Shown piece after piece: positions 1 through 64,000 of a stretch of DNA of 64,000 nt (the stretch's first letter is position 1; the number at the start of each line of letters is the position of its first letter). Both the position numbers and the translations under genes were made by a program. This stretch comes from a virus. The notes under the pieces were generated by a model. The model had not been told where the DNA came from. It saw nothing but the letters and a program-made list of their open reading frames with translations, and did no database searches. The stretch spans positions 96,001 to 160,000 of the IMG/VR virus record IMGVR_UViG_3300009408_000001; one strand, written 5' to 3'.

Positions 1-210
1 TTGTACGTCTTAGGTAAAGTATGTAAGATCCTGTCTGTGGACCAGAACGACGCTTACGCCATCCTACTGAGCATTCGGGAATACATGCAAGCCAACAAGG
101 AAGCAACCGTACAGGACGCCGCTATTGTTGCAACACTTAACCTGTACTACAACTGGGCCGTAAGCCAACTTGAATGCACCGTCGTTCGTAATGACAACGA
201 GTTGTACTAA
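1..210 (+). CDS. 3' end of a conserved gene upstream of the vRNAP beta'C/protease pair (5' truncated by window)
   Basis: Open frame from base 1; TAA overlaps the next ATG (TAATG); position matches the phiKZ gp177-like gene. Confidence 0.5.
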   Translation: MYVLGKVCKILSVDQNDAYAILLSIREYMQANKEATVQDAAIVATLNLYYNWAVSQLECTVVRNDNELY

Positions 211-929
211 TGGACGTATCTGTTCTCAAAAGAGATCCCGTTGCTGGGGCCAAATGGTTGAAAGCATCTGGGGACCAGTACGTAGCTACTGTTGACCTGG
301 ATGTGTATCTTCCTAAGTCCTGGATGTCCGGGGCTTTGGCGAATGCAGGTGAGACCATTACCAGTCTCGCAGTATTCGCTATTGTGGTGGGTAACAAGTA
401 CGTTTCTTCTGTTTCGTGCTGTAACCTTAACTTTGTACCAGATACAACGTCGGAGATCATGATAGATGATGTTCCTTATCTAGAGCTGCACTATGAGAAA
501 GGGTCTGCGATTACGACGACCAGTGAGTCGGTTAAGAATGCGCCCATCCTCTTTAACATCTACGATGAGTTTACAGCTAAGGGTAAGAAGCCGTGGTACA
601 TCGACGGCATTGACGAGGCGAGAATGATGGATACCGCGAGTTATCATGCTGGTGCTACACCGGGTGCTAACCGTGCCATTTTAGAAATGATGGTTGCTTC
701 TCGTTACCGGATGGCCGGTGATCGAAGTAAGTATTATAAGGAAGGATTTAAAACACAGAAAGAGTACGACGCGGCCATACCCGACGTTATCCCAGCAAGG
801 TCTGTTACCTACGGGGCGACCAATACCTCAGCTAGGTTAATGGGGTCATATACATCGGATGCCATGAACGCGTCACTTGTCAATCCCAGTGAGAACCTCG
901 AATCAATAGAGGAACTCCTATTCAGTTAG
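210..929 (+). CDS. Probable virion RNA polymerase beta' C-terminal subunit (phiKZ gp176 / SPN3US gp244-like)
   Basis: 239 aa, directly upstream of the head protease as in phiKZ/SPN3US; C-terminal GATNTSARLMGSYTSDAMNASL resembles the beta' C-terminal conserved region. Confidence 0.6.
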   Translation: MDVSVLKRDPVAGAKWLKASGDQYVATVDLDVYLPKSWMSGALANAGETITSLAVFAIVVGNKYVSSVSCCNLNFVPDTTSEIMIDDVPYLELHYEKGSAITTTSESVKNAPILFNIYDEFTAKGKKPWYIDGIDEARMMDTASYHAGATPGANRAILEMMVASRYRMAGDRSKYYKEGFKTQKEYDAAIPDVIPARSVTYGATNTSARLMGSYTSDAMNASLVNPSENLESIEELLFS

Positions 930-938
930 AGGTGTAAC

Positions 939-1757
939 ATGATGAAGTCGAACAGCGGAAGGGGTACCCTTTCCTTGAAGGTTGCTGCTAAACCCAGTCT
1001 CACATACGAGTGCTTGGTTATACATGACCCGTCTAAAAAGAAGAAGTTGAAGAAGTCCAAGGACGGGTGGTACGAAGTCATCGCAGGTGCGTTTAACACC
1101 CCGTCGTATAAAGGCATGGTGTATCCACTTACCCCCATGGTTCGTGACCAGTACACGGGTGACAACGCAATGACCCGCGCGTTGTCAAAGCGGCAATTGT
1201 ACGGCGAAATGGGACACCCTACTCCATTACCTGGACAAAGTATGTTGGACTTTATGGCACGGGTTGCTGTGGTGAACGAAAAGAACTGGGCTACCGTGTA
1301 TCGGAAGCATTCGTTTAAAGAAGCCACCAGTGACACTGGTAAACCATATATCCTTTCTGTGGTGGAGGTCAAACCTTTCGGTACCCATAAAAACGTGGTG
1401 GAGGAGAGTTTCAATGACCCTTCTATAAACTCGGCACTGTCCATGCGCTGTATTACCGATTACCCGGCCATGCGAAATGGTCAGTGGGAGAAAGATATAA
1501 CCAGCCATGTCACTTGGGACTTCGTAGGGGAACAAGGTATGCCGGATGCATGTAAGTACCTGACTCCCTCTATGGAGAGTCTGAGTAGTCCGGTTGTGTT
1601 CACACAAGAAAACACCAATGCTCGTCAGTTAAGTCTGGATGACTACGTTGGTATGGAGTCTTTGGGAACAGGGGTTGAACGCATCCTAACGGACGCGGGG
1701 TGGTTAACCGTGGTTGAACCTACCCGCGTACAACGAAAGGGGTTTTTGTCACTGTGA
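939..1757 (+). CDS. Head maturation protease (phiKZ gp175-like)
   Basis: LYGEMGHP (catalytic His), ALSMR (Ser), TWDFV; C-terminal S/G-x-E sites (PSMES, GMES). Confidence 0.9.
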   Translation: MMKSNSGRGTLSLKVAAKPSLTYECLVIHDPSKKKKLKKSKDGWYEVIAGAFNTPSYKGMVYPLTPMVRDQYTGDNAMTRALSKRQLYGEMGHPTPLPGQSMLDFMARVAVVNEKNWATVYRKHSFKEATSDTGKPYILSVVEVKPFGTHKNVVEESFNDPSINSALSMRCITDYPAMRNGQWEKDITSHVTWDFVGEQGMPDACKYLTPSMESLSSPVVFTQENTNARQLSLDDYVGMESLGTGVERILTDAGWLTVVEPTRVQRKGFLSL

Positions 1758-2131
1758 AAAAATGGTCTGCACTTGCCATGCCCGTGTTACACGGGCGGTC
1801 AGAAGGTTGGACTTACGGACTGCACGTAGGTAAAGTGTGTACGGTACACAGCAATGGGGACGAGACGGTTCTTCGTTGGCTGGACATCGCAGAGGAGATC
1901 GTGTACGCATTCGAATCGGAATACTGTCTTAAGTGCGTCTGTACAGATGGGACGGTGTATACGGTCATTGATGGGAAAATTGTCAACATAGCTGTACCGG
2001 AGTGTGGAGAGGTTGTACACTACGCGAGTAACACACCTGGGTGTCCCTTTTGGGAGACCGAGGAAGGGTGGATGGGATTCTACATTGTAGAACGCAAGAC
2101 AGGGAAGTATCAGATACGATATGTTACATAG
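1754..2131 (+). CDS. Hypothetical beta-rich protein
   Basis: GTGA overlap with protease stop; 125 aa; followed by a hairpin. Confidence 0.7.
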   Translation: MKKWSALAMPVLHGRSEGWTYGLHVGKVCTVHSNGDETVLRWLDIAEEIVYAFESEYCLKCVCTDGTVYTVIDGKIVNIAVPECGEVVHYASNTPGCPFWETEEGWMGFYIVERKTGKYQIRYVT

Positions 2132-2132
2132 G

Positions 2133-2160
2133 AGTACCAGGGGCGTATGCCCCTGGTACT
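2133..2160 (+). terminator. 12-bp stem hairpin (no U-tract), flanked by CATA and TATG
   Basis: AGTACCAGGGGC-GTAT-GCCCCTGGTACT. Confidence 0.55.
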
Positions 2161-2203
2161 TATGCCGTATTTACTAAAACTGGTTTCAATGATTCTTAAA
2201 CAT

Positions 2204-2212
2204 TATATTACC
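2204..2212 (+). promoter_or_regulatory. Early (vRNAP-type) promoter motif TATATTAC
   Basis: Exact phiKZ early-promoter consensus in an AT-rich intergenic region upstream of ORF 2281. Confidence 0.65.
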
Positions 2213-2280
2213 TTAACGATCATAAACAATATTGTTTATGGCGTCTATCTACTGCTCTTACTGAGCAAAAGGACTTAAAG

Positions 2281-2757
2281 ATGACATACCACATTAACGT
2301 TAAAGAAGTAACCATGTCAACCGAAGAAAAAGAAGAGCTGTTGGAACGGAGGCACACAACGTGGCATTGTACAGGAAACCTGTCGGAGGACAGTAGTGTA
2401 CATCTGGCAAGGGAAGCCTACTTCGCCAAAGGCGGAAATGGGATAGTTGAGTTCACTGTGGAAAACGGTAACCTGGCAATACGTCACCATAGCCTGGACA
2501 CGCCCAACTGTGCCTACCGCATGGTCGGAGGAGCACTCCAATGGTGGGCCCCCTTAAAGGGGGGGTGGGATGAATGCGAGAATGCTTCGGCGTGGCCATT
2601 GTCAGAAATCCCAAAAGATGCATATGGGGACCAGTGGGTTATCCGTACCCGAACCCAAATTCTTGCGGTGCGTGGACTGATATTAAACACCCCTATTCAA
2701 TACGGGGAGACACCAATAGATGCCTGGTGGAAAGCGATCAACACGCTACCATCATGA
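2281..2757 (+). CDS. Hypothetical protein
   Basis: 158 aa, AAGGA RBS, lies between a promoter motif and a terminator. Confidence 0.75.
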   Translation: MTYHINVKEVTMSTEEKEELLERRHTTWHCTGNLSEDSSVHLAREAYFAKGGNGIVEFTVENGNLAIRHHSLDTPNCAYRMVGGALQWWAPLKGGWDECENASAWPLSEIPKDAYGDQWVIRTRTQILAVRGLILNTPIQYGETPIDAWWKAINTLPS

Positions 2758-2773
2758 TGGTAGATTAAAGAAG

Positions 2774-2802
2774 GAGCCCCATTGCGGGGCTCTTTCTTTT
2801 TT
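2774..2802 (+). terminator. Rho-independent terminator
   Basis: GAGCCCC-ATTGC-GGGGCTC + T tract. Confidence 0.85.
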
Positions 2803-2899
2803 GTTATTTTCACGACTTAACCTATATCACCCGTATAAGGGAAACAGCATGTACAACCCATTTAAGTCACGCTCCACTGGGCCGTTAGATCACGACTAA

Positions 2900-2923
2900 T
2901 TAAAAACCATATTACCTAAGTGA
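2900..2923 (+). promoter_or_regulatory. Early promoter motif (CATATTACC class without palindrome)
   Basis: TTAAAAACCATATTACCTAAGTGA; 23/24 identical to 7838-7861. Confidence 0.7.
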
Positions 2924-2966
2924 TCTCAAGTACATTACTTAGATCACAACACAATAACTACGCTCA

Positions 2967-3266
2967 ATGAGCACGGAGTATGACATGTTTAAACAAGATT
3001 ATCCACAGATTACACAGTTGCCGGAGCACGTCGACGCACTGGAGCGGGCTCAGGCACTGACAACCCTAAAGTGTGCCTACCAGTCCATTGCCATTCGTGC
3101 GAAATCCGGGGATATTGACAGCAGATACATTAAGTCCTGTAGGAATATCCTTAACACGTTTGGAGATGAGGACACTGGGGAGTGTTACCCCTTTGCCGAT
3201 GAGATAACAACCACTGACTTAACTGCACTCGCAGAGGTGTGGTACGACCTGTGTTTAAAAATGTAA
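2967..3266 (+). CDS. Hypothetical protein
   Basis: 99 aa ORF downstream of the promoter motif. Confidence 0.7.
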   Translation: MSTEYDMFKQDYPQITQLPEHVDALERAQALTTLKCAYQSIAIRAKSGDIDSRYIKSCRNILNTFGDEDTGECYPFADEITTTDLTALAEVWYDLCLKM

Positions 3267-3280
3267 TTGGAGAATCGAGT

Positions 3281-3901
3281 ATGAGCACATCCATATTTTT
3301 GAAACTGTGTCGTAAACACCCTGCTGTTATACAAGGACTGTTGGCACCGTACCACCCCGAAACACTGGACATCCGAACGGCGTGCAGTTTTAGATATGTG
3401 TCAGAAGGAACTTGGCATCATGTGAAGTACCCATGTAGTAACGGAATGCACATTCGTCGCGTTCCAGATACTCTGTTCATGGGTGCATTAATCGAAGGAC
3501 CGACCGTTGCGCCACACCTCACCATGACCATATGCGGACAAGTATACCTTGTTTCAAATGAGCCAGAACTCCTGTATACCCCATCTCAGTTTGGTCTGGT
3601 TATCCCGGGTACTGCTAGAGCAGTACCTGTGGGAAAGCACAGTACTGTTGTAACATGGTGCATGGTAGACAGTGAGAACGAGGTGTATTTACATACGTTA
3701 CTCCTGGGTAAACCTGGAGAGAACCACATGTACGCAGGAACCTACCCACTGGGTGAATACATGGAGGGCGGAACTAGCGTACCTACTGTAATTAAACGGG
3801 TGGATGCGGTACACCACGTTATAGTGTCCAACAACGATATCCCATTTATACACCCCGTATCTTCCACCGGGGTACATATAACGAAAGCACATGTTGCATG
3901 A
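3281..3901 (+). CDS. Hypothetical protein
   Basis: GGAGA RBS before ATG 3281 (preferred over track start 3239). Confidence 0.7.
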   Translation: MSTSIFLKLCRKHPAVIQGLLAPYHPETLDIRTACSFRYVSEGTWHHVKYPCSNGMHIRRVPDTLFMGALIEGPTVAPHLTMTICGQVYLVSNEPELLYTPSQFGLVIPGTARAVPVGKHSTVVTWCMVDSENEVYLHTLLLGKPGENHMYAGTYPLGEYMEGGTSVPTVIKRVDAVHHVIVSNNDIPFIHPVSSTGVHITKAHVA

Positions 3902-4035
3902 TGCTCTCTCCAAAGATACACCACGAGGGCAAACTGAAAACCGCTGTTAATTTCCCTGAAACCGGGGAACTCTTCTTACTCACGGGGACAGACGTAGAAC
4001 GCGTAACACACCTTACAGTGAGGAGGGATAAATGA
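3898..4035 (+). CDS. Small hypothetical protein (45 aa)
   Basis: ATGA overlap with the upstream stop; MMLSPKIHHEGKLK...RRDK. Confidence 0.4.
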   Translation: MMLSPKIHHEGKLKTAVNFPETGELFLLTGTDVERVTHLTVRRDK

Positions 4036-4122
4036 CTGATGCATACCGGTACAGGTTGATCGTCGGTAATTGACTAATACTAATCCCTGACGCCGTCAGG
4101 GAACTACACAGGGGAACGGAAC

Positions 4123-4659
4123 ATGCAGAAATTAGCTACGCGCATTAAGAAAGGTGGAGTTGAGCACGCGATTAACAACGAGTATGTCGACATCACTGAC
4201 TGGGAGGGGTATACCCTATCCTGCTATGACGCCATACCCTTCCAGATGCTAGGGCTGTACGAAGCAGAGGATACTATTTACGGGGTCTGCGAAAGTCACG
4301 TGTTTTGTATCTATCCTGAGAAGGATACTACGTACATTCCCATCTGCGATAAACCCACACCTGGCTTCAAAACAGCAGGGGCATATGGTGACAGTAACGG
4401 AGTACTGGTTGTTAAAACAATGCAATATCCTCCAGGTGGTGAATCAATACTGATGTGTCGTATTGCCCCACTAACTGGGAAGAAGACCCGGGAGGAGTAC
4501 GTCTCAACCGTTAACGTCTTCTGGGAGGAGGACATCGTAGATGTTGTAGTGTTTGGAAAAATGCTATTCACCGTGAATGCAACGGGCGTTTCATCTAGCT
4601 ATGAAGTAACCGTTGAACCGACAAAGGACTCCCCGGGGATCCTTGTCAACGTAGGGTAA
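4123..4659 (+). CDS. Hypothetical beta-rich protein
   Basis: 178 aa, GGGGA RBS, followed by a terminator. Confidence 0.7.
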   Translation: MQKLATRIKKGGVEHAINNEYVDITDWEGYTLSCYDAIPFQMLGLYEAEDTIYGVCESHVFCIYPEKDTTYIPICDKPTPGFKTAGAYGDSNGVLVVKTMQYPPGGESILMCRIAPLTGKKTREEYVSTVNVFWEEDIVDVVVFGKMLFTVNATGVSSSYEVTVEPTKDSPGILVNVG

Positions 4660-4672
4660 GTTACACACAGTT

Positions 4673-4706
4673 AAAGAAACAGCCGGTAAAGGCTGTTTCT
4701 TTTTTT
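4673..4706 (+). terminator. Rho-independent terminator
   Basis: AAAGAAACAGCC-GGTAAA-GGCTGTTTCTTT + T tract. Confidence 0.85.
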
Positions 4707-4757
4707 GCCCTTCAACCGTATCGTGTATAGGAAGAACTTAAACGGAGAACACCACAC

Positions 4758-7277
4758 ATGCGCATCATCGCCATGGAGCTTATAAAGTACGATCGGTTAG
4801 CACTATCAGGAATAGACCATCTACGCTGGGTTATCACGAGCCCACTGCAACTCATCATTGGATCTAACTCATCAGGTAAGACCTCTGTAATGGAGATGAC
4901 AAACCCACTTCCCGCTAAGAAGGAAGATTTCCGAGAAGGAGGTGGTAAGAAGATATGGATTGAACACCAAGGGAAATATTACTACCTATCCTCAATATTG
5001 TCCCGTTCAATGGTACACAGTTGCGTCTGTTTAGGGGACGAGTTCGATCCACTTGATGACGAGTCAGGGGAAGAGCTAAATGGGTCTGGAATTAGTACAG
5101 TGCAGTCCGAGTTAGCCGAGCGTATCTTTGGATACACACCTTGGTTACACAAGTTACTTACCGGGAAAGTGAAGTTCACATCCTCCAGTACTGGTATGCG
5201 TGAGGAAATACTGGCTAAGGTAAGTGACCTTGACATGCGGTATGCACAGGGCGTATACGACAAGTTAAAAACAACACGGCGTGACTTGATGGGTGCTCTT
5301 AAGCACTGTAACACAAAACGCGAGAATCAAGCATCTGCATTAATGGTACTGGGTGACCTTAAGTCAGAGATTGCAGAATCTGTGGTACTGGAGAGTGGGC
5401 TAAAGGAATTATTTCCACTTACGATCAACACGGACCCAGAAGTGGAAGGGAAACGGTTGTCTTACAACCAAGCGGTTTCCAGTCTAGCGGGTGAGATTGA
5501 GGCATGTAAGAAATTGGCTGTTGCTGGGGATACCCTGGGACATCCGGATATGGACAGTGTCAAGAGTGAACTGGATATGACAGATAAGGTTATCCACACT
5601 ACAGACGGGTTCATCAAGCATCGTTTAAATGAGTTGGCAGAAATACGGAAGCTTAAGTCACGAATAGAAGAAGGCGAAAACGCGTGTAAGCACGAAGACG
5701 GAACGGATGGTTCCTCAGAAGACCTAGAGGCGGTGCTAACGGAACGAAAGGCCAAACTTGTTGCAATGCCTTGTCCAGTTACTGCAACGTACGAGGGAGA
5801 GCTACAGGGGGTCGTTAAAGAACTCGGCCAGTTTGTATACGGTATGCAAAGTCGAGTCAATGTGTCAATCGGGGTGGAGAGTGTCTGTACCAGAGAGGAG
5901 TACGATGCATCTCGAGTGGAATACCAGTCCTATAACATGGCGTTACAGGAGAACACCTCTAAGTTGGATACTGCAAATGGGTACATTACAGAATACCTGG
6001 CGCTTGGTAAGCAGGCAAAGGAATGTGGGTCCTGTGGTACCCTGGTTCAGTTTGATGAACGGGGTAGTGAAGCCTCTGTAAACCGAATCCGTGCTAAGAA
6101 ACGCATTCTGGAAAAGGAACACGACCGCATTAAAGCTTCAATGAGTGACTTAAAGAAAGTGGGAACTGCGCGTGGAGAATACATGCAGTATCACACCCGA
6201 ATACATTTAGCTATGAAAGAAGCGTATCGGTTACATCCACTCTGGTCCATGATGGACGGGGGAATCGAATGGTGTGTAACAAACCACGTTGCGTTTCTTG
6301 AGAAGTGTCGTGTTGAAATCCGTAACCTGGAACTGGTTATTTCGTACAGGGAAGTAGAAACGTCCGTCAAGGCGTTAGAAGACACCATAGCGCTTAGAAA
6401 GATCGCAGGAGATGGAAAGACCGCAGTACGGGAGAAGAAGCTCTCTGTCGAACTAGAGGGGCACTATGCTGCAAGAGATACTCTTTTAGCAAGACGTGCT
6501 AAACTTACCACCGTGTTATCTGACTACACTGCGTTTGCTAACAAGATGAATACTGTAGAGAAAGGAGCCTCTATGGTGGCTACCTTGTTTGCGGCCTACA
6601 CAAATGCAATAGCACACACTGAGGTTGGGAATGCGGTTAAACAAAAACAACGGCGGTTGTCTACCATCATGTCGTCAGTGAGTGAAAGAGACATTGTAGG
6701 AAGGAACGTACAAGAGCTAACAGATGAACAGCGTACCCTGGCGGACCGCATAAAGCACGTTGATAAACTGATGGAAACCCTTTCCCCTAAACACGGGTTA
6801 ATCGGTGAAAAGATGTCTACCTTCGTGGATGGCTTCATGGAACAGGTCAGCGCTGTTATATCTAGGGTGTGGTCCTTCCCAATGGAAATTGGAAAGTGTA
6901 ACATGGAAGAAGGTGGCATGACTTACGTATTTCCCATTGTAAGTGCCAGTCGTGTTGTAAAGGATGTGGGTAAGGGGTCAGAGGGGCAAAAGGAGATTAT
7001 TAACTTTGCATTTACTCTAGTTCTAATGCAATACATGGGCCTTGATGACTACCCTATCTACATTGATGAATTGGGACCCACCTTCGATGAAGTACACAAG
7101 GGAAAGCTAATAGATTACATCATCCACATGATCGATGAAAGAGAGGTGAGTCAGATGTTCATGATAAACCACTTCAGTAGTTTCTACGGTGGACTGACAC
7201 ATAAAGAGACATTGGTGCTAAGTGAAACCAACGTCGTATTGCCTCACGTATATAACGAAGGTGTCACATTCAAGTGA
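4758..7277 (+). CDS. sbcC: SbcC/Rad50-like SMC ATPase
   Basis: Walker A GSNSSGKT, long coiled coil with central CGSC zinc hook, signature-like GSEGQK, Walker B IYIDE. Confidence 0.9.
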   Translation: MRIIAMELIKYDRLALSGIDHLRWVITSPLQLIIGSNSSGKTSVMEMTNPLPAKKEDFREGGGKKIWIEHQGKYYYLSSILSRSMVHSCVCLGDEFDPLDDESGEELNGSGISTVQSELAERIFGYTPWLHKLLTGKVKFTSSSTGMREEILAKVSDLDMRYAQGVYDKLKTTRRDLMGALKHCNTKRENQASALMVLGDLKSEIAESVVLESGLKELFPLTINTDPEVEGKRLSYNQAVSSLAGEIEACKKLAVAGDTLGHPDMDSVKSELDMTDKVIHTTDGFIKHRLNELAEIRKLKSRIEEGENACKHEDGTDGSSEDLEAVLTERKAKLVAMPCPVTATYEGELQGVVKELGQFVYGMQSRVNVSIGVESVCTREEYDASRVEYQSYNMALQENTSKLDTANGYITEYLALGKQAKECGSCGTLVQFDERGSEASVNRIRAKKRILEKEHDRIKASMSDLKKVGTARGEYMQYHTRIHLAMKEAYRLHPLWSMMDGGIEWCVTNHVAFLEKCRVEIRNLELVISYREVETSVKALEDTIALRKIAGDGKTAVREKKLSVELEGHYAARDTLLARRAKLTTVLSDYTAFANKMNTVEKGASMVATLFAAYTNAIAHTEVGNAVKQKQRRLSTIMSSVSERDIVGRNVQELTDEQRTLADRIKHVDKLMETLSPKHGLIGEKMSTFVDGFMEQVSAVISRVWSFPMEIGKCNMEEGGMTYVFPIVSASRVVKDVGKGSEGQKEIINFAFTLVLMQYMGLDDYPIYIDELGPTFDEVHKGKLIDYIIHMIDEREVSQMFMINHFSSFYGGLTHKETLVLSETNVVLPHVYNEGVTFK

Positions 7278-7292
7278 CACAGGAGAAACAAG

Positions 7293-7820
7293 ATGTTTGA
7301 AACAGAAATTGTAGACTTGGTAACGTACCACAAATTTACTGGGATATGGGCACTTATCCTTCACCTTATTGCGATATGCATCGGTTGGATTGTCTCCGGG
7401 GGTGTCGTAGATGCACGATTCGACAATCGAAAGATCCTACTGGCAAGTTGTACATACTTCCTATTTGTAACAGGGTACATGTACGCGGTTCCTGGCAACC
7501 TATACAGTGCCACGCTACCGACCTTGTTGGTGTGTGCTGCACTTATCCCATCCTACGTGGTGCGAGTGTCTCCTGGTAGAAGGGTATTCCTAGAGGAAGT
7601 GAAGTTACGGAATAACTTTTCGGCAGTACTGCTTGCACTTGTTGTGATCTACGTCATTGGGATGGAGTTCTTTACCCCACTTAGTTACAAGGAAAGTATT
7701 CCCAGTATGATCGCAGTTGTAATGTTACTCATCGGGATTGTTACATCTCGATTAGGTCAACGGTTATTAGTAGAGTGGCACCGCCTTATTGTCGTGGATA
7801 AGGTTACACCTCCCGAGTAA
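7293..7820 (+). CDS. Hypothetical multi-pass membrane protein
   Basis: About five hydrophobic segments; AGGAGA RBS. Confidence 0.75.
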   Translation: MFETEIVDLVTYHKFTGIWALILHLIAICIGWIVSGGVVDARFDNRKILLASCTYFLFVTGYMYAVPGNLYSATLPTLLVCAALIPSYVVRVSPGRRVFLEEVKLRNNFSAVLLALVVIYVIGMEFFTPLSYKESIPSMIAVVMLLIGIVTSRLGQRLLVEWHRLIVVDKVTPPE

Positions 7821-7837
7821 ACCCGTTCCACGTACAT

Positions 7838-7861
7838 TTAAAAACCATATTACCTTAGTGA
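7838..7861 (+). promoter_or_regulatory. Early promoter motif (CATATTACC class without palindrome)
   Basis: TTAAAAACCATATTACCTTAGTGA. Confidence 0.7.
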
Positions 7862-7894
7862 CACTACACCCGTAATGTCACAACTACGGAGCCA

Positions 7895-8296
7895 ATGGCA
7901 ATGAATAAGAAAGCGATACAGGGTATGGTAAAAGCAATTAAGACCGACATGTCTGTCGTGGATGGAAACATTACAGGTGGGGAGGACCTGTTCTATTCTC
8001 TCGCGCCAGATGGAGTTACCAAGGAATCCACCGAGGCCCACATGGACCACATAACCCTATACTCTGCCGCTACATTACAAGCGGTTGCAGAGTACGCGAG
8101 TGAAAACCCCGTTGACAATCCGAGTACCATTTGTGGGGAGTTCGCACTGGCACACGGGTTAGACACGAACGTTGTACTCACCCGGGTTGAGGGTGGTTAC
8201 GATCCAATGTTGGAGGTGAAAGTTGGGTTCTGTGACCAAGCGCAAATCGCATATGAAAATGCGTTGCAATGGGTGGAGGACAACTTAGATGAGTGA
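7895..8296 (+). CDS. Acidic hypothetical protein, probably early
   Basis: GGAG RBS, directly after the early promoter motif. Confidence 0.75.
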   Translation: MAMNKKAIQGMVKAIKTDMSVVDGNITGGEDLFYSLAPDGVTKESTEAHMDHITLYSAATLQAVAEYASENPVDNPSTICGEFALAHGLDTNVVLTRVEGGYDPMLEVKVGFCDQAQIAYENALQWVEDNLDE

Positions 8297-8393
8297 TCTT
8301 GAAGTGGGTGCGGATGTGGGTGAGGATGAATATGAAGAGGACGAGCTCCGACAGGGTCTAATAGACGATGCGGAGGAATGGAACAACGGGTGA
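8289..8393 (+). CDS. Small very acidic peptide (34 aa)
   Basis: Overlaps the upstream stop (ATGAGTGA); MSDLEVGADVGEDEYEEDELRQGLIDDAEEWNNG. Confidence 0.5.
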   Translation: MSDLEVGADVGEDEYEEDELRQGLIDDAEEWNNG

Positions 8394-8561
8394 CCGTGTG
8401 TTACCCACTCGGGTGGCCACCTTTGCCGGAATAACGGCACCATTTCGCCACATGACTCGACGCTAACTACTGGGTGGATGAAGAGGGCGAAGTACAATGT
8501 GACGCAGGTGAAGGTCCCTTCAGCCCGGGGATTCTAAACCTGTAGTAAGTAACATAAGCTG

Positions 8562-8673
8562 GAGGCCCTTCACGGGGCCTCTTTCTTTTTGCCGTTTCAG
8601 TCATTATTAAGAACCACATTACCTTACTGATAACACGTCCGTGTTATTTAATCCATTTGGAGATTTAAAGATG
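8562..8673 (+). repeat. Terminator-promoter-palindrome-RBS module, copy A
   Basis: GAGGCCCTTCACGGGGCCTC + T tract, CATTATTAAGAACCACATTACC, ATAACAC-GTCC-GTGTTAT, TTTGGAGA RBS; near-identical to 28490-28601. Confidence 0.9.
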
Positions 8674-10281
8674 TCTATTGTAAAAAATGTACCTGCATGC
8701 CCGTATTCCCTACATATCGAAAGAACCGTTAGCAACGGTATTAAATGTGTACGGGTCATTCGCCGTGGAGAGGAGGATAGTGCTGACCTCCTGTACACTT
8801 TACACTCAACGCGTCGCGTTCCGCTGATTGATGATTCGCACCCAGAGTTAACCATTGCTATATTAGGGAATTCGATGTATGTGCTCGGGAAGACCTCTGG
8901 GGTGGTGACCAAAACAACCATTCCAGAAGGATACGTTGCAGCACAACAAACGACCGTGACTGGGTGGATTCCTGAACACATACACGGGCTATCAAACAAA
9001 TTCGCGTTCAAGTTAGAAGGAGGGCAGCGCGTGGTACGCACCATGGAGGCCTGTTTCCCAGGTACAGGTGTTAAGGAAGGGGAGTCAATTCTTGCTCCCT
9101 TCGAGGAGAGACCGGCCGTTCTTCCGACTCCTGACATAGGTCAAGTACGCCGAGTACCGGACGTTGCAGGTAACGTGCTGAAACTCAAAGACTGTGGAGA
9201 CACGGTGGGTGTTCCGTGTCAGGTAGGTGCCCATGACATGCCGACCCTAGTGGGTCGTTATCGTATACTTGAAGACGGTACCCCTGCTCTGATCAACATT
9301 GACGATGTACACCTCATCGGAAAAGAGATCCAGATTCGAAGCATTACGAAGTGTCGTTCTCCAAACCCAATGAACAGCTGTAAAGTGTGCAGTGGAAACC
9401 CACTACTAGTGGTACACACCATGGAGGCCTGTTTCCAAGGTACAGGTGTTAAGGAAGGGGAGTCAATTCTTGCTCCCTTCGAGGAGAGAGCGGCCATTAT
9501 TCCAACCCCTGATATAGAAAAAGTACGCCGTGTAGTGGATGAACAAAAGGGGTGCGTAGGGCGACGTACCCAGGCTGAAGAGGATAATCCGACCATTGAT
9601 TCTATAATCAACGCCGCGAGAGCTCGAGTCGCCGCTGGTGCCAAAAACCAACCACTGGAGAATAAAATGATTACACCCGATTACACAAATGAGGATGGCA
9701 AAGGCTGGACATTCATTCTAGATGGGGATGAACTCTATGTATCCCATGGGGATGACTTCAATCCCAGTGATACTGCTAGCTGTTACATGGTACAGCGGCT
9801 CACTAGTGTACATGCTAGTCCCAATTACCCGGGTGGTAACCGTTGCCAGTTAGGTAGGCACACGGTGTTCGTCAGCACCGAAGGTACACTCCGTCACATT
9901 GATGCAGAGACCGGGGTAGTATCCACTACCCTCTTACCCGGGATCTGTCTGGAAGACCTAGAACAAGAAAGAATTGAACTCCAACTCTCTCTGCCAGAAG
10001 GTGGCACACACCTAGTACCGGACGTTACCGATATCGTTCTGGGACTTATTGAATGTGGAGATACCCTAGGTGTCATCTGTATGAATTGCATACGCTTCAA
10101 CGAGGCCGTCGTATCATTCAGTTCAATCCGTCAGGGTAGTGCTGTCACATATGTGGAAACACACCCCGTGGATGAACAGTGCGAAAACCTCGGGGTTACT
10201 GTTACTTGTACGGATGGGAATCACATGACGTTCATGGTAGGGACCCATGCACATACCCTGCCACTGCATGATCTCAGTTAA
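8671..10281 (+). CDS. Mosaic accessory protein containing a captured RNAP beta' Zn-binding module
   Basis: Start at ATG 8671 after GGAGA (track GTG 8641 lies inside the palindrome); 9181-9390 matches 55022-55231; internal RBS+ATG at 9667. Confidence 0.85.
   Translation: MSIVKNVPACPYSLHIERTVSNGIKCVRVIRRGEEDSADLLYTLHSTRRVPLIDDSHPELTIAILGNSMYVLGKTSGVVTKTTIPEGYVAAQQTTVTGWIPEHIHGLSNKFAFKLEGGQRVVRTMEACFPGTGVKEGESILAPFEERPAVLPTPDIGQVRRVPDVAGNVLKLKDCGDTVGVPCQVGAHDMPTLVGRYRILEDGTPALINIDDVHLIGKEIQIRSITKCRSPNPMNSCKVCSGNPLLVVHTMEACFQGTGVKEGESILAPFEERAAIIPTPDIEKVRRVVDEQKGCVGRRTQAEEDNPTIDSIINAARARVAAGAKNQPLENKMITPDYTNEDGKGWTFILDGDELYVSHGDDFNPSDTASCYMVQRLTSVHASPNYPGGNRCQLGRHTVFVSTEGTLRHIDAETGVVSTTLLPGICLEDLEQERIELQLSLPEGGTHLVPDVTDIVLGLIECGDTLGVICMNCIRFNEAVVSFSSIRQGSAVTYVETHPVDEQCENLGVTVTCTDGNHMTFMVGTHAHTLPLHDLS
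9031..9534 (+). repeat. 126-bp in-frame direct repeat (9031-9156 and 9409-9534)
   Basis: 114/126 nt identical by manual alignment, with a 52-bp exact core. Confidence 0.95.
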
Positions 10282-10295
10282 CCAAAATAAGGCAT

Positions 10296-10329
10296 AAAAG
10301 AAAGGGCCAAACGGCCCTTTCTTTTTTTT
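10296..10329. terminator. Bidirectional terminator between convergent genes
   Basis: AAAAGAAAGGGCC-AAAC-GGCCCTTTCTTTT. Confidence 0.85.
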
Positions 10330-10349
10330 GCTGTTACCTAACCAAAAGG

Positions 10350-11318
10350 CTAGTTGGTACCGATACCAGGAGAAGGCCAAGTGCCCTGTGAAGGAGCGCC
10401 CTGTCCAATGCGGAACTCGGGAGTATCCACAGCGACTTTGTTCAGCTTGTCGACGTAACCTTCGCCACCAACTCCACCGTATTCGGATGGTGCGACGTAC
10501 ATGCTCTCAACAGCGTCAAACGCTGCTGGTAAGGATGCTGGACGAGAACCCAGTTTAGCAAGCGAATCAAGATGGAATTGTGCCAGTTGAGTAACACGAT
10601 CTCCACGCTGTGCTTCGTTTGTAAACTCATAGGTGTGCTCAACCGTTTCGTTGGCCTCACCCATGACGCGTTTCATCTCACCAGAACCAGTGCTCTTAGG
10701 CATCATGTTGGTACAGATGACTGCACTGGTAATGCGTGACATGTCAATGGATGGCTCGTAGAACAAGCAAGACATTGAACGAGTATCAGGCAAGAACTCC
10801 GGCTTATTAGAATTACGGTAAGACGCTTTGTTGATCAGAGTAGGATGGAACGTATCTGGGTCAATGATCAGTTCACGGATCCACTGGTCAAAGTAGTTCC
10901 AGAAGGCACGACCTTCCAACTCAGGAACAACGAACGCAGGAGCACAACGAACACGTGCTGTCTGGGTAGGTGTCTCATGAACTTCCCCGGCATTACCGAC
11001 TTTATGTTCACCATAGGTGACATCGATCTGTTCCATCAGACCCGTTACTGAAGTAGGCAACACTTCTACGAAGGCTTTCAGCATTTTAACACGCTGAGCA
11101 CCATCACGCATGTAAGTACCCATGAAGGTTGGGGCTTCAAGTAAGACACAATGCATCTTCTGGCGACTGTAGGTAGCAGAAGACATGAAATGTCGTGGAT
11201 CACGCATGTGACCCTGTTGACCACCATGTTCAAAGGACACTGCACGAGTATACCCCTGGGAGATCGTTGCGGCATTTGTTACTAGGGGAGTCGTATATCC
11301 CCGCTCATTATTAGCCAT
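10350..11318 (-). CDS. Tail tube protein (phiKZ gp30-like)
   Basis: Directly downstream of the sheath gene; size and RFWN/WIRELIIDP-type segment fit phiKZ-type tube proteins. Confidence 0.75.
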   Translation of the reverse strand: MANNERGYTTPLVTNAATISQGYTRAVSFEHGGQQGHMRDPRHFMSSATYSRQKMHCVLLEAPTFMGTYMRDGAQRVKMLKAFVEVLPTSVTGLMEQIDVTYGEHKVGNAGEVHETPTQTARVRCAPAFVVPELEGRAFWNYFDQWIRELIIDPDTFHPTLINKASYRNSNKPEFLPDTRSMSCLFYEPSIDMSRITSAVICTNMMPKSTGSGEMKRVMGEANETVEHTYEFTNEAQRGDRVTQLAQFHLDSLAKLGSRPASLPAAFDAVESMYVAPSEYGGVGGEGYVDKLNKVAVDTPEFRIGQGAPSQGTWPSPGIGTN

Positions 11319-11329
11319 TGGTTAACTCC

Positions 11330-13360
11330 TTATAAGTCGCTGTAGCGCTTGGCGATTACGTTAACGGTGGAGACAGTTTTCATGCCTTTCGCGTAAACCC
11401 GGTTGTTCTGAGTCCAGCTGTATCCACGCGCTTCATCAGCTTTGGTGTATTCAGCTTTAGGTTTGACCTGGACACGCCCGTCGTAGATGCCTTCGACCAA
11501 CTCAGACATCAGGGTATCAGAAGCAGCCAAGAACGCACCGTCTTCCATGGTACCATTACCGGTCAAGCGACGATGGACAGTGTAAGACTTCTTCAGAACG
11601 TCAACCATGATCAACATGGTGATGTCAGAGTTAAGAACACTGGTGTCGTTGTCATACACGGTCTGCTGTGCAGGCCAGAACAACTGACTCATGTCAGCGT
11701 AACGAGGAGCATTCATGCCCAATTCCCAATCTGCACTTATGACAGACTTAGGTTTCCAACCGTTGCTCACGTCTTTCATTGTATCAAGAACGTTAGCAGG
11801 GAAGACATCGTACGCGTAGACGTTGTTCATGACGCCGTTTGAGGCACCCATGTACTTAGAACGCTTGTTGATGATGTCCATGATGGTAGGAACACGTTTG
11901 CCATACTTACTGGTTTTAAACGTACCAACGCCACCGTAAACTACAGCGCGACAAGTGGGTGTACCATAGAAGGTAGACTCAGGAGTCAGACGTGCGGTAG
12001 AACGAAGAACCGCCATGATGGAACTATCTTCACCACTGGTGTTGTCTTTTTCGCCAACAGTCTGAGTACATGCGCCAATGGAGATATCATCTCGCATTGC
12101 CATGGTGCCCAGGATAGCCTGTTTGGTAGCCATTTCAAAACCGGTGTCATACACGACGGAAATGGGGAATTGTGCGTCATCAACCAAAGGAGCGTTCACA
12201 TTGTCCCACTGGTGCAGACATTCGTCTTTGACCAACAAGTTCAAAGTAGCTTCGTTAACAGTACCGTCTTTACCGCCCTGTACATAGTGGGTGGTAGAAG
12301 CATTCATTGAAATGCTGGTGGCATCCATGCGTGCTGCATAGTGGTCATTACCGTCAATGTCGAGAACATTCATGATGTTAACGAGGTCCGCTTCCACAAT
12401 GGCAGCGTTATGGGTAACTTCCTGGGTCTGAATCAGTGCCAGCACTGCATCGACATTGTCTTGGTAGACATACAGCTCATCCATTGGACCATCGATAGGT
12501 GGGGTACCATCGGGTTCACTATGGGTGTACTCGGTTAAGACTTTTTCGAAATTGTACTCGACGTCGGTTTTGGAGTTAACCACACCGGCTTTCAAGCAGA
12601 AGTCAACATTGGCTTCTTTGGCAATGCTGAACAACGTACGAGGGGTGGAAGTAGCGGTATCGCGTTCCATCCATTCCATACGGTAGACAACGGCACCATT
12701 CTCTTCCATGACAGCTAAGTCAGTAGGAGCAGCAGTGGTTGGACCAGGGAAGCTGAAGCGCATGCCAGTGTTGTTGATGTAATCACCAATTCCGCCTTTC
12801 ATTGCGAACATTGGATACACAGTACTTGTTTGACCACCGGCACCAGTAAGGGTACCCGTCACGTTCAACTCACCGCGAAGATTGGTGATATCAGACAAGG
12901 GTGCAACAGACCATTTTAGACGATAGCCCAAGTTGGTTGCCGTTGGACTCAGGGTTTTAACACCACTGGCATCACGAACAACAGAACCATCGGCATTACG
13001 TACATACGCAGCCAGCGTATCTTCCACGACTTCCAAGAAGAACACCAGTGAACCAGCAGAAGAATCAGCAGGTACAACGCGTTTCAGGAAGATCTTGTTA
13101 CCATTGCCGTTACAGATTTTTGCACCCAACGTTTGATGAGAGAAGTACTTGCTTCTGTCTCCAAAGGTACTGGCACCGTAACTGCGAAGCATTGGTCCGC
13201 CAGAAGTAAGTTGGGGAACCAGTTTACCACGTTCTGACATGATATAAAAAATAGGGCAATGCTGTGGCACTGCTTGCTTTTCAGGCACTAAGGCGCGACC
13301 AGACTCATCTTTGAATCCGTTGTTCAGCGCGTTAGGTGCCGCATTTAGAATTGCAGCCAT
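11330..13360 (-). CDS. Contractile tail sheath protein (phiKZ gp29-like)
   Basis: 676 aa; N-terminal NAAP...PQHCP, YDTGF segment, sheath-like C-terminus; synteny with tube and terminase. Confidence 0.85.
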   Translation of the reverse strand: MAAILNAAPNALNNGFKDESGRALVPEKQAVPQHCPIFYIMSERGKLVPQLTSGGPMLRSYGASTFGDRSKYFSHQTLGAKICNGNGNKIFLKRVVPADSSAGSLVFFLEVVEDTLAAYVRNADGSVVRDASGVKTLSPTATNLGYRLKWSVAPLSDITNLRGELNVTGTLTGAGGQTSTVYPMFAMKGGIGDYINNTGMRFSFPGPTTAAPTDLAVMEENGAVVYRMEWMERDTATSTPRTLFSIAKEANVDFCLKAGVVNSKTDVEYNFEKVLTEYTHSEPDGTPPIDGPMDELYVYQDNVDAVLALIQTQEVTHNAAIVEADLVNIMNVLDIDGNDHYAARMDATSISMNASTTHYVQGGKDGTVNEATLNLLVKDECLHQWDNVNAPLVDDAQFPISVVYDTGFEMATKQAILGTMAMRDDISIGACTQTVGEKDNTSGEDSSIMAVLRSTARLTPESTFYGTPTCRAVVYGGVGTFKTSKYGKRVPTIMDIINKRSKYMGASNGVMNNVYAYDVFPANVLDTMKDVSNGWKPKSVISADWELGMNAPRYADMSQLFWPAQQTVYDNDTSVLNSDITMLIMVDVLKKSYTVHRRLTGNGTMEDGAFLAASDTLMSELVEGIYDGRVQVKPKAEYTKADEARGYSWTQNNRVYAKGMKTVSTVNVIAKRYSDL

Positions 13361-13531
13361 TGTTAATGTCCTTGTTGCTGTCGACAGGACGCGAGTGCCT
13401 AAGTTACTAGGTCCTAGTTAGTCACCGCGCTATGTTAGGCTTGTGATCTTATGCCTCCTCGAGGCGTATCCAACCACCGCATAATATAGCGGTAACTTAT
13501 TTTTTAGATGATCCGCTAATTGGAGAATAAC

Positions 13532-14473
13532 ATGAACGCATACGACACATTACCTGGTGAACCCTATACCGATGAAATCAAAGAGATCAAGGAAGTCATT
13601 GAAACCCAGGTTGCAATGGGTTCGGAAGGAAGATACCGTGAAACTACCGGCGGGTTGAACTACGCTGAAGTGGACAATGAAAAACTAGGTGGTTGGGTAC
13701 ACCCCTTTACCATGGGGGACAAGGTATACGGTGACCCTCGTCCATTCTTAAACTCTCGAGGCGGGGTTCGTTTAAGTACAGACCACGCCTTCTTAACTGT
13801 ACGGATGGCCATGGAACAAGAATGGTCACAGTCTGCTTCTACCTTTGAATCATTTATCACACCCTGTGCTGCGGTGTTCGGACAGTGGGTATCTGGCTCT
13901 GTCTTACAACGGTATGGCCTTACCGCTATTGACGAGGTCACTGTAAAGGTGTTGGCAAGTACATGGTACATTGCAGTTATCCTGGCGGGCATTGAAGTAC
14001 AGAACACTGAAGACAGGTTGAAAAATGACTTGGGTAACTACATCAGTGTGGATGATCTCATTACAATGTCACTTCGTTCACTTGGTTCGCGTGGCGTTGG
14101 AATCCCAGCAGAGTTTACAAATGAGTTACTAGAGAGTAACGACGGTATATTCTGCAAGGCCCTCGTTACGGGATTTCCCAGTATGCAACTCTTGACGGAT
14201 GCCATTACTGACTCTATCTCTACTAAACTGGGTGAGTTTAGTCCACTGGCACTTCGAAGAATTATGGCAGGTGGCAGCTGGTTGGGGTACATGGCGGATA
14301 CTTTCTCGTTGGTGGCAATGGAATACCCACCGATGTTGGTATCTATGTTGTACTTCATTGAGAAGAACCCCAGTTTCCGAAACAAGACCCGCATCGGTCG
14401 GTCCTCTAACATTGTAGGACGCAAGGGTGGTGTGGAAGCATTAGCTAAATCCGTTGGTAGAATCCTCCCATGA
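13532..14473 (+). CDS. Virion structural protein (phiKZ gp28-like)
   Basis: GGAGA RBS before ATG 13532; divergent from sheath, as in the phiKZ gp25-30 block. Confidence 0.65.
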   Translation: MNAYDTLPGEPYTDEIKEIKEVIETQVAMGSEGRYRETTGGLNYAEVDNEKLGGWVHPFTMGDKVYGDPRPFLNSRGGVRLSTDHAFLTVRMAMEQEWSQSASTFESFITPCAAVFGQWVSGSVLQRYGLTAIDEVTVKVLASTWYIAVILAGIEVQNTEDRLKNDLGNYISVDDLITMSLRSLGSRGVGIPAEFTNELLESNDGIFCKALVTGFPSMQLLTDAITDSISTKLGEFSPLALRRIMAGGSWLGYMADTFSLVAMEYPPMLVSMLYFIEKNPSFRNKTRIGRSSNIVGRKGGVEALAKSVGRILP

Positions 14474-16980
14474 TAGACTTACCCAGTTTAATTTATGACA
14501 CAGCTAAGTCGGAGCTGTGGACTAACCCACATAACGACCGACAACTAACCTACAAGCCAACCAGACTCTGTACGATACATGGGTCGGTTGGTTCTGTAAC
14601 CACTCACATGGCAACCCAACGACTTCCAGATGTAACCACCCGTTGGGTGTTATATGACTTTGGTAACCTGCCACTGGAAGGAACAGGAATACAGAGCCTT
14701 AATACCACGTGGTCTACTGGTGAATCAATAATGGTAGACAACGCCATGTTACTCAGTGTGTACTGCAATGGGGTTACGTTTGCGCCTGGTCAGTACCAGA
14801 TGCGACGTACCAGCAGAAAACACGTGTTACTGGCACTGGAGGCCGTACCCAACAGTAGCGCACTGTCGACTCTGGAACCGTTGTTCTTCCGAACGTATTC
14901 CAACGTATGGCACTCTACCTCGGCTAACCCGTATCCTGTACCCGTGTTACCCAGAAGTGTAACCTGCATGGCACCAGCAGATACGACTACGGTTTTATTA
15001 CACCAGGATGAACCGGTGGTGGGTAACCGCATGTTGTTCCACAATGGATATTACGTTTCTGATATTACCAGTAACGACATATCGAACGGGGATACCGTGT
15101 ACCAACTGGATGACTTACCGGGTAACGGATACGTCGACATTCCGGTGAATGACCTGAGTCATTATGTTTCGGACAACGATCGACGTGGCAAGTATGTCGT
15201 GATGCACCCTACCAATGGCACACCCCTGGCAATGGAACCAATGGATGAACTGGAGTTATTCGTTTGTTGTACCACGAAAAGTATAAATGGTGAGAGAGAC
15301 GTTGTTAAAGGTGTCTACTTCGGGAGAACTAAAGTAGGTGACATGCGTATGTTAACCCACCGAGATTACTCCATCGATGTTAGAAAAGTAACAGGATTAA
15401 CAGTGTCCCACCGCACTATCTTTGGAAACCGGGATGTTTTCTTTCGGGTATTTACTCGCAAACACGAAAACGGTAACCTGACAATTCTAGATGGGTCTTA
15501 CCTACTCGACCTCTTTAGACTAGAGGACAAAGATCGGGTTCGGATGATGACTGGAACCGGTGGGTTTAAAGGGTGGAGATGTACTGAACTGGAAAAGGCC
15601 AACTCCATACTGTGGCAGAGTCACGCATGGTGGGAATTAACCCAACCAGATAGTTTGAAGAATACTCTGGCATTGCCAGCGGTAGCCGAGCTTGTAGCTA
15701 CGGGTACCGTGAACGGTAACACACATACCCTTCCCTTCTCCATGCGACTTGGTGGTAAAGCAATTGGTTATGACGTAAACGGTGTTCTCATATCCATAGA
15801 AACCATTCCCGTTGATTCGGATGGTACTGTGATGGCGCTTCCAGTGGGAGTGGTCAATGTGGAGTACATCCCTGGAGAATTCATCACCGATGGTAGGATG
15901 ATTGATGAGCCCATGTACGGTGGTGAGAAAGCCAACTGGTTTAATGAGGTGTACTACTACAATGAAACGGAAGGGGGACAATGGCTACAGGGTCTAATAG
16001 ATAGGGACTACCACATTGATGCTGGTACCGGTGAGGTGTTGTGGGATGAGAGGCTTGCAACCGCAGGGTGGACAAGGCGCACGTGTAAGTACAGTTCTCA
16101 TCGTCGCATACGCACTGCTCCAAACACACTACATTACAAGTACTCCATGTGGGAAACCAACGAACCCGTCATTGCGGTAGGATTGTTTAAGACCGAGGTC
16201 TACATCAATGGCCACCAGCTAGTGGAAGGGATTGAATACACTGTAATTGGGCATTCTTTCCGGGTGAACAGTGCAGAGTACTACAATGGAGACGATCCTG
16301 AAGTTGTCATTGATGTATTCCATTATGGGGTAAGTGACCGTGGGGAAGAGAGAAAGATATCTGGGTTCATCCAACATCGGAAGGCGGTACCCATTACTGG
16401 GGAAGGACTGTTCATTAAAGGACGGAACCGGGTTTGCTTTAACTCTGGTTGTCTGGTAAGTGCGGATAAACTTGGCATACTCGAATCTCCAGGAACGGAG
16501 ACAGACCCAGCATACAGAGAAGGCTCATTGTGGGCAGCGGAAACAAGACCTATGTTACACAGTCGTTGGGGATTGCGTGCGTTTGGGGAGGAAGACGGGT
16601 ACTCTGAAATAATCAGTCGATCTGTGTTCAGACATATTCCAAAGCCGGATTTATCTGGACTGCTTACCATTCCCAAGCAACACCTCTTGTTCTCTCCGTT
16701 CATCAAGCGGGTAGTATGGTTGCTTATAAATAAGACACTGGATGTTTCCGTATTGGGAACCAGTCGATCATCAGTACAGTCCGCAATGGTACCCTATCTA
16801 GACCTACTAGCAGAAGACCCTACCTCACGATTAAGTTCGGATGGTCAACTTGGGATATCCCCCCTGCCGGAGTCTACCGTAACAACCATCTCAGGCAGTG
16901 AGATGGCCTTTCTTAGAGAAGTCGTTGCACTGTACTACAACGGTAACGTAACATTAAACCTCCACCTTCGGGTGGTGTAA
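14470..16980 (+). CDS. Virion structural protein (phiKZ gp27-like)
   Basis: 836 aa; synteny. Confidence 0.65.
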   Translation: MIDLPSLIYDTAKSELWTNPHNDRQLTYKPTRLCTIHGSVGSVTTHMATQRLPDVTTRWVLYDFGNLPLEGTGIQSLNTTWSTGESIMVDNAMLLSVYCNGVTFAPGQYQMRRTSRKHVLLALEAVPNSSALSTLEPLFFRTYSNVWHSTSANPYPVPVLPRSVTCMAPADTTTVLLHQDEPVVGNRMLFHNGYYVSDITSNDISNGDTVYQLDDLPGNGYVDIPVNDLSHYVSDNDRRGKYVVMHPTNGTPLAMEPMDELELFVCCTTKSINGERDVVKGVYFGRTKVGDMRMLTHRDYSIDVRKVTGLTVSHRTIFGNRDVFFRVFTRKHENGNLTILDGSYLLDLFRLEDKDRVRMMTGTGGFKGWRCTELEKANSILWQSHAWWELTQPDSLKNTLALPAVAELVATGTVNGNTHTLPFSMRLGGKAIGYDVNGVLISIETIPVDSDGTVMALPVGVVNVEYIPGEFITDGRMIDEPMYGGEKANWFNEVYYYNETEGGQWLQGLIDRDYHIDAGTGEVLWDERLATAGWTRRTCKYSSHRRIRTAPNTLHYKYSMWETNEPVIAVGLFKTEVYINGHQLVEGIEYTVIGHSFRVNSAEYYNGDDPEVVIDVFHYGVSDRGEERKISGFIQHRKAVPITGEGLFIKGRNRVCFNSGCLVSADKLGILESPGTETDPAYREGSLWAAETRPMLHSRWGLRAFGEEDGYSEIISRSVFRHIPKPDLSGLLTIPKQHLLFSPFIKRVVWLLINKTLDVSVLGTSRSSVQSAMVPYLDLLAEDPTSRLSSDGQLGISPLPESTVTTISGSEMAFLREVVALYYNGNVTLNLHLRVV

Positions 16981-16990
16981 GGAGTAAATT

Positions 16991-18658
16991 ATGGGTGGAG
17001 TAGTAGTACGAGACGTCCGACTTAGGGGACGCGTTTTACATCTGGATGAAATCTGGATGGGTATAGAGGGCACGATTAACGATGGTCTGATCGTTGCTAA
17101 CATTGATGATGTGATCATGGGACCCGGTGGCATTTGGAGGGTCGCGTTGGTTGACGAGGTAACGTCCATTCCGGTGTTGGTGTCCATGATAGATGAATTG
17201 AGTGGCAAGAGCAGTACGCTCAGTTCGGATGTATTGGACGATGGGTTACGCCACTACCCTGCAGCCATCACCAGTCGTTTGTTTTTATCCACGGCGACCG
17301 AACCCTACACGATAACGTTGGATGCTACATTTCAGGTACGTGGGGCAGACGCGTCTCACCTCCGTCTCTTTTATGGCACGGATACCAGTTCAAAGGGAAA
17401 GGCAATAAGTCACAGTTTGGATACAAACGGCAAGATCCTGAGTGACCTTGTTGACTTACAGCCACTCGATCCGAATAACCTAGCCATCAAACGCCCTGGT
17501 GCAATGTACACGACCTTTAACATGCAAGACGGTGATACCTGTACCGCCGTATCTTACTCTGCGGATGGGAGAATCCATGATGAGCGGAGACTCGTGGTTA
17601 TCAACGCAGGTAGCATTGCTCCATTTGACACCAATGGGGTTTACCTAGAAGACATTAGTATTGAAAGTCCACTATTGTCTGCGACAGACCCACTGGTCAT
17701 CGAGAACCCGGTTAACCATACCTTTGACACGGCACTGATTACCGCGAAGTTACATTACAGTAACGGGGATGTGATACATCACCCTATAGACGGTAACAAA
17801 GCCATTCTGTTTGGCCTTTCTAACTTTGACAGTGGACGCGTAGGTAAGCCTGTGGAGTTAATGATAAGTTACTACCCGGGGCCAAGTGAACCAGCCATTA
17901 ACTTGAAAGGTGTGCTTCGTCCTAACTTATCGAAGACGTATACCCTGTCAAACGTAGCTACTGAAGGGGATTACTCCCTTAAGGTATACGCCATTCCATA
18001 TCGGGTTGCAGACAAGTGGGCAGTACGATGGATCCTAACAGATGCAGCCTATGGGGTAGCATTAGACGTCAGTGCTCATACCACGGTACTCAACGACACA
18101 AACCGGGCATTTAACTTCGATAACGATGGAGTATTGCAACGGATGTTAGTGACAGTTAACGTGGGTGAGGCAAACAGCATCAAATACCCAGGACACATTC
18201 ACACCCAGAAATTGGATATTTCGTTCCCCAGTTTCAGCACCATCGATCACAGTAGCTGGGTCATGGATTACGGAATTGACGGGAACACCGTGTTTGGTAA
18301 GGACCTGTACGCTACGGTAAATCAAACGGGTGAAAAGGGATACAAGGTCGATTGTAACCTACCTGATATGAACACCTGGTTGGACACCTTGTACCGTGGT
18401 GTTGATCCAGTGTACGATCCTGCATCCTATGGGACAGCACCGGTACCGACACACGTGCGTGTGGAACACGGGGGTCCAGATGGAAGAAAGGTCATCGGGG
18501 AGTTCCCTGTAGATGAGTGGGACCTTGTGCATTACATGGGGTCCTCTGGTACATGGGAAGACACAATGTCGATGAGTCTGGTATGGCTTGTTAAGACAGT
18601 GGATACTACCCTGACCCTGGCCATGTCTCCTCTTCAAATAAAATACCTTCTGGTATAA
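16991..18658 (+). CDS. Virion structural protein (phiKZ gp26-like)
   Basis: 555 aa; immediately upstream of terminase. Confidence 0.65.
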   Translation: MGGVVVRDVRLRGRVLHLDEIWMGIEGTINDGLIVANIDDVIMGPGGIWRVALVDEVTSIPVLVSMIDELSGKSSTLSSDVLDDGLRHYPAAITSRLFLSTATEPYTITLDATFQVRGADASHLRLFYGTDTSSKGKAISHSLDTNGKILSDLVDLQPLDPNNLAIKRPGAMYTTFNMQDGDTCTAVSYSADGRIHDERRLVVINAGSIAPFDTNGVYLEDISIESPLLSATDPLVIENPVNHTFDTALITAKLHYSNGDVIHHPIDGNKAILFGLSNFDSGRVGKPVELMISYYPGPSEPAINLKGVLRPNLSKTYTLSNVATEGDYSLKVYAIPYRVADKWAVRWILTDAAYGVALDVSAHTTVLNDTNRAFNFDNDGVLQRMLVTVNVGEANSIKYPGHIHTQKLDISFPSFSTIDHSSWVMDYGIDGNTVFGKDLYATVNQTGEKGYKVDCNLPDMNTWLDTLYRGVDPVYDPASYGTAPVPTHVRVEHGGPDGRKVIGEFPVDEWDLVHYMGSSGTWEDTMSMSLVWLVKTVDTTLTLAMSPLQIKYLLV

Positions 18659-18698
18659 CGGACCTACCTGGGGAGACCCAGGTAGGGTGGGACCTTGT

Positions 18699-20849
18699 AT
18701 GATTTTATTTCTGGATGATTGGAAGAAGTACCCCGGTGCCATTGCTGATACAAAGACGACCAACCAGTCCTTCCTACGAATGGCCTCTGTTTACAGGGCG
18801 AGTGGGGTTAAGAATTATTACTGGCACCTAGCGTTATTTGACCGACGGTTACAAGGAATCGACCCACATGACCCTAACTTAACCCAAGAACAGATTGCAT
18901 GGATAGCTGTAGAATGTACAGTTAACCCTATTTACACCTTACGGGAAATGATTAGGGTACCCTCACATGGTTCTCCTATTCCTAAGAAGTTCATTGCCAA
19001 CAGGGGTAACCTTGCCGTAATTTGGGCTTACATGGTACACATTGACGTGTACAACATCCAACCCAGACAAACAGGGAAGTCTGCATCAATCGATTGCTGG
19101 TGGGTTGTACTGCTTATAACAAACGCATACAGCTTTAAGGTGCAGTTGTTTACTGAGAAGGAGAAACTGCGTAGGGAAAATGTAATCCGGCTCAAGGATA
19201 TACGAGATTTGTTACCTTCGTATATAAACGCAACGGAACCGGGTAAGGACATGGACAACCATGAGACCGTTACGCTGGTTGGTAGAAAGAATCGGTACAT
19301 TACTGCGATTGGTAATGCCAGTACTGCTAAGGCCCGTAGTTTGGGTCGTGGCATGTCCTCTGGTACTATCCAACCAGATGAGTTTGCGTACATCCCAAAT
19401 GTGCACATCTCTATGTCGGTTGCTAAAGGTTCCTCTACTGCTGCACGTGCTGATGCCAGGATGAACGGTTCTCCTTACGGAAACGTGTTTACAACAACGG
19501 CGGGTTTACCGGATACAGTGGAAGGGGCATACGCATACAAGGCAGTCATGAATGCCATGGTGTGGGATGAGAAACTCTTTGACTGCAATGACATTGATGA
19601 TTGTCAAGTGGTTGTTAAGAAACACAGTCGTTCACTGGGACCTTCATTGAACGTAACCATGTCACATACCCAACTGGGACTAAGTGACCAGTGGCTAGAG
19701 GACGCGATCGCTAATGCAGAGGGTGACCCTGCTACCATTAACCGAGATTTCTTTCAGATATGGCAACCAGGCAGTGGACATTCTCCACTCAGTAATGACG
19801 TACTCAAGGTCATTCGATCCGGTGTAAAGCAACCTTGTTTTACAGAACGTACTCGGGAACACTACTTTATCAAGTGGTACATTCAAGAGAGTGAAGTACT
19901 ACGGATTATGAACAGTACGAACACAGTAGCTACCCTTGATTCGGGGAATGCAGTTGGTCAAGATGCAAATGCCGTGGTTATAATGGATGTCCGTGACATG
20001 TCCATACTGGCTACCTGTGAAGTAACGGAAGCCAGCCTGCTACACTATGGCCAATGGTTAGGTAACCTAATGGTCCGTTTTCCTAAGATGACACTGGTGC
20101 CAGAGAACAAATCCTCTGGGCAAGCCATCATCGATATCGTATCTGCGGTATTGGAAACTGCCGGACAGGATCCATTCAAGCGGATCTTCAATAGGGTAGT
20201 AGAAGAACGTGGTGCAAACCCAAATGCGTTCGCTCTGTTAACCCAACACGGGAGAAACCGTGGTACTGAAGTTTATGATCGACTGAAGAAGAAAATGGGG
20301 TTCATGACAACCGCCAGTACTCGAGAGTTCCTTTACTCTACAGTACTGCACCGTGCAACCAAGTCGACAGGACATCGGGTTGTAGATGAGACACTCTCTA
20401 AGCAACTCGGTACGTTGGTATATAAGCATAGTCGTGTGGATCACCCACCCGGTGGACATGATGACATGGTGATTAGCTGGTTACTAGGACACTGGTTCGT
20501 TAACTATGCTACTGACTTACGTCACTATGGGATTGAACGTGGTGTTGTGTTATCCAAGGTGTCTGCTGAAGGAGCATTACTGTCACCGGAAGAACAGGCA
20601 AAGAAAGATGCACAACAATACTTACGAGCACACATTGAGGTTAAGAAGAAAGAACTGCGTAAGAAACTTACACCTACACAGTACGCTAGGGCCGAACGGG
20701 AGTTAGCGATCCTGACTGCCAAGACAGAACGTGATGGGGGAGAGGTTGTATCCATGGATGAGCTTCTCGTTGAAGTGAAGGAGCACACCCACAAACGGGC
20801 ATCCGTTAGAGATGCGTTAGCTAACCTGAGGCTGCGGAAAGCGGTATAG
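18699..20849 (+). CDS. terL: Terminase large subunit (phiKZ gp25-like)
   Basis: Walker A QPRQTGKS, Walker B IQPDE, TTT coupling motif, nuclease-domain TLDSG and GHDD. Confidence 0.92.
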   Translation: MILFLDDWKKYPGAIADTKTTNQSFLRMASVYRASGVKNYYWHLALFDRRLQGIDPHDPNLTQEQIAWIAVECTVNPIYTLREMIRVPSHGSPIPKKFIANRGNLAVIWAYMVHIDVYNIQPRQTGKSASIDCWWVVLLITNAYSFKVQLFTEKEKLRRENVIRLKDIRDLLPSYINATEPGKDMDNHETVTLVGRKNRYITAIGNASTAKARSLGRGMSSGTIQPDEFAYIPNVHISMSVAKGSSTAARADARMNGSPYGNVFTTTAGLPDTVEGAYAYKAVMNAMVWDEKLFDCNDIDDCQVVVKKHSRSLGPSLNVTMSHTQLGLSDQWLEDAIANAEGDPATINRDFFQIWQPGSGHSPLSNDVLKVIRSGVKQPCFTERTREHYFIKWYIQESEVLRIMNSTNTVATLDSGNAVGQDANAVVIMDVRDMSILATCEVTEASLLHYGQWLGNLMVRFPKMTLVPENKSSGQAIIDIVSAVLETAGQDPFKRIFNRVVEERGANPNAFALLTQHGRNRGTEVYDRLKKKMGFMTTASTREFLYSTVLHRATKSTGHRVVDETLSKQLGTLVYKHSRVDHPPGGHDDMVISWLLGHWFVNYATDLRHYGIERGVVLSKVSAEGALLSPEEQAKKDAQQYLRAHIEVKKKELRKKLTPTQYARAERELAILTAKTERDGGEVVSMDELLVEVKEHTHKRASVRDALANLRLRKAV

Positions 20850-20850
20850 T

Positions 20851-20883
20851 GATCGGACCCCACTGGGGTCCGATTCATTTATG
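20851..20883 (+). terminator. Hairpin after terL
   Basis: ATCGGACCCC-ACT-GGGGTCCGAT then TCATTTATG. Confidence 0.6.
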
Positions 20884-20926
20884 TTCTTACCTCAACAGGG
20901 AGTACTATACTCAACAGGAGTTAACA

Positions 20927-21187
20927 ATGTACGATACAATACCGGAACCACACAACGGCTCTAGACTGCTCACAATTAAGGAGTTAAACGACATGTACTT
21001 AGCTAGGTGCAGGGATATGTCGAACAACAGTATCCCAGAACGTCTTTTACACATAGCAGAAGCAGTACAGACCATAACGAAAGAAATGGCTTCTAGGAAC
21101 AATGTATCTGGGATGACTGCGGTTATGTCAAAGTGTAGCTATAACTTACATACAGAGAAACAGCATGAACATGGAAGACCCGACTAG
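20927..21187 (+). CDS. Hypothetical protein
   Basis: AGGAG RBS before ATG 20927. Confidence 0.65.
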   Translation: MYDTIPEPHNGSRLLTIKELNDMYLARCRDMSNNSIPERLLHIAEAVQTITKEMASRNNVSGMTAVMSKCSYNLHTEKQHEHGRPD

Positions 21188-21254
21188 TCGACAAGATTCC
21201 ATCGCCCTGCTATTTGATGACCTATATGTCAGAGTACGTGCAATTTAACGGACC

Positions 21255-22016
21255 ATGGCATCCCTAACACGAAATAACTATCGTTCCTATTCTGGAACGC
21301 ACAACGGAACATTACCTATGTGTGAACAAGCGTTTAAAGAAGTTGTTGAAGCAGTGTTGGAATTCTCAAAAGAGAATGAAGAGGTTCGACTTAAGGACCC
21401 AGTGTGTTGTGAACGTACCCCGGATTGGAACATGGCCGGTGCAAGAGAGACCTCTGAGTTCCTTGGAACACTTGGTTTGGAGTGGTACAGTCCTATCGAA
21501 GCTGATCTGATCGAGTCACAGTTGGAGATCATTGACGTTCTAATTTGCATGGTACATCGCATGATAGAACAAACCGAAGAGCCTGAAGATGTAGCGTCCG
21601 AGTTAAAGGACATGTGGCTTGAATGCAAGTCCCATAACCTCGAGTACATGTCCATGCGGGACATGGCACTGAGCCTCATGCGTTCATTTATTAATGTGAA
21701 AGCCATAATGGTGATTACATTACTGTTCTTGACGAACATCATGAAACGTCTAGAGATGGAACCCGCTATGATCAGTGGGTTACTGGTAGGTAAGCTTATC
21801 CTCATTCGGTTCAGACACGCCTACGGTTTCCGAGAGGGTGCGTATGACAAGAACTGGAACGGAGTATCGGACAGTAAGGTAGTGTACCAGTTTCTCATGG
21901 GGACCAACATGGACCCTACGCGTTTACGAGAGCACCTGGCTTCTGAGTACAGCAAGTACCTTAAAACCATTGTACCCAGGACTGACACATCGCCATGGCT
22001 CTGTTTAAGCAGATGA
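21255..22016 (+). CDS. All-alpha dimeric dUTPase-like NTP pyrophosphatase (divergent)
   Basis: ETSE...EIID acidic motifs and GKLILIRFRHAYGFREGAYDKNWNG resemble dimeric dUTPase C-terminal motifs. Confidence 0.7.
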   Translation: MASLTRNNYRSYSGTHNGTLPMCEQAFKEVVEAVLEFSKENEEVRLKDPVCCERTPDWNMAGARETSEFLGTLGLEWYSPIEADLIESQLEIIDVLICMVHRMIEQTEEPEDVASELKDMWLECKSHNLEYMSMRDMALSLMRSFINVKAIMVITLLFLTNIMKRLEMEPAMISGLLVGKLILIRFRHAYGFREGAYDKNWNGVSDSKVVYQFLMGTNMDPTRLREHLASEYSKYLKTIVPRTDTSPWLCLSR

Positions 22017-22142
22017 TGTAGGGTCTTAACTAGAGCTATCAATAGGAGAACACACGTAACTAAAGAATACGTTGAAGATCACGTAAAGGAAATACATAAA
22101 CGGGTATCCCCGTGTAATTTGACCTAATGACCGCATAAAGAA

Positions 22143-22170
22143 GAGGCCCTTAACGGGGCCTCTTCTTTTT
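22143..22170. terminator. Bidirectional terminator of the repeated GAGGCCC family
   Basis: GAGGCCCTTAACGGGGCCTC flanked by A-rich and T-rich runs. Confidence 0.85.
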
Positions 22171-23785
22171 ATGTATAATGCTTGTAGGTTAGAATGCGGA
22201 GTGCTAAATAGACCAGTACCGCTATACGCGCAGGAGCGGTCGTAGAGCTGGACTTGTGCGCAATAGGTGATCTACTTAGGATATGTTCCATTTCGTCCCT
22301 TACGTACAGGATATCGGCATTTGTAACCTGTGATGACCGGAACATGTTCCTTAAGTTAACGACCAGGTGGATCATGGTATCTCCTGTCTTACCATTCTCC
22401 CGGTAGTAGTCGGTTATGTAGAGGATCATTTTTTTTACCATCTGGTGGATATCAAAGTACTTTGTATCCTCGTGGTGTTCCGATATGAAAGCCAACAGGA
22501 CCTTAACGTGTTTCATCTGCACAGTAGGAACCATGGCTAATGTCTGATCTAACAGATCGTCCTTAACCAAGTCAATCGGGTCTGCAATCACCCGGTCCAT
22601 TAGACGTACCAGAGTGTCGCTGTCGTCGACGTACTCCCGAATGGTTATCTCACCCTCCCTAGACACATAAGAAGACTGTGACATGACCCTGGTCTCCTTC
22701 TTAAGGAGATCGTGGTACAGTATGTTGATCTTCACCACCAACTTACGAATTCGTGTCTGGGTATCTGCCACTGCGTACAGAATCCGATCATCCGGTGCAA
22801 AGTCCATGAACGCCTTGTGATGCACACACGCCTTAGAACTCATGACTTCTGCACGGTGGTTAATGACCCCGCCCCAGGTATGGTACTTCTTAAGCAAAGA
22901 CTTCTTACTCAATGATTCGTACAGGGCCATTGCTACACTCTCTTGTGCAGCGTACTTATACGAGCGAGACATAAGCGAAGATAGGAACTTGTTATGCATC
23001 ATCCTCCATACTGCCTGAGAGGCGTACTGCTTGTCTTTGTCAGACAACTTAGGGTTGGTTAGAAATCGGTGTGCCAAGTAGACGTACGACATGTTCAATG
23101 CGGAACCGGTTACTTCCCACCCTGGGTTTACTTCTCTTTGATCGTGGTAATCGTCTACCAGTGCGCTCCAGTCGTCTACCCCTAGTATTTCCTCGATCCA
23201 AAGACGATCGTCGATTGAGGGGGCGTAGCGGAACTTATAGACCCCTACCAAGTTAGACCCCAGGAACTTTATGTTATCTTCTGACTTTGTTTCGAAGGCA
23301 TACACGTGTTCCATTACTTTCTGTGCGAACTTTCGATCAAAGGTAATGTGTTTTAGGTAATCCGTAAATACGGCTTTGATTGATTTGAACCTGCCTTTGG
23401 GATCTCGTTTCCATTCGGATTTGTCCTCGCTAGCCAGTGCCCTGAATTCTTTCCAGGTCCGGCTGGGTTTGTCTTGTCGGAAAGCCTCCATCGCTACGGC
23501 CATTTGTTCACCGGCTTCGTCTACATCATCTTCCGTATCATAGTTTGCATCACGGCCAGTGGCCTCATGCCAGGATGAAATATACTGGGTTTTTTTTACG
23601 TAAGTAGCGTAGTTGATGGTTGCGGAGATGTCCGTTTCCCACACGAGGTCGTCTGTGTCCACGTCCAGGGTGTACAGCCACACTGCCTTGTCTTGGGATG
23701 GGTTTGTTCCAGCGCCGTCTCCTGCGCGTTCTATGGCCTCTCCGGGTTGACTATACACCACCGTCTCAGATGGGAAACGAGTCAT
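22169..23785 (-). CDS. Probable head protein with acidic propeptide (phiKZ gp32-like)
   Basis: Long ORF (start 23785 or 23818); acidic N-terminal region ending AVAME-AF. Confidence 0.55.
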   Translation of the reverse strand: MTRFPSETVVYSQPGEAIERAGDGAGTNPSQDKAVWLYTLDVDTDDLVWETDISATINYATYVKKTQYISSWHEATGRDANYDTEDDVDEAGEQMAVAMEAFRQDKPSRTWKEFRALASEDKSEWKRDPKGRFKSIKAVFTDYLKHITFDRKFAQKVMEHVYAFETKSEDNIKFLGSNLVGVYKFRYAPSIDDRLWIEEILGVDDWSALVDDYHDQREVNPGWEVTGSALNMSYVYLAHRFLTNPKLSDKDKQYASQAVWRMMHNKFLSSLMSRSYKYAAQESVAMALYESLSKKSLLKKYHTWGGVINHRAEVMSSKACVHHKAFMDFAPDDRILYAVADTQTRIRKLVVKINILYHDLLKKETRVMSQSSYVSREGEITIREYVDDSDTLVRLMDRVIADPIDLVKDDLLDQTLAMVPTVQMKHVKVLLAFISEHHEDTKYFDIHQMVKKMILYITDYYRENGKTGDTMIHLVVNLRNMFRSSQVTNADILYVRDEMEHILSRSPIAHKSSSTTAPARIAVLVYLALRILTYKHYT

Positions 23786-23853
23786 TGCTTCTTCTTTAAC
23801 TGCAACGTACATGTACATATGTGGGTTCCCTATGGTAAGTATAGGATCCGACG

Positions 23854-23923
23854 TATTTCAAAACAATATTACCTTACTGATAACACGTCCGTGTTATTTA
23901 TTCTAATTGGAGCTTTACTTATG
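23854..23923 (+). promoter_or_regulatory. Promoter-palindrome-RBS module
   Basis: TATTTCAAAACAATATTACCTTACTG, ATAACAC-GTCC-GTGTTAT (23880-23897), TTGGAG. Confidence 0.85.
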
Positions 23924-24742
23924 AACAAACCTGTCTTTTTCAATCGTAATGTTCCCCTTGATGAATTCAAGGATCTCTTCGAAACAAAACTGGTGCCGGT
24001 TGAACTGGGTCGACATTACCTGCGTCCACCACAGGCAACCATGACCTCCTCGTGGGTAGCCGGTACTGACGTAATTCGCCATGTCACTGTACCCGGGTAT
24101 GACCACGATTGGGCGATGGTGTACGGTAGCATTGTAACCGAGACAGTACACATTGTTCCCCTGATCCCTCACATGGACGGTGTTACCCAGAGTATCCTGT
24201 TACTATTGGTAGACCACCGAAATTGCACACTGGACCTTGTAGAGGTAGTTTACACCGAGGAGCCGATTCACACCCTAACCGGGGAGGACATCATAGCACG
24301 TGTATCTGCGTACCTTCAAGCCGAACGTGAGAATGTGCTTTTATTGGAACGCGTTGAAGCAGACGATGGGTTTACGAACTGGCCCGACCCCGATGTGTTC
24401 CAAATCGAAGGCGGTACCCTGAGCGGACTTGCACACGCCATTGAAAGGGGGGGTAACCCCATGCTAGCGAAACATGTCCGGGAAACCCTGGTCGGGATGC
24501 AGGGTGATGGGAATACCGACCCTACAACTATGACATGGGATGCCACGGAGTATTTACGGATGTGGGGTAGTCCTGCGTCCACGGTGGAAACGGGAGAACC
24601 CGAGGGTGAATCCCAGAGACATAGTTTGGACGATGAAGTGGAACCTAATAGCGTAACCTGGGCACTGGACGATGCCACTGTGTCGGCCATTGCAGCATTG
24701 CTGATTGAAGCCCACCTACCGGAGGACCAGGGCGATGACTGA
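23921..24742 (+). CDS. Acidic hypothetical protein, probably early
   Basis: ATG 23921 after the module RBS. Confidence 0.8.
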   Translation: MNKPVFFNRNVPLDEFKDLFETKLVPVELGRHYLRPPQATMTSSWVAGTDVIRHVTVPGYDHDWAMVYGSIVTETVHIVPLIPHMDGVTQSILLLLVDHRNCTLDLVEVVYTEEPIHTLTGEDIIARVSAYLQAERENVLLLERVEADDGFTNWPDPDVFQIEGGTLSGLAHAIERGGNPMLAKHVRETLVGMQGDGNTDPTTMTWDATEYLRMWGSPASTVETGEPEGESQRHSLDDEVEPNSVTWALDDATVSAIAALLIEAHLPEDQGDD

Positions 24743-25010
24743 GAAGTCGGGTAATAATGCGAGTCGTACCGAAAAGGGATTCGACATCGTAGTTGATGCA
24801 TTGTCTGACGTACCAGAGGTGTATGTACGCCATATGAACGAACATCTTTTAACAGATAAAGGAAAGAGTAATATGAAAAACAACGCCTACGGGAGTGGGG
24901 TTCTCCCCCGGACATGGGGGTCTAATAGATCCGTGGCAACCAGACCGAACAACCATAAGCAAGGGGGACCCGTACAGTCTCGTGGAAAGGGCAAAAGTAA
25001 GCGGTACTAA
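24735..25010 (+). CDS. Small hypothetical protein with basic C-terminus
   Basis: ATGACTGA overlap with the upstream stop; GGAGGA/AGGG upstream. Confidence 0.6.
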   Translation: MTEKSGNNASRTEKGFDIVVDALSDVPEVYVRHMNEHLLTDKGKSNMKNNAYGSGVLPRTWGSNRSVATRPNNHKQGGPVQSRGKGKSKRY

Positions 25011-25674
25011 CCCAAGGGGATTGACCTGTGTAAAAGCGATAAGTGTGAAACAGGTGGAGATGAACCCTTTAGAGACCCGTTCGATGAACGCATCAAACAC
25101 TATACCAGTGTATACGACATCGGGTCCTCACACCCCCTATACTTGAACAGCCCTTCTGAGTACACGGTTACACGTAAGACTTACCTTACTACCTTACCAG
25201 GTCCTCGTATGTCTAAAGGTAAAGGTAAGGTTAAACGGTACTGATATACCTTCACTTCTTTCACTTCTATTATTAATAAAGGAGGTACCTATAGTGTAGA
25301 CGTCATACGCACCTATCCTGTAAAAGGGATAGGGGTGGAGATGAACCCTTTAGAGACCCGAAGGGTCTAATAGATAAGTGAACGAAGTGAACTCCTTACT
25401 ACCTAACCATAACAGTTACTAGAGTAGTTAAGGTAATGACAATAGAGGACTAAAGGGTAGTACTGACTATACCCTATACATGAAGGTAACTATACACTAC
25501 CTTTAATGTAATGGTTACTACTTGACATACGGGATTAGACCTGATTAAGGATAAGGGATAGATAGACTTAACATAGATACATGATAGTAATACATGTAAG
25601 CTATGAGGTAATGAGATACACTGAAGTGATAAGGGTAAGTAATGATGCTTACTCTAAACTAGGGGAATGCGAAA
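25011..25674. other. Structured non-coding region (candidate origin or ncRNA)
   Basis: No credible ORF; 27-bp and 15-bp direct repeats; nested inverted repeats. Confidence 0.6.
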
Positions 25675-26154
25675 ATGAGTAATACAGTGGTTAAAGGGGT
25701 TGTACCACTTCTTAGCTTACATGACCCCATTCGTCCACCTGTAGAGGACTGTGACCTATACACCGGACCTAACGGAGACCAGATCATCGTAATGCCCGAT
25801 GGCAACCACCTGCTTATTCGGCATAGCGAACACTATACGCTGCCTTACGTCATTGACTTACCCCTTACCTTGGATATCCACGCTAGGTCGGATAAGTGGA
25901 GACGGGGGTGGGAAGACACTCACTTACAAGTTAGAGAACAGGTGTTGACTATAACGACATGGGGTTCCCATAGTAGTCGTCGAGTTTTAGTTAGGAACCG
26001 CCCCATCTTGGGAATGGTTCCTCTTTCTGGGAAACGCTTACCTAAACAACAAGTCTGTATGTTAAAGGATCGTTCCCTTATCCTTGTTAACCCAGAGACA
26101 GCGGAAATAACTGAGCTGTATACACAGAAACCTACCGGGCGTAAAGAGCAATGA
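25675..26154 (+). CDS. Hypothetical protein
   Basis: AGGGGA RBS; 159 aa. Confidence 0.7.
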   Translation: MSNTVVKGVVPLLSLHDPIRPPVEDCDLYTGPNGDQIIVMPDGNHLLIRHSEHYTLPYVIDLPLTLDIHARSDKWRRGWEDTHLQVREQVLTITTWGSHSSRRVLVRNRPILGMVPLSGKRLPKQQVCMLKDRSLILVNPETAEITELYTQKPTGRKEQ

Positions 26155-26348
26155 ATGCTGAAGGGGTACACATGTACCCCCTTGTGGGAGAACGCAGCTG
26201 TGAGGGCATTCTAGAGGGTACAGTACGTATAGAAAGGGACCTGCCACAGTACAACCAATACGATTTACTGGATAATGGTTCGAACGTAGGTGTCAACGTA
26301 TCCCGATATACGAACCAAAGTCAGTTACATATCCCAGTAACAGCATAA
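26151..26348 (+). CDS. Small hypothetical protein
   Basis: ATGA overlap; followed by a terminator. Confidence 0.6.
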   Translation: MNAEGVHMYPLVGERSCEGILEGTVRIERDLPQYNQYDLLDNGSNVGVNVSRYTNQSQLHIPVTA

Positions 26349-26352
26349 GCAG

Positions 26353-26454
26353 GAGGCCCCGTTAAGGGCCTTTTCTTTTTTCTTTGCCCTCACGCATATT
26401 TCAAAACCATATTACCTTACTGATAACACATCCGTGTTATTGATTCTAATTGGA
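26353..26454 (+). repeat. Terminator-promoter-palindrome module with inverted terminator and degenerate RBS
   Basis: GAGGCCCCGTTAAGGGCCTT, CATATTACCTTACTG, ATAACAC-ATCC-GTGTTAT (26423-26440), TTGGAT in place of TTGGAG. Confidence 0.85.
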
Positions 26455-26549
26455 TATCGAACACGTGTTCGATGATAGAGTGCACGGACTACTGAAGGAA
26501 GACCAGTCCATGGTATCTATTTACATCCAAGCCACCTGAGGATAAGTAA

Positions 26550-26726
26550 TTGTTCCTGTACATCCCTAAAAAGAAACCAGTTCCTAAACGTGGAGATATC
26601 ATCTCCACCCGGGGTAATGTAACCTACGTTCGTTTTAAGGTAGAACCCCGCCGGTTCATTAAGGGGTCTAGTGAAAAATGCGTCAGGGTTAACCCTGACA
26701 AGGACGATACCGATAAACCAACATAA
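26550..26726 (+). CDS. Small basic hypothetical protein (58 aa, TTG start)
   Basis: GAGGA 7 nt upstream of TTG; stop just before the terminator. Confidence 0.4.
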   Translation: MFLYIPKKKPVPKRGDIISTRGNVTYVRFKVEPRRFIKGSSEKCVRVNPDKDDTDKPT

Positions 26727-26730
26727 ATAG

Positions 26731-26820
26731 GAGGCCCTTCACGGGGCCTCTTTTTTATTTGCGTTCCAGCCATTATTAAGAACCACATTGTTATTTAATT
26801 CATTTGGAGATTTAAAGATG
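26731..26820 (+). repeat. Terminator-promoter-RBS module with a 22-bp internal deletion
   Basis: Same terminator 20-mer, CATTATTAAGAACCACATT joined directly to GTTATTTAATTCATTTGGAGATTTAAAGATG. Confidence 0.9.
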
Positions 26821-27480
26821 AATAACCGCTTAGAAACAAAAGTCTGTGTAGGCCCCTATCTAATATCCGTATCAAAGGGGACAGTATGCATAACTGCTAT
26901 GGATTCTGTACCCTCCGAAATGGGGAAACCCAAGTTTAAAGACGCAGTTGGAATTATCCCGGGTGCCGGAAGTCGTGTTTACATTGTGTGTTCCTCCGGA
27001 CGCAAGGAACTGGCCATTCGGGAATACAATGTGTATGGGAATGAGTCCGTCGATGTAGAACTAGCCATGGCGACTTGCACTCGTCTAGGTATGGAAGAAG
27101 CCGGACCTTACTCGTGTACCCGGGTACACGATGGGATTTTGTACCACAGTAGGGACATGTCCGAATCCCAGACAATGGTACCGGTACCCATTGGGGTCGG
27201 TTTAAAGGTGCGTGGTTTGATTGGTAACCTCTCCACCCCTACGGTGGTCATATTGGAAGATGGTACCGTTCTGTCGCTGACTGCCAATGGAAAACTAACG
27301 TTCTTATTTACAACGGTTAATCCGTACGAAGATGAACTTGCAGTACACCATTACAGTAAGCCCACGAACGATGGAGATCCTGGACAAATAGTACAGTGGT
27401 GGAAATCTTACCATGAACTAACGACACTGGCTTCAAAGTACTACGACAACATAGTCCCTTCCAAGAAAAACATAACCTAG
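26818..27480 (+). CDS. Hypothetical beta-rich protein
   Basis: ATG 26818 after the module RBS. Confidence 0.75.
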   Translation: MNNRLETKVCVGPYLISVSKGTVCITAMDSVPSEMGKPKFKDAVGIIPGAGSRVYIVCSSGRKELAIREYNVYGNESVDVELAMATCTRLGMEEAGPYSCTRVHDGILYHSRDMSESQTMVPVPIGVGLKVRGLIGNLSTPTVVILEDGTVLSLTANGKLTFLFTTVNPYEDELAVHHYSKPTNDGDPGQIVQWWKSYHELTTLASKYYDNIVPSKKNIT

Positions 27481-27489
27481 GAGAACAAC

Positions 27490-28470
27490 ATGACAAAATG
27501 TGAAGTATATGCAAATCACAAATTCGAAGGATACCTTCGGTTCAGTCAAGATTACATTGTCCTTCTTACCCCCTGTATGGATGATACCATCCGCTGGCAT
27601 AATGTCGTGCCCCCAGAAGGAGTAGATGTAGAGGTACACATTAAGGTAACCCAGGAAATGTTCGCGGCAGAAGGTGTCAAAGCCCTTGATAGACTGTTTA
27701 AACGAGTAACCCCTGAAGAACGGGAAGCCGTGCTTAACGCACACGGTTACGTAGACCTATATGGCGCATCGTACATGGTACACAACGGAACCCTATATTA
27801 CTTCATGGGCGATAACGTGTACACTGTCTTTGAGTTTTATCCCGTTACGGGGATTGTCCGTGATGGTTTGAGTGTGGTTACCACACAATCTTTCAAAGGC
27901 AAACCAATCGGACAGTACCGGGTAAGTCCAGAAAAGCCAGTACCCTTGTTGTTGGACCAAGACAACGAGCTGAACATTCCTAACTTACTCCCTTCCACTA
28001 CCTCCCTCTTGGATTTACAGCAGTTGGTCCGAGTCCCAGTGAGGCGACATTCCGGTGTGGCCAACTGGAACGTGGACATCACAAGAGCAGATACTACAGC
28101 GCACGTGATGCGTATTCACCATGACGATACTGATCTCGAATTTGAAATCGTTAATGGTTCGGTAACGGTGACTTCAGGCGGAGGCATTAGTGAAATAAAG
28201 ATTCAAGATGACCGGGTTGCATATTCCCTATGTCCAGTTGGTAACGACCGGTTATTAATCACATGTACGGATAATACAGTTTGGGAAACCTCTGTCGAGG
28301 GTGAAGTGATGTTAGCAACCCACCCATATGTTCCAGGCTACACGGTAACTGCGGTGTGTACCTTGGACCCTACGGAAGAAGACCCAGCGTGTTTCCGGGT
28401 TGACGCCATTCGTGTGGTAGACGGTGTGTTGGTACGGGGGTTCAACCTGGGTTATCTATTCTTTAGTTAA
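27490..28470 (+). CDS. Hypothetical beta-rich protein
   Basis: GGAGA RBS; 326 aa. Confidence 0.8.
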   Translation: MTKCEVYANHKFEGYLRFSQDYIVLLTPCMDDTIRWHNVVPPEGVDVEVHIKVTQEMFAAEGVKALDRLFKRVTPEEREAVLNAHGYVDLYGASYMVHNGTLYYFMGDNVYTVFEFYPVTGIVRDGLSVVTTQSFKGKPIGQYRVSPEKPVPLLLDQDNELNIPNLLPSTTSLLDLQQLVRVPVRRHSGVANWNVDITRADTTAHVMRIHHDDTDLEFEIVNGSVTVTSGGGISEIKIQDDRVAYSLCPVGNDRLLITCTDNTVWETSVEGEVMLATHPYVPGYTVTAVCTLDPTEEDPACFRVDAIRVVDGVLVRGFNLGYLFFS

Positions 28471-28489
28471 CCGACGACGACATAAATAA

Positions 28490-28601
28490 GAGGCCCTTAA
28501 CGGGGCCTCTTTCTTTTTTACCGTTTCAGACATTATTAAGAACCACATTACCTTACTGATAACACCTCCGTGTTATTTAATCCATTAGGAGATTTACCAT
28601 G
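28490..28601 (+). repeat. Terminator-promoter-palindrome-RBS module, copy B
   Basis: Near-identical to 8562-8673; palindrome ATAACAC-CTCC-GTGTTAT at 28559-28576. Confidence 0.9.
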
Positions 28602-29246
28602 GCTACATTGCTAAAAGTATTCCACATTATCGACCCGTCTGACTCATCGCCAGTTGTCCAACAATTATCTTTCGCGGTGGCAGATACTGACTACACGGTA
28701 GGCGCAGAAGTAATAGGCCACTTGGTGTTAACTTCTTCCATTGCCCAAGTTCGTCCATGGGAAGCACTGGAATGCAGGGTGGTACTTACCACCCCAGATC
28801 TAGTCAAGCTCACACTAACCCGAAAGGAGAACCCGGAAGACGTACATGCTCTCCTCTTTTCGATCGTGCTGGACGCCCTAGAATCAGAACCATCACATAG
28901 TCCTGATCTACGTCGGTACGCAGAGAACCCACAGATGCCTCATCCGGTGTTCCCGTCAATTCCGCCTAGTCCGCACGGTAACCAACCACAACCATTCCAG
29001 AGTTACTGCCATCCCCAACCCCATGTTCATCCTTCTGACTCAGTCTATTCAGCAAAGGGTGCTTTAGATTCCGCAATGGGTGATTTAGATTCCGCAATGG
29101 GTGATTTAGATTCCTCAATGGTTGCTTTAGATAAGTTTATAAATGGACCGAAACAGGGTCCTGCCCCTTCAGGTAAAACCCCCGCCAAACCTACAGAGGA
29201 AGTGAGAGAAACTGACCCGGCTTCTAAGAAACCCACCACGCATTAA
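28599..29246 (+). CDS. Hypothetical protein with P/Q-rich region and heptad repeat
   Basis: AGGAGA RBS; ALDSAMGDLDSAMGDLDSSMVALD. Confidence 0.8.
   Translation: MATLLKVFHIIDPSDSSPVVQQLSFAVADTDYTVGAEVIGHLVLTSSIAQVRPWEALECRVVLTTPDLVKLTLTRKENPEDVHALLFSIVLDALESEPSHSPDLRRYAENPQMPHPVFPSIPPSPHGNQPQPFQSYCHPQPHVHPSDSVYSAKGALDSAMGDLDSAMGDLDSSMVALDKFINGPKQGPAPSGKTPAKPTEEVRETDPASKKPTTH
29058..29132 (+). repeat. 21-bp tandem repeat (about 3.5 units)
   Basis: GGTGCTTTAGATTCCGCAATG / GGTGATTTAGATTCCGCAATG / GGTGATTTAGATTCCTCAATG / GTTGCTTTAGAT. Confidence 0.95.
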
Positions 29247-29289
29247 TAAACAACACGGGTGCTAACCCACCCGTGTACTTGGAGAACAC

Positions 29290-29775
29290 GTGAATACCTT
29301 ACAAATGCTGCAAGTCGACACCATTCTTTTTTCTACTCTTCTCGCCAACGCCCTACCTGTTGGGCACAAAGATAGGCAAGAAGCATTCTTAACCGCCCGT
29401 GCAGTAGAGAGGTCTCTAAAGGGTTCATCTCCACCGGAGTTGATTGATGTACGTGTCCAAAACATCTCCACCCGCAGTAAACTGGACTCCACATTGGATA
29501 ACCTAGACACATTGCAATCGACCTTACCTAGGGTAGATAGGTTACGCGAATTAGTAACTCGGTTAAAGGGAGCTACTGTTACCCTGTCCCTAAAGGAAGA
29601 AACCGTAGTAAAACATGCGGTTGCCCTCATTGGGTCACATTCCATGGTACCTCGTACTTTGTTACAGCGAGGTTTGGTTAAGACCGAGGAAGCGTGGCGT
29701 CGGGTTTCCGAGAAGCAACGAGAGAAAGATACAGAAGTAACCCACCGTAACCACCTACCTACCTGGGCAAAGTAA
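29290..29775 (+). CDS. Hypothetical helical protein
   Basis: GGAGA RBS with GTG start. Confidence 0.7.
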   Translation: MNTLQMLQVDTILFSTLLANALPVGHKDRQEAFLTARAVERSLKGSSPPELIDVRVQNISTRSKLDSTLDNLDTLQSTLPRVDRLRELVTRLKGATVTLSLKEETVVKHAVALIGSHSMVPRTLLQRGLVKTEEAWRRVSEKQREKDTEVTHRNHLPTWAK

Positions 29776-29951
29776 CCCATTGTATGTATAAGCTATTCTC
29801 CTGAGTAGTCCATTTGTGGTGGATGGAAACAGGCCTCAGGCGAGCACATGTATATGTGACATTCACACCCTTCCGTGTATCGGAAACGTTGTGCGACATG
29901 TACCGCTGTGTCCATATGTCTGAGAACCTGTTGGTAAATGGTGGTACTTGA

Positions 29952-29982
29952 GAGGCCCTTCACGGGGCCTCTTTCTTTTTTT
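29952..29982. terminator. Terminator of the repeated GAGGCCC family
   Basis: GAGGCCCTTCACGGGGCCTC + T tract between convergent genes. Confidence 0.85.
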
Positions 29983-29986
29983 GCCG

Positions 29987-30715
29987 TTAACGCGGTACAA
30001 ACATACCGGTGTACGTCTGGGCTTGTTTCTTATCTGCAAACACGTTTATTTTTTTCCATCGTTTCATCTCCGTCTCTTCGTACAGTTCAAATGAGTCAGC
30101 GTACTCGTCTACAATACTTCGTATGTGTTCACTCATGTTACCGTGGCTGAAGGCACTGAACCCGGTTGACAACGATAACTCCTTATGAACATAACCCTTC
30201 GCTGCCAACACACACAGTTTACCAAACTGCATCTGACTGGATACTGGTAGGTTGTGTAAGTTGGCATCGTGTGATAAGATGTAGCGTAATGCCACATGGG
30301 GGGATAACATTGTTTGAGGGGTAGCAATGGTGTTCGGCCCTACCAGGTAAACCTTTTCCGTACCCGGATGATTTGCATTCCCCATGGTACCTTCTGGGTG
30401 GATCGGTCCACGGTTAATAATAGCCAGTGGCTGTAAGATACTCCTCCCGTTTAACAGATCACTGGGTATAACCCACTGTGTCCCAGTTGGGTAGGTCTGG
30501 CGCGGGATGTTGGTTAAGTCCATTACCAATCGTTCACCAGTTACCATGAGTACATCTTTGAGTACAATGCCTCGTATGATCTCACTTACGATGCGGTCAT
30601 CGAGAGAGGCGATTTCGTATTGTCCTACGTTACGCCCGAATAAAGTCCGTTGAAGGATCTCTGTGTTTATCTCCCGGTAGATCCGGTCCAGACCATACTG
30701 AATGTGCGCCGACAT
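29987..30715 (-). CDS. Conserved hypothetical protein, possibly virion structural
   Basis: AAGGAGA RBS; 242 aa; lies near phuZ as in related phages. Confidence 0.65.
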   Translation of the reverse strand: MSAHIQYGLDRIYREINTEILQRTLFGRNVGQYEIASLDDRIVSEIIRGIVLKDVLMVTGERLVMDLTNIPRQTYPTGTQWVIPSDLLNGRSILQPLAIINRGPIHPEGTMGNANHPGTEKVYLVGPNTIATPQTMLSPHVALRYILSHDANLHNLPVSSQMQFGKLCVLAAKGYVHKELSLSTGFSAFSHGNMSEHIRSIVDEYADSFELYEETEMKRWKKINVFADKKQAQTYTGMFVPR

Positions 30716-30816
30716 AATTTGTCTCCTTATAAGTACATACGATCCACTACAAGCACATTACCTTTTAGACCGGGGTTAAATAAAGTAGAGCCATCCACCG
30801 GGTAAAAGGGATAAAT

Positions 30817-31434
30817 ATGTCTAACCAAACAATGCCGATCACGTATGTAGAAACATACGTACCCACCATAGGGTGGAAACAACTGGAACATTCGCTTAAT
30901 CTGGAACAAACCAGAAGCCTTTCATATTGGCTAACGGGTTATGGTAAGTGTAGCTACATGTACGGTGACCCAGACGGTAACGATCTAGTTGCATTACAGT
31001 TAGATAGGGGGCTCCCTTCTGGAAACCCATATTCGATAGACAGGTATGGTGTCTGTGTATTATCGCCTCCTGCCGGAAAGGAACACCTGGGTGACTATGG
31101 GTTCGGTTGGTTAACCTCAACGGAAGTAATCGAAGCACATGTTACACTACCCATGTATACTGGGAGAGGCATTATTTCCATAGCGGACTACAACGACATG
31201 CAAGAAGGAGACGCGCCCCCAGGCATCCCCGATATTTACCTAGCCGGGGACATGGTCGTGGTGTCTACCCCGGGTACAATAACCGAGTTAACGACGCACG
31301 TTAACGTCGAATGGAAAATCGACGTAAGTGCAGAGTTCAAACCCTTCGTAGACAGCCTAAAGAAACTGCATTACGAGGTGGGAGAAGTCCGACTTATCTT
31401 CGGATACGTGAAAACCAGGTCCAACCATTATTAA
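30817..31434 (+). CDS. Hypothetical protein
   Basis: 205 aa; CACATTACC motif at 30754-30762 upstream. Confidence 0.7.
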   Translation: MSNQTMPITYVETYVPTIGWKQLEHSLNLEQTRSLSYWLTGYGKCSYMYGDPDGNDLVALQLDRGLPSGNPYSIDRYGVCVLSPPAGKEHLGDYGFGWLTSTEVIEAHVTLPMYTGRGIISIADYNDMQEGDAPPGIPDIYLAGDMVVVSTPGTITELTTHVNVEWKIDVSAEFKPFVDSLKKLHYEVGEVRLIFGYVKTRSNHY

Positions 31435-31500
31435 GAACTACATTACCAACATGATAACACGTCCGTGTTATTCTTTCCATTTGGAGCTACATCTAACATG
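31426..31500 (+). promoter_or_regulatory. Promoter-palindrome-RBS module upstream of phuZ
   Basis: CATTATTAAGAACTACATTACC, ATAACAC-GTCC-GTGTTAT (31454-31471), CCATTTGGAG. Confidence 0.85.
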
Positions 31501-32535
31501 AGCAAAAACACCACAGAAAAACGAACCGTTGTAACCGTATATGGTTGTGGCGGTACTGGCGTGAACCATATCTTGCATTCCACTGGCACCCCGTTGGCTG
31601 AGCAGGAAAGTGGGCTTTACCCCATGATGAAATATGTCGGGATTGATTCGTCGGCATCTAACTGTCGCAACTACATGGATGCAGCAGACGCCGCTGGTAT
31701 TCCAATTCACCTGTTAGCAGGTGAGATGGGGTTCGGTATGAATCGCCCTCAGGCTGTAAAGAAGTGCAGTCCCCACATCATTCCAATCTTACGGGATTAC
31801 CCACCTACCGATTTCAACATCCTGATTGGGTCTGCTGGTGGAGGAACAGGTTCAGTATTAGTCCCACTGATTGCTAACCAGTTACTGGAACGGAATATTC
31901 CATTCATCATCATGTTGGTTGGTTCCCGGTGTACATCAAGGGAAGCACAGAACACACTAGATACCCTCACCGGTATCCGCAATGCAGCTCGGAAACACCA
32001 GACACCCATCGAGTTGTGCTATTTCGAAAATGGCAAGAACGACGAGAAGGGCCAAGACTGGGTTGGTACCATCCCAGAGGTAGACCGTCGGATGGATGCT
32101 ACCTTCCGAAGTAATCTTCTGTTACTCGCCGGTACCTGCGAGCGCTTGGATAACACAGATGTCCGGAACTTCCTGGACTACACATCCGTGGTTTCTTCTG
32201 ACATCGCCCCTCAGTTGGTTCGGTTGATTCCGTTCGTGATGGACGGTGAAAATGCACCTTGGAGCGAGTATGCCCGTAAGACGATTACCTCGGTAAACCT
32301 GATGCGTTCTCCCGGTGACGATGAAGCACCTGTGGATGCATTATATGGGACCGTGGGTTTGTACGGGGAAGACACGCATCCTTCCTCAATTCCGAACTAC
32401 GCCTTCATCACTACGACGGAAGGTGTCTCTACTATCTTCTCCGAACTGAAAGCAAAGGTGGAGATGTTCAAGGAGATCGAAGAAGAACTCACCACCACTG
32501 ACGTAGACGAAGACTGGGGTGAATCACTCATCTAA
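31498..32535 (+). CDS. phuZ: Phage tubulin PhuZ
   Basis: GCGGTG (T1), tubulin signature GGGTGS, LDNTD (T7 loop), acidic C-terminal tail; start at ATG 31498. Confidence 0.93.
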   Translation: MSKNTTEKRTVVTVYGCGGTGVNHILHSTGTPLAEQESGLYPMMKYVGIDSSASNCRNYMDAADAAGIPIHLLAGEMGFGMNRPQAVKKCSPHIIPILRDYPPTDFNILIGSAGGGTGSVLVPLIANQLLERNIPFIIMLVGSRCTSREAQNTLDTLTGIRNAARKHQTPIELCYFENGKNDEKGQDWVGTIPEVDRRMDATFRSNLLLLAGTCERLDNTDVRNFLDYTSVVSSDIAPQLVRLIPFVMDGENAPWSEYARKTITSVNLMRSPGDDEAPVDALYGTVGLYGEDTHPSSIPNYAFITTTEGVSTIFSELKAKVEMFKEIEEELTTTDVDEDWGESLI

Positions 32536-32548
32536 CTAACCAACTGAC

Positions 32549-33613
32549 ATGGGGAAACCTGTGTCAGTTCATGGAGGGAGTCATTTGGACACTACCCCTA
32601 GGAACCTTATTTATTTTAGGGTACCACAGGAATTTACAGACCGCTTGATTCAAGTGTGTACATGGGCCATGCAGTCCAGGGACTTTCACATGTTTAACCC
32701 GTTGGATCAATACGGCAACGACATGACTACGTATGCATCTGGGTTCTGTAATCAAATCCTTGCAAACTCGCTAGGTGGGCGTAACTCCTTTGATGGTCTC
32801 GATCCCAACATGACATGGGATATTGACTTGGCAATGCAGGATGATGTAGATGTACTTTTAACGGCTATTCCGTATTCCTTGCGGACGAGTTGTAACCAGG
32901 TAGACAGGGTTCGATTTATGGAGAGCAGCAGTGAGTTAGAAGTCGTGTACTGTGGTAAGAACATTCCAGTTGGTACACGGGTCATGATACGGGTAGACCG
33001 GGTGTCAGAACAATTGGCCTCTTCTGTTCGATACCTTAAAGAAACAGGAGCGTTTCCAAAGGTACTTGATGTGAATTCCTTTGCAAGAACCTATGTGTTG
33101 TCCCTTTTAGCAGACATGGTTGCCGCTGGGTTACACGGGGAGTTAGGAATTGGGTCCATTTCACGCACCCGAGAGTTTGTTAACTTAAGGTTGTCCATGG
33201 TTGCAGTTGGGTACGGGGAAGACACTCGCGTTGACTATCTCGCTAGCATGGCGGATGTCGGGTGGTCGGGAACACACTCCTCAGCCCCATGTGGACACTC
33301 CCAGGGTATTTACATACATTACAAGGAGTACGACAAAGTCTTGGAGCAGTTAGAGTCAGGGATAGCGGAGTCCGTTCGGGTAGACACACACCTTAAAACT
33401 AACTTCCCATGTGTGGTTGCATTCGTGGAGTATATTCGTAACTTATTCACAGACAACCACTTTGACTTCTGGACCTCAGAGGCACTCGGTGAAAATGTAC
33501 TTCTTACCTACAGTGGGGATTATCGAATTGTCGAATGGGAATTAAATAGGGACCGGGATAGGTATACATGTGGAACATACACCACTGAAGAACTTAACGG
33601 AGGCAACCGATGA
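32549..33613 (+). CDS. Hypothetical protein
   Basis: 354 aa, in operon after phuZ. Confidence 0.75.
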   Translation: MGKPVSVHGGSHLDTTPRNLIYFRVPQEFTDRLIQVCTWAMQSRDFHMFNPLDQYGNDMTTYASGFCNQILANSLGGRNSFDGLDPNMTWDIDLAMQDDVDVLLTAIPYSLRTSCNQVDRVRFMESSSELEVVYCGKNIPVGTRVMIRVDRVSEQLASSVRYLKETGAFPKVLDVNSFARTYVLSLLADMVAAGLHGELGIGSISRTREFVNLRLSMVAVGYGEDTRVDYLASMADVGWSGTHSSAPCGHSQGIYIHYKEYDKVLEQLESGIAESVRVDTHLKTNFPCVVAFVEYIRNLFTDNHFDFWTSEALGENVLLTYSGDYRIVEWELNRDRDRYTCGTYTTEELNGGNR

Positions 33614-34119
33614 TTAATCCGGAACACAGACCGAGAACAGGGGTATTCTCTTCTGTACCAGTGGACAGGGTCATAACGGATAACATCCGTAGGCTCGGCC
33701 GGGAAAGGAAACCAGACCTAATCGTACCAAGGATCGTGTCTAGGGCGCTCAACGATAGGTTTGGTACAGGTGGGTATTACAGTGGAATAACCCCCCTGGA
33801 GGAACTTAGGGACCAGTTCGACCTGACGGAGTGTCAGGCCGGGTACCTTTTTTCTTTTGTTGAAAATTGGACAGACGGAGTTAGGGAGAAAATGGAAGAG
33901 CTGGCCAGTCTATCTGGAGTAGGACCCGGGTATGAATTTAAGATCGCGGTCAAGCGGTTTGCCCGGTTTTATATAACTATATTACCACTTAGAGTAGAAG
34001 TCACTCTTCCCGATGGTTACCCAGACCAAACTGATTCTGGATGGGAACCCCGACAGCGTTTAGTAGAAAGAGAGTATGACGGAAACTGGTACCCGGAAAA
34101 CGCCAGGTACCACACATAG
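33610..34119 (+). CDS. Hypothetical protein
   Basis: ATGA overlap, GGAGG RBS. Confidence 0.75.
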   Translation: MINPEHRPRTGVFSSVPVDRVITDNIRRLGRERKPDLIVPRIVSRALNDRFGTGGYYSGITPLEELRDQFDLTECQAGYLFSFVENWTDGVREKMEELASLSGVGPGYEFKIAVKRFARFYITILPLRVEVTLPDGYPDQTDSGWEPRQRLVEREYDGNWYPENARYHT

Positions 34120-34129
34120 GAGAGTACAA

Positions 34130-34564
34130 ATGGCAGACTTAACCCACGTGCTTTCAGTAAACAGACTGAGACGACAGATCCACCATATGTTGGAAGTAGT
34201 GGACCCCCATAAAAGTAAGACAATGAATGCAGACACTATGATCGAAGAAGCGGTGAACGATGTTCTCTATCCGGACATGCCTGAACAATGGACAGGTGTA
34301 CATAACCTGTCAAAGGTGATCTCTGACTTTGATATGTCTTCGGTTCAAGCTCAGGCTTTCTCGGACACCGTGACAAAAACAACCGAGTCAATCATGGAGA
34401 TAACCTGCCCCGCATCGGAAAGGACCGAAAGGTTACCCATGCATATTGAATGGAGGGACAGTGATACACTACTACTTCACATCGTGGATGTTGATGATAT
34501 TGATTACGACGATGACATGGAGCACTATCCGGAGGATGGCCCAGATTGGCTTAATTATGACTAA
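34130..34564 (+). CDS. Hypothetical protein with acidic tail
   Basis: AGGAGA RBS before ATG 34130. Confidence 0.75.
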   Translation: MADLTHVLSVNRLRRQIHHMLEVVDPHKSKTMNADTMIEEAVNDVLYPDMPEQWTGVHNLSKVISDFDMSSVQAQAFSDTVTKTTESIMEITCPASERTERLPMHIEWRDSDTLLLHIVDVDDIDYDDDMEHYPEDGPDWLNYD

Positions 34565-34940
34565 CGTAACTACGGTTATCATGAACCAACCCGGCCTATC
34601 CCATGCATGGGATAATGTGACCCAGGAGATTATTCCATCCATCGAGTACGTTTACCTAGGGTTACTAACCGGTGATGTAGACCGGAACATTTCCGAGGTT
34701 ATGGATTATGTGAACACAGGAATGCTGTATGACGAAGAGTACGTGGAATACTCGAAGGATATCCTGTTTCCTGTATTCAGGAAGATAGTACATGGTTACA
34801 GTGAGATGGTGGTCTCACCCTGGGACGATATATATCTGGCTGCGTTCGGATCAGTAGAGGTTTTATCCTGTAACACGATAGCTATACATTGTAATCCTAC
34901 CGAAGAGGAAGTGTCTAACTTAATGAGGATGGCTACATGA
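34557..34940 (+). CDS. Hypothetical protein
   Basis: ATG 34557 overlaps the upstream stop. Confidence 0.7.
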   Translation: MTNVTTVIMNQPGLSHAWDNVTQEIIPSIEYVYLGLLTGDVDRNISEVMDYVNTGMLYDEEYVEYSKDILFPVFRKIVHGYSEMVVSPWDDIYLAAFGSVEVLSCNTIAIHCNPTEEEVSNLMRMAT

Positions 34941-35413
34941 CGTCAACAGAACTTATTCCAAAACCACTGGTGGTAATGATAAATCACCCTGGAATTTCCG
35001 CAGCACTGGATGAACTCGCTTCCGACCACGTAGACGTTAATTTAGGTACCAGGGGTTTGTATGGGATCGACCCGTATCTGGTGCTTACGTTTATGTATGG
35101 TCGGGCTATCTTATCACCGGACTTCGGTAACAACCAACAGGAACTTGTGGAGAACCTATATGGCCAGACCGAAGTTTTCCTCTATCCTGTCGAAGGACCT
35201 ACTACTGGGCTCCAATGGCCTCATGGTAGTAGTGGCGGAAGTGTTAAATGGAAGGAACGCTTGGTACGGTTTTCGACTCGAACCGCACCAAGACTTAATC
35301 AGGTTGTAGAACCTATCGCACGTGTATTGCCGAATGGGTACACGGTATCGGAAGTATACCCACACCACGGAGACTGTTTAATGGTCTGCCTGGAGGACAA
35401 CAATGGCTATTAA
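34937..35413 (+). CDS. Hypothetical protein
   Basis: ATGA overlap. Confidence 0.7.
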   Translation: MTSTELIPKPLVVMINHPGISAALDELASDHVDVNLGTRGLYGIDPYLVLTFMYGRAILSPDFGNNQQELVENLYGQTEVFLYPVEGPTTGLQWPHGSSGGSVKWKERLVRFSTRTAPRLNQVVEPIARVLPNGYTVSEVYPHHGDCLMVCLEDNNGY

Positions 35414-35819
35414 AGACCTATCCCCTGGTGACAGGGTCAATTTCACCATGTACGCCAGCATCGCTGGAACAAACCGAATAAGCGGTGTCGTAAACTCCGT
35501 ATCAAACTACACGGGTCTTCCAATTGGTAACACGGTCAATACTGACCATGTTAACCTATACAGAGAAGTACCAATTGAGAACAAGGGTAGTATGGGAGCG
35601 GGTCCAGAGGGGTACCTGTACCTAGTGGTAACACAAGACACTGGTGAAATACTTGCATGTGGGTTCCCCTGGATAATTGAAAGCACGCTTGTATCTAACA
35701 TCTCAAGGAAGCTGGTTATTGAAATAGCCGACTTTCAAGACGGGGACGACATCTTCGTTCGTAACATTCTGGAAGTAAAGGGGTATAAGGTTTCCTCTTC
35801 GGAAATTGTACAGTCGTAG
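35403..35819 (+). CDS. Conserved hypothetical protein (phiKZ gp49-like)
   Basis: GGAGG RBS; directly upstream of the PolB gene. Confidence 0.65.
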   Translation: MAIKDLSPGDRVNFTMYASIAGTNRISGVVNSVSNYTGLPIGNTVNTDHVNLYREVPIENKGSMGAGPEGYLYLVVTQDTGEILACGFPWIIESTLVSNISRKLVIEIADFQDGDDIFVRNILEVKGYKVSSSEIVQS

Positions 35820-35901
35820 GATAAGAGGGCTTTCGGGCTCTCTTTTTTATGTTGTTTTACGGGTAGGTACGATGGTGTATACCACAATGGAGACTGTACA
35901 C

Positions 35902-38073
35902 ATGGGCTACCCATTCTTACGAGATACGTCAGAGTACGTTAGAAACATAGACCTAATCGAACACTACCACCAGAACATGGGTACTTACCTTAGAGTAATG
36001 ACACCAATGTCCGGCGTGGAAGCAATTGCCTTTTCAAAACGGAATGCAATACCAAATGACCCGATGTTAAAAGTGCTGGAACGCGTCCCGGACGGAGATA
36101 GGTACAAGCGAAAAGTGTCACTATTAGACTTACTTAAGAACGTCCATCATAACTCCCGGTTCTTATCCCCCTCAATGGTGGTCTATGAGAACCCCGACGT
36201 GAAGCTGAGTTTTGTAGCGGAGTATCTTATCAATGGGATCAACGGAAGAAACTCAGAACGTTCCCTGGCTAAAGCAGCATTTCTCGTGCAAGATTACGGC
36301 GAGGCAACCTTCCGTAACAACAACCAAGCCAACTTCAAAACCGGTAACAACACGGTCAGTGGTTCACATGTTTCAGAACACAACCCACTGCATAATCCCT
36401 CCTGCCACACGACGCTTACTTCCATATGTAGGTGTGCCACGAGCTATTCTAATGCCGCAGTAGAGAAGATGTTAGCTGGTAACAGGCACTACACCACAGA
36501 ACTCATTACTCTGGGTGAACTGGCAGCGTTGATTCGTCACGCAGATATGTCCGCCCTAGAGAAAGTAATAACTCAGTTTAACATGACTATCCCAACCGTC
36601 ACTCAGCTGAGTGACTATATAAAGAAGAACACACTTCGTTACTGGGAATCCAAAGCCGGTTGGGGTAGCATACATGCCTTCATTAGTAAGATGTCCCCAA
36701 TGGAGAGGGTGGCTGTGGCGTACACGAACGATCTGAACGCGATGCGGTTGTTTTCTCCGAAGGCCACACACTTGTTCCTAACCAAGTTAGCCGAGAAGAA
36801 AGAAGCAAGTGTGGAAACAGCAGGGTTGGACATCGGACACTTGCGGGAAGAGATGGCAATTCATGTCGGTTTAGTCATGTCAGACGAGATAAAGGGAATC
36901 TCATTATCCGACGCTAAGAAAGATAAGCCTGAAACGTACTCACGGTATTACAATACCGTTAAGAACGTAGAGTCCGTCATGGAAGAATACCGCGAGTTCA
37001 TTGCTAACTTCTTCCTGACAGATAACCTCCCCAGTTCGATATACGACATCATGCATTCTGTCCGTAAGATCGTACCGTTGTCAGATACGGATTCCACGTT
37101 GTTTACCCTTCAGGACTGGGTAGAGTGGTTACAAGGTAGCCAGGGTTTTGAGAGACGACATCGTGCATCTGCTGGCGCAGTGTTCTTTGTCTTTGCCAGT
37201 CACGTTAACCACATGTTGGCACTGATGTCTAGAAACATGGGAGCAACTGACGAGAACCTATTCAGATTGGTTATGAAGGGCGAGTTCTACCAACCGGTAT
37301 TGGCCGTGACAAACATGACCAAACATTACACCTCGTTCAAGTGGGGTTCAGAAGGGGATTTCTATGATGTAATGGAAATGGATACTAAGGGGTCAAACTT
37401 GAAGAACTCCAAACACCCTCCTGAGATAACCGACATCCTGAACAAGTACATCAAGCAGATGATGGAATGGGCAATGGTTCCATTGGAACAAAGGCCAGGT
37501 ATAAAAGAGATGCTACGTGTTCCGTCACAGGTATCTGACCGCATCCTTACATCACTCAGTAAGGGAGAGATGAAGTACCTAAGCTCCGGAAAGGTTAATA
37601 CTAAGGAAGCATATACCAACCCAGAGGCATCACCCCTAATCTACTATAAGTTCTGGAACACGGTGTTTGGAGCAGAACACGGTTATTCTGACTTACCGCC
37701 GTATGACGCTACTAAGGTAGCCGTAACCATTACCAAGAAAGGAAAGTACAAGGAGTGGCTTGCCACACAAGACCCCACCTTTGCAGGGAAGTTCAGCCGT
37801 GCAATGGAAGACATGGGAAGAACATACCTAACCTCAATCCTAGTGCCAACTGCCGCTCTTTCTTCTGGACAACTTCCTAAGGAAATCCATTCCATGTTGG
37901 ATTACCGCCGGATTGAAACAGAGCTTACAGCGGGCTTTACGATCATGTTGGAAACAGCAGGGGTACAAACCCGTAACAAAAAGATGTCGAGGCTGCTGTC
38001 GGAAGAAGTAGATGTAGCAATATACGAAGGACAGAACTTAGACGACTGGGCTGAGTTCCTACCACCGGCATAG
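35902..38073 (+). CDS. Family B DNA polymerase, polymerase subunit (phiKZ gp50-like)
   Basis: SDTDS motif, TKHY segment; GGAGA RBS before ATG 35902; synteny with chmA. Confidence 0.85.
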   Translation: MGYPFLRDTSEYVRNIDLIEHYHQNMGTYLRVMTPMSGVEAIAFSKRNAIPNDPMLKVLERVPDGDRYKRKVSLLDLLKNVHHNSRFLSPSMVVYENPDVKLSFVAEYLINGINGRNSERSLAKAAFLVQDYGEATFRNNNQANFKTGNNTVSGSHVSEHNPLHNPSCHTTLTSICRCATSYSNAAVEKMLAGNRHYTTELITLGELAALIRHADMSALEKVITQFNMTIPTVTQLSDYIKKNTLRYWESKAGWGSIHAFISKMSPMERVAVAYTNDLNAMRLFSPKATHLFLTKLAEKKEASVETAGLDIGHLREEMAIHVGLVMSDEIKGISLSDAKKDKPETYSRYYNTVKNVESVMEEYREFIANFFLTDNLPSSIYDIMHSVRKIVPLSDTDSTLFTLQDWVEWLQGSQGFERRHRASAGAVFFVFASHVNHMLALMSRNMGATDENLFRLVMKGEFYQPVLAVTNMTKHYTSFKWGSEGDFYDVMEMDTKGSNLKNSKHPPEITDILNKYIKQMMEWAMVPLEQRPGIKEMLRVPSQVSDRILTSLSKGEMKYLSSGKVNTKEAYTNPEASPLIYYKFWNTVFGAEHGYSDLPPYDATKVAVTITKKGKYKEWLATQDPTFAGKFSRAMEDMGRTYLTSILVPTAALSSGQLPKEIHSMLDYRRIETELTAGFTIMLETAGVQTRNKKMSRLLSEEVDVAIYEGQNLDDWAEFLPPA

Positions 38074-38106
38074 AGAAAGGGGCCATCGGCCCCTTTCCCT
38101 TTTATG

Positions 38107-39180
38107 CTATTCCAGGTACGTCCTGAGGTCAACCCAAAGAGTCCTCGCATTAAAGCGAACGCTGTCTTCTTCGATTCGGTCAATGGTACCACGTGACTCC
38201 ACCAACCGGTTAGCTTGTTTCCACCTGTTTAACAAGTTGGACATGTGTCGGTATTTTGGGGTACGACTAACCACCGCATGTACCAATGGTAAGTATGCTA
38301 AGAACCGAATGGTATCGTTCATTACGGTTTCGTTGATATCCAGCAATGGGAACCCACTGAATAACATGCCTTCACCATTCAAGTTTGGCAAGTGCCCCAA
38401 GGTGTCAATTGGACTTTGTCCCTTCTTAGTAGCCCTTTGAAATAATTTCCAGTACAATTTCGATATGACCTCTGTCCTGTTCGTTAAAAATATAGGTGGT
38501 CTTTCCACTGTCGTGAACATCTCATCACCACGGGTAGAAGCATTGTTATAACTGGACTGTAACTGGGTGTCCAGTGCTCCTGGTAGAACGAATCTCCCAA
38601 CGAACTGCTCTACCGACTCTTGCATGGTATCTTCTAGCTTCCGATTAACTTCGTACCACCCGTGGTACATGACAGATAACTCCGGTATGGAGATCGCCAG
38701 GATTGCGTACTCATATGTATCCGATCCTTCACCCCCCTCTGGAAGGTACCAGTGGGGTAGAACATACGGGTGACATAGCACGCGAAGTGGGGAAAGGGAC
38801 TTCCAATCTCCATTGTACGATATCACCTCGGTGACACTGTAGTGATCTGACTGTACTAAATATTCAAAGCAGTCTTTATAGTATACTGACTTTGAGGACT
38901 TGCCTCTGTTTACAGGACTATATGCCTTTACGGCAAGAGATAGGTCATCCTCTAGGTCTTTTGCAGCGGAATACTGCATCAGTGGGGTAGACCCCAGTCG
39001 TGTTACTAACCCATAGACCAACTTAACAATTGGGTGGTCACCACCAGCAGAATGTCCGTAGGTTTGATAGTGTTTCTTTACCTGTTCTCGTTCGTCGACC
39101 TGTAAACCAAGAAGGCGATTTAGCTTTGTATCAGTATACCTGCCGACATTAGCAGGGGTGGTGCCTATTAGCGGGTACAT
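38107..39180 (-). CDS. Conserved protein (phiKZ gp52-like)
   Basis: Antisense gene between PolB and chimallin, as in phiKZ. Confidence 0.65.
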   Translation of the reverse strand: MYPLIGTTPANVGRYTDTKLNRLLGLQVDEREQVKKHYQTYGHSAGGDHPIVKLVYGLVTRLGSTPLMQYSAAKDLEDDLSLAVKAYSPVNRGKSSKSVYYKDCFEYLVQSDHYSVTEVISYNGDWKSLSPLRVLCHPYVLPHWYLPEGGEGSDTYEYAILAISIPELSVMYHGWYEVNRKLEDTMQESVEQFVGRFVLPGALDTQLQSSYNNASTRGDEMFTTVERPPIFLTNRTEVISKLYWKLFQRATKKGQSPIDTLGHLPNLNGEGMLFSGFPLLDINETVMNDTIRFLAYLPLVHAVVSRTPKYRHMSNLLNRWKQANRLVESRGTIDRIEEDSVRFNARTLWVDLRTYLE

Positions 39181-39389
39181 TCTCGAACTCCAATGCTAAA
39201 TTAAAAGACCAGGATCCATACTTATGTTAAGTGGAAGGAATATTACTTATCCAAACCATTCTTACTGGGACGCGTGCGTCCTTTTCTGGTTTGAACATAA
39301 CTATGGACATATATTATTTTGATGGTAGAGTATGTTCTCTTCCATTCCATTAACGCACGTGCGCACGTGCATTAGGAGATATACCACAG

Positions 39390-41333
39390 ATGGCACTTAT
39401 AAGAGATGATCAACAACCAGCAGCAGCAGTGGATAGAACCCATTCCGCTGTACCACCTACCCCAGAACAACCTGGTGTTAACCAGACAGCGGCACAACCT
39501 ACCTTGGACCCAAACGGAGACTTCGATGAAGGATTCGGGGACTTATTCGATGACGGCCTATATGGGGACCTCGGTATCGCTGTATCAGGTGTGGGGGGGT
39601 GTGGCGAATCCCTTGCGGAATTCTTGAAAAACATGGAGGACCAGTGCCTCAGTACGTTGAAGGATAGGGCTGTTATCCGCCTCATACAGGATGTAAACCT
39701 GTACATCTCGTTTGTAGTTCTGGCGAATGTGTCTAAGATCAAGGAAGGTTCGGTTCCTTGCTTTGTATTTATGATGGAAGAGACCATTCACGGGATATCA
39801 GCCACAAAGGTGGAAGAGTACCGTACCATCCGGGGTGTGGAACAGATAGTGCGTTACAACACCACCGATCAATTCTTTGACCCGGATGCCCGTAACATCG
39901 TGGCCCGCCACATGGCCCGTGACCTGGGTTGTGAGTTGGGTGCGATCAAGTTCGTGGCCAACGCCACCGTTAAGAAGTCAATGGACCTTCGGTCTCCGGA
40001 GACCGCTAAACATCACTTCACAAATGCACTGTCACAACTAGCGTCCAAATACGTTAGACGCACGGGTAAAGGGATTACCTACGCTAGGCTGACAGATGGT
40101 GTAAGCCAGTTAGTCCAGACTGTGTACACCACCCCCGGTGAAGCATCTGAATTGGATGTAGAAGGCCAACCCTGTGCCGCAGATTTCCGAGTTACCCTGG
40201 CACTGAAGGAAGCGGGTCGGAATAATCGTCCTACCAACAACATTCACAGCCAGGCGAGTGAGGCGGGCCTGACCACCACCACCGTTCATGTGGATCTAAT
40301 GCGCCTCCCACCTTCACAGGTACAGCCCACTGGTGTACCCGGTATGGTGCAACAGCCTACACCGGGCCACGCAGCATGTCTTACCATTACCTCAAACCAT
40401 GAGGCTCTACTTGGCCCACGCAATGCGACAGCAGGGGTTCCAGCCCAGTTACTGGGTATGACCTCACTGGCTGTGTTGTCTTTGAACAACAACTGGGTAG
40501 CAGCCTACCAGAACTTCCCTGGTCAAGTATCTGCTAAGGAAAGCATTGGCATGGTGGCGGTCGAACATGACCCCTACCTACGTCCAGGCAACGATCACTT
40601 TAAACCAGTGAACGTCATGAGCGCTGCACCAGGGGAAACTCCGGGTGACGCAATGACTCCAGAAGCAGTGGCTGCAATGTGGGTTCATCCTGCATCTATC
40701 CATGCAATCGATTGCCTGCGTGCAGGCGTCAATAGCTGGGCAATGGATATCTTCCAACGTGCTGCTACCGACCCTGCTGCACAACAGAGAATTCTCTCTG
40801 AATGTGATGCACTTTTCAACGGTAAGTTCTTGCCTATCTGGAACCGGGTTACCAATAATTCAGGTGCATCTCCCGTTCTTCCACAGACCAGTTACATCTT
40901 AGCTGGTACTTACCGTGAAGAGAACCGCCTCTTGGATATCCGCTCTCTGGACTACACCAAGGTCGTGGCTATGGGTCTACAGGATCCTCAGTTCATTGCC
41001 GAAGTAACCAGTGGTAACATGATGGGTGCAGATGCCTCCCGTGTCCAGAAACGCATGGAACGTTTGCGTCCACTGATCCCATCTATTGAGATCACAGGTG
41101 CTTACACCCGTTGCTACTTCCACCCTGCACTCATTGGTGCTATGGCTGAAGCAATGGTTGCTGCTGAAATGGTGGTAATCACCAACGCCAACTTCAACCG
41201 AATTGATACAGGTCGTGCTTACATCGATCCTAACAATCTGGGTGTTGTTTCACAGGGTGGGGCATTCCAAAATAACCAGGGTGGTCAGTCTAACTATGCT
41301 GCTCCAAACAGTTGGATGGGTCACGGGTACTAG
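39390..41333 (+). CDS. chmA: Chimallin, major phage nuclear shell protein (phiKZ gp54-like)
   Basis: 647 aa, disordered N-terminus, G/N/Q-rich C-tail; immediately upstream of nvRNAP beta'N, the conserved chmA position. Confidence 0.85.
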   Translation: MALIRDDQQPAAAVDRTHSAVPPTPEQPGVNQTAAQPTLDPNGDFDEGFGDLFDDGLYGDLGIAVSGVGGCGESLAEFLKNMEDQCLSTLKDRAVIRLIQDVNLYISFVVLANVSKIKEGSVPCFVFMMEETIHGISATKVEEYRTIRGVEQIVRYNTTDQFFDPDARNIVARHMARDLGCELGAIKFVANATVKKSMDLRSPETAKHHFTNALSQLASKYVRRTGKGITYARLTDGVSQLVQTVYTTPGEASELDVEGQPCAADFRVTLALKEAGRNNRPTNNIHSQASEAGLTTTTVHVDLMRLPPSQVQPTGVPGMVQQPTPGHAACLTITSNHEALLGPRNATAGVPAQLLGMTSLAVLSLNNNWVAAYQNFPGQVSAKESIGMVAVEHDPYLRPGNDHFKPVNVMSAAPGETPGDAMTPEAVAAMWVHPASIHAIDCLRAGVNSWAMDIFQRAATDPAAQQRILSECDALFNGKFLPIWNRVTNNSGASPVLPQTSYILAGTYREENRLLDIRSLDYTKVVAMGLQDPQFIAEVTSGNMMGADASRVQKRMERLRPLIPSIEITGAYTRCYFHPALIGAMAEAMVAAEMVVITNANFNRIDTGRAYIDPNNLGVVSQGGAFQNNQGGQSNYAAPNSWMGHGY

Positions 41334-41358
41334 AAAAGGCTAGTGGTTTAGTATTTTG

Positions 41359-41384
41359 AGAAAGGGCTTCGGTCCTTTCTTTTT
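41359..41384 (+). terminator. Rho-independent terminator
   Basis: GAAAGGGC-TTCG-GTCCTTTC + T tract. Confidence 0.85.
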
Positions 41385-41408
41385 ATTTGTCTCAGGAGAA
41401 GATGTCAA

Positions 41409-42920
41409 ATGGCTAAAACACTCGTGATGGTTGACCAGGACAAGGTCTTTTCGGACCTGAAGTTTCCACCAATCATGTTGAACGACATACCCTCGGAAAC
41501 CGCAGAGGATAGAAAGGCACTAAATGCACTGATTGCCATCACCTATCAAGATGATACAATCGATGGTGTCCCACGCTGTGGTTGTGGTAAGTTAGGCAAC
41601 GCGTACAACCTAGGGGTACTACACGAAAAATGCAGCACTCGTGTAGAGTCACCGACGGAAGTGACTATTGAATCAAACGTATGGTTCCGGGCACCCGATG
41701 GTGTAACCGCCATGATCAATCCCCACCTATGGACCCTGTTATCCACGAAGATGGTCTACCAGGGATACAACGTATTAAGGTGGATGTGCAGTCCAAATGT
41801 ATCGGCACCACCGGTAGAGAATAAGAAGGCACATCTAGCGTTACGCAGATACGAAAGGTTAGAGATCCCACGTGGGGTAAACAGCTTCATCGCTAACTTT
41901 GACCTTATCGTACCGGTATTGTTAGCAAGCTTCACAGACAAGTATGCAAAGCTGGAAATGGAAGAGTACCTGATTAGGTTCAGGAAGTACTTCTTCCCAA
42001 GGCACCTTCCGATGCCAACCCGGATGGCGATCATCATGGAAGAGACAAACATGCTCACGTTTGTGGATGTCACAATTGCAGATGCAATCGATGCTGCTAG
42101 GACAATGACCATGGGTAACCACGGTCGTCGGGCTATTTCCAAAGTAGAGGGCAAGGTTGCCGCAGTGGTAAACTCCCTTTCCATGTATTACGATAATCTC
42201 ATCGATTCTTCCTTCTCTAAAAAGGAAGGAATGTTCAGGAACGTGATGCTCGGAGCCAGGATGCCATTCGCCTTTCGTTCGGTCATTGTCTCTAATGCAG
42301 GGGTACATGACTACGAGACCACAGAAATTCCATACACGACAGGTGTGACCATGTTCAAGGTCCACATCATGAACTTAATGGAAAAGGAAGGGTGGACATA
42401 TAGAGAAGCGTGGGATTATGTAGACGAACACACGATGACGTGGGATAGCTACCTCTATGGTTTGTTAATGCAGTTGGTCAAGTTGTCACCCGGTGGAAAA
42501 GGACTAGGACACCTGTTCATCCGATACCCTACACTGGATAGGCTCTCCATTCAGTTCCTGTTCATTGTTGACTTCACATTAGAAGCAGCTAAGATCTCTC
42601 CTCTGGCTATCATTGGGCCAAATGCAGATTATGACGGGGATCAACTGACCGGCATTGCGGCGCAGTCGCTTAAACAGTATGCGATCTTCGAGTACTATCG
42701 TCCACACTACGGAATCTTTGCACTCCATAAACCAATGACGATTACTCGGAACCTTGCATTGCCAGATGCGACTATCGGAACAACGTCGGCTTGGTTAGAA
42801 TACGGGCGTCGTCCGATTGACCAAATGCATGAGGATGGGGTTGGTTATGTAGAGTCCGTTTCTTCAACTGGGGAAGTAACACGAATCCCCTTTAGTGACC
42901 TCTACACGGAGTATGTATGA
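41409..42920 (+). CDS. Non-virion RNA polymerase beta' N-terminal subunit (phiKZ gp55-like)
   Basis: Catalytic NADYDGD; N-terminal Zn-ribbon-like CGC...HEKC. Confidence 0.92.
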   Translation: MAKTLVMVDQDKVFSDLKFPPIMLNDIPSETAEDRKALNALIAITYQDDTIDGVPRCGCGKLGNAYNLGVLHEKCSTRVESPTEVTIESNVWFRAPDGVTAMINPHLWTLLSTKMVYQGYNVLRWMCSPNVSAPPVENKKAHLALRRYERLEIPRGVNSFIANFDLIVPVLLASFTDKYAKLEMEEYLIRFRKYFFPRHLPMPTRMAIIMEETNMLTFVDVTIADAIDAARTMTMGNHGRRAISKVEGKVAAVVNSLSMYYDNLIDSSFSKKEGMFRNVMLGARMPFAFRSVIVSNAGVHDYETTEIPYTTGVTMFKVHIMNLMEKEGWTYREAWDYVDEHTMTWDSYLYGLLMQLVKLSPGGKGLGHLFIRYPTLDRLSIQFLFIVDFTLEAAKISPLAIIGPNADYDGDQLTGIAAQSLKQYAIFEYYRPHYGIFALHKPMTITRNLALPDATIGTTSAWLEYGRRPIDQMHEDGVGYVESVSSTGEVTRIPFSDLYTEYV

Positions 42921-43531
42921 ACATCTGTTACGCCAATGTAGATGAGTTAGCGTCTGCGATGTATGCTAGACCTACACAACAGGCACTAGCCACCATTCAA
43001 AGTAACGTGGCGACTTACATGGCCCAGTCGGTACATATCCCACAGGCCATCATGGCTACTATCAAACAGGGATACCAAACCTTTGTAGACCACTCCCTTG
43101 GCAATGGTGTGGCAGCACTGCGTAGTAAGTTGGGCATGTACTGGAGACCGGATACCATAGCTACGGCTACCACCATTGAGGAGTTGCAAACTGCTAAACC
43201 CACCATGTCACGGTGGTTAATGACCAGTCCTGTAGTACGGGAGGCAGTAGCCTCCGGAAACTTATCGGGGTATGCTGGACAGTATGTCGATCCGCAACCT
43301 GGGTTATCTGGACCGGCTCAGAAAGATTGGAGGCAGGTTAACACAGGGGTGGTGCAACACTCAGACAGTGGGGTACACGTGTCTACCTACTATGAACGGT
43401 ATGGAAAGGACTCAGTTTACATGTCAGCCGTTGATAAAGGCATGGTAAAGGCTTCAATCGCAATGTTGGAGTACTATGCAACAGAAGGTGATTTCGATCC
43501 GACGTCGGTATGGAATGAACCTATTTACTAG
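42917..43531 (+). CDS. Conserved protein (phiKZ gp59/Imp3-like)
   Basis: First conserved gene after beta'N; assignment by synteny only. Confidence 0.5.
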   Translation: MNICYANVDELASAMYARPTQQALATIQSNVATYMAQSVHIPQAIMATIKQGYQTFVDHSLGNGVAALRSKLGMYWRPDTIATATTIEELQTAKPTMSRWLMTSPVVREAVASGNLSGYAGQYVDPQPGLSGPAQKDWRQVNTGVVQHSDSGVHVSTYYERYGKDSVYMSAVDKGMVKASIAMLEYYATEGDFDPTSVWNEPIY

Positions 43532-43534
43532 GAC

Positions 43535-43565
43535 AAAAGGAGGGCTTTCGCCCTCCTTTTTTTAT
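43535..43565 (+). terminator. Rho-independent terminator
   Basis: AAAAGGAGGGC-TTTC-GCCCTCCTTTT. Confidence 0.85.
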
Positions 43566-43596
43566 ACCCAGTGGGCAGATTTATAAAGGAGCGATC

Positions 43597-43992
43597 ATGA
43601 AAGCAGTACCGGTATTAGGAAGTGACGGTTGGGTAACCGACCCGGAAAAGATGATGAACCACTTGTACATGAACATGTACGAAGCCAACTATTCTCAAAG
43701 TACAGCAATGTACGGAGAGGTAACCAGTTTCCAACACATCATTACGAGTTATGGAAATGACCCACATCTGCTCTCGTCGCAGATGACAAACGCAATTCGA
43801 AAGTATTACAGTAGGTATTTCGATTCGGCAGATGTCTCCTTTACACGGGTGGATACGACCGATGGAGAAAATATGGTCTATAACTTAGAGATCAACGCAA
43901 CCTTGGGAAAGAAGTCGGTATCCCTTGCACGGACATTACGGAAAGGCACCGGACACAATGCCGGTACTTTCTTGGAAACACTAGGAGCATAA
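43597..43992 (+). CDS. Conserved protein (phiKZ gp61-like), possibly T4 gp25-like fold
   Basis: AAGGAG RBS; synteny; size and C-terminal beta pattern. Confidence 0.5.
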   Translation: MKAVPVLGSDGWVTDPEKMMNHLYMNMYEANYSQSTAMYGEVTSFQHIITSYGNDPHLLSSQMTNAIRKYYSRYFDSADVSFTRVDTTDGENMVYNLEINATLGKKSVSLARTLRKGTGHNAGTFLETLGA

Positions 43993-43993
43993 C

Positions 43994-44578
43994 ATGACCC
44001 AGATGACAAACCCCTCTAATAGCCAGATACCCGTGGAAGAGATCCCCACTCCTGAAGACAGTGAACCCATGTCAGATGAGATTCGCGTTATCATGGCTAA
44101 GCTTGCGGAGTTACCCCAGATTAAATTAAGGGACTTTGAGATATACGCCGCTGCACTGGCAGACCCCTCTGATGACCCGGAGTCACTTCGACTTAGAACT
44201 GAATGGGCTAGGACCGTTTGTATATCCGAACGACTAGCTGTACATGTGGTGGACGACACATCAGGTGAAATAATGTTTAGAGTCCCACCGATGCGCACTC
44301 CCCTAGCACAGTTAGAGAATAAAAACATTACCTCGGCCATGCTTGCTCTGGAGAAGATGCAACGTGGTAACCCCTATGCAGCAGATGCATTCGCAAGGGA
44401 GGTCATAGAACCCTCTATGTTTCAAGGAATGATAACCCTCGAAGACACGAAGGATTGGCAGTACATCATACAACGATATGGTAGCAACCAACCACAGGCC
44501 CCCGATGGAGTGGAAAGAACAATGAACACCAATGCTATTCCAGATGAGGAGGACTTGGCAGATGACGACGGATGGTAA
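43994..44578 (+). CDS. Conserved protein (phiKZ gp62-like)
   Basis: Synteny; acidic termini. Confidence 0.55.
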   Translation: MTQMTNPSNSQIPVEEIPTPEDSEPMSDEIRVIMAKLAELPQIKLRDFEIYAAALADPSDDPESLRLRTEWARTVCISERLAVHVVDDTSGEIMFRVPPMRTPLAQLENKNITSAMLALEKMQRGNPYAADAFAREVIEPSMFQGMITLEDTKDWQYIIQRYGSNQPQAPDGVERTMNTNAIPDEEDLADDDGW

Positions 44579-45701
44579 CTATGAACTTAGGATCCTAGAA
44601 TTCTCTGACGTACATGTAGATGGTTCACTTGTCCCCACTCGGAAAATACTAGGGGACATGGACAAGATGATTCCAGACGATGCTAAAACCGCGATGTACG
44701 ACATCGTGTTTATTGCGGGAGACTTCTGGGATAAGGAAATGTCCGCCGCCTCTAATAATTGTGAGTTAGTGGATCGATGGATTGTTAAGTTCCTACGGCG
44801 TTGTAAGGTAAACGGTACCATTGTTAGAGTCTTGGAAGGGACGAAGTCACATGACCGTGGACAGAACTACCGGTTTATAATGCTTAACGAGTTGGCAAAC
44901 ATCGGGGCAAACGTGGGGTACTGGGATGTTCTAGCCATTGAGCACATTAAGGAACTCGACATTGATGTGCTTTATCTTCCAGACCAATGGCGACATGATC
45001 CAGATGAAACGTGGGTTGACGTACAGAACCTAATTGCCAGCAAGGGACTTAAGAAGGTCGACTATGCGATAACGCATGGTTTCTTTGAGCATCAGGTTCC
45101 AGAGGGATTAGGTTTGCATCCTCACCTGAATAAACGGTACAGGTCCATCGTACGGAAGTACATATTCAACGGGCACCACCATACGGCAGTGGTTAAGGAT
45201 AACATCATTGTTGCTGGGTCTCCTGGTAGGTACATGCACGGCCAGGAGGAAGATAAGGGAATCGTAGCTGTTACGGTAAGACACCGTGAGAAAAATGACA
45301 ACGACACCATTCGGTTTATAAAGAACGAGTACGCCACCGTCTTCAATTCCTACCATTGGGAGGATAAAGATTCTTCGGAAGTAGCCCAGTTTGTAGAGGA
45401 GATTGTAAAGTTACCGCCTGGGAGCCACGTCCGTATCTACATATCCCGACTATCCGAAAACCTAGCGGTCCTTGTGACTGCCAGTCATTTGTATAGGCAC
45501 GTTACATGGAACCTAGTCCCACCGAAGAAAAAGAAAGGACCTAGTGTTAAAGAGGCGGTAAAGGTACATCGCCAGAGGGAAGATACCGTTGTAACCAAAG
45601 TATCGATTTCGAGCGTAATCGAGGAGAGACTAACGGTCAGTGGGGTATCACCATCGGATGTGTCCCACTGCATTAAAGAGTTGGAGATGGTAATTGGCTA
45701 G
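44562..45701 (+). CDS. sbcD: SbcD/Mre11-like metallophosphoesterase nuclease (phiKZ gp65-like)
   Basis: FSDVH, AGDFWD, GTKSHD, THG, NGHHH motifs; GAGGAGG RBS before ATG 44562. Confidence 0.9.
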   Translation: MTTDGNYELRILEFSDVHVDGSLVPTRKILGDMDKMIPDDAKTAMYDIVFIAGDFWDKEMSAASNNCELVDRWIVKFLRRCKVNGTIVRVLEGTKSHDRGQNYRFIMLNELANIGANVGYWDVLAIEHIKELDIDVLYLPDQWRHDPDETWVDVQNLIASKGLKKVDYAITHGFFEHQVPEGLGLHPHLNKRYRSIVRKYIFNGHHHTAVVKDNIIVAGSPGRYMHGQEEDKGIVAVTVRHREKNDNDTIRFIKNEYATVFNSYHWEDKDSSEVAQFVEEIVKLPPGSHVRIYISRLSENLAVLVTASHLYRHVTWNLVPPKKKKGPSVKEAVKVHRQREDTVVTKVSISSVIEERLTVSGVSPSDVSHCIKELEMVIG

Positions 45702-46485
45702 AGAACGAGAGCTAGGGGAAAAGGTAGCAATATCGATTGCTACTGCCGAAGCGGTTGGGACCGCCCTCTTAGCGGAGAAACCGACTCACCCTGATTGTTG
45801 GATGAATGTTCGTACACTCATCCGGAACTTACACGGTTCCTACAAGGAACCGTCTAAAATTATCCCACCGGAGGTACTGGAGGACCTCGTGGAGGAGATG
45901 GAAAATATCGCTGCATTACTAAGCGATCACGTAGAGGTCACTTACTATGTGACGGATAACGCATCACTACATCCAATGTTTAAGGGCGCTAAACTTAGGG
46001 TACCTAGGACAAAAAAGCAGGTGGCATACAGTGAGATGGAACGTATGGTTCTAGAGAAACTGCGGGGTGAGGAACTAGAGGTATTGGAGTTCAACCAGCG
46101 TATACTGGGTAGGAACTCCAATGCAACAATGTTGACACACCACCCACTTAACCTCTTGTCGAAATACGAGTTCGAAAACCTGACCCTACTGGAGTCACAC
46201 ACTGGGACAGAGAAGTCATCCCGAGAGTGGAATACTAAGTTAACCAGAGGGAAAGAACGGGCAAGGTTACCCTTTAACGTGTTGACCCTACAGGTGTTTG
46301 GAGACAACAGTAATCAGTTTCATGCGATGTCAAAATTGCATCGTGAGACACTGGAAAATATGGCGATTGAACACGCATGGACACCACTTACAACCACTGC
46401 TAAAATCTTATCCAATCTGAACGGGATTTCCGATAAGGACCTTAAAGCAGACTTGAAACAATTGGCATTAACCAAACTGAGGTAA
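45694..46485 (+). CDS. Conserved protein (phiKZ gp66-like)
   Basis: Synteny between sbcD and chmC. Confidence 0.6.
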   Translation: MARERELGEKVAISIATAEAVGTALLAEKPTHPDCWMNVRTLIRNLHGSYKEPSKIIPPEVLEDLVEEMENIAALLSDHVEVTYYVTDNASLHPMFKGAKLRVPRTKKQVAYSEMERMVLEKLRGEELEVLEFNQRILGRNSNATMLTHHPLNLLSKYEFENLTLLESHTGTEKSSREWNTKLTRGKERARLPFNVLTLQVFGDNSNQFHAMSKLHRETLENMAIEHAWTPLTTTAKILSNLNGISDKDLKADLKQLALTKLR

Positions 46486-46489
46486 CACA

Positions 46490-47146
46490 ATGGCACATCC
46501 GCAATATAAACCCATCCCAAAGAACCCCACTGACAGCAAAAAGTTGGAAGTGGCCGGGGATCCCTGGAAACCAGGTGACTGGAACAAACCTTCTTTCAAG
46601 TTACGCATCGTAAATGGTAACGTGTGGTTCGCAGGGTACAGTAACCATCCCGATGATGAAGGAGTGGGTCCAATCAATGTGAAGTTCGACATTAGTCTGG
46701 GTTATACTTTCCTTGAGATGTTGGAAACCTGTGTCCGTGACCCAAATGCAGAACGGGTAGCAATCCAAGCAATGGAGGCACGTGACGCAGGTAAGATGGT
46801 AAAGGGTGGTAAAATCACGATTGGCCGAAATGCAGAGGGGGTTATTCGCTTAGCAGTAGAGTACCCTGGAAGACGAGCATGTCAACTCAAGTTCCATGAA
46901 TGTCGTTTTGCCAACTTCATGGACGGTAACGGCAATCCCCTTAGTGACAAGCGTGTTAGTGAACTGCGTTGTGGTTCCTTTGTAACCTCACTGCGTGAGA
47001 TACTAGCAGCGGTTTACGTGAAAGACTACGTTCACTATGTTAAGAAGAAACCAGCCAACAACAACAACGCAGGTAACAACGGTGGTGGTTTTGGTGACCC
47101 AGGTACAGCAACCGGAGGTACTTCTGAAGCAGATCTATTCGCATAG
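46490..47146 (+). CDS. chmC: ChmC-like nucleic-acid-binding protein (phiKZ gp67-like)
   Basis: Directly upstream of the gp68-like gene; beta-rich core with disordered N/G-rich C-tail. Confidence 0.6.
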   Translation: MAHPQYKPIPKNPTDSKKLEVAGDPWKPGDWNKPSFKLRIVNGNVWFAGYSNHPDDEGVGPINVKFDISLGYTFLEMLETCVRDPNAERVAIQAMEARDAGKMVKGGKITIGRNAEGVIRLAVEYPGRRACQLKFHECRFANFMDGNGNPLSDKRVSELRCGSFVTSLREILAAVYVKDYVHYVKKKPANNNNAGNNGGGFGDPGTATGGTSEADLFA

Positions 47147-47240
47147 GTAACACAATTACGGCATAATGGAAGCTCTCCTCTTTCGAGGATGAGCTTGTCT
47201 AAGCCGGATGAGTCCTATGTCAGGAGTCGGTAATGTTTTA

Positions 47241-47253
47241 GACATATATAATT
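47241..47253 (+). promoter_or_regulatory. Promoter-like motif GACATATATAATT
   Basis: 12/13 match to GACATATATTATT upstream of chmA (39306-39318). Confidence 0.45.
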
Positions 47254-47280
47254 AGTAAGAACAGTAACAGGAGAACTTTT

Positions 47281-48735
47281 ATGAGACTGTCAATTGTAAC
47301 GGAACATGGGGATAAGCGCCGGTTAATGGTGGAACACAATAACATTCCATTGGTGTGGTTATCCAGTGTATTGTATTCTAGAATTGTTAATCGACCCAGT
47401 GATTCCGTATTTGAGGTAGTAAACGATTACCTTGCTACTCTTACGCCCGACACGCAACGGGATATATTCGCACTCTACGTTAAGGCGTACACATGGTTAG
47501 ATTCGCCGGATGGTCAAGTTACACTCCAGACCACGGGCGAAGATGAGATAAAGGCCATGTTCGTTGAAATGCACCGCCTACTAGACTACCCACGTCTGAT
47601 TAAATGGATTGGTACCTCCGGGAGACTGGAGTTAAACGATACGATCACCGAGGTGTACACAGGTACATATCCTGTAGAGAGAACATACCTTAAAGGGGAG
47701 TACGAAGAACTGGCAGCACTTGCGGTACTTGCTAAGCTCGCCATGCCTATTTGGGGAACCATTGCCCAGTTCCGACAAGGGCAAGATAAGAAGTATAAGG
47801 AGATGGAATGTTTCCGCCTCTGGGAGAGATCCCCGGTAATGGAAACAAGAGGCATGCTTAAGCTAACAGCATACTGTTCTTCTACATCGGACCAACTCGG
47901 AAAGAATTCCGCTGCAACAGTTTGTATGCACATGGGTACAGAGGAGATCCCATTCTTCTTGGTATCCAAACGGATTGTACGGGACATCGCACTTGGTCCA
48001 TTACGTACTCCCGGAACCACCCTGATAATGCTTATCTTTAACTCACTCCGTGGAGATGCACGGACGTTGGGTTCTGGTATCAAGGATAAGCGGTCTACCA
48101 GGCCAGTCGGTGGAGAAAAAGAGTCCGTATCCGAATGGTTTCGGGCTTCTCAGAAGGTAGCCGACTATACGTACATCATGGCAGAGGAGTACATGCTGGA
48201 CACCCAGGGGTGTGCGATAGATTTGAATGAGAAGGCAGATGTGGTTAAAGTGATGTCGTACCTAGCTGCAATCACGAATACACCGGAGTTTTCCATAGCG
48301 CCTTACCATGTGCCTCTCTGTGGGCTCATTCTACAGAAGGTTATCCACCCGAAGTCATTGCGTAACATAAAACGGGATTCAATGATGTCAGCCATTGCCG
48401 TGTCCGCTGCTTGGTTATCTGACAACGGGTACCAGGAAATAGCCAACCTCATGCTAGCCCCACGACGGGTTAAGGAAGGCGACGACATGGAACTTCTACT
48501 GGCACAGGTGGGCGGGTATCCCTTTACCGCGTTTACAAGAGAGAACAAAGTACTATTGGAAGAGATGTATCCCTTCCAAAGAAGAGACAAAGGAGGTAGG
48601 AGTTTAGGAAACCCAGGAGCAGTTATGATTGACTCTATGTTGTCGGACATAGATGACAGTGTATTCCCAGGTGGTTCAGACGTGATACCCGACAACATAC
48701 GGAACGACATCGTTTCCATAATCAGGAGATTTTAA
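47281..48735 (+). CDS. nvRNAP promoter-specificity (sigma-like) subunit (phiKZ gp68-like)
   Basis: 484 aa; conserved position in the gp65-gp75 block. Confidence 0.75.
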   Translation: MRLSIVTEHGDKRRLMVEHNNIPLVWLSSVLYSRIVNRPSDSVFEVVNDYLATLTPDTQRDIFALYVKAYTWLDSPDGQVTLQTTGEDEIKAMFVEMHRLLDYPRLIKWIGTSGRLELNDTITEVYTGTYPVERTYLKGEYEELAALAVLAKLAMPIWGTIAQFRQGQDKKYKEMECFRLWERSPVMETRGMLKLTAYCSSTSDQLGKNSAATVCMHMGTEEIPFFLVSKRIVRDIALGPLRTPGTTLIMLIFNSLRGDARTLGSGIKDKRSTRPVGGEKESVSEWFRASQKVADYTYIMAEEYMLDTQGCAIDLNEKADVVKVMSYLAAITNTPEFSIAPYHVPLCGLILQKVIHPKSLRNIKRDSMMSAIAVSAAWLSDNGYQEIANLMLAPRRVKEGDDMELLLAQVGGYPFTAFTRENKVLLEEMYPFQRRDKGGRSLGNPGAVMIDSMLSDIDDSVFPGGSDVIPDNIRNDIVSIIRRF

Positions 48736-50240
48736 TGCAAAACGAACATAACTCATATAACCTAGTTAGTGAGACCCCCTCTGTAACACTGGTGTCCGCT
48801 GTGTTCAGTGAGGTACCATTAGAAGCACAGTCGCATTATCGACCCTTTACGGTCCGGACTGACCATACCACCGCCACTAGGTTGGATGAGATTACACAAG
48901 GTGGTCGCCTCACGGATGCCCTTAACTTAACCAGCATTGCAGGTAGCATTGTAGCACCCGCAACACAGTCACAGGGAAAGATCGTTATTCCAAACGGGTG
49001 GGATACCCGAAGAATGTCCGTTACGCTGACCTTTAACGTGTCCACGGGGTTTGGAGTTACCTTAGAAACCGTGAACGGGTACAGTTCCCACACGGGACTA
49101 TCCCGAGATGGACAGAACCTTGACCCCCAGATGGAAATTTTCCTAACCGGACATGAAACAGCTGTGCAAAAGAGAGCAATGGGTTCCGCCCCTTCCGCAG
49201 TCTCATACGGTAAGTGTTCTTCTAGTCAGTTGCTGGGTAACACACAACATGTGGGAATAGATGGCATCATCAGCGCAACAACCAGGATGGCAAGACCAAC
49301 TGACCTCCTGTCTCACCAGGATAACGTGGTTAATAACTACGACCTTCCCAGCATTATTGACCAGCGTGGTGTAGTAGGTGGGGGGTATAGTTCATCCAGT
49401 ACGGACAACGTCACGCCTTCCGTGTACCTGTCAAAGGTAATGGGTGCGTATAAGGAAGCATCTGCTACTGTAGGTAACCACCGTTCGTCCGGGCATGGTA
49501 TTATGGCCGCTGCCGCAGTATCGGATTCTGCTACGGAGACAGAGAAATCGGAGTCTATCCTCTTTAGAACAATTGGAGATTACTCGCAACTGACCACTAC
49601 TGGCCGGGTTACGGTAACCGAGTTGGCCAGGATGTTCCCTAACTTTGACCATGTTACGCACGTTAGCCTTATTCCCAGGACAGGTATGACTGACCTGACT
49701 GGACATGTAAACCACTGGGGAGGGTCTAATCTGGAAACGAACATCGCTCTCATGTTGACTCAGTCCATCCCATCGTTCATGGCAACGTACATGATCGGCA
49801 CGTACGGATTTGCAATGGATAATCATGTTACTAACTTTGGCCAGGTTGGCCAGGTTGGAAATAACCATGTGAACTTCATTGAAACAGGGTGGCAGGGTAA
49901 GTTGGAACTTCCTGACAACCCCATCCGAGCGGACTATGTTAAACAGTCCATCACTGGGATCCTTGTGCCTCAGATCCTAGCAGCCGGTGTAGGGGACTTC
50001 ATCATTTCCTGTACTGTAAACAGCCTAGGGAGTTGTTCAGTATCACTGAGCATCAACGGAGGGCACACAATGGAGTTCTCCAATGGGGTATACTCCAATG
50101 CCCTCTCTACACCGATTGGGGTCCATGGGATGGACCAGGTGCGTGAAATCTCAGACGGTATCGTTGGGGCTACACAGGGAGCTATAAAAGACTCCCACCT
50201 GACCGCAGGTGGGTACGACGACATTTACCAAGGGTATTAA
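48735..50240 (+). CDS. picA: Nuclear import factor PicA/Imp1 (phiKZ gp69-like)
   Basis: 501 aa; gene immediately after gp68-like. Confidence 0.7.
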
Positions 50241-50241
50241 G

Positions 50242-51627
50242 ATGAAGAAGTTAGAAAAGCATTACCGATCAGTGTTATCGGATTGTGGCAACTTGGTTGA
50301 GGACAACGGTACTGTCTTAACCATGCTGGAAAATGTGAACACTGGTAAGTTGAAGCCCCGTAAAGTACGGGTGGCCAGAAGCACAGACCAAGGGGAGAAG
50401 GGGTGGAGATCTCTTCCACTGGTTATTCCAACGAGTGGCCTGTTGGCAGAGGAAGATCAGTCTAAGATGGTGTTCTTCCATCCTGCGTGCGAAGAACTCT
50501 TACGTGGGCAGTCTGAAGTACTTAACGCGATGGTTAAGATGGTATCCGAACGACTGTTCCTGTCGTCTACTTCGCTGATCGCTGCGATCATTTCGAATGC
50601 AAATGAAACCGACCTACCACAGTCTGCGGCAGAGGTGATTGCACAGGTCCCTATCGTGTCAGATAAGACAGTGTCGGACCACGCCAAGTTCATGTCTGGG
50701 ATCACCGGGTTTGCTTCTCCTCGTCCAGCAGTACGGATTAAGTTCAAACGGAATGGGAACGACGACGGTAAAACGTACACTCACAAATGTACGATTGACT
50801 TCCCACCCATGCTTAATGACTTCTATGGCAGAAAGTTGACGAAAGCAGCTAAGGCGGCTATCTTGAAAGCGTACGAACTCGTTTGTGGCACAGGCGAGTA
50901 CACTGCTTATTCAGAAGGCGGACAGGCACCGTATTATCGGACTCTACTAACCGCATACCACGAAGCCATGACTCGGATCAACACTGTTTCCAAGGCACTC
51001 AAGCACATTGGTCATCCAGTGTTGTGTGAGTTTAATGGTAAGTGGTTAAAGGAATTGGCCAAATTAGGAACGTGGTATAAGTCTGAGTTGTTCATTCAGC
51101 TAGAAGGAAACCGTGGACTAGGTGGCAGTCAAACAGAAGAAACCGCTTCTGTAGCACAACCCATTAAAACTGTAGCACCACAACGCAATGTTCCTGTAGC
51201 TCCAACACCAGTACCGCAGGCACCACCTGCTCCTGCTCCAGCCGCAAGTGCAGGTTCATGGTACCCACCTGTACAAACCCAGCAACAGCAACAGCCACAA
51301 CAAGTGTACCCACCACAAGGCAGTTATCCACAAACCCAGCCACAACAAGGATACCCACCACAAGGCAGTTATCCACAACCCCAGTATCCGCAACAAGGAT
51401 ACAGCCAACCCCCACCACAACAATCACAGTATCCGCAACAAGGATACAACCAATCTCCACCACAACAACCCCAGTACCCGCAACAAGGATACAGCCAACC
51501 CCCACCACAACAATCACAGGGTGTTCCAATGAAGTCATACCGGGATGATCGAACGGGTCAGATCATGCAAGCCCCAATGACTCCTGATGAAATCAACACC
51601 GCGAGAGCTCGAGGACAGCTCGTTTAA
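50242..51627 (+). CDS. Conserved protein (phiKZ gp70-like) with Q/P/Y-rich C-terminal repeats
   Basis: Synteny; YPQQGY-type repeats at about 51290-51520. Confidence 0.7.
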
Positions 51628-51667
51628 CAGCATATGAAGAAGTACCCCATCTGGGGTACTTTTTTAT

Positions 51668-52006
51668 TTACAGGCTCCCTCTTCTGGATAAGAAGGTTTG
51701 ATATAGGTTTACGATCGCCATTGGGTCAACGAGACTTATAACCGCGTGGTCAGATCGGAACTCAGAGGGGCTCTGCATTCCATTTACACGCATGATTATC
51801 CAATGTGTGTCTCTGGGTACCGAGTTTGCTACAAGGAACCCGTATAGGTCACCAGGATACATCTGATGAGCTGCCGTATCGGGGAGAAGATGCCGCTGTA
51901 TGTGTTTCTCTCGTATTACATCTAAGTGGTCCTCTAACATAACCCTGAATGCAGGAGAGTGTAGGGAACCGGAATCGGTGGTTTGAAGAAGTGTGTTGAT
52001 AAACAT
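51668..52006 (-). CDS. Small protein, possibly LysM/T4 gp53-like
   Basis: YPGDLYGFL...WIIMRVNGMQSP resembles the gp53-type YG..L.W.I...N.I.DP pattern. Confidence 0.45.
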   Translation of the reverse strand: MFINTLLQTTDSGSLHSPAFRVMLEDHLDVIREKHIQRHLLPDTAAHQMYPGDLYGFLVANSVPRDTHWIIMRVNGMQSPSEFRSDHAVISLVDPMAIVNLYQTFLSRRGSL

Positions 52007-52028
52007 AGTGTCACCAGACCTATAGGAA

Positions 52029-52037
52029 TATATTACC
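52029..52037 (+). promoter_or_regulatory. Early promoter motif TATATTAC
   Basis: Exact motif upstream of the nvRNAP beta RBS. Confidence 0.65.
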
Positions 52038-52061
52038 ATTGTGGAACAACAGGAGAATACA

Positions 52062-54191
52062 ATGATAACAGAAGAAATACGCAACCTAAACTACGATGAT
52101 CTTTTGGCTGCCTTGCCACGGGCAATGTCATTAGAACACATGGGGATGGATGCAGCTAAACAGTCCTTTGGGATAAATAACAGTGGGAGCAGGAAACAGA
52201 TGGCTACTGCAATGACAGCACAAGCCGTGTTGCCAAAGGTACCAACTGTAGCACGCTGTCTACATGGACTGGAATCCCAGTTGGCAGAATACACTGTACG
52301 CATACAGGCACCGTGTGACCTGATTGTTAAGAAAGTGATCTCCAAGTACCCAAGGGGAATAGGAGATGGGTCCTTTGCAGAGAACCCATTAATCACGGTC
52401 ATCTTCCAGCATGCAGAGACAGGCCAATATGGTAGTTTCCATATACAATCCTACCACAACCAAGAGGACCGTTACCATGAAGTGTTTGGCTTTAAATACA
52501 AGTTGACACTGCTCGGTAAGCAGTTACACCCTGGTATGAGAATTGCGGAAGGTGCAGTACTGGCAAAGGGACCCAGTGTTACCGAGGACGGTACTTACAT
52601 GTCCGGGTTGGGTGCGAACCTAGCCTACATGGAATTACCACATGGGATTGAAGATGGGTTCCGGGTCTCTAGGGAATGGGTTGAGCGAGCCAGCCCTATT
52701 GGAACCATGATGTACACCTGCTCGTCTGGTAACAAGTGGTTCCTCTTAAACATGTATGGGGATAAGGATAACTTCATTCCGTTTCCTGCCATAGGACAAG
52801 GTATTCGAGCGGATGGTATCCTGTATGCAATGCGGGTGTTTGACCCGGTGTTCAACGGGATTGACATGACTGCCGAGGCACTGATGGTCGTGGATAGGGT
52901 ACACGATAACGTGTGTTACGTTGACCCTAAGCTCATGTCCAAGGGGGCTAACGCATCTGTTATTGACATTACCGTGTTGACCACCACCACCGAAGGGAAT
53001 AAGAAACGGTCTACTCCAGTGGGAATGGAGCTAGCTATGAATAAGTACGTGACGGCTACTAGTACTTATTGGAAAGAGATCGCAGACTTTTACTTTGAAG
53101 TAACCCGTGGACAATCTGACAAAGGCAGTATGTTACAACCGGAGTTCCAGACATTGGTGACTCGTGCGTTTGGGGATGTTCCTTCTACAACCGCAAAACG
53201 TACAGCATGTGGAGCAAAGCACGTACATAAGTCATATCGGGATACTCCAATTGACGAGTTCACTGTAGAGATTAGATTGCAGTACACTCACGTACTTGAC
53301 CTGGGAGGTAAGACAACCAACCTACATGGTCATAAGGGGGTGTTCTGTCTCATAACCCCACGCAGTGAAATGCCACGGGACGAGTTCGGTAACATAGCGG
53401 ACATCGTTTACTACACCAAGGGAGTTATTGGTAGACTCAATCCGGGACAACTGTACGAACACTTCCTAAATGCCACAGCACGTGATGTCAGTAAGGATAT
53501 ACGGAAAATGGTAGACGCGGGCAAATGGGATGATGCATGGAACCACTATGTCGGTTACATTGAAGCGTCAAACCCGGCTTACCTGAGTGTTGTGAAGTCG
53601 GCTAGTCCGGATGAGATACAGGAAGTCGTAGAAGGAATCTACGCCGATGGCATTTACAACTTTGTTCCAGCAAACTCCGGTGACATTGGCATAGAGGTCC
53701 GAGATCGGATTAACGCATTCCGTCCTCCAGATAAGAGTCCCGTCACTTATGTGGATACTAACGGCAATACGGTTACAACGTTGGTACCTGTGTTGATTGG
53801 AGAAGTGCAACAACTTATCCTGGAGAAGATTCTACATAAACCGGCGGCGGTGGCAGGGGCACCGCGTGGAACATACGGTTTGATCATACCACCTTCTAAG
53901 TCAACGAAGTATAACACCCCAGGTAACCAAACCGCTCCACGGGGAATTGGGGAGTCTGAAAGTCGGAATGCCGCATCGGTCTTACCCAAAGGCGAGATCA
54001 ATGAGGTACTTCAGATGAGTACGGATCCAAAGGCACATGCCTCTTCCGTTAGAAAGATCTACACTGGGCCAAACCCGTGTCAGGTACCGGATTCCCTAGA
54101 TCGAGATGGGGAACCCAGTATTGGGCGAGCAGCAGCATACGTAAGACACATCCTGAGGTGTTACGGCATCGACATAGTGAACGAGGCATAG
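52062..54191 (+). CDS. Non-virion RNA polymerase beta C-terminal subunit (phiKZ gp71/73-like)
   Basis: SGSRKQM..., EDGF, GGKTTNLHGHKG (GDK...HG.KG), GRLNPGQ, GESE motifs; AGGAGA RBS before ATG 52062. Confidence 0.92.
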   Translation: MITEEIRNLNYDDLLAALPRAMSLEHMGMDAAKQSFGINNSGSRKQMATAMTAQAVLPKVPTVARCLHGLESQLAEYTVRIQAPCDLIVKKVISKYPRGIGDGSFAENPLITVIFQHAETGQYGSFHIQSYHNQEDRYHEVFGFKYKLTLLGKQLHPGMRIAEGAVLAKGPSVTEDGTYMSGLGANLAYMELPHGIEDGFRVSREWVERASPIGTMMYTCSSGNKWFLLNMYGDKDNFIPFPAIGQGIRADGILYAMRVFDPVFNGIDMTAEALMVVDRVHDNVCYVDPKLMSKGANASVIDITVLTTTTEGNKKRSTPVGMELAMNKYVTATSTYWKEIADFYFEVTRGQSDKGSMLQPEFQTLVTRAFGDVPSTTAKRTACGAKHVHKSYRDTPIDEFTVEIRLQYTHVLDLGGKTTNLHGHKGVFCLITPRSEMPRDEFGNIADIVYYTKGVIGRLNPGQLYEHFLNATARDVSKDIRKMVDAGKWDDAWNHYVGYIEASNPAYLSVVKSASPDEIQEVVEGIYADGIYNFVPANSGDIGIEVRDRINAFRPPDKSPVTYVDTNGNTVTTLVPVLIGEVQQLILEKILHKPAAVAGAPRGTYGLIIPPSKSTKYNTPGNQTAPRGIGESESRNAASVLPKGEINEVLQMSTDPKAHASSVRKIYTGPNPCQVPDSLDRDGEPSIGRAAAYVRHILRCYGIDIVNEA

Positions 54192-54193
54192 AC

Positions 54194-56158
54194 ATGGGTA
54201 GCGCAATTCAGTTAAAAGAGTACACCGTAGCCGATTTACTGGCTATCTCTCCAAGTGAGATTGAAGGGAAACTGCCACCGGTTCATATTGTTCGGTTTCC
54301 AGATAACACCCTCCTGTTATCTAGTCCACCTAGGACTAGAGTATCCAGGACATACTGGGAGTTATTCTGCCTATATCCCGGTGCGGTAATCGGCAGGGAG
54401 CATATGCTACCCGCTACGGTTTTTAAGAAGTCCAGTGATGTGGACCTGTTGCAGACTTTGTTCTGGGATGTCCGTGCGGGACACATGGCACTCCATCCAG
54501 ATGCAGAAGATCCTGTTTGGAGAATGGCAAAATCCGCATATGAGATCCAGAACACGATGTACAACATGTACGTCAGTGACCTGGGGAAGTATGGTTCATC
54601 CGTAGACTTGGATGCCCTTTCCGAGATCATGACACACCCACAGGTGGTTTCGGCACTCAAGGCAAATGATGACGGGGATATCGACCTTGACGAAACATAC
54701 CGTCGGATCATCTCGTTCATGCAATCTCCACTACCGGAGTTAAGAGACAACGGGATTGCTAGGTTATCTCGGTGTAACCTTTTGTCACTGGCACAGACGG
54801 TACAGATGGTAGGGCGTCGAGGTCAAGTATCTGCGGCAGATGGGAGAATCTATAAGTACCCTCTGAAGGGTAGTTTTGGAAATGGCCTAGGTGACCTGTA
54901 CTCTTACGCTACAGAATCCCGTTCTGCGTCGTTGTCACTGTACATGACCGATGGGCCACTCAAGGATACGGAGTACTTCAATAGACGCATGCAACTCGTG
55001 TGTGCTATTATACAGGGGATCAAACTCAAAGACTGTGGAGATACAAAGGGCATTCGGTATCAGGTAGGTGACTATGACATACCGACCCTGGAGGGACGTT
55101 ATCGTATCCTTGAAGACGGTACACATACTCGGATCAACATTGACGATGTACACCTCATCGGAAAAGAGATCCAGGTTCGAAGCATTACGACGTGTCGTTC
55201 TCCAGACCCAACACACAGCTGTAAAGTGTGCATGGGAGATATACATGTCACGATGCCTCCTCACACGAACTACGGTCACTTCCTGACGGTCTATGTGCTT
55301 TCTAAGTTATCCCAGCTTATTCTAAGTACGAAGCATGTTGTGACCAGTGCAGAGGCACTTACGTTAGTCCTTAGTAAGGACCTTCAAACGTGGTTCCGAC
55401 TGGACAAGTTGAACAAGTCACAGGTTCGGCTACAACGGGGGGTAGGGAACGTTATGATCCGCGTTCCAGCGGAAGGGGTATTCGGGAGAAACATTGTACT
55501 GCATCATAAAGGAGATGTCGGTACTTTATCTCCACCCCGGATAAGTTGTATCCCTTCTCTTAAGATCGCACAGATGGGACCATCGGGTACACGTACAGGA
55601 AACTGGATTGACGTGGATGTTTCAGTAGGCGGCATTGGCAGTGCCTTATCAACAGATGTACTGCGAGAGATGCACCTGAGTGGTTGGGAGAACGAAGATG
55701 GGGAACTGTTAATCCGGTTGCCTAACTTCGGCGGTAATTCCGTATTCATTACGCCTCGTCGGAATGACTCCATGATGGATTACGTGAAACGGTTCATGTA
55801 CTTCATCTTTGCTGGAGATCCTCGTGCCGGTAAGGGAGATAGTATCGCTAACTACGATACTCCAGATGCGGCAATCGCTGCTTTGCGTACCATCGTAGAT
55901 GAGCGTGTTCCAGAAGCATCCTTTGGTAACATAGAGGTGTTCATTCGTGCAGTAATGACGGTTGCAGGAAGACGTAACCTGAACTTACCCGTTGGAGGAG
56001 AGCCCTTCAAGTTCGTATCAGCACTGCATGTTCTATCAGGTAGGTCAACAAGTGCGGTTCTGGTTTACCAAGGACAACGCAAGGTACTAACCACACCGGG
56101 TTCACTCTTAAGGAAAGTGACTCAGGATCATCCGATCGACTGTATGTTCGGAGAATAG
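54194..56158 (+). CDS. Non-virion RNA polymerase beta' C-terminal subunit (phiKZ gp74-like)
   Basis: QMVGRRG, LKDTEYFNRRMQ (bridge-helix-like), Zn site DCG...CRSP...CKVC, SQLILSTKH (trigger-loop-like). Confidence 0.9.
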   Translation: MGSAIQLKEYTVADLLAISPSEIEGKLPPVHIVRFPDNTLLLSSPPRTRVSRTYWELFCLYPGAVIGREHMLPATVFKKSSDVDLLQTLFWDVRAGHMALHPDAEDPVWRMAKSAYEIQNTMYNMYVSDLGKYGSSVDLDALSEIMTHPQVVSALKANDDGDIDLDETYRRIISFMQSPLPELRDNGIARLSRCNLLSLAQTVQMVGRRGQVSAADGRIYKYPLKGSFGNGLGDLYSYATESRSASLSLYMTDGPLKDTEYFNRRMQLVCAIIQGIKLKDCGDTKGIRYQVGDYDIPTLEGRYRILEDGTHTRINIDDVHLIGKEIQVRSITTCRSPDPTHSCKVCMGDIHVTMPPHTNYGHFLTVYVLSKLSQLILSTKHVVTSAEALTLVLSKDLQTWFRLDKLNKSQVRLQRGVGNVMIRVPAEGVFGRNIVLHHKGDVGTLSPPRISCIPSLKIAQMGPSGTRTGNWIDVDVSVGGIGSALSTDVLREMHLSGWENEDGELLIRLPNFGGNSVFITPRRNDSMMDYVKRFMYFIFAGDPRAGKGDSIANYDTPDAAIAALRTIVDERVPEASFGNIEVFIRAVMTVAGRRNLNLPVGGEPFKFVSALHVLSGRSTSAVLVYQGQRKVLTTPGSLLRKVTQDHPIDCMFGE

Positions 56159-56223
56159 TAAATGGCCGCTAACTTGCTAGTTAGCGGCTTTATTTTATGT
56201 CATTAAACCAAACGGGAGGAGAC

Positions 56224-57747
56224 ATGGCTACATTTACGGTCGACAATTACAGCCATGGGTTTACCATTAAGGCATCGACAGGAACAGCACAGAAAGCATT
56301 ATTAGATTACTGTAAGGGACTGTCTACATTCGAGAAGAAATGGGACCCCCTCTCAATGCAACGCCGTACGTTCGTAAAGGACGTTTACGCAGCCGCATCC
56401 CCGTACCTACAGAACATCGGGTTCGTCAATGGGGATTGGAAAGCACTACGTAGCAAGTTATACAGCGCAGGGTTTACTGATGTGGATTTCACGCACCAGG
56501 TACACCGTGCATCAGACGGCGTACCCATTGAGGTGGAGCTACGAGATTGGGTCTCTCCACGTGAAGAACAAGTCCCAGTCGTAGAGTTCTTAACAAGACC
56601 ACAAGCCCCAACCTGTGTACTTCCCATGCGCACGGGTGGTGGTAAGACCATTTCCACGATCATGTCTATCGCTAAGGTAGGTAGACGCGCTTGTCTCTCG
56701 ATGGCCCGACAACACATCATCACATGGATGAAGTCAATCGAGGAGTTCACATTAACCGAGAAAGATGAGATCTTCTGGGCAGATGGACAACCTGGCTTAA
56801 CCAAGCTAATAAAACAAGCGAAAGCCGGAGAGTGTAACTACAAGTTCATCTTCATAACGGTGGGTACAATGCGGGGTTTCATAAAACGATACCTTGCAAC
56901 GGGCCACTTGATTGAGGGCGTAAGTCCACGTGACCTTATGTCCATCCTAGGGGTAGGTATCTTAGCGGTGGATGAATCCCACGAGAATGTACATGCCATG
57001 TGTATCGCTGCTATCCATACCCACGTAGCAAAGGTCATATACCTCTCTGCCACCATCGTAACTGACAATAAGTTCACAGAGGGCATCTACGATAAACTCT
57101 TCCCTCAGGACCTCAGGTTCAGTGGTGGACGAGAGAATGACCACGTTGAAGTATACCCTGTCTTTTATCGGCACTCTGCACCAAAGCAAGTTAAGTGCAA
57201 GGGTAAGATGGGATACAGTCACATCATGTATGAGGCATGGTTGTTGGAAGACGAACGTAGAATGACTGCGTACTACGATCTGGTAAATGCCATTGTTGGC
57301 GGTACCTTTATGAAGTCGTATAAGAAGGGACAGAAAGCCCTGTTGTTCTGTGCCACCATTGACTTCTGTAAAGAGATAGCACGTAGACTGGACCTAGACT
57401 ACCGTGACCAAGGGATTGTTGCTAAGTCCTATAACGGAACAGATGCATATTCTGTCTTGTATGATTCAGACATCGTTGTCTCTACAGTGGGGTCAGCAGG
57501 TACCGGGAAGGACATACCCAACATGATGGTTGCCGTATCGTGCATTGCCATTGGCTCCGTTCAAAAGAACCTGCAGATGTTGGGGCGACCCCGCCCACCA
57601 AAAGACTTTCCTGGGATTGACCCCCAGTATTTCTACTTGGTGGCGAGTGACATTAAACAACACCTGGATTATGACAAGCGTAAGCGCGCAGCCTTCACAG
57701 GCATGTGTCGGTTTGTCAAGCCACTTAACTCTAACAAGGTTATCTAA
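56224..57747 (+). CDS. SF2 DExH helicase (phiKZ gp75-like)
   Basis: Motif I TGGGKT, II VDESH, III SAT, VI QMLGRPR; GGAGG RBS before ATG 56224. Confidence 0.9.
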   Translation: MATFTVDNYSHGFTIKASTGTAQKALLDYCKGLSTFEKKWDPLSMQRRTFVKDVYAAASPYLQNIGFVNGDWKALRSKLYSAGFTDVDFTHQVHRASDGVPIEVELRDWVSPREEQVPVVEFLTRPQAPTCVLPMRTGGGKTISTIMSIAKVGRRACLSMARQHIITWMKSIEEFTLTEKDEIFWADGQPGLTKLIKQAKAGECNYKFIFITVGTMRGFIKRYLATGHLIEGVSPRDLMSILGVGILAVDESHENVHAMCIAAIHTHVAKVIYLSATIVTDNKFTEGIYDKLFPQDLRFSGGRENDHVEVYPVFYRHSAPKQVKCKGKMGYSHIMYEAWLLEDERRMTAYYDLVNAIVGGTFMKSYKKGQKALLFCATIDFCKEIARRLDLDYRDQGIVAKSYNGTDAYSVLYDSDIVVSTVGSAGTGKDIPNMMVAVSCIAIGSVQKNLQMLGRPRPPKDFPGIDPQYFYLVASDIKQHLDYDKRKRAAFTGMCRFVKPLNSNKVI

Positions 57748-57803
57748 TATACGCGTCCCTCTTTGGGGGCGTTTCTTTTTTACCTCAACCGGACACACCT
57801 AAC

Positions 57804-58928
57804 ATGTTAACCATCCTAGTCAAGTCATACGCAGATATCATTACCACCTGTTGGAAACTCACACCAGCGGGAATCTCTCCCAAGAGAAGACCGATCCGTT
57901 TGATTCCGTTCAAGCGAATCGAAACTGCAACTGAAGCACTGGCAATCGCGGATGCCATTCGTATTAACCAAGAGAACTTTGTGTTCTTCATGGCATTCCA
58001 TCAGTCCCCTGGCTTATACGACTTAGCAGCGTACGGTAATGTTCCACGGGTTAACCGGTTACTCGGTAACCATCTGCCTCTGACATTTGGAGTAGTAAGA
58101 GAACCCACGAACACGTTGTCCTTTTCTGATTCGGTGTTGGAATGTAAACAAGAGGACGCACGTCAGTTGGCCATTGTCAATGCGGTTGCGATCGGATATA
58201 AGGTACACGGGGATACAATTCTTTCTATGCGGGATAAGGAACTGGTGTTAAACAGCGAGGGTGCTGTCTCTGAAGGGTTCTTTGACCACTACCTATACCG
58301 AACTGTAGGTATGGACGATGCTGCGGGAGACACAGCCAGAGGAGCTGCAAGTGCGTACGAAGCGAGTATGAATGCCATTCTTGCGATACATCCGGAAGAC
58401 AAGGTATTCGGGAAGGATTCTAAAGTAGAAGACCCCACATCTGAACGAGTGTTACTGTTGAACGGGGAAGTAACGGAAGAAAAGGTAGCAACCCTCATCA
58501 AAACACTGTATGAACTAGACGCAGAGGAGGTTGTTACAACGGTACCCTTGTTCATAAACTCCCGATCTGGATCTTACACCGCAGCATTAGCACTGGCAGA
58601 AGCCATCGCCAGAATGCGTACACCGGTTAACACAATTGGAATTGGTGAAGTATACGGTCCAGCCGTGGTAGTCCTGGTATCCGGCAATGCCGAAGACAGA
58701 GGCGTAACCATGAACTGTGGACTTCGGTTGATTACCCCACCCATGTCAGCCTTTGTACCCGGGGACAGTACCCTGATTATGGCAAAGTTGGAATCAGATG
58801 CGTATATTCGTAGGTTGTCATCGTCACTGATGATTCCAATTGAACACGTTGAGGACATGTTAGCCAAGGTGACGTATCAGTCAGTTACAGATGCCGTTAC
58901 CCTTAACCTGGTAGACTATGTGATCTAA
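57804..58928 (+). CDS. ClpP-fold protein lacking the catalytic triad, with ~200-aa N-terminal extension
   Basis: C-terminal ~165 aa aligns by eye with ClpP (ERVLLLNGEV, LFINS, LNLVDYVI). Confidence 0.75.
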   Translation: MLTILVKSYADIITTCWKLTPAGISPKRRPIRLIPFKRIETATEALAIADAIRINQENFVFFMAFHQSPGLYDLAAYGNVPRVNRLLGNHLPLTFGVVREPTNTLSFSDSVLECKQEDARQLAIVNAVAIGYKVHGDTILSMRDKELVLNSEGAVSEGFFDHYLYRTVGMDDAAGDTARGAASAYEASMNAILAIHPEDKVFGKDSKVEDPTSERVLLLNGEVTEEKVATLIKTLYELDAEEVVTTVPLFINSRSGSYTAALALAEAIARMRTPVNTIGIGEVYGPAVVVLVSGNAEDRGVTMNCGLRLITPPMSAFVPGDSTLIMAKLESDAYIRRLSSSLMIPIEHVEDMLAKVTYQSVTDAVTLNLVDYVI

Positions 58929-58969
58929 CGGCATAAAACGAGAGCCCAACAGGGCTCTCATCTATGCCG

Positions 58970-59464
58970 TTATTCCTTTGGAACTTCCAAGTCTTCAGAG
59001 AAACGACTTAACTCCTCTTCTAGCTCTTTCGCAGTGTAGGCACCCTTCTTAACCTTGAGCGCACATTCGGTGTGAAGTACTTCCCACACACAAGGCTCAA
59101 GGTCCAGGATTTCAACAATGCTCATGTTTAACGCCGCAGGCATATCCGCACGAATCGTACGTTCTATGAACTGGTTAGCCAAACTGTGCTTAGGCATCTG
59201 ACTAAACTCATTGTGAGTAGAACATGGGATAGGGTTGTCCCATGTAGGCCCCTTGTGAAGGCCCATGATGATGTTGAATCGTTTCCTAGCAACCATAGCG
59301 TTAGCAATGCCGTTGATATGAGGAGGCTGCCTTAACAGTCCTTCTTGCAATGCATCCCGCTGTTCCTTGGTAGGACGAAACTCCGGACTAAGTTCCGGAG
59401 TGTGGAGCGCTTCAAACTCTTGGGTCTTGGCGTTTACAAGTTTTACCGTTGTCCCCATCTCCAA
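58970..59464 (-). CDS. Hypothetical protein
   Basis: 164 aa, in operon after the gp77-like gene. Confidence 0.65.
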   Translation of the reverse strand: MEMGTTVKLVNAKTQEFEALHTPELSPEFRPTKEQRDALQEGLLRQPPHINGIANAMVARKRFNIIMGLHKGPTWDNPIPCSTHNEFSQMPKHSLANQFIERTIRADMPAALNMSIVEILDLEPCVWEVLHTECALKVKKGAYTAKELEEELSRFSEDLEVPKE

Positions 59465-61128
59465 CCCATGAGGACGAAAAAAAACCGGACCATGTTACAT
59501 GGGATCAACCCAACCAATGCTTCCTCGTCTTCAAGTTGACCCGAATGACAGCTGGGACATTCCCAGTTCTCTGTACCGGTCATAGTAACGATGCTGTCGT
59601 TGCGGAACTCAGAGACCTTGTCTTCCAACTGAGTTACGAAATCAGTATCGGTACTCAGTTCACTCAGTGCGCCAATGATTGTGTCCGTGTCCGTCACTTC
59701 CTTTGGTTCATCATCGTCTGGACTCTGTAAGTACTCAATTGAAGCAATGTTAACTGCCAGTGCAGTCAGTGCCATGTCTTCAGAGAACTGGTTGATGAAG
59801 GTAATGCGTTTGCGGCGGCGCACGGCTTCTTTCATATCCTCAATGCTGTTAAGTGCGTTGTCTGCCATTTCACGGATGTTAGTTTGCCATAGTTCAGCGA
59901 ACGACTCCGCTAGAGCAATGCTGGCACTGCGCAGGTAGATGGTAAAGTCAACATCGTCCACACTGACCTTAATGGTGCGTTTCTGGTTAGCCACCTTGTC
60001 CTGCATCTTTAGGATCTCTTCCACGGTACGCATTGTCTTGGGTTTACCCGTGAATTCACGTACCTCAGTAGACAACATGCTGGCATCTGTAACTGCCATC
60101 GCCTGGAACTGGAGTAAACTATCAATGTGGTTGGATACCCCATCTGCGTTCTTCTTAATGGGTGAGATATAGTCACATGTGGCGTGTGCGGTATTCTTAC
60201 AACGATGTACCGTTGGGTAACCGTTAGGGTAAATGGATTCCAGAGCAGCAGCTAACAAGTGTTGGATATCTGAGTCTTTCAAGATCCCTTTCAGAAGACC
60301 GACTTCACCAGGCATCCATTCGGATACGTTACACGCGGTTACATGTGAGAGAACTTCATCCACGATAGTCATGGTAATCGTAGAGTCAGTAGGGTCCATT
60401 GCCCAGCCGGAGGTTTCATACCCCATGGACACATTAGCGTTATGCATCAGGGTAGTCAGTGCCAACAGCTCTGAGTTTTTAAACCCACCCAGTGTGAGTG
60501 TAAAGCAACTGGCGTGCATTGTTGCCGTTACGGGAACACCCAGGCCAATCGCAGAGCGAATGGACTGAATACCTGCTGCACCTGTCATCTCCCGCTTACC
60601 ACGGTTGTGAGGTACACTGTGGTGGGTATAAAGACTGCCGTCAGGCGTATCCAACTTTTGTACGTACTCCGAATCTTCCCGGCGGTAGAAGGTAGAATAC
60701 GGGCGATCGTTACCAGGCCAGGTGGCAGAGTATGCACCACGATAATACTCAAGGAATGCTTGTACTTTACGTTCACTGTCCTCAAGTGTATCTTTATCGT
60801 TTTTTGGCCACGGCAGGGTAGCTCGGAAGTCACGTAACATCCGACGCCACTCTTTGTCATCCACATCTGTTCCTGGGATGGGTTTTACGGTGTTTCTCAG
60901 GCGGTAGTTCTCGGGGACAGCCTTCCGTGGAGATCGGAACTTCGGCATTTTAACGCGTGCGGTGTAGTGACCACGTGGATCTGGGTCACCTATGGAACTC
61001 GACTTCTTTTCTTCAACAGGAACTTCCACTTCTACAGGAGTAGGTTCCTCCTTTACTGCGGTCTGCTCCATAGTCGGTTTCTTTTCTTCCACTTTCTCTT
61101 CCTGTGGAGGGGTCGTATCGTTACTCAT
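59443..61128 (-). CDS. Conserved protein (phiKZ gp77-like)
   Basis: 561 aa, C-terminal CPSC; synteny. Confidence 0.65.
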   Translation of the reverse strand: MSNDTTPPQEEKVEEKKPTMEQTAVKEEPTPVEVEVPVEEKKSSSIGDPDPRGHYTARVKMPKFRSPRKAVPENYRLRNTVKPIPGTDVDDKEWRRMLRDFRATLPWPKNDKDTLEDSERKVQAFLEYYRGAYSATWPGNDRPYSTFYRREDSEYVQKLDTPDGSLYTHHSVPHNRGKREMTGAAGIQSIRSAIGLGVPVTATMHASCFTLTLGGFKNSELLALTTLMHNANVSMGYETSGWAMDPTDSTITMTIVDEVLSHVTACNVSEWMPGEVGLLKGILKDSDIQHLLAAALESIYPNGYPTVHRCKNTAHATCDYISPIKKNADGVSNHIDSLLQFQAMAVTDASMLSTEVREFTGKPKTMRTVEEILKMQDKVANQKRTIKVSVDDVDFTIYLRSASIALAESFAELWQTNIREMADNALNSIEDMKEAVRRRKRITFINQFSEDMALTALAVNIASIEYLQSPDDDEPKEVTDTDTIIGALSELSTDTDFVTQLEDKVSEFRNDSIVTMTGTENWECPSCHSGQLEDEEALVGLIPCNMVRFFFVLMGWRWGQR

Positions 61129-61612
61129 TGGTCTCTTCCTTTACGTCAGGTTCTGTAGAATTTGCTTCCTCTTCCTCAATCTGAGGAAGAGCATATGTTT
61201 GGGTCAGCTCAGCCATCAGGACAAGTCCGTTGGTGGAAAGCTCTTCATTGAAGCCGGATGACTCCAGATACAGTGCCAGATACTTCTCCATTTCTTTGGG
61301 TGGTACACGCCGTTCTGCGTGGGGACAACGGGAGCGGACAGACTCGATGGCAGCTTTTACTGCTACCAGGTCTGCTGCGTTAGCTGAAATTCGATTAGCG
61401 TCCTCAAGTGAGATCTTTGACTTGATGTCTGGGTGACTGGTAAATACCCGGAGTCCGGTTCCAATCTCTTTGAGAAGGTTACTTGCAACGTCCAGTTGTT
61501 CGGTTACGTCCCCCCATACGGGACGGTTGTTTAAATCCTTTTCCCGGTTAGCCTCTGTCTTTTTCTGGTTGGACTTTTTCTTAGGTGCGTTACTCTTCTT
61601 ACCTTTACTCAT
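61121..61612 (-). CDS. Hypothetical protein with basic N-terminus and acidic C-terminus
   Basis: GGAGAG RBS; overlaps the next start. Confidence 0.7.
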   Translation of the reverse strand: MSKGKKSNAPKKKSNQKKTEANREKDLNNRPVWGDVTEQLDVASNLLKEIGTGLRVFTSHPDIKSKISLEDANRISANAADLVAVKAAIESVRSRCPHAERRVPPKEMEKYLALYLESSGFNEELSTNGLVLMAELTQTYALPQIEEEEANSTEPDVKEETNE

Positions 61613-61686
61613 GTTGCTCTCCGTATGTGGTTGTTATATGTTTGTAACGGATCTTATAATTTAATGTACCTAAAAAAGAGGTTATT

Positions 61687-62553
61687 ATGGATACCGAGTT
61701 TGATATACCACTCACGCTTTACGAAGCAAGTCAGTACGTTCCAGAAGAAAGACTGAAGGCGATTATGTCTATCGAAAATTCGTTCGGTAAAATGTCGTAT
61801 AGTAAACATGTCGACGCGGTGGAGTATGTGGGCCAGCAGGATGAACTACCTGGTGCGGCTAAACTTGGTATGTTACATGCTGCGTACCAGGAATACTCAG
61901 AAGCCTTGTTAGCGGAGTTCGGGATTAGTCTTACCGAATCAGTACCCCTTGCAACAATTGCAGCACTTCTCATTTGTTTGCATGAACTATCTTCCCCGTG
62001 GGTAGCGGAGTCCGTAACCGAGTTAGACATCACCGATTCCTCACCAGAAGAATACTTGGCGGCAGCCTGTGCCTCTCTGTCAGATATCCGCATGTTTGAC
62101 TACCTACATGCATTTGTGGATGTAGACAGTGCCTTAACAAACAAGATTAAAGGGTTAGCCGAGTCTCACGTGGAGTACCTGGATAAGGAAGACCAAGAGG
62201 AATTGGAAGAAAGTCGAGACGATGACGCGATTGCGGTATCCAAAGCCAGGGTTAAGAAAGTCATCGCAATGATGCCCGCAGTAGAGGCCAGTCCAGCATA
62301 CCGCCACATTACCACCTCTCGCGTTTTCCCATACGGTCTTACCTACGCACTGGCAAGTGTAGAGAAGTTCATTGAACCCCATCACCTGATCAGCCACATG
62401 GCAGAAGAGTACATGTTGATCTTCGCAGGATCAGACATTCCCAACAGTACCCCATGGAATGAAGTCCTCTCGGAGATTTTAGAGTACGTACCAGATGACT
62501 GGAGGATACCCTTTTCTGCCTTAGCGGTACAGTACTACGAGGAGATGACATGA
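61687..62553 (+). CDS. Conserved acidic protein (phiKZ gp79-like)
   Basis: GAGG RBS; directly upstream of gp80-like. Confidence 0.65.
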   Translation: MDTEFDIPLTLYEASQYVPEERLKAIMSIENSFGKMSYSKHVDAVEYVGQQDELPGAAKLGMLHAAYQEYSEALLAEFGISLTESVPLATIAALLICLHELSSPWVAESVTELDITDSSPEEYLAAACASLSDIRMFDYLHAFVDVDSALTNKIKGLAESHVEYLDKEDQEELEESRDDDAIAVSKARVKKVIAMMPAVEASPAYRHITTSRVFPYGLTYALASVEKFIEPHHLISHMAEEYMLIFAGSDIPNSTPWNEVLSEILEYVPDDWRIPFSALAVQYYEEMT

Positions 62554-63923
62554 ACAAGTACGAGGTATTTAAACTGGCGCACAAGAACCGACTTACCTAT
62601 ACCAGACGGTGGATGATGCGCACCTATTCGGTCCCACTCGTAACTGAGAATAAGGCATTGGACTATTTCATCTCTCTGAAAATAGGGGAACGGGAGACCG
62701 CCACCAAGTCCGTGTTTGATGAGGGAGATATGGCGTTTATGATGTCCCCTCGAGGACAGGGTCCAAACGTGGAAGACTTTAGACCCGGGTACGTATACTA
62801 CTCCAGTGATAAGAAAGTCATGGTACTGAATGAAGGACTGGAGTTTGAAGAGATCACCGGGACTAACTTTACCGAACCACTGTACGGGATTTTGGAACAA
62901 ACGACCGTGGCTAAAGATGATTTCCTCATGGTAAAGGAGACGACAAAGACAAATTACAGTACCCTCCTCCATAACCTGGTCATCTACGAATATGCATTTG
63001 GGGATGCCCTTCCCTTTGTAAATGCGAAGATGTCGCCTAAAGGGAACGATGCTGCTGTAGCCAAGGCGTGGGCAGAGAAGAAGATCGATACTGCGATGTA
63101 CCGTAACCACACAAAGGGACTTGGTCTAATGGAGTGCATGTCCATTGTATCTGTTCCCTCTGCCACCCCTAAGGCAGCACTGACACACCCTGGTGTTGGG
63201 GCCCTTAAGAAGAAACTGCTTGAGAAACACAAAGATGAACTTGGTGACCCAGTAACCGTAGCGCACATTGAAGCAGAGTTGGTTAAGTTAGATGGGGAAC
63301 ACTTGAAGGGCGACCCCAGTGACAGGTTCTTCAATGGTAAGGCCCGGGCGGTTAGCCGAAAGAGAATGCTTCTTATCTTCGGTGGAGAACCCACCCTAGA
63401 GGATGCCACTGTAATTAAGTTGTCAAATGCTTCCCTTACAGAAGGAATCAACATTGACGATTTGCCAATGATGGTTAACTCGCTAAGGATGGGTTCATTC
63501 TACCGTGGAGCAGAAACCGCAAATGGTGGTGAGGCAGCTAAGTTCGCAGGGCGGATTTACCAGAATACCCGTTTAGCAGATAAGGACTGTGGTACGAAAG
63601 TGGGTAACCTGACTGGGATTACCTCTAAAAACTATTCGATGTTCGTGGGAAGACACACAGTCGGGGGTAAACAACCCCACACGCTGTCCAGTGCAAAGGC
63701 ACTTGTTGGCAAGGGGTTTTACCTACGGACTCCCCAGGCGTGTGCCACTGTCAATGGCAACTACTGCGAGGTATGCATGGGGGATGATGTAACGAACTCA
63801 GGAGTGGGACTGGCTCCCCAGGCATCAGCAGTAGGAAATTCTTTCATGATTATCTCCCTGTCACAGTTCCATGGGCGTAAGTTGGAAACTGCATTCTGGA
63901 ACTACGCGGAGTCAATCCGATGA
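62550..63923 (+). CDS. Virion RNA polymerase beta' subunit (phiKZ gp80-like)
   Basis: SFYRGAETANGGEAAK (bridge-helix-like), DCGT...CATVNGNYCEVC Zn site, SLSQFH. Confidence 0.85.
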   Translation: MNKYEVFKLAHKNRLTYTRRWMMRTYSVPLVTENKALDYFISLKIGERETATKSVFDEGDMAFMMSPRGQGPNVEDFRPGYVYYSSDKKVMVLNEGLEFEEITGTNFTEPLYGILEQTTVAKDDFLMVKETTKTNYSTLLHNLVIYEYAFGDALPFVNAKMSPKGNDAAVAKAWAEKKIDTAMYRNHTKGLGLMECMSIVSVPSATPKAALTHPGVGALKKKLLEKHKDELGDPVTVAHIEAELVKLDGEHLKGDPSDRFFNGKARAVSRKRMLLIFGGEPTLEDATVIKLSNASLTEGINIDDLPMMVNSLRMGSFYRGAETANGGEAAKFAGRIYQNTRLADKDCGTKVGNLTGITSKNYSMFVGRHTVGGKQPHTLSSAKALVGKGFYLRTPQACATVNGNYCEVCMGDDVTNSGVGLAPQASAVGNSFMIISLSQFHGRKLETAFWNYAESIR

Positions 63924-64000
63924 GCACGCTTGACATCCAAACGATACTCATGATAACCACGTACGGTGGGATCTTCATAGGCTTGACCCGGTGGAGGCTT
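63920..64000 (+). CDS. 5' end of a probable membrane protein (truncated)
   Basis: ATGA overlap; MSTLDIQTILMITTYGGIFIGLTRWRL. Confidence 0.5.
   Translation, partial: MSTLDIQTILMITTYGGIFIGLTRWRL

Follow-up and report, generated by a model that had tools for sequence, protein, structure and literature searches.

Related systems

Replication template switching of the microhomology-mediated, break-induced type leaves templated insertions that are flanked by a duplication. Viruses are also known to carry pseudo-substrate or decoy domains taken from the very protein that they imitate, as in poxvirus K3L, which imitates the S1 domain of eIF2alpha. Genes are well known to be duplicated in part and their domains shuffled; a clean, dated example from a jumbo phage is unusual. 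In T4-type phages, orphan genes are flanked and shuffled by PeSL promoter-terminator cassettes (PMC2839356, PMC4122927).

The window analyzed here comprises 64,000 nt of a viral contig (positions 96,001 to 160,000 of IMG/VR record IMGVR_UViG_3300009408_000001). In it, an accessory gene that is otherwise an orphan contains, in frame, what appears to be an exact domain of the phage's own essential polymerase, and the trace left by the event, a flanking duplication of like age, is still readable. The copy, the gene that received it and the gene from which it came are as follows.

8671-10281, + strand: recipient ORF, 536 aa, a lineage-specific accessory gene with an ATG start and no homologue outside residues 171-240
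9181-9390, + strand: captured module (copy A), 70 aa, KLKDCGD...SCKVC, Zn-clasped nvRNAP beta' domain
54194-56158, + strand: donor gene (gene call P0004), nvRNAP beta' C-terminal subunit, PhiKZ gp74-like, 654 aa (phrog_3015, E = 6e-118)
55022-55231, + strand: donor segment (copy B), subunit residues 277-346, from the bridge-helix region to the trigger loop

Copy A is homologous to zinc site 2 of PhiKZ gp74 (PDB 7OGP chain D) and of bacterial beta', with the four Cys and the conserved core kept; there the site is part of a polymerase subunit, whereas copy A sits outside any polymerase subunit. As with PeSL, a composite of about 120 nt (terminator, promoter-like block and stem-loop) is repeated many times directly 5' of unrelated cargo genes; unlike PeSL, the copying event lies inside the cargo gene and the cassettes were not used, the phage group differs, and promoter activity is predicted. 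Copy A resembles K3L-type decoys in that one autonomous domain from an essential protein recurs by itself in an accessory gene of a virus; it differs in that the protein imitated would be the virus's own, that surface residues have diverged, and that the copy is not conserved across the viruses searched.

The copied module and its source

Realignment of 9181-9390 with 55022-55231 was gapless, with 185 of 210 nt and 54 of 70 aa identical, the longest identical run being 43 nt (9291-9333) and each copy lying in frame 0 of its own ORF. Among the 23 changed codons, 7 changes were synonymous and 16 non-synonymous. All alignment figures of the preliminary description (identities, exact run, codon counts and reading frame) were thereby reproduced, and the four zinc-ligand Cys that it had listed as retained in copy A were all seen in the alignment (DCGD...KCRSP...SCKVC). 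When the ORF was compared with the whole 197.5-kb contig by BLASTN, the module matched with E = 6e-73. Beyond its 210-215 nt the similarity between the copies, which are 45.8 kb apart, dropped to background at once. No further dispersed core-to-accessory copies were found in the contig, this pair being the sole case.

Among 1.84 billion representative proteins, the nearest to copy A was the window's own subunit (73-74% aa identity, 111 bits), and the second-best HMMER match reached 38% identity and 48 bits; identity to any other protein in that set was at most 42%. The phage's own gp74-like protein was thus the closest match anywhere searched, in agreement with the initial claim of a copy of its own nvRNAP beta' Zn module, and on sequence grounds copy A is a genuine partial duplication from the nvRNAP beta' C-terminal gene. 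Another of this phage's nvRNAP subunits is encoded at 52041-54191.

An assembly chimera or repeat collapse is a concern with any window taken from a metagenome contig, the more so with a 43-nt exact run common to both copies, and the preliminary description, which did not recognize the DNA as metagenome-assembled, had named a chimera as a possibility. It is excluded, because a second, collinear contig (JGI 3300023500, 176,114 bp) with SNPs elsewhere has the same structure: the 536-aa gene and the RNAP gene are identical in both contigs and lie at the same 45,523-nt spacing, with 5 SNPs elsewhere in 20 kb. Copy A further carries its own substitutions on either side of the 43-nt run, so it is not the product of a repeat-collapse join; it rejoins the same ORF in frame, and the repeats that flank it are themselves diverged. 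An artefact of either kind is extremely improbable.

The fusion is known from these two near-identical metagenome contigs only, representing one phage lineage. BLASTN and TBLASTN searches of 50,697 phage records matched only RNAP genes, through the module, and did not find the fusion. Scans of viral_contigs with the recipient ORF and the tail-tube protein gave zero matches, as did exact-pattern scans of metagenome_contigs (D1 core, described below, and the 43-nt run) and of viral_contigs. No collection searched contained a relative with more than about 37% aa identity in the RNAP subunit.

Structural identity of the module

A donor-family profile built from 27 gp74-type subunits matched PHIKZ074 (PDB 7ogp_D) with E = 9e-198 and was aligned to PDB chains to map the Cys onto E. 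coli beta'. The profile segment 'ggDCGTt' paired with 'EDDCGTHEG' of E. coli beta', and 'IklRSittC...gvCstCfG' paired with its SC...CxxC region. The module Cys columns were placed by this profile alignment on E. coli C814, C888, C895 and C898, which bears out the earlier assignment to the second Zn site of bacterial beta'. These columns are invariant across the 27 family members, and copy A has all four. Copy A corresponds to PhiKZ gp74 residues 287-356 (PDB 7ogp_D, E = 0.0015), and phrog_3015 ('RNA polymerase beta subunit') matched the module with E = 2.5e-11 (residues 181-253 of gene call P0001).

Copy A begins 4 aa ahead of the first Cys and stops at the last, and its limits coincide with those of the domain between the bridge helix and the trigger loop. 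The copied piece is predicted to be almost exactly one structural unit, beta-rich, with four Cys on one zinc ion. Because the N-terminal Cys and the three C-terminal Cys would share one zinc, the ends of the domain would meet, and plug-in insertion into another protein is therefore possible.

The recipient gene and its transcription unit

The ORF calling program extended the recipient ORF to a GTG at 8641. The module had been described as lying in frame inside an unrelated 536-aa ORF; the ATG at 8671 was confirmed, and the flanks showed no RNAP-family profile similarity. In an exhaustive HMMER search of 1.84e9 representatives, the ORF matched only itself and RNAP subunits, through residues 157-270. 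A word-based search of 5.8e9 proteins returned only itself and RNAP subunits, and Pfam, NCBIfam and PHROG gave zero matches outside the module. By profile comparison of its flanks, the ORF lacks the bridge helix, the trigger loop and all other parts of beta', and without these the module cannot do the work of beta' in transcription.

Several other origins of the ORF were rejected. A degenerate polymerase paralogue was dismissed because hhalign against the 27-member profile gave probabilities of at most 0.1% for both flanks (170 aa at the N-terminus, 296 aa at the C-terminus), and a large internal repeat between the N- and C-terminal parts on a Smith-Waterman z of 0.35. An intein or homing-endonuclease remnant was likewise set aside, as the ORF had no Hint, HNH, LAGLIDADG or GIY-YIG Pfam match even at E = 10; there was only a chance-level similarity of 42 aa (E = 0.14) to an insert region of P0017. 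Single-sequence AlphaFold2 of the whole ORF was uninformative (mean pLDDT 34.8), and ESM Atlas look-alikes of residues 297-536 had a top score of 0.76, under noise.

The ORF forms a one-gene unit of cassette, ORF and terminator, bounded by two regulatory features.

8551-8670, + strand: regulatory cassette upstream of the recipient ORF, with terminator hairpin, AT-rich promoter-like block, 5' hairpin and RBS
10296-10325, + strand: terminator, a strong hairpin whose 13-pair stem is flanked by an A-run and a T-run, lying between the stop codon of the ORF and the convergent tail-tube gene

In the cassette, the terminator scan placed a hairpin at 8561-8582, followed by a T-run; the 5' hairpin is ATAACAC-N-GTGTTAT, and the ribosome-binding site GGAG lies 8 nt 5' of the ATG. 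About 25 full or partial copies of the cassette (74-94% identical, + strand throughout) were found in the 197.5-kb contig, standing immediately 5' of unrelated genes, the recipient ORF among them. Conserved blocks, RBS and start codon line up across 12 aligned copies. Early promoters of jumbo phages have conserved AT-rich motifs (PMC7598289), and by analogy with these the cassette is a candidate early promoter. Of the earlier statement that the ORF stands behind an early module, the repeated terminator/promoter-like cassette is confirmed, and 'early' keeps the standing of this analogy. The recipient is read as a monocistronic unit, a type in which early accessory genes that evolve fast are carried. 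In Vibrio phage vB_pir03, the slot convergent on the tail-tube gene is occupied by unrelated hypothetical genes instead, and comparison of the two arrangements suggests that this position is a variable slot.

Flanking repeats and proposed origin of the insertion

The module is bracketed by a direct repeat of recipient sequence, and its 5' junction has a diverged copy further along the ORF; the preliminary description had mentioned neither.

9031-9161, + strand: D1a, upstream direct repeat of recipient sequence (VV[R/H]TMEACF.GTGVKEGESILAPFEER...), found by repeat search and BLASTN
9409-9539, + strand: D1b, downstream direct-repeat copy, found by repeat search and BLASTN
9147-9212, + strand: D2a, 5' junction, comprising 34 nt of recipient and the first 32 nt of the module, 74% identical to D2b (E = 4e-5)
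10008-10073, + strand: D2b, diverged junction copy (VPDVTDIVLGLIECGDTLGVIC) near the C-terminus of the recipient ORF, found by Smith-Waterman
9606-9628, + strand: possible second templated snippet, INAARAR, 22 of 23 nt as in 51591-51613, same frame

By repeat search D1a and D1b are 131 nt long, 89% identical and 378 nt apart (126 nt, 90.5%, E = 1e-44 by BLASTN), the unit of 378 nt being a multiple of 3 (126 codons). Their divergence corresponds to dS 0.153, dN 0.106 and omega 0.69. No third copy was found in the contig by BLASTN or in public proteins by HMMER (1.84e9 representatives). The idea that D1 is a diverged polymerase region following the zinc site was rejected, as the extended P0017 alignment was unconvincing and without profile support.

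The dS of D1 (0.15) is about that of the module pair (0.18), which suggests one 378-nt templated insertion. With moderate confidence, the locus is read here as a tolerated, still foldable zinc domain in an orphan protein that arrived by templated in-frame insertion from the phage's own RNAP gene. A single template-switch event during replication or recombination, or an equivalent double illegitimate exchange, would have inserted 378 nt (126 codons) in frame, made up of 210-215 nt from the nvRNAP beta' C-terminal gene and 126-131 nt of recipient copied again. As in template-switch insertions, the source lies at a distance in the same genome, a recipient duplication of equal age brackets the insert, and there is perhaps a second snippet from the donor neighborhood; unlike them, clear microhomology at the junctions was not seen in the alignments. 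The stretch following D1a is also unlike that following D1b, contrary to the prediction of a simple two-switch model, which speaks against this reading. The snippet at 9606-9628 (BLASTN E = 0.002 against the contig) has its source at the 3' end of the gene at 50209-51627 (phrog_3520). As a second templated piece it is weak, short matches of this kind being common in control windows; for short pieces matching other parts of the genome, the ORF was not enriched above the control windows, in which cassette fragments dominate.

The donor could also have been the polymerase gene of a related, co-infecting phage, in which case the 12% divergence would be older than the capture. Co-infecting chimalliviruses are known to recombine (PMC11620839), and the donor lineage cannot be polarized. 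Divergence between orthologous polymerases is expected to be mostly synonymous, however, as against the 16 of 23 changed codons that are non-synonymous here; the D1 duplication, which is purely internal, shows an equal dS, and a related phage was not detected in any collection searched. Such a donor is very unlikely.

D2b bears on the age of the capture. Its similarity to D2a was well above chance (Smith-Waterman z = 4.0, 0 of 200 shuffles as good); its recipient flank agrees with D2a at 27 of 34 nt, and its module part agrees with the donor at 20 of 32 nt and with copy A at 22 of 32. The nucleotide identity of D2a and D2b (74%) is below that of the module pair (88%), which is below that of D1 (90%). 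As an older, incomplete copy of the 5' junction, D2b complicates the picture of a single insertion. An old capture kept similar by gene conversion, its junction having been duplicated inside the ORF (D2a and D2b) and the 88% identity reflecting later tracts from the polymerase gene and not the age of capture, would account for a D2b that holds both recipient flank and module sequence yet diverges more than the two module copies do. It would also fit three patterns in the module: copy A sides with D2b and not with the donor in 9206-9218 but with the donor in 9181-9192; 8 mismatches between the module copies crowd into 18 nt (scan p = 0.017); and the final 100 nt hold zero synonymous changes. 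Mosaic tests of the module pair were weak and overall non-significant, with p = 0.16 for maximum chi-square, 0.056 for the longest identical run and 0.07-0.11 for the other scan windows; the C-terminal 74 aa past D2b have no RNAP-family profile similarity, and the equal age of the D1 duplication is left unexplained. Conversion is judged rather unlikely overall, although the divergence of D2b and the 9206-9218 pattern fit it better than they fit a single recent insertion.

Substitutions since the copying event

Between the module copies dS was 0.175 and omega 0.67, which did not differ from 1 (p = 0.34). The preliminary description had called the 16 non-synonymous changes among 23 codons near neutral. 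This stands as far as omega is concerned, but the changes avoid family-conserved positions, defined as those at which the donor residue is common to at least half of 26 orthologues: 1 of 25 such positions was changed, vs. 15 of 45 variable positions (hypergeometric p = 0.004, permutation p = 0.0003). In neutral simulation, avoidance of this extent had P = 0.0016, 0.017 and 0.094 if 25, 18 and 12 substitutions, respectively, were placed on copy A, and it is thus non-significant (P = 0.09) if half of the changes occurred on the polymerase gene. Polarizing the 16 aa differences with the 26 orthologues found all of them at variable columns, split about evenly; changes could not be assigned to a lineage, because the outgroups are only 23-37% identical. 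The avoidance of conserved positions hints weakly at retention of the fold.

A neutral passenger is possible, if less than probable: the insertion would then have struck, by accident, an orphan ORF that is dispensable or decaying, too recently to have been destroyed, and its fold would be of no use. Omega of the module and of the flanking repeat (0.69) are alike indistinguishable from neutrality, which also counts against retention of a foldable domain. Neutral simulation made both the retention of all four Cys (P = 0.27-0.55) and the absence of stop codons (P = 0.46-0.68) unremarkable, the gene was seen in a single phage lineage, and it is a patchwork of repeats. An accident of this kind accords poorly with the sparing of conserved core positions, with copy limits that match domain limits, and with a frame that is open for 296 codons past the insert in a gene that has a complete cassette and terminator. 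If the domain was instead tolerated and still folds, fold-defining positions would have been kept since the event (dS about 0.15-0.18), and variable, presumably surface, positions would have changed freely with loss of charge, charged residues numbering 22 in the donor and 17 in copy A, so that the variable face would now be more hydrophobic.

Origin through a diversity-generating retroelement (DGR) was considered and rejected, about half of the 25 mismatches being at A in copy B and about a quarter at A in copy A (hand count). No reverse transcriptase was seen among the neighboring genes.

Possible use of the captured surface

In the orphan protein the module would not take part in transcription; any function would lie in the display of a polymerase-like surface. 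The decoy, polymerase-mimic and nuclear-import readings of the preliminary description drew no support from the analysis and are speculative. A functional mimic would bind the usual contact of the nvRNAP surface and act as decoy, competitor or targeting tag. It might engage a subunit or assembly factor that partners the polymerase, the machinery for nuclear import in nucleus-forming phages, the polymerase of a competing phage, or a sensor of the host. Capture of an autonomous domain fits this reading, as do fold-defining positions that are kept as surface positions diverge and a promoter cassette of a type associated with early accessory genes. For PhiPA3 and PhiKZ, selective nuclear import and competition centered on RNAP genes are both documented (PMC11087766, PMC11620839), which lends such a role some plausibility. 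A mimic should retain its surface positions, yet it is these that changed, and 5 charged residues were lost on balance; no conservation was found in other phages of the collections searched, and the nucleus itself is putative for this phage. A mimic is unlikely, and it is somewhat more doubtful still that the orphan protein, if early, uses the zinc domain as an imitation of the nvRNAP beta' surface in nucleus import, in interference with competitor assembly or as a host-factor decoy. Were this so, the virus would be making a decoy or address tag from its own transcription machinery.

Read as a tolerated and foldable insertion, the copied module is for now an evolutionary curiosity and not a new system, one lineage having been sampled. 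It illustrates a route by which orphan early genes can acquire ready-made folded domains, and the ORF with and without the module is a construct for asking if the polymerase surface informs import, assembly or immune recognition in nucleus-forming phages.

A second Zn-module-like stretch lies at 63582-63785. It is 29.6% identical to copy A, more distant than 55022-55231, and is probably the beta' paralogue of a second RNAP.

Duplication of a polymerase zinc module into an accessory gene

The window covers bases 96001-160000 of a 197,530-bp IMG/VR virus contig (linear, CheckV completeness 71%) that belongs to a PhiKZ-like jumbo phage. Among its genes are those for a tail sheath and a tail tube of PhiKZ type, a nuclease resembling SbcC, and the split genes of multisubunit RNAP. 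The nearest cultured phages were Vibrio phages Yong and pir03, with only ~30-33% amino acid identity in the RNAP subunit; among 1.84e9 proteins, the nearest representative of that subunit was ~36-37% identical overall. The features analyzed were as follows.

Features of the recipient and donor loci (window coordinates)
8561-8582: terminator hairpin of the upstream cassette, with a T-run
8671-10281: recipient ORF, 536 aa, starting 8 nt past GGAG at the end of a ~120-nt cassette
9031-9161: D1a, direct repeat of recipient sequence on one side of the module
9147-9212: D2a, the 5' junction, 34 nt of recipient and 32 nt of module
9409-9539: D1b, direct repeat of recipient sequence on the other side of the module
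10008-10073: D2b, more diverged paralogue of D2a (74%, E = 4e-5)
10296-10325: strong hairpin terminator past the recipient ORF stop codon
54194-56158: donor gene, 654 aa, phrog_3015 (E = 6e-118)

The preliminary description held that the accessory gene contains a recent copy of the phage's own nvRNAP beta' Zn-binding module, and its alignment figures were all reproduced. The module in the recipient ORF (copy A, 9181-9390) aligned without gaps to the donor segment (copy B, 55022-55231) at 185/210 nt and 54/70 aa, with a longest exact run of 43 nt (9291-9333) and 23 changed codons, 7 synonymous and 16 non-synonymous. Both copies were in frame in their own ORFs, and same-offset identity beyond the segment edges was at background at once (4-12/30 nt). 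Comparison of the recipient ORF with the whole contig gave E = 6e-73 (BLASTN), and when the contig was compared with itself, copy A was the only case of core-gene sequence dispersed into an accessory gene. Copy A is a genuine, fairly recent partial duplication, by which a zinc-clasped, autonomous domain of the polymerase entered an orphan accessory gene, and it shows the marks of templated insertion.

An assembly chimera, raised earlier as a possible artefact, was excluded by a second contig (JGI 3300023500 Ga0257021_1000002, 176,114 bp) with an identical 536-aa protein and an identical RNAP subunit, the two genes being spaced 45,523 nt apart in both contigs. A join through a collapsed repeat was ruled out, since copy A has its own substitutions on either side of the 43-nt run and re-enters the same reading frame. 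Over 20 kb, the window and the second contig differed at five SNPs, every one within 16551-16653; these (T/C, C/T, A/C, C/T, A/G) span 103 nt of gene 14470-16980 (DUF7193 family), a patch that seems to be locally hypervariable or recombined.

Structural limits of the copied segment

A profile of the donor and 26 homologues matched PHIKZ074 (nvRNAP beta' C-terminal subunit, PDB 7OGP chain D) at E = 9e-198. The copied residues (donor aa 277-346) lie downstream of the conserved 'SRSA..KAL...EYFNRR' bridge-helix region and upstream of the 'NlGh....QsvLStKH' trigger-loop region. In the donor-family profile, 'DCGT' aligned with E. coli 'EDDCGTHEG' and 'RS...C....C..C.G' with a 19-letter E. coli stretch, bearing out the proposed equivalence of the module cysteines with E. 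coli C814/C888/C895/C898. In E. coli these four Cys jointly hold one zinc ion, so the ends of the 70-aa piece are brought together; as copy A starts 4 aa ahead of the first Cys and ends at the last, what was copied amounts almost exactly to a single structural unit.

Positions 63582-63785 contain a third stretch that distantly resembles the Zn module (29.6% aa identity to copy A, tblastn E = 0.012); the gene around it probably encodes the beta' paralogue belonging to the second (virion) RNAP. Another metagenome yielded P0017, a gp74-type RNAP subunit whose 981 aa exceed the length of its relatives by ~300; the surplus lies ahead of the zinc module and may represent an intein or a different kind of insert.

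Repeats around the module and possible origin

D1a and D1b matched over 126 nt at 90.5% (BLASTN), with a start-to-start distance of 378 nt, a multiple of three; D1 had no further copies in the contig or public proteins. Nei-Gojobori distances were nearly equal for D1a-D1b (dS 0.153, dN 0.106) and copy A-copy B (dS 0.175, dN 0.117), which suggests that a single event both brought in the polymerase segment and duplicated part of the recipient; replication template switching is the kind of process that would yield both. However, the 19 nt past D1a are unlike the sequence past D1b, which does not fit one event. The D2a and D2b peptides are VPDVAGNVLKLKDCGDTVGVPC and VPDVTDIVLGLIECGDTLGVIC, and at 9206-9218 copy A agrees with D2b against the donor, making an older capture, later refreshed by gene conversion, a live alternative, although formal mosaic tests for it were weak (p = 0.16, 0.056 and 0.017-0.11). 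DGR and intein/homing-endonuclease origins of copy A were checked and rejected.

Positions 9606-9628 matched 51591-51613 at 22/23 nt in the same frame (INAARAR / INTARAR), the latter lying at the 3' end of 50209-51627, a conserved gene of phrog_3520 that directly precedes the RNAP genes. This may be a second templated snippet, marginal alone (BLASTN E = 0.002, short matches like it being common). The same gene contains 55-nt direct repeats (98% identity, 90-nt spacing, 51375-51519) within the Gln/Pro-rich low-complexity tail of its protein.

Searches for relatives of the recipient protein

Exhaustive HMMER search of 1.84e9 representatives with the recipient ORF returned only itself and RNAP subunits, the latter via aa 157-270. 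Its flanks had no match in Pfam, NCBIfam or PHROGs, nor did they match the RNAP family when profiles were compared. No relative with the fusion was found in phage records, viral contigs, metagenome contigs or protein collections, and an ESM Atlas search returned nothing. In Vibrio phage vB_pir03, unrelated hypothetical genes occupy the corresponding position next to the tail-tube gene. A single-sequence AlphaFold model of the whole protein was unusable (pLDDT 34.8).

Selection on the copied module

The earlier view of copy A as near neutral stood for its overall divergence from copy B (omega = 0.67, not different from 1, p = 0.34), but the placement of the 16 amino acid changes was not random. 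Retention of four Cys and absence of stop codons were both unremarkable under neutral simulation, as would be expected of a purely neutral passenger. Against this, where conserved positions were defined as donor residues common to at least half of 26 orthologues (25/70), changes fell at 1/25 conserved positions (D to N) vs 15/45 others (P = 0.004 by the hypergeometric test; P = 0.0003 by permutation on mean conservation). In neutral simulation this avoidance gave P = 0.0016, 0.017 and 0.094 for 25, 18 and 12 substitutions on copy A, its strength varying with that share, which the outgroups are too distant to assign; P = 0.017 is the reasonable value if the essential polymerase gene is more constrained. 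Charged residues numbered 22 in the donor segment vs 17 in copy A. Together these are modest evidence, and not proof of function, that the fold has been kept while the surface has drifted or been re-purposed.

Copy A is most likely, by a modest preference, now a tolerated, foldable plug-in domain with no demonstrated function; a purely neutral passenger is rather unlikely, and a domain at work as a mimic of the polymerase surface, a decoy or an import tag is quite improbable. It offers a dated example of domain gain by phage orphan genes and a ready-made experiment, its interest tempered because it comes from one lineage with near-neutral overall divergence.

Regulatory cassette upstream of the recipient ORF

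The cassette comprises a terminator hairpin (GGAGGCCC...GGGGCCTC), a conserved AT-rich block, a second small hairpin (ATAACAC-N-GTGTTAT) and a ribosome-binding site (GGAG). The contig has ~25 copies, all on the + strand and each directly ahead of unrelated genes, with further copies outside the window.

Cassette copies in the window
8551-8672, + strand
22143-22170, + strand
23862-23917, + strand
26344-26457, + strand
26720-26820, + strand
28490-28596, + strand
29952-29988, + strand
31426-31486, + strand

Beyond the 10296-10325 terminator lie the tail-tube and sheath genes, in convergent orientation. PeSL cassettes of T4-type phages (PMC2839356) are similar to this cassette, which would also fit the early promoter motifs described for jumbo phages (PMC7598289). 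Elsewhere on the contig (contig coordinates ~174266-178131, beyond the window), a ~2.2-kb tandem duplication (80-83% identity) with additional 125-166-nt repeats (87-94%) looks like a paralogous gene array.

Follow-up and report, generated by a model that had tools for sequence, protein, structure and literature searches.

The closest described counterparts of the locus analysed here are found in the hyperplastic regions of T4-type phages, which carry promoter-early-stem-loop (PeSL) cassettes (PMC2839356, PMC4122927). As far as the available parts of these papers describe them, our locus resembles these regions in several respects: short orphan genes stand among repeated modules made of a terminator, a promoter, a hairpin and a ribosome-binding site, the genome carries 25 near-identical promoter sites on a single strand, gene content differs between close strains, and small genes appear to duplicate and to decay. 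It differs from them in that the phage is phiKZ-like and in that the locus lies inside a transcription unit and not at a cassette junction. Moreover, a dispersed motif of 15 to 27 nt, described below, has no counterpart in the PeSL model as these papers present it.

A second point of comparison comes from phages closer to ours. Small RNAs of less than 250 nt, each with a mapped start and a premature terminator, were catalogued in 201phi2-1 and phiKZ by ONT-cappable-seq (PMC11512511). Like them, the locus would provide a structured untranslated transcript segment in a chimallivirus, theirs being mostly derived from 5' leaders; unlike them, it has no recognised start or terminator of its own, and there is no sequence or Rfam similarity. 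In the accessible part of that report, no perfect complements in other phage genes are reported for these RNAs (PMC11512511). RNA-level regulation is documented in chimalliviruses, and is not understood.

Three better known systems resemble parts of the locus. In the E. coli type I toxin-antitoxin pairs IstR-1/tisB and OhsC/shoB, trans-encoded antisense RNAs form about 18-21 nt of perfect pairing with their target; the two genes are adjacent and divergent, the antisense RNA is made from a promoter and ended by a terminator of its own, and a small hydrophobic toxin is encoded by the target. At our locus, an untranslated RNA segment and the message of a distant gene likewise share a long perfect complementarity, of a length suited to RNase III, but the gene concerned, 4 kb away, encodes a helical orphan of 161 aa without any sign of toxicity. 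In the early mRNAs of the T7 group, RNase III processing hairpins separate cistrons; these are single hairpins with an internal loop, conserved among relatives. Here too, two cistrons are separated by a stem some two helical turns long that contains a mismatch and a bulge, but this stem belongs to a three-way junction. Finally, iteron origins such as lambda ori contain at least four close and regular iterons, beside or inside the initiator gene. Our locus does have direct repeats adjoining an A/T-rich segment, but they number only two, are 281 bp apart, and have no initiator beside them.

The locus covers positions 25011-25674 of the 64,000-nt stretch of viral DNA that was analysed (hereafter the window; positions are those of the window unless called genome positions, and genes are named by their first position). 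A preliminary description had proposed it as a candidate replication origin or large non-coding RNA. We favour another reading, to which we give a probability of about 0.5: the locus would consist of small orphan gene copies, arranged in tandem and decaying, a structured spacer and a leader, all within one operon. The best explanation of the data is neither a dedicated origin nor a single large RNA gene.

Results

Genome and transcription unit

The window consists of bases 96001 to 160000 of an IMG/VR record of 197.5 kb, whose completeness was judged to be 71%. The DNA came from a hydrothermal-vent metagenome; a second vent sample and a microbial mat contain near-identical copies at low depth. 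The large terminase shares about 40% identity with its counterparts in phiKZ-like jumbo phages of Vibrio, Xanthomonas and Erwinia, a minus-strand neighbour gene of the locus belongs to phrog_2921, again a phiKZ-like jumbo phage group, and PhuZ, the phiKZ-type DNA polymerase and the nuclear shell protein are encoded downstream (Table 1). By its PhuZ, its chimallin and its phiKZ-type terminase, the genome is identified as that of a phiKZ-like, nucleus-forming chimallivirus, an uncultured jumbo phage, and not as an N4-like phage, so that the analogy previously drawn with N4 hairpin promoters is inapplicable.

Table 1. Positions of the features discussed in the text, in window coordinates.
Feature	Position	Strand	Remarks
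Cassette promoter, core TTACCTTA at 23869	23847-23882	+	matrix score 43.6; opens the unit holding the locus
First gene of the unit, 273 aa, orphan	23921-24742	+	coding score 0.42 per codon
X1, 91-codon orphan ORF	24735-25010	+	coding score 0.19 per codon; gene call in the source record
X2, hidden paralogue of X1	25011/25026-25244	+	open frame, coding score, shared tail
27-mer, copy 1	25053-25079	+	reads GGDEPFRDP in the X2 frame
Inverted repeat, 141 nt, predicted three-way junction, long stem around two hairpins	25251-25391		fold statistics
Strong Shine-Dalgarno-like AAGGAGGT, 8-nt spacer, GTG then TAG	25279-25299	+	read from the sequence, in the junction
X3, 28-codon open fragment without start codon	25295-25381	+	matches the head of X2
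27-mer, copy 2	25334-25360	+	between hairpins 25312-25333 and 25354-25368
A-rich, C-poor untranslated leader of gene 25675	25401-25674	+	35% GC, 39% A, 60% purine
Downstream gene, 159 aa, orphan, weak ribosome-binding site	25675-26154	+	coding score 0.10 per codon
First intrinsic terminator 3' of the locus, unit end	26351-26374	+	
Third repeat copy, 25 nt, perfect	29411-29435	-	antisense in gene 29290-29775, codes SLKGSSPP
PhuZ tubulin	31465-32535		6-14 kb downstream group
phiKZ-type DNA polymerase	35806-38073		6-14 kb downstream group
Nuclear shell protein (chimallin)	39390-41333		6-14 kb downstream group

Repeated terminator-promoter cassettes organise this genome around orphan genes. Each module combines an intrinsic terminator (GAGGCCC-loop-GGGCCTC followed by a T run), the promoter core, a short palindrome and a GGAGAT ribosome-binding site. 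With a matrix built from 17 of the genome's own sites, which covers one promoter class, we detected the 25 promoter sites mentioned above, all on the plus strand, with scores between 14 and 56. Against these, the best score between 24700 and 25700, on either strand, was 1.3. The promoter-like motifs pointed out earlier do exist, since TTACCTTA occurs at 25181 on the plus strand and at 25429 on the minus strand, but neither of them scores as a promoter. The nearest promoter is thus the one at 23869 and the nearest terminator the one at 26351, no intrinsic terminator being found between the locus and the latter. With neither signal inside it, the locus is predicted to be internal to one plus-strand transcription unit, probably transcribed as a whole, in which gene 23921, X1, the locus, gene 25675 and a 65-codon ORF follow each other.

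Searches of Pfam, PHROGs, PADLOC, NCBIfam and the atlas gave no function for any neighbour gene of the locus. Gene 23921 had no family match, and its sole relative is a 179-aa protein, 54% identical, encoded on a 1-kb contig; apart from this relative, protein searches returned only self-hits. For gene 25675, the remaining five frames score strongly negative.

A coding-like frame behind X1

As had been observed, no other gap between ORFs of 100 aa or more is as large within the window. The locus had been described as some 660 bp of non-coding DNA, which does not hold for the first 234 nt: by its sequence statistics, 25011-25244 behaves as coding sequence, and we name the corresponding frame X2.

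X2 comes directly after X1, whose start overlaps the stop of gene 23921 (ATGACTGA). X1 has a GGAGG 9 nt ahead of its ATG, and ends with GPVQSRGKGKSKRY before the TAA at 25008-25010. In phase with X1 behind this TAA, 78 codons are open from 25011 to the TGA at 25244, the predicted C-terminus being GPRMSKGKGKVKRY. The in-frame hexamer score of X2 is 0.23 per codon, within the range of genuine short genes, the 95th percentile for 470 open wrong-frame stretches of long genes being 0.146 per codon. In every third of its length, the X2 frame is the best of the three, and it is positive throughout. These statistics, on which the putative coding status of X2 rests, are drawn from one genome.

X1 and X2 have in common a basic tail of 14 residues, GP..S.GKGK.KRY, identical at 10 of the 14 positions and not found elsewhere in the genome. 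At the nucleotide level the two tails differ at 17 of 42 positions, chiefly at third codon positions (pS 0.84, pN 0.27), and when 17 differences were placed at random, 10 of 14 residues were kept in none of 20000 trials, over what are only 14 codons. Synonymous sites are therefore saturated while 10 of the 14 residues are kept, a pattern indicating that both tails were long maintained as protein.

X2 contains no ATG, GTG or TTG before 25143, where the first of them is a TTG without Shine-Dalgarno sequence. The only plausible candidate start is a CTG at 25026, placed 6 nt after AAGGGG (25014-25019). Searches with X1 and X2 returned no homologue; two hits to long Ig-repeat proteins (E values of 2e-4 to 6e-4) were judged spurious.

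The 27-bp repeat and the X3 fragment

The 27-bp direct repeat of the preliminary description was recovered, and exceeds chance (0 matches in 100 shuffles). Its copies are 281 bp apart, and similarity around them reaches 40 nt at 85%. A shorter repeat of 15/16 bp, reported at the same time, is also present at 25184 and 25394, with 94% identity. The second copy of the 27-mer falls in X3, a frame open over 25295-25378 in which the 27-mer is again read as GGDEPFRDP. Comparing CKRDR-GGDEPFRDP in X3 with CKSDKCET-GGDEPFRDP in X2 reveals a 9-nt in-frame indel and two substitutions, and a tblastn search with X2 matches genome positions 121319-121360, which correspond to X3. By local alignment, X2 and X3 are similar in one short block around the 27-mer, and not outside it.

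Three other ideas about the region were dropped. Tandem triplication of the whole unit was not supported, local alignment finding short blocks only. A patchwork of fragments from the rest of the genome was rejected: matches of 12-14 nt elsewhere are ordinary in number, and the matches of 13-15 nt involving the stem arm and GGGTCTAATAGAT are therefore taken as background. Lastly, a programmed -1 frameshift was considered at C_CCU_UUA in the 27-mer, which a Shine-Dalgarno-like run precedes and a hairpin follows, and from which a -1 shift leads into the X2 frame. This idea was dropped: the X2 frame is already the best one upstream, there is no convincing gene in the zero frame, and the hairpin begins 1-2 nt after the heptamer.

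The inverted repeat and the leader

The long stem and the two hairpins that it encloses (25312-25333 and 25354-25368) were found as previously described. The stem associates 25251-25272 with 25368-25391 by 8 + 7 + 6 Watson-Crick pairs, separated by one mismatch and a 2-nt bulge. The predicted fold of 25245-25400 reaches -51.4 kcal/mol (z = -4.6), and for the 150 nt of 25251-25400, z is -5.8 on the plus strand and -4.1 on the minus strand. When 150-nt segments were slid along 24450-26200, this one was the sole strongly structured segment, most segments in the rest of the locus having z values between -1.6 and +0.2. The proposal of a structured RNA may thus hold for 25251-25391, which folds far beyond shuffled sequences and lies in a predicted transcribed unit, but not for the unstructured remainder. 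All pairs of the inverted repeat are Watson-Crick, and are therefore uninformative as to the folding strand and as to DNA versus RNA.

Within the junction, AAGGAGGT is partly paired, in the predicted fold, with CCUUUA of the 27-mer. The two copies of the 27-mer share their sequence and not their pairing, the hairpins that precede them using different partners, and there is no internal covariation. No Rfam 15 model matched at E <= 1 in 24000-27000, and none reached its gathering score anywhere in the window. A stem around the start of gene 25675, formed by 25593-25609 and 25707-25723, is absent from the best fold (z = -1.9) and was set aside. So was a relation to Y-RNA and Ro, the contig containing no TROVE gene and the locus no Rfam match; the idea had come from Vibrio phage vB_pir03, which has a TROVE gene close to the syntenic position.

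From 25245 to 25674, 52 stop codons are distributed over the three plus-strand frames. The purine-rich character noticed earlier for the 3' part holds for the leader of gene 25675 (Table 1). Part of it, 25469-25618, has 67% A+T and ranks third among the 150-nt segments of the contig for AT richness, promoter cassettes being equally rich.

Comparison with strains and relatives

Two contigs of the second vent sample bear on the locus. On one of them, the sequence is unrelated up to the ATG of gene 25675, which is preceded at 5 nt by GGAGGA. On the other, 25211-25477 (267 nt) is kept but for a single difference, against about 2.3% in coding pieces of that sample. The probability of so low a divergence is about 0.02, or 0.13 when one outlier piece is removed, which hints at a constraint on the structured part.

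No relative of the locus DNA was found in the phage database, and none of the locus as a whole when its flanking proteins were compared with IMG/VR. Searches with the 25-mer shared by the three repeat copies in IMG/VR, and with a 20-mer in JGI metagenomes and GTDB genomes, likewise found no relative, and the 15-mer has in IMG/VR only single chance matches on unrelated contigs. No RNA sequencing run was found to contain the locus.

Discussion

A proposed patch of gene birth and decay

Under the favoured reading, the locus would be a patch of gene birth and decay within one early-type operon, in the accessory region of a chimallivirus. An ancestral small gene would have been duplicated in tandem, X1 staying intact. 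X2 would have kept an open and protein-constrained frame while lacking a canonical start; a low-level product may be made from CTG 25026 or by coupling to the termination of X1, unless the gene was only recently silenced. X3 would be a recent, truncated and partial copy of the head of X2, and thereby the source of the 27-bp repeat. The 22-bp inverted repeat that brackets X3 would adopt, on the polycistronic mRNA, the 141-nt three-way junction, which may play a role in the processing, the stability or the translation of the two halves of the mRNA. The last 274 nt, A-rich and stop-dense, would act as the leader of gene 25675.

This scenario starts from the repeats, the X2 frame, the constraint on its tail, the fold statistics, and the lack of a promoter or terminator inside the locus. 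It is supported by the nature of the genome, built of cassettes and prone to such duplications, as it copies itself (patches of 43 nt and 20 nt of its own genes are repeated in it), and by the variation between strains of the sequence upstream of gene 25675. Several facts go against it. X2 has no canonical start and neither X1 nor X2 has a homologue, and the near identity of 25211-25477 between strains hints at constraint on the structured part. Decay fails to explain why 27 nt are perfectly conserved while the preceding 19 nt carry two substitutions and an indel; nor does it explain the inverted 25 nt in gene 29290, or the perfect core in three more genes. If this scenario holds, the locus offers a snapshot of how small orphan genes duplicate, lose their starts and decay in the accessory regions of jumbo phages. 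For annotation, it would yield a hidden gene without canonical start, which is not surprising in itself.

Dispersed copies of the repeat core and possible antisense pairing

The facts that decay leaves aside concern the 15-nt core of the 27-mer, GGTGGAGATGAACCC. Six perfect copies of it exist in the genome, two of which are in the locus. The four others lie in genes, at genome positions 7601-8203, 40823-41968, 63549-64823 and 125290-125775, and are antisense in all four, where they are read out as GSSPP in three genes and as VHLH in one. The last of these genes is gene 29290-29775 of the window, which harbours the third, inverted copy of the repeat; the plus strand is its coding strand (score of +33.9 versus -7.9), as also called in the source record. 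Near-copies of the core are scarce: none with one mismatch, one with two, and 21 with three, taken as background. The six copies share a common 5' edge and vary in their 3' extent (15, 17, 18, 25 and 27 nt). In the conserved virion protein of phrog_3293, the 15-mer aligns without gap with homologues from five phages, and it therefore replaced residues and was not inserted.

Outside the cassettes, no 10-mer of the genome is commoner than the decamer GGTGGAGATG. This decamer has 13 exact sites, to be compared with an expectation of about 0.65 in genes after codon shuffling. Its orientation is mixed (5 sense, 6 antisense), and 6 of the 13 sites are clustered within 25053-32457 (7.4 kb).

A letter-perfect 15-mer found in six places, four of them antisense in unrelated genes, needs a cause. 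DNA inversion between 25334 and 29411 was rejected: the contig encodes no recombinase, and the contigs compared, in which rare forms would be invisible, show no joint of that kind. A retroelement or a partner RNA-guided nuclease was set aside too, neither reverse transcriptase nor TnpB being encoded on the contig. Two readings fit the motif, namely recent copying of short tracts from a fixed start, or selection for pairing with the operon RNA. Either one, a copying mechanism with a fixed start or a selection for RNA pairing, would be new chimallivirus biology.

The second of these readings amounts to an antisense regulation, which we regard as the main, though tentative, alternative to gene decay. 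The untranslated part of the operon mRNA would pair with the mRNA of gene 29290 through the 25-27-nt copies, over a length sufficient for RNase III, and the 15-nt core would tune three further phage mRNAs post-transcriptionally, one of them for the conserved virion protein. Predicted duplexes with the operon RNA reach -48.7 kcal/mol for gene 29290 and -29 kcal/mol for the 15-nt core. The antisense orientation of all four copies outside the locus agrees with such pairing, but it has a probability of about 0.06-0.13 by chance; moreover, one copy of the 25-mer's 3' half, at genome position 40746, is in sense orientation, and the decamer occurs in both. The two transcription units have the same class of plus-strand promoter, and their RNAs would therefore coexist. 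Against the antisense reading, the locus has no promoter or terminator of its own. Both copies in the locus would moreover be mostly paired locally, the probability that the 15 nt are unpaired being at most 0.009; over 8-nt segments, accessibility reaches 0.18 for copy 1 (above the 90th percentile) and mostly stays at or below 0.04 for copy 2.

On the side of the targets, the replacement of residues in phrog_3293 without change of length is in favour of pairing rather than insertion, but the sites lie inside coding sequences, away from ribosome-binding sites. The fixed 5' edge, with pairing over 15, 17, 18 or 25 nt, recalls a seed-plus-extension pattern. The absence of any one-mismatch variant, on the other hand, suits recent copying better than an old regulon, and other perfect patches of 17-21 nt, in both orientations, are present in the genome. 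Small RNAs, of unknown function in the accessible part of the report, are documented in phiKZ-like phages (PMC11512511), which is in line with this reading.

A more elaborate form of antisense regulation is somewhat more doubtful: the locus would encode a structured RNA with two guides of 25-27 nt, at the head of a self-targeting regulon whose targets would have been converted in place to match it.

Other readings of the locus

X1 and X2 might also be a single gene with nested products, an interpretation that we consider unlikely. Read-through of the TAA at 25008, or termination followed by reinitiation, would add 78 residues and re-supply a basic tail needed at the very end of the protein. 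The position of X2, in phase directly behind the stop of X1 and devoid of a canonical start, would be accounted for in this way, as would the constrained tail at the end of both products, and the stop codon is followed by a C. An in-phase position, however, has one chance in three of occurring, and AAGGGG with its 6-nt spacer and CTG would make an independent, if weak, start. Besides, TAA is the main stop of this genome (83 of 157 genes, 32 of these with TAAC) and no tRNA gene, suppressor tRNA included, was found on the contig, so that recoding of TAA is unlikely and was rejected.

That the DNA itself functions as a replication origin, or as clustered binding sites for a phage protein, appears very improbable. 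In that case the protein would bind the GGTGGAGATG-type repeats, unwinding would take place in the A/T-rich 3' part, and the C-GAA-G mini-hairpin would be a single-strand signal. The clustering of six of the 13 decamer sites, beside the PhuZ and DNA polymerase genes, would suit such a function, but its probability is about 0.07 when local duplicates are counted once. A perfect 8-bp palindrome of the core at 26590-26608, the pure Watson-Crick stems, such as DNA-level palindromes would show, and the 67% A+T of the segment starting at 25469 point in the same direction. Against an origin, the repeats form no regular array, the third copy being 4 kb off and inverted, and a protein site present six times without a degenerate variant would be unusual. 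The contig encodes no recombinase, reverse transcriptase or TnpB, no initiator is recognisable among the neighbours, and one strain contig has no such sequence upstream of gene 25675. Cumulative GC skew, proposed beforehand as a check, shows no turn at the locus; it tracks gene strand, with extremes at genome positions 3427 and 179728, the locus lying at 121 kb.

Least probable of all is the insertion behind X2 of a miniature inverted-repeat mobile element, corresponding to 25251-25391: terminal inverted repeats of 22-24 nt do surround about 95 nt of non-coding DNA, in a place where strains vary upstream of gene 25675, but the flanks differ and show no target-site duplication, the sequence is present as a single copy in 197.5 kb on a contig without transposase families, and its interior is homologous to X2, and not foreign.

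Strain variation upstream of gene 25675

Two other samples carry variants of this locus. For one contig of the second vent sample (run X2), the match begins at the ATG of gene 25675, the downstream gene (window position 25674/25675); the 90 nt preceding the ATG, ending in CAGGAGGACAGTT, are unrelated and were not found in the present genome. The contig suggests a strain in which gene 25675 has a different neighbour upstream and a stronger ribosome-binding site. In a microbial-mat sample (run X3), one AAAGGT unit is lost by a 6-nt deletion, which is in frame and shortens by one K-G pair the tail of X2, the open frame behind the 91-codon orphan ORF X1.

Dispersed decamer and other perfect matches

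When the terminator-promoter cassettes are excluded, GGTGGAGATG is the commonest 10-mer of the whole genome, with 13 copies genome-wide versus about 0.65 expected within genes by codon shuffling; 6 of the sites are packed into 7.4 kb. The motif core also builds a perfect palindrome, GTGGAGAT-ATC-ATCTCCAC, located within a 58-codon TTG-start ORF that belongs to the next cassette unit; in the frame of this ORF the palindrome reads GDIIST.

Perfect matches of 17-21 nt between otherwise unrelated genes are in excess genome-wide, mostly in the same coding sense (chance expectation for 20-nt matches, ~0.04). One 20-nt match is inverted: ORF 28599-29246 shares it with gene 16991-18658, which encodes a virion structural protein, and their mRNAs would therefore be complementary; 17 nt of the match are found again at genome position 186091. 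Given this match, the unit bounded by promoter 28548 and terminator 29950 has two long antisense patches.

Fully antisense to gene 29290-29775 lies a 172-codon ORF, in which the 25-nt copy of the 27-mer direct repeat reads GGDEPFRD, in the same frame as in X2 and in the 28-codon fragment X3. With a negative coding score (-7.9), this is apparently a shadow ORF. Directly behind it, however, a hairpin with a T-rich tail looks similar to a minus-strand terminator.

Promoter classes and protein observations

All 25 promoter sites detected genome-wide are on the plus strand; minus-strand genes must use another promoter class.

Coordinates of the features described
Feature	Position	Numbering	Strand
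Promoter sites, consensus TCAG.CATTATTAAGAACCACATTACCTTACTGATA (examples)	8619, 23869, 26412, 28548	window	+
Minus-strand genes (examples)	22169-23818, 29987-30715, 38107-39180	window	-
GGTGGAGATG sites	15572, 25053, 25334, 26599, 29425, 29462, 32457	window	
Palindrome	26590-26608	window	
TTG-start ORF	26550-26726	window	
Inverted match	28945-28964/18271-18290	window	
17-21-nt matches (examples)	46392/53404, 75089/124162, 84002/171835	genome	
Antisense ORF	29262-29780	window	-
Hairpin	29253-29276	window	
AAAGGT deletion	25214-25219	window	

In the distantly related Vibrio phage vB_pir03, an annotated TROVE (Ro60-like) domain protein (record 62625-64175) is encoded ~2.5 kb from the phrog_2921 homologue; no TROVE gene was found on the present contig. 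A family search gave no match for two motif-bearing orphan proteins at genome 7601-8203 and 40823-41968, which contain repeated G..LA.S..G..LAVGS-type strands reminiscent of FG-GAP or beta-propeller blades.
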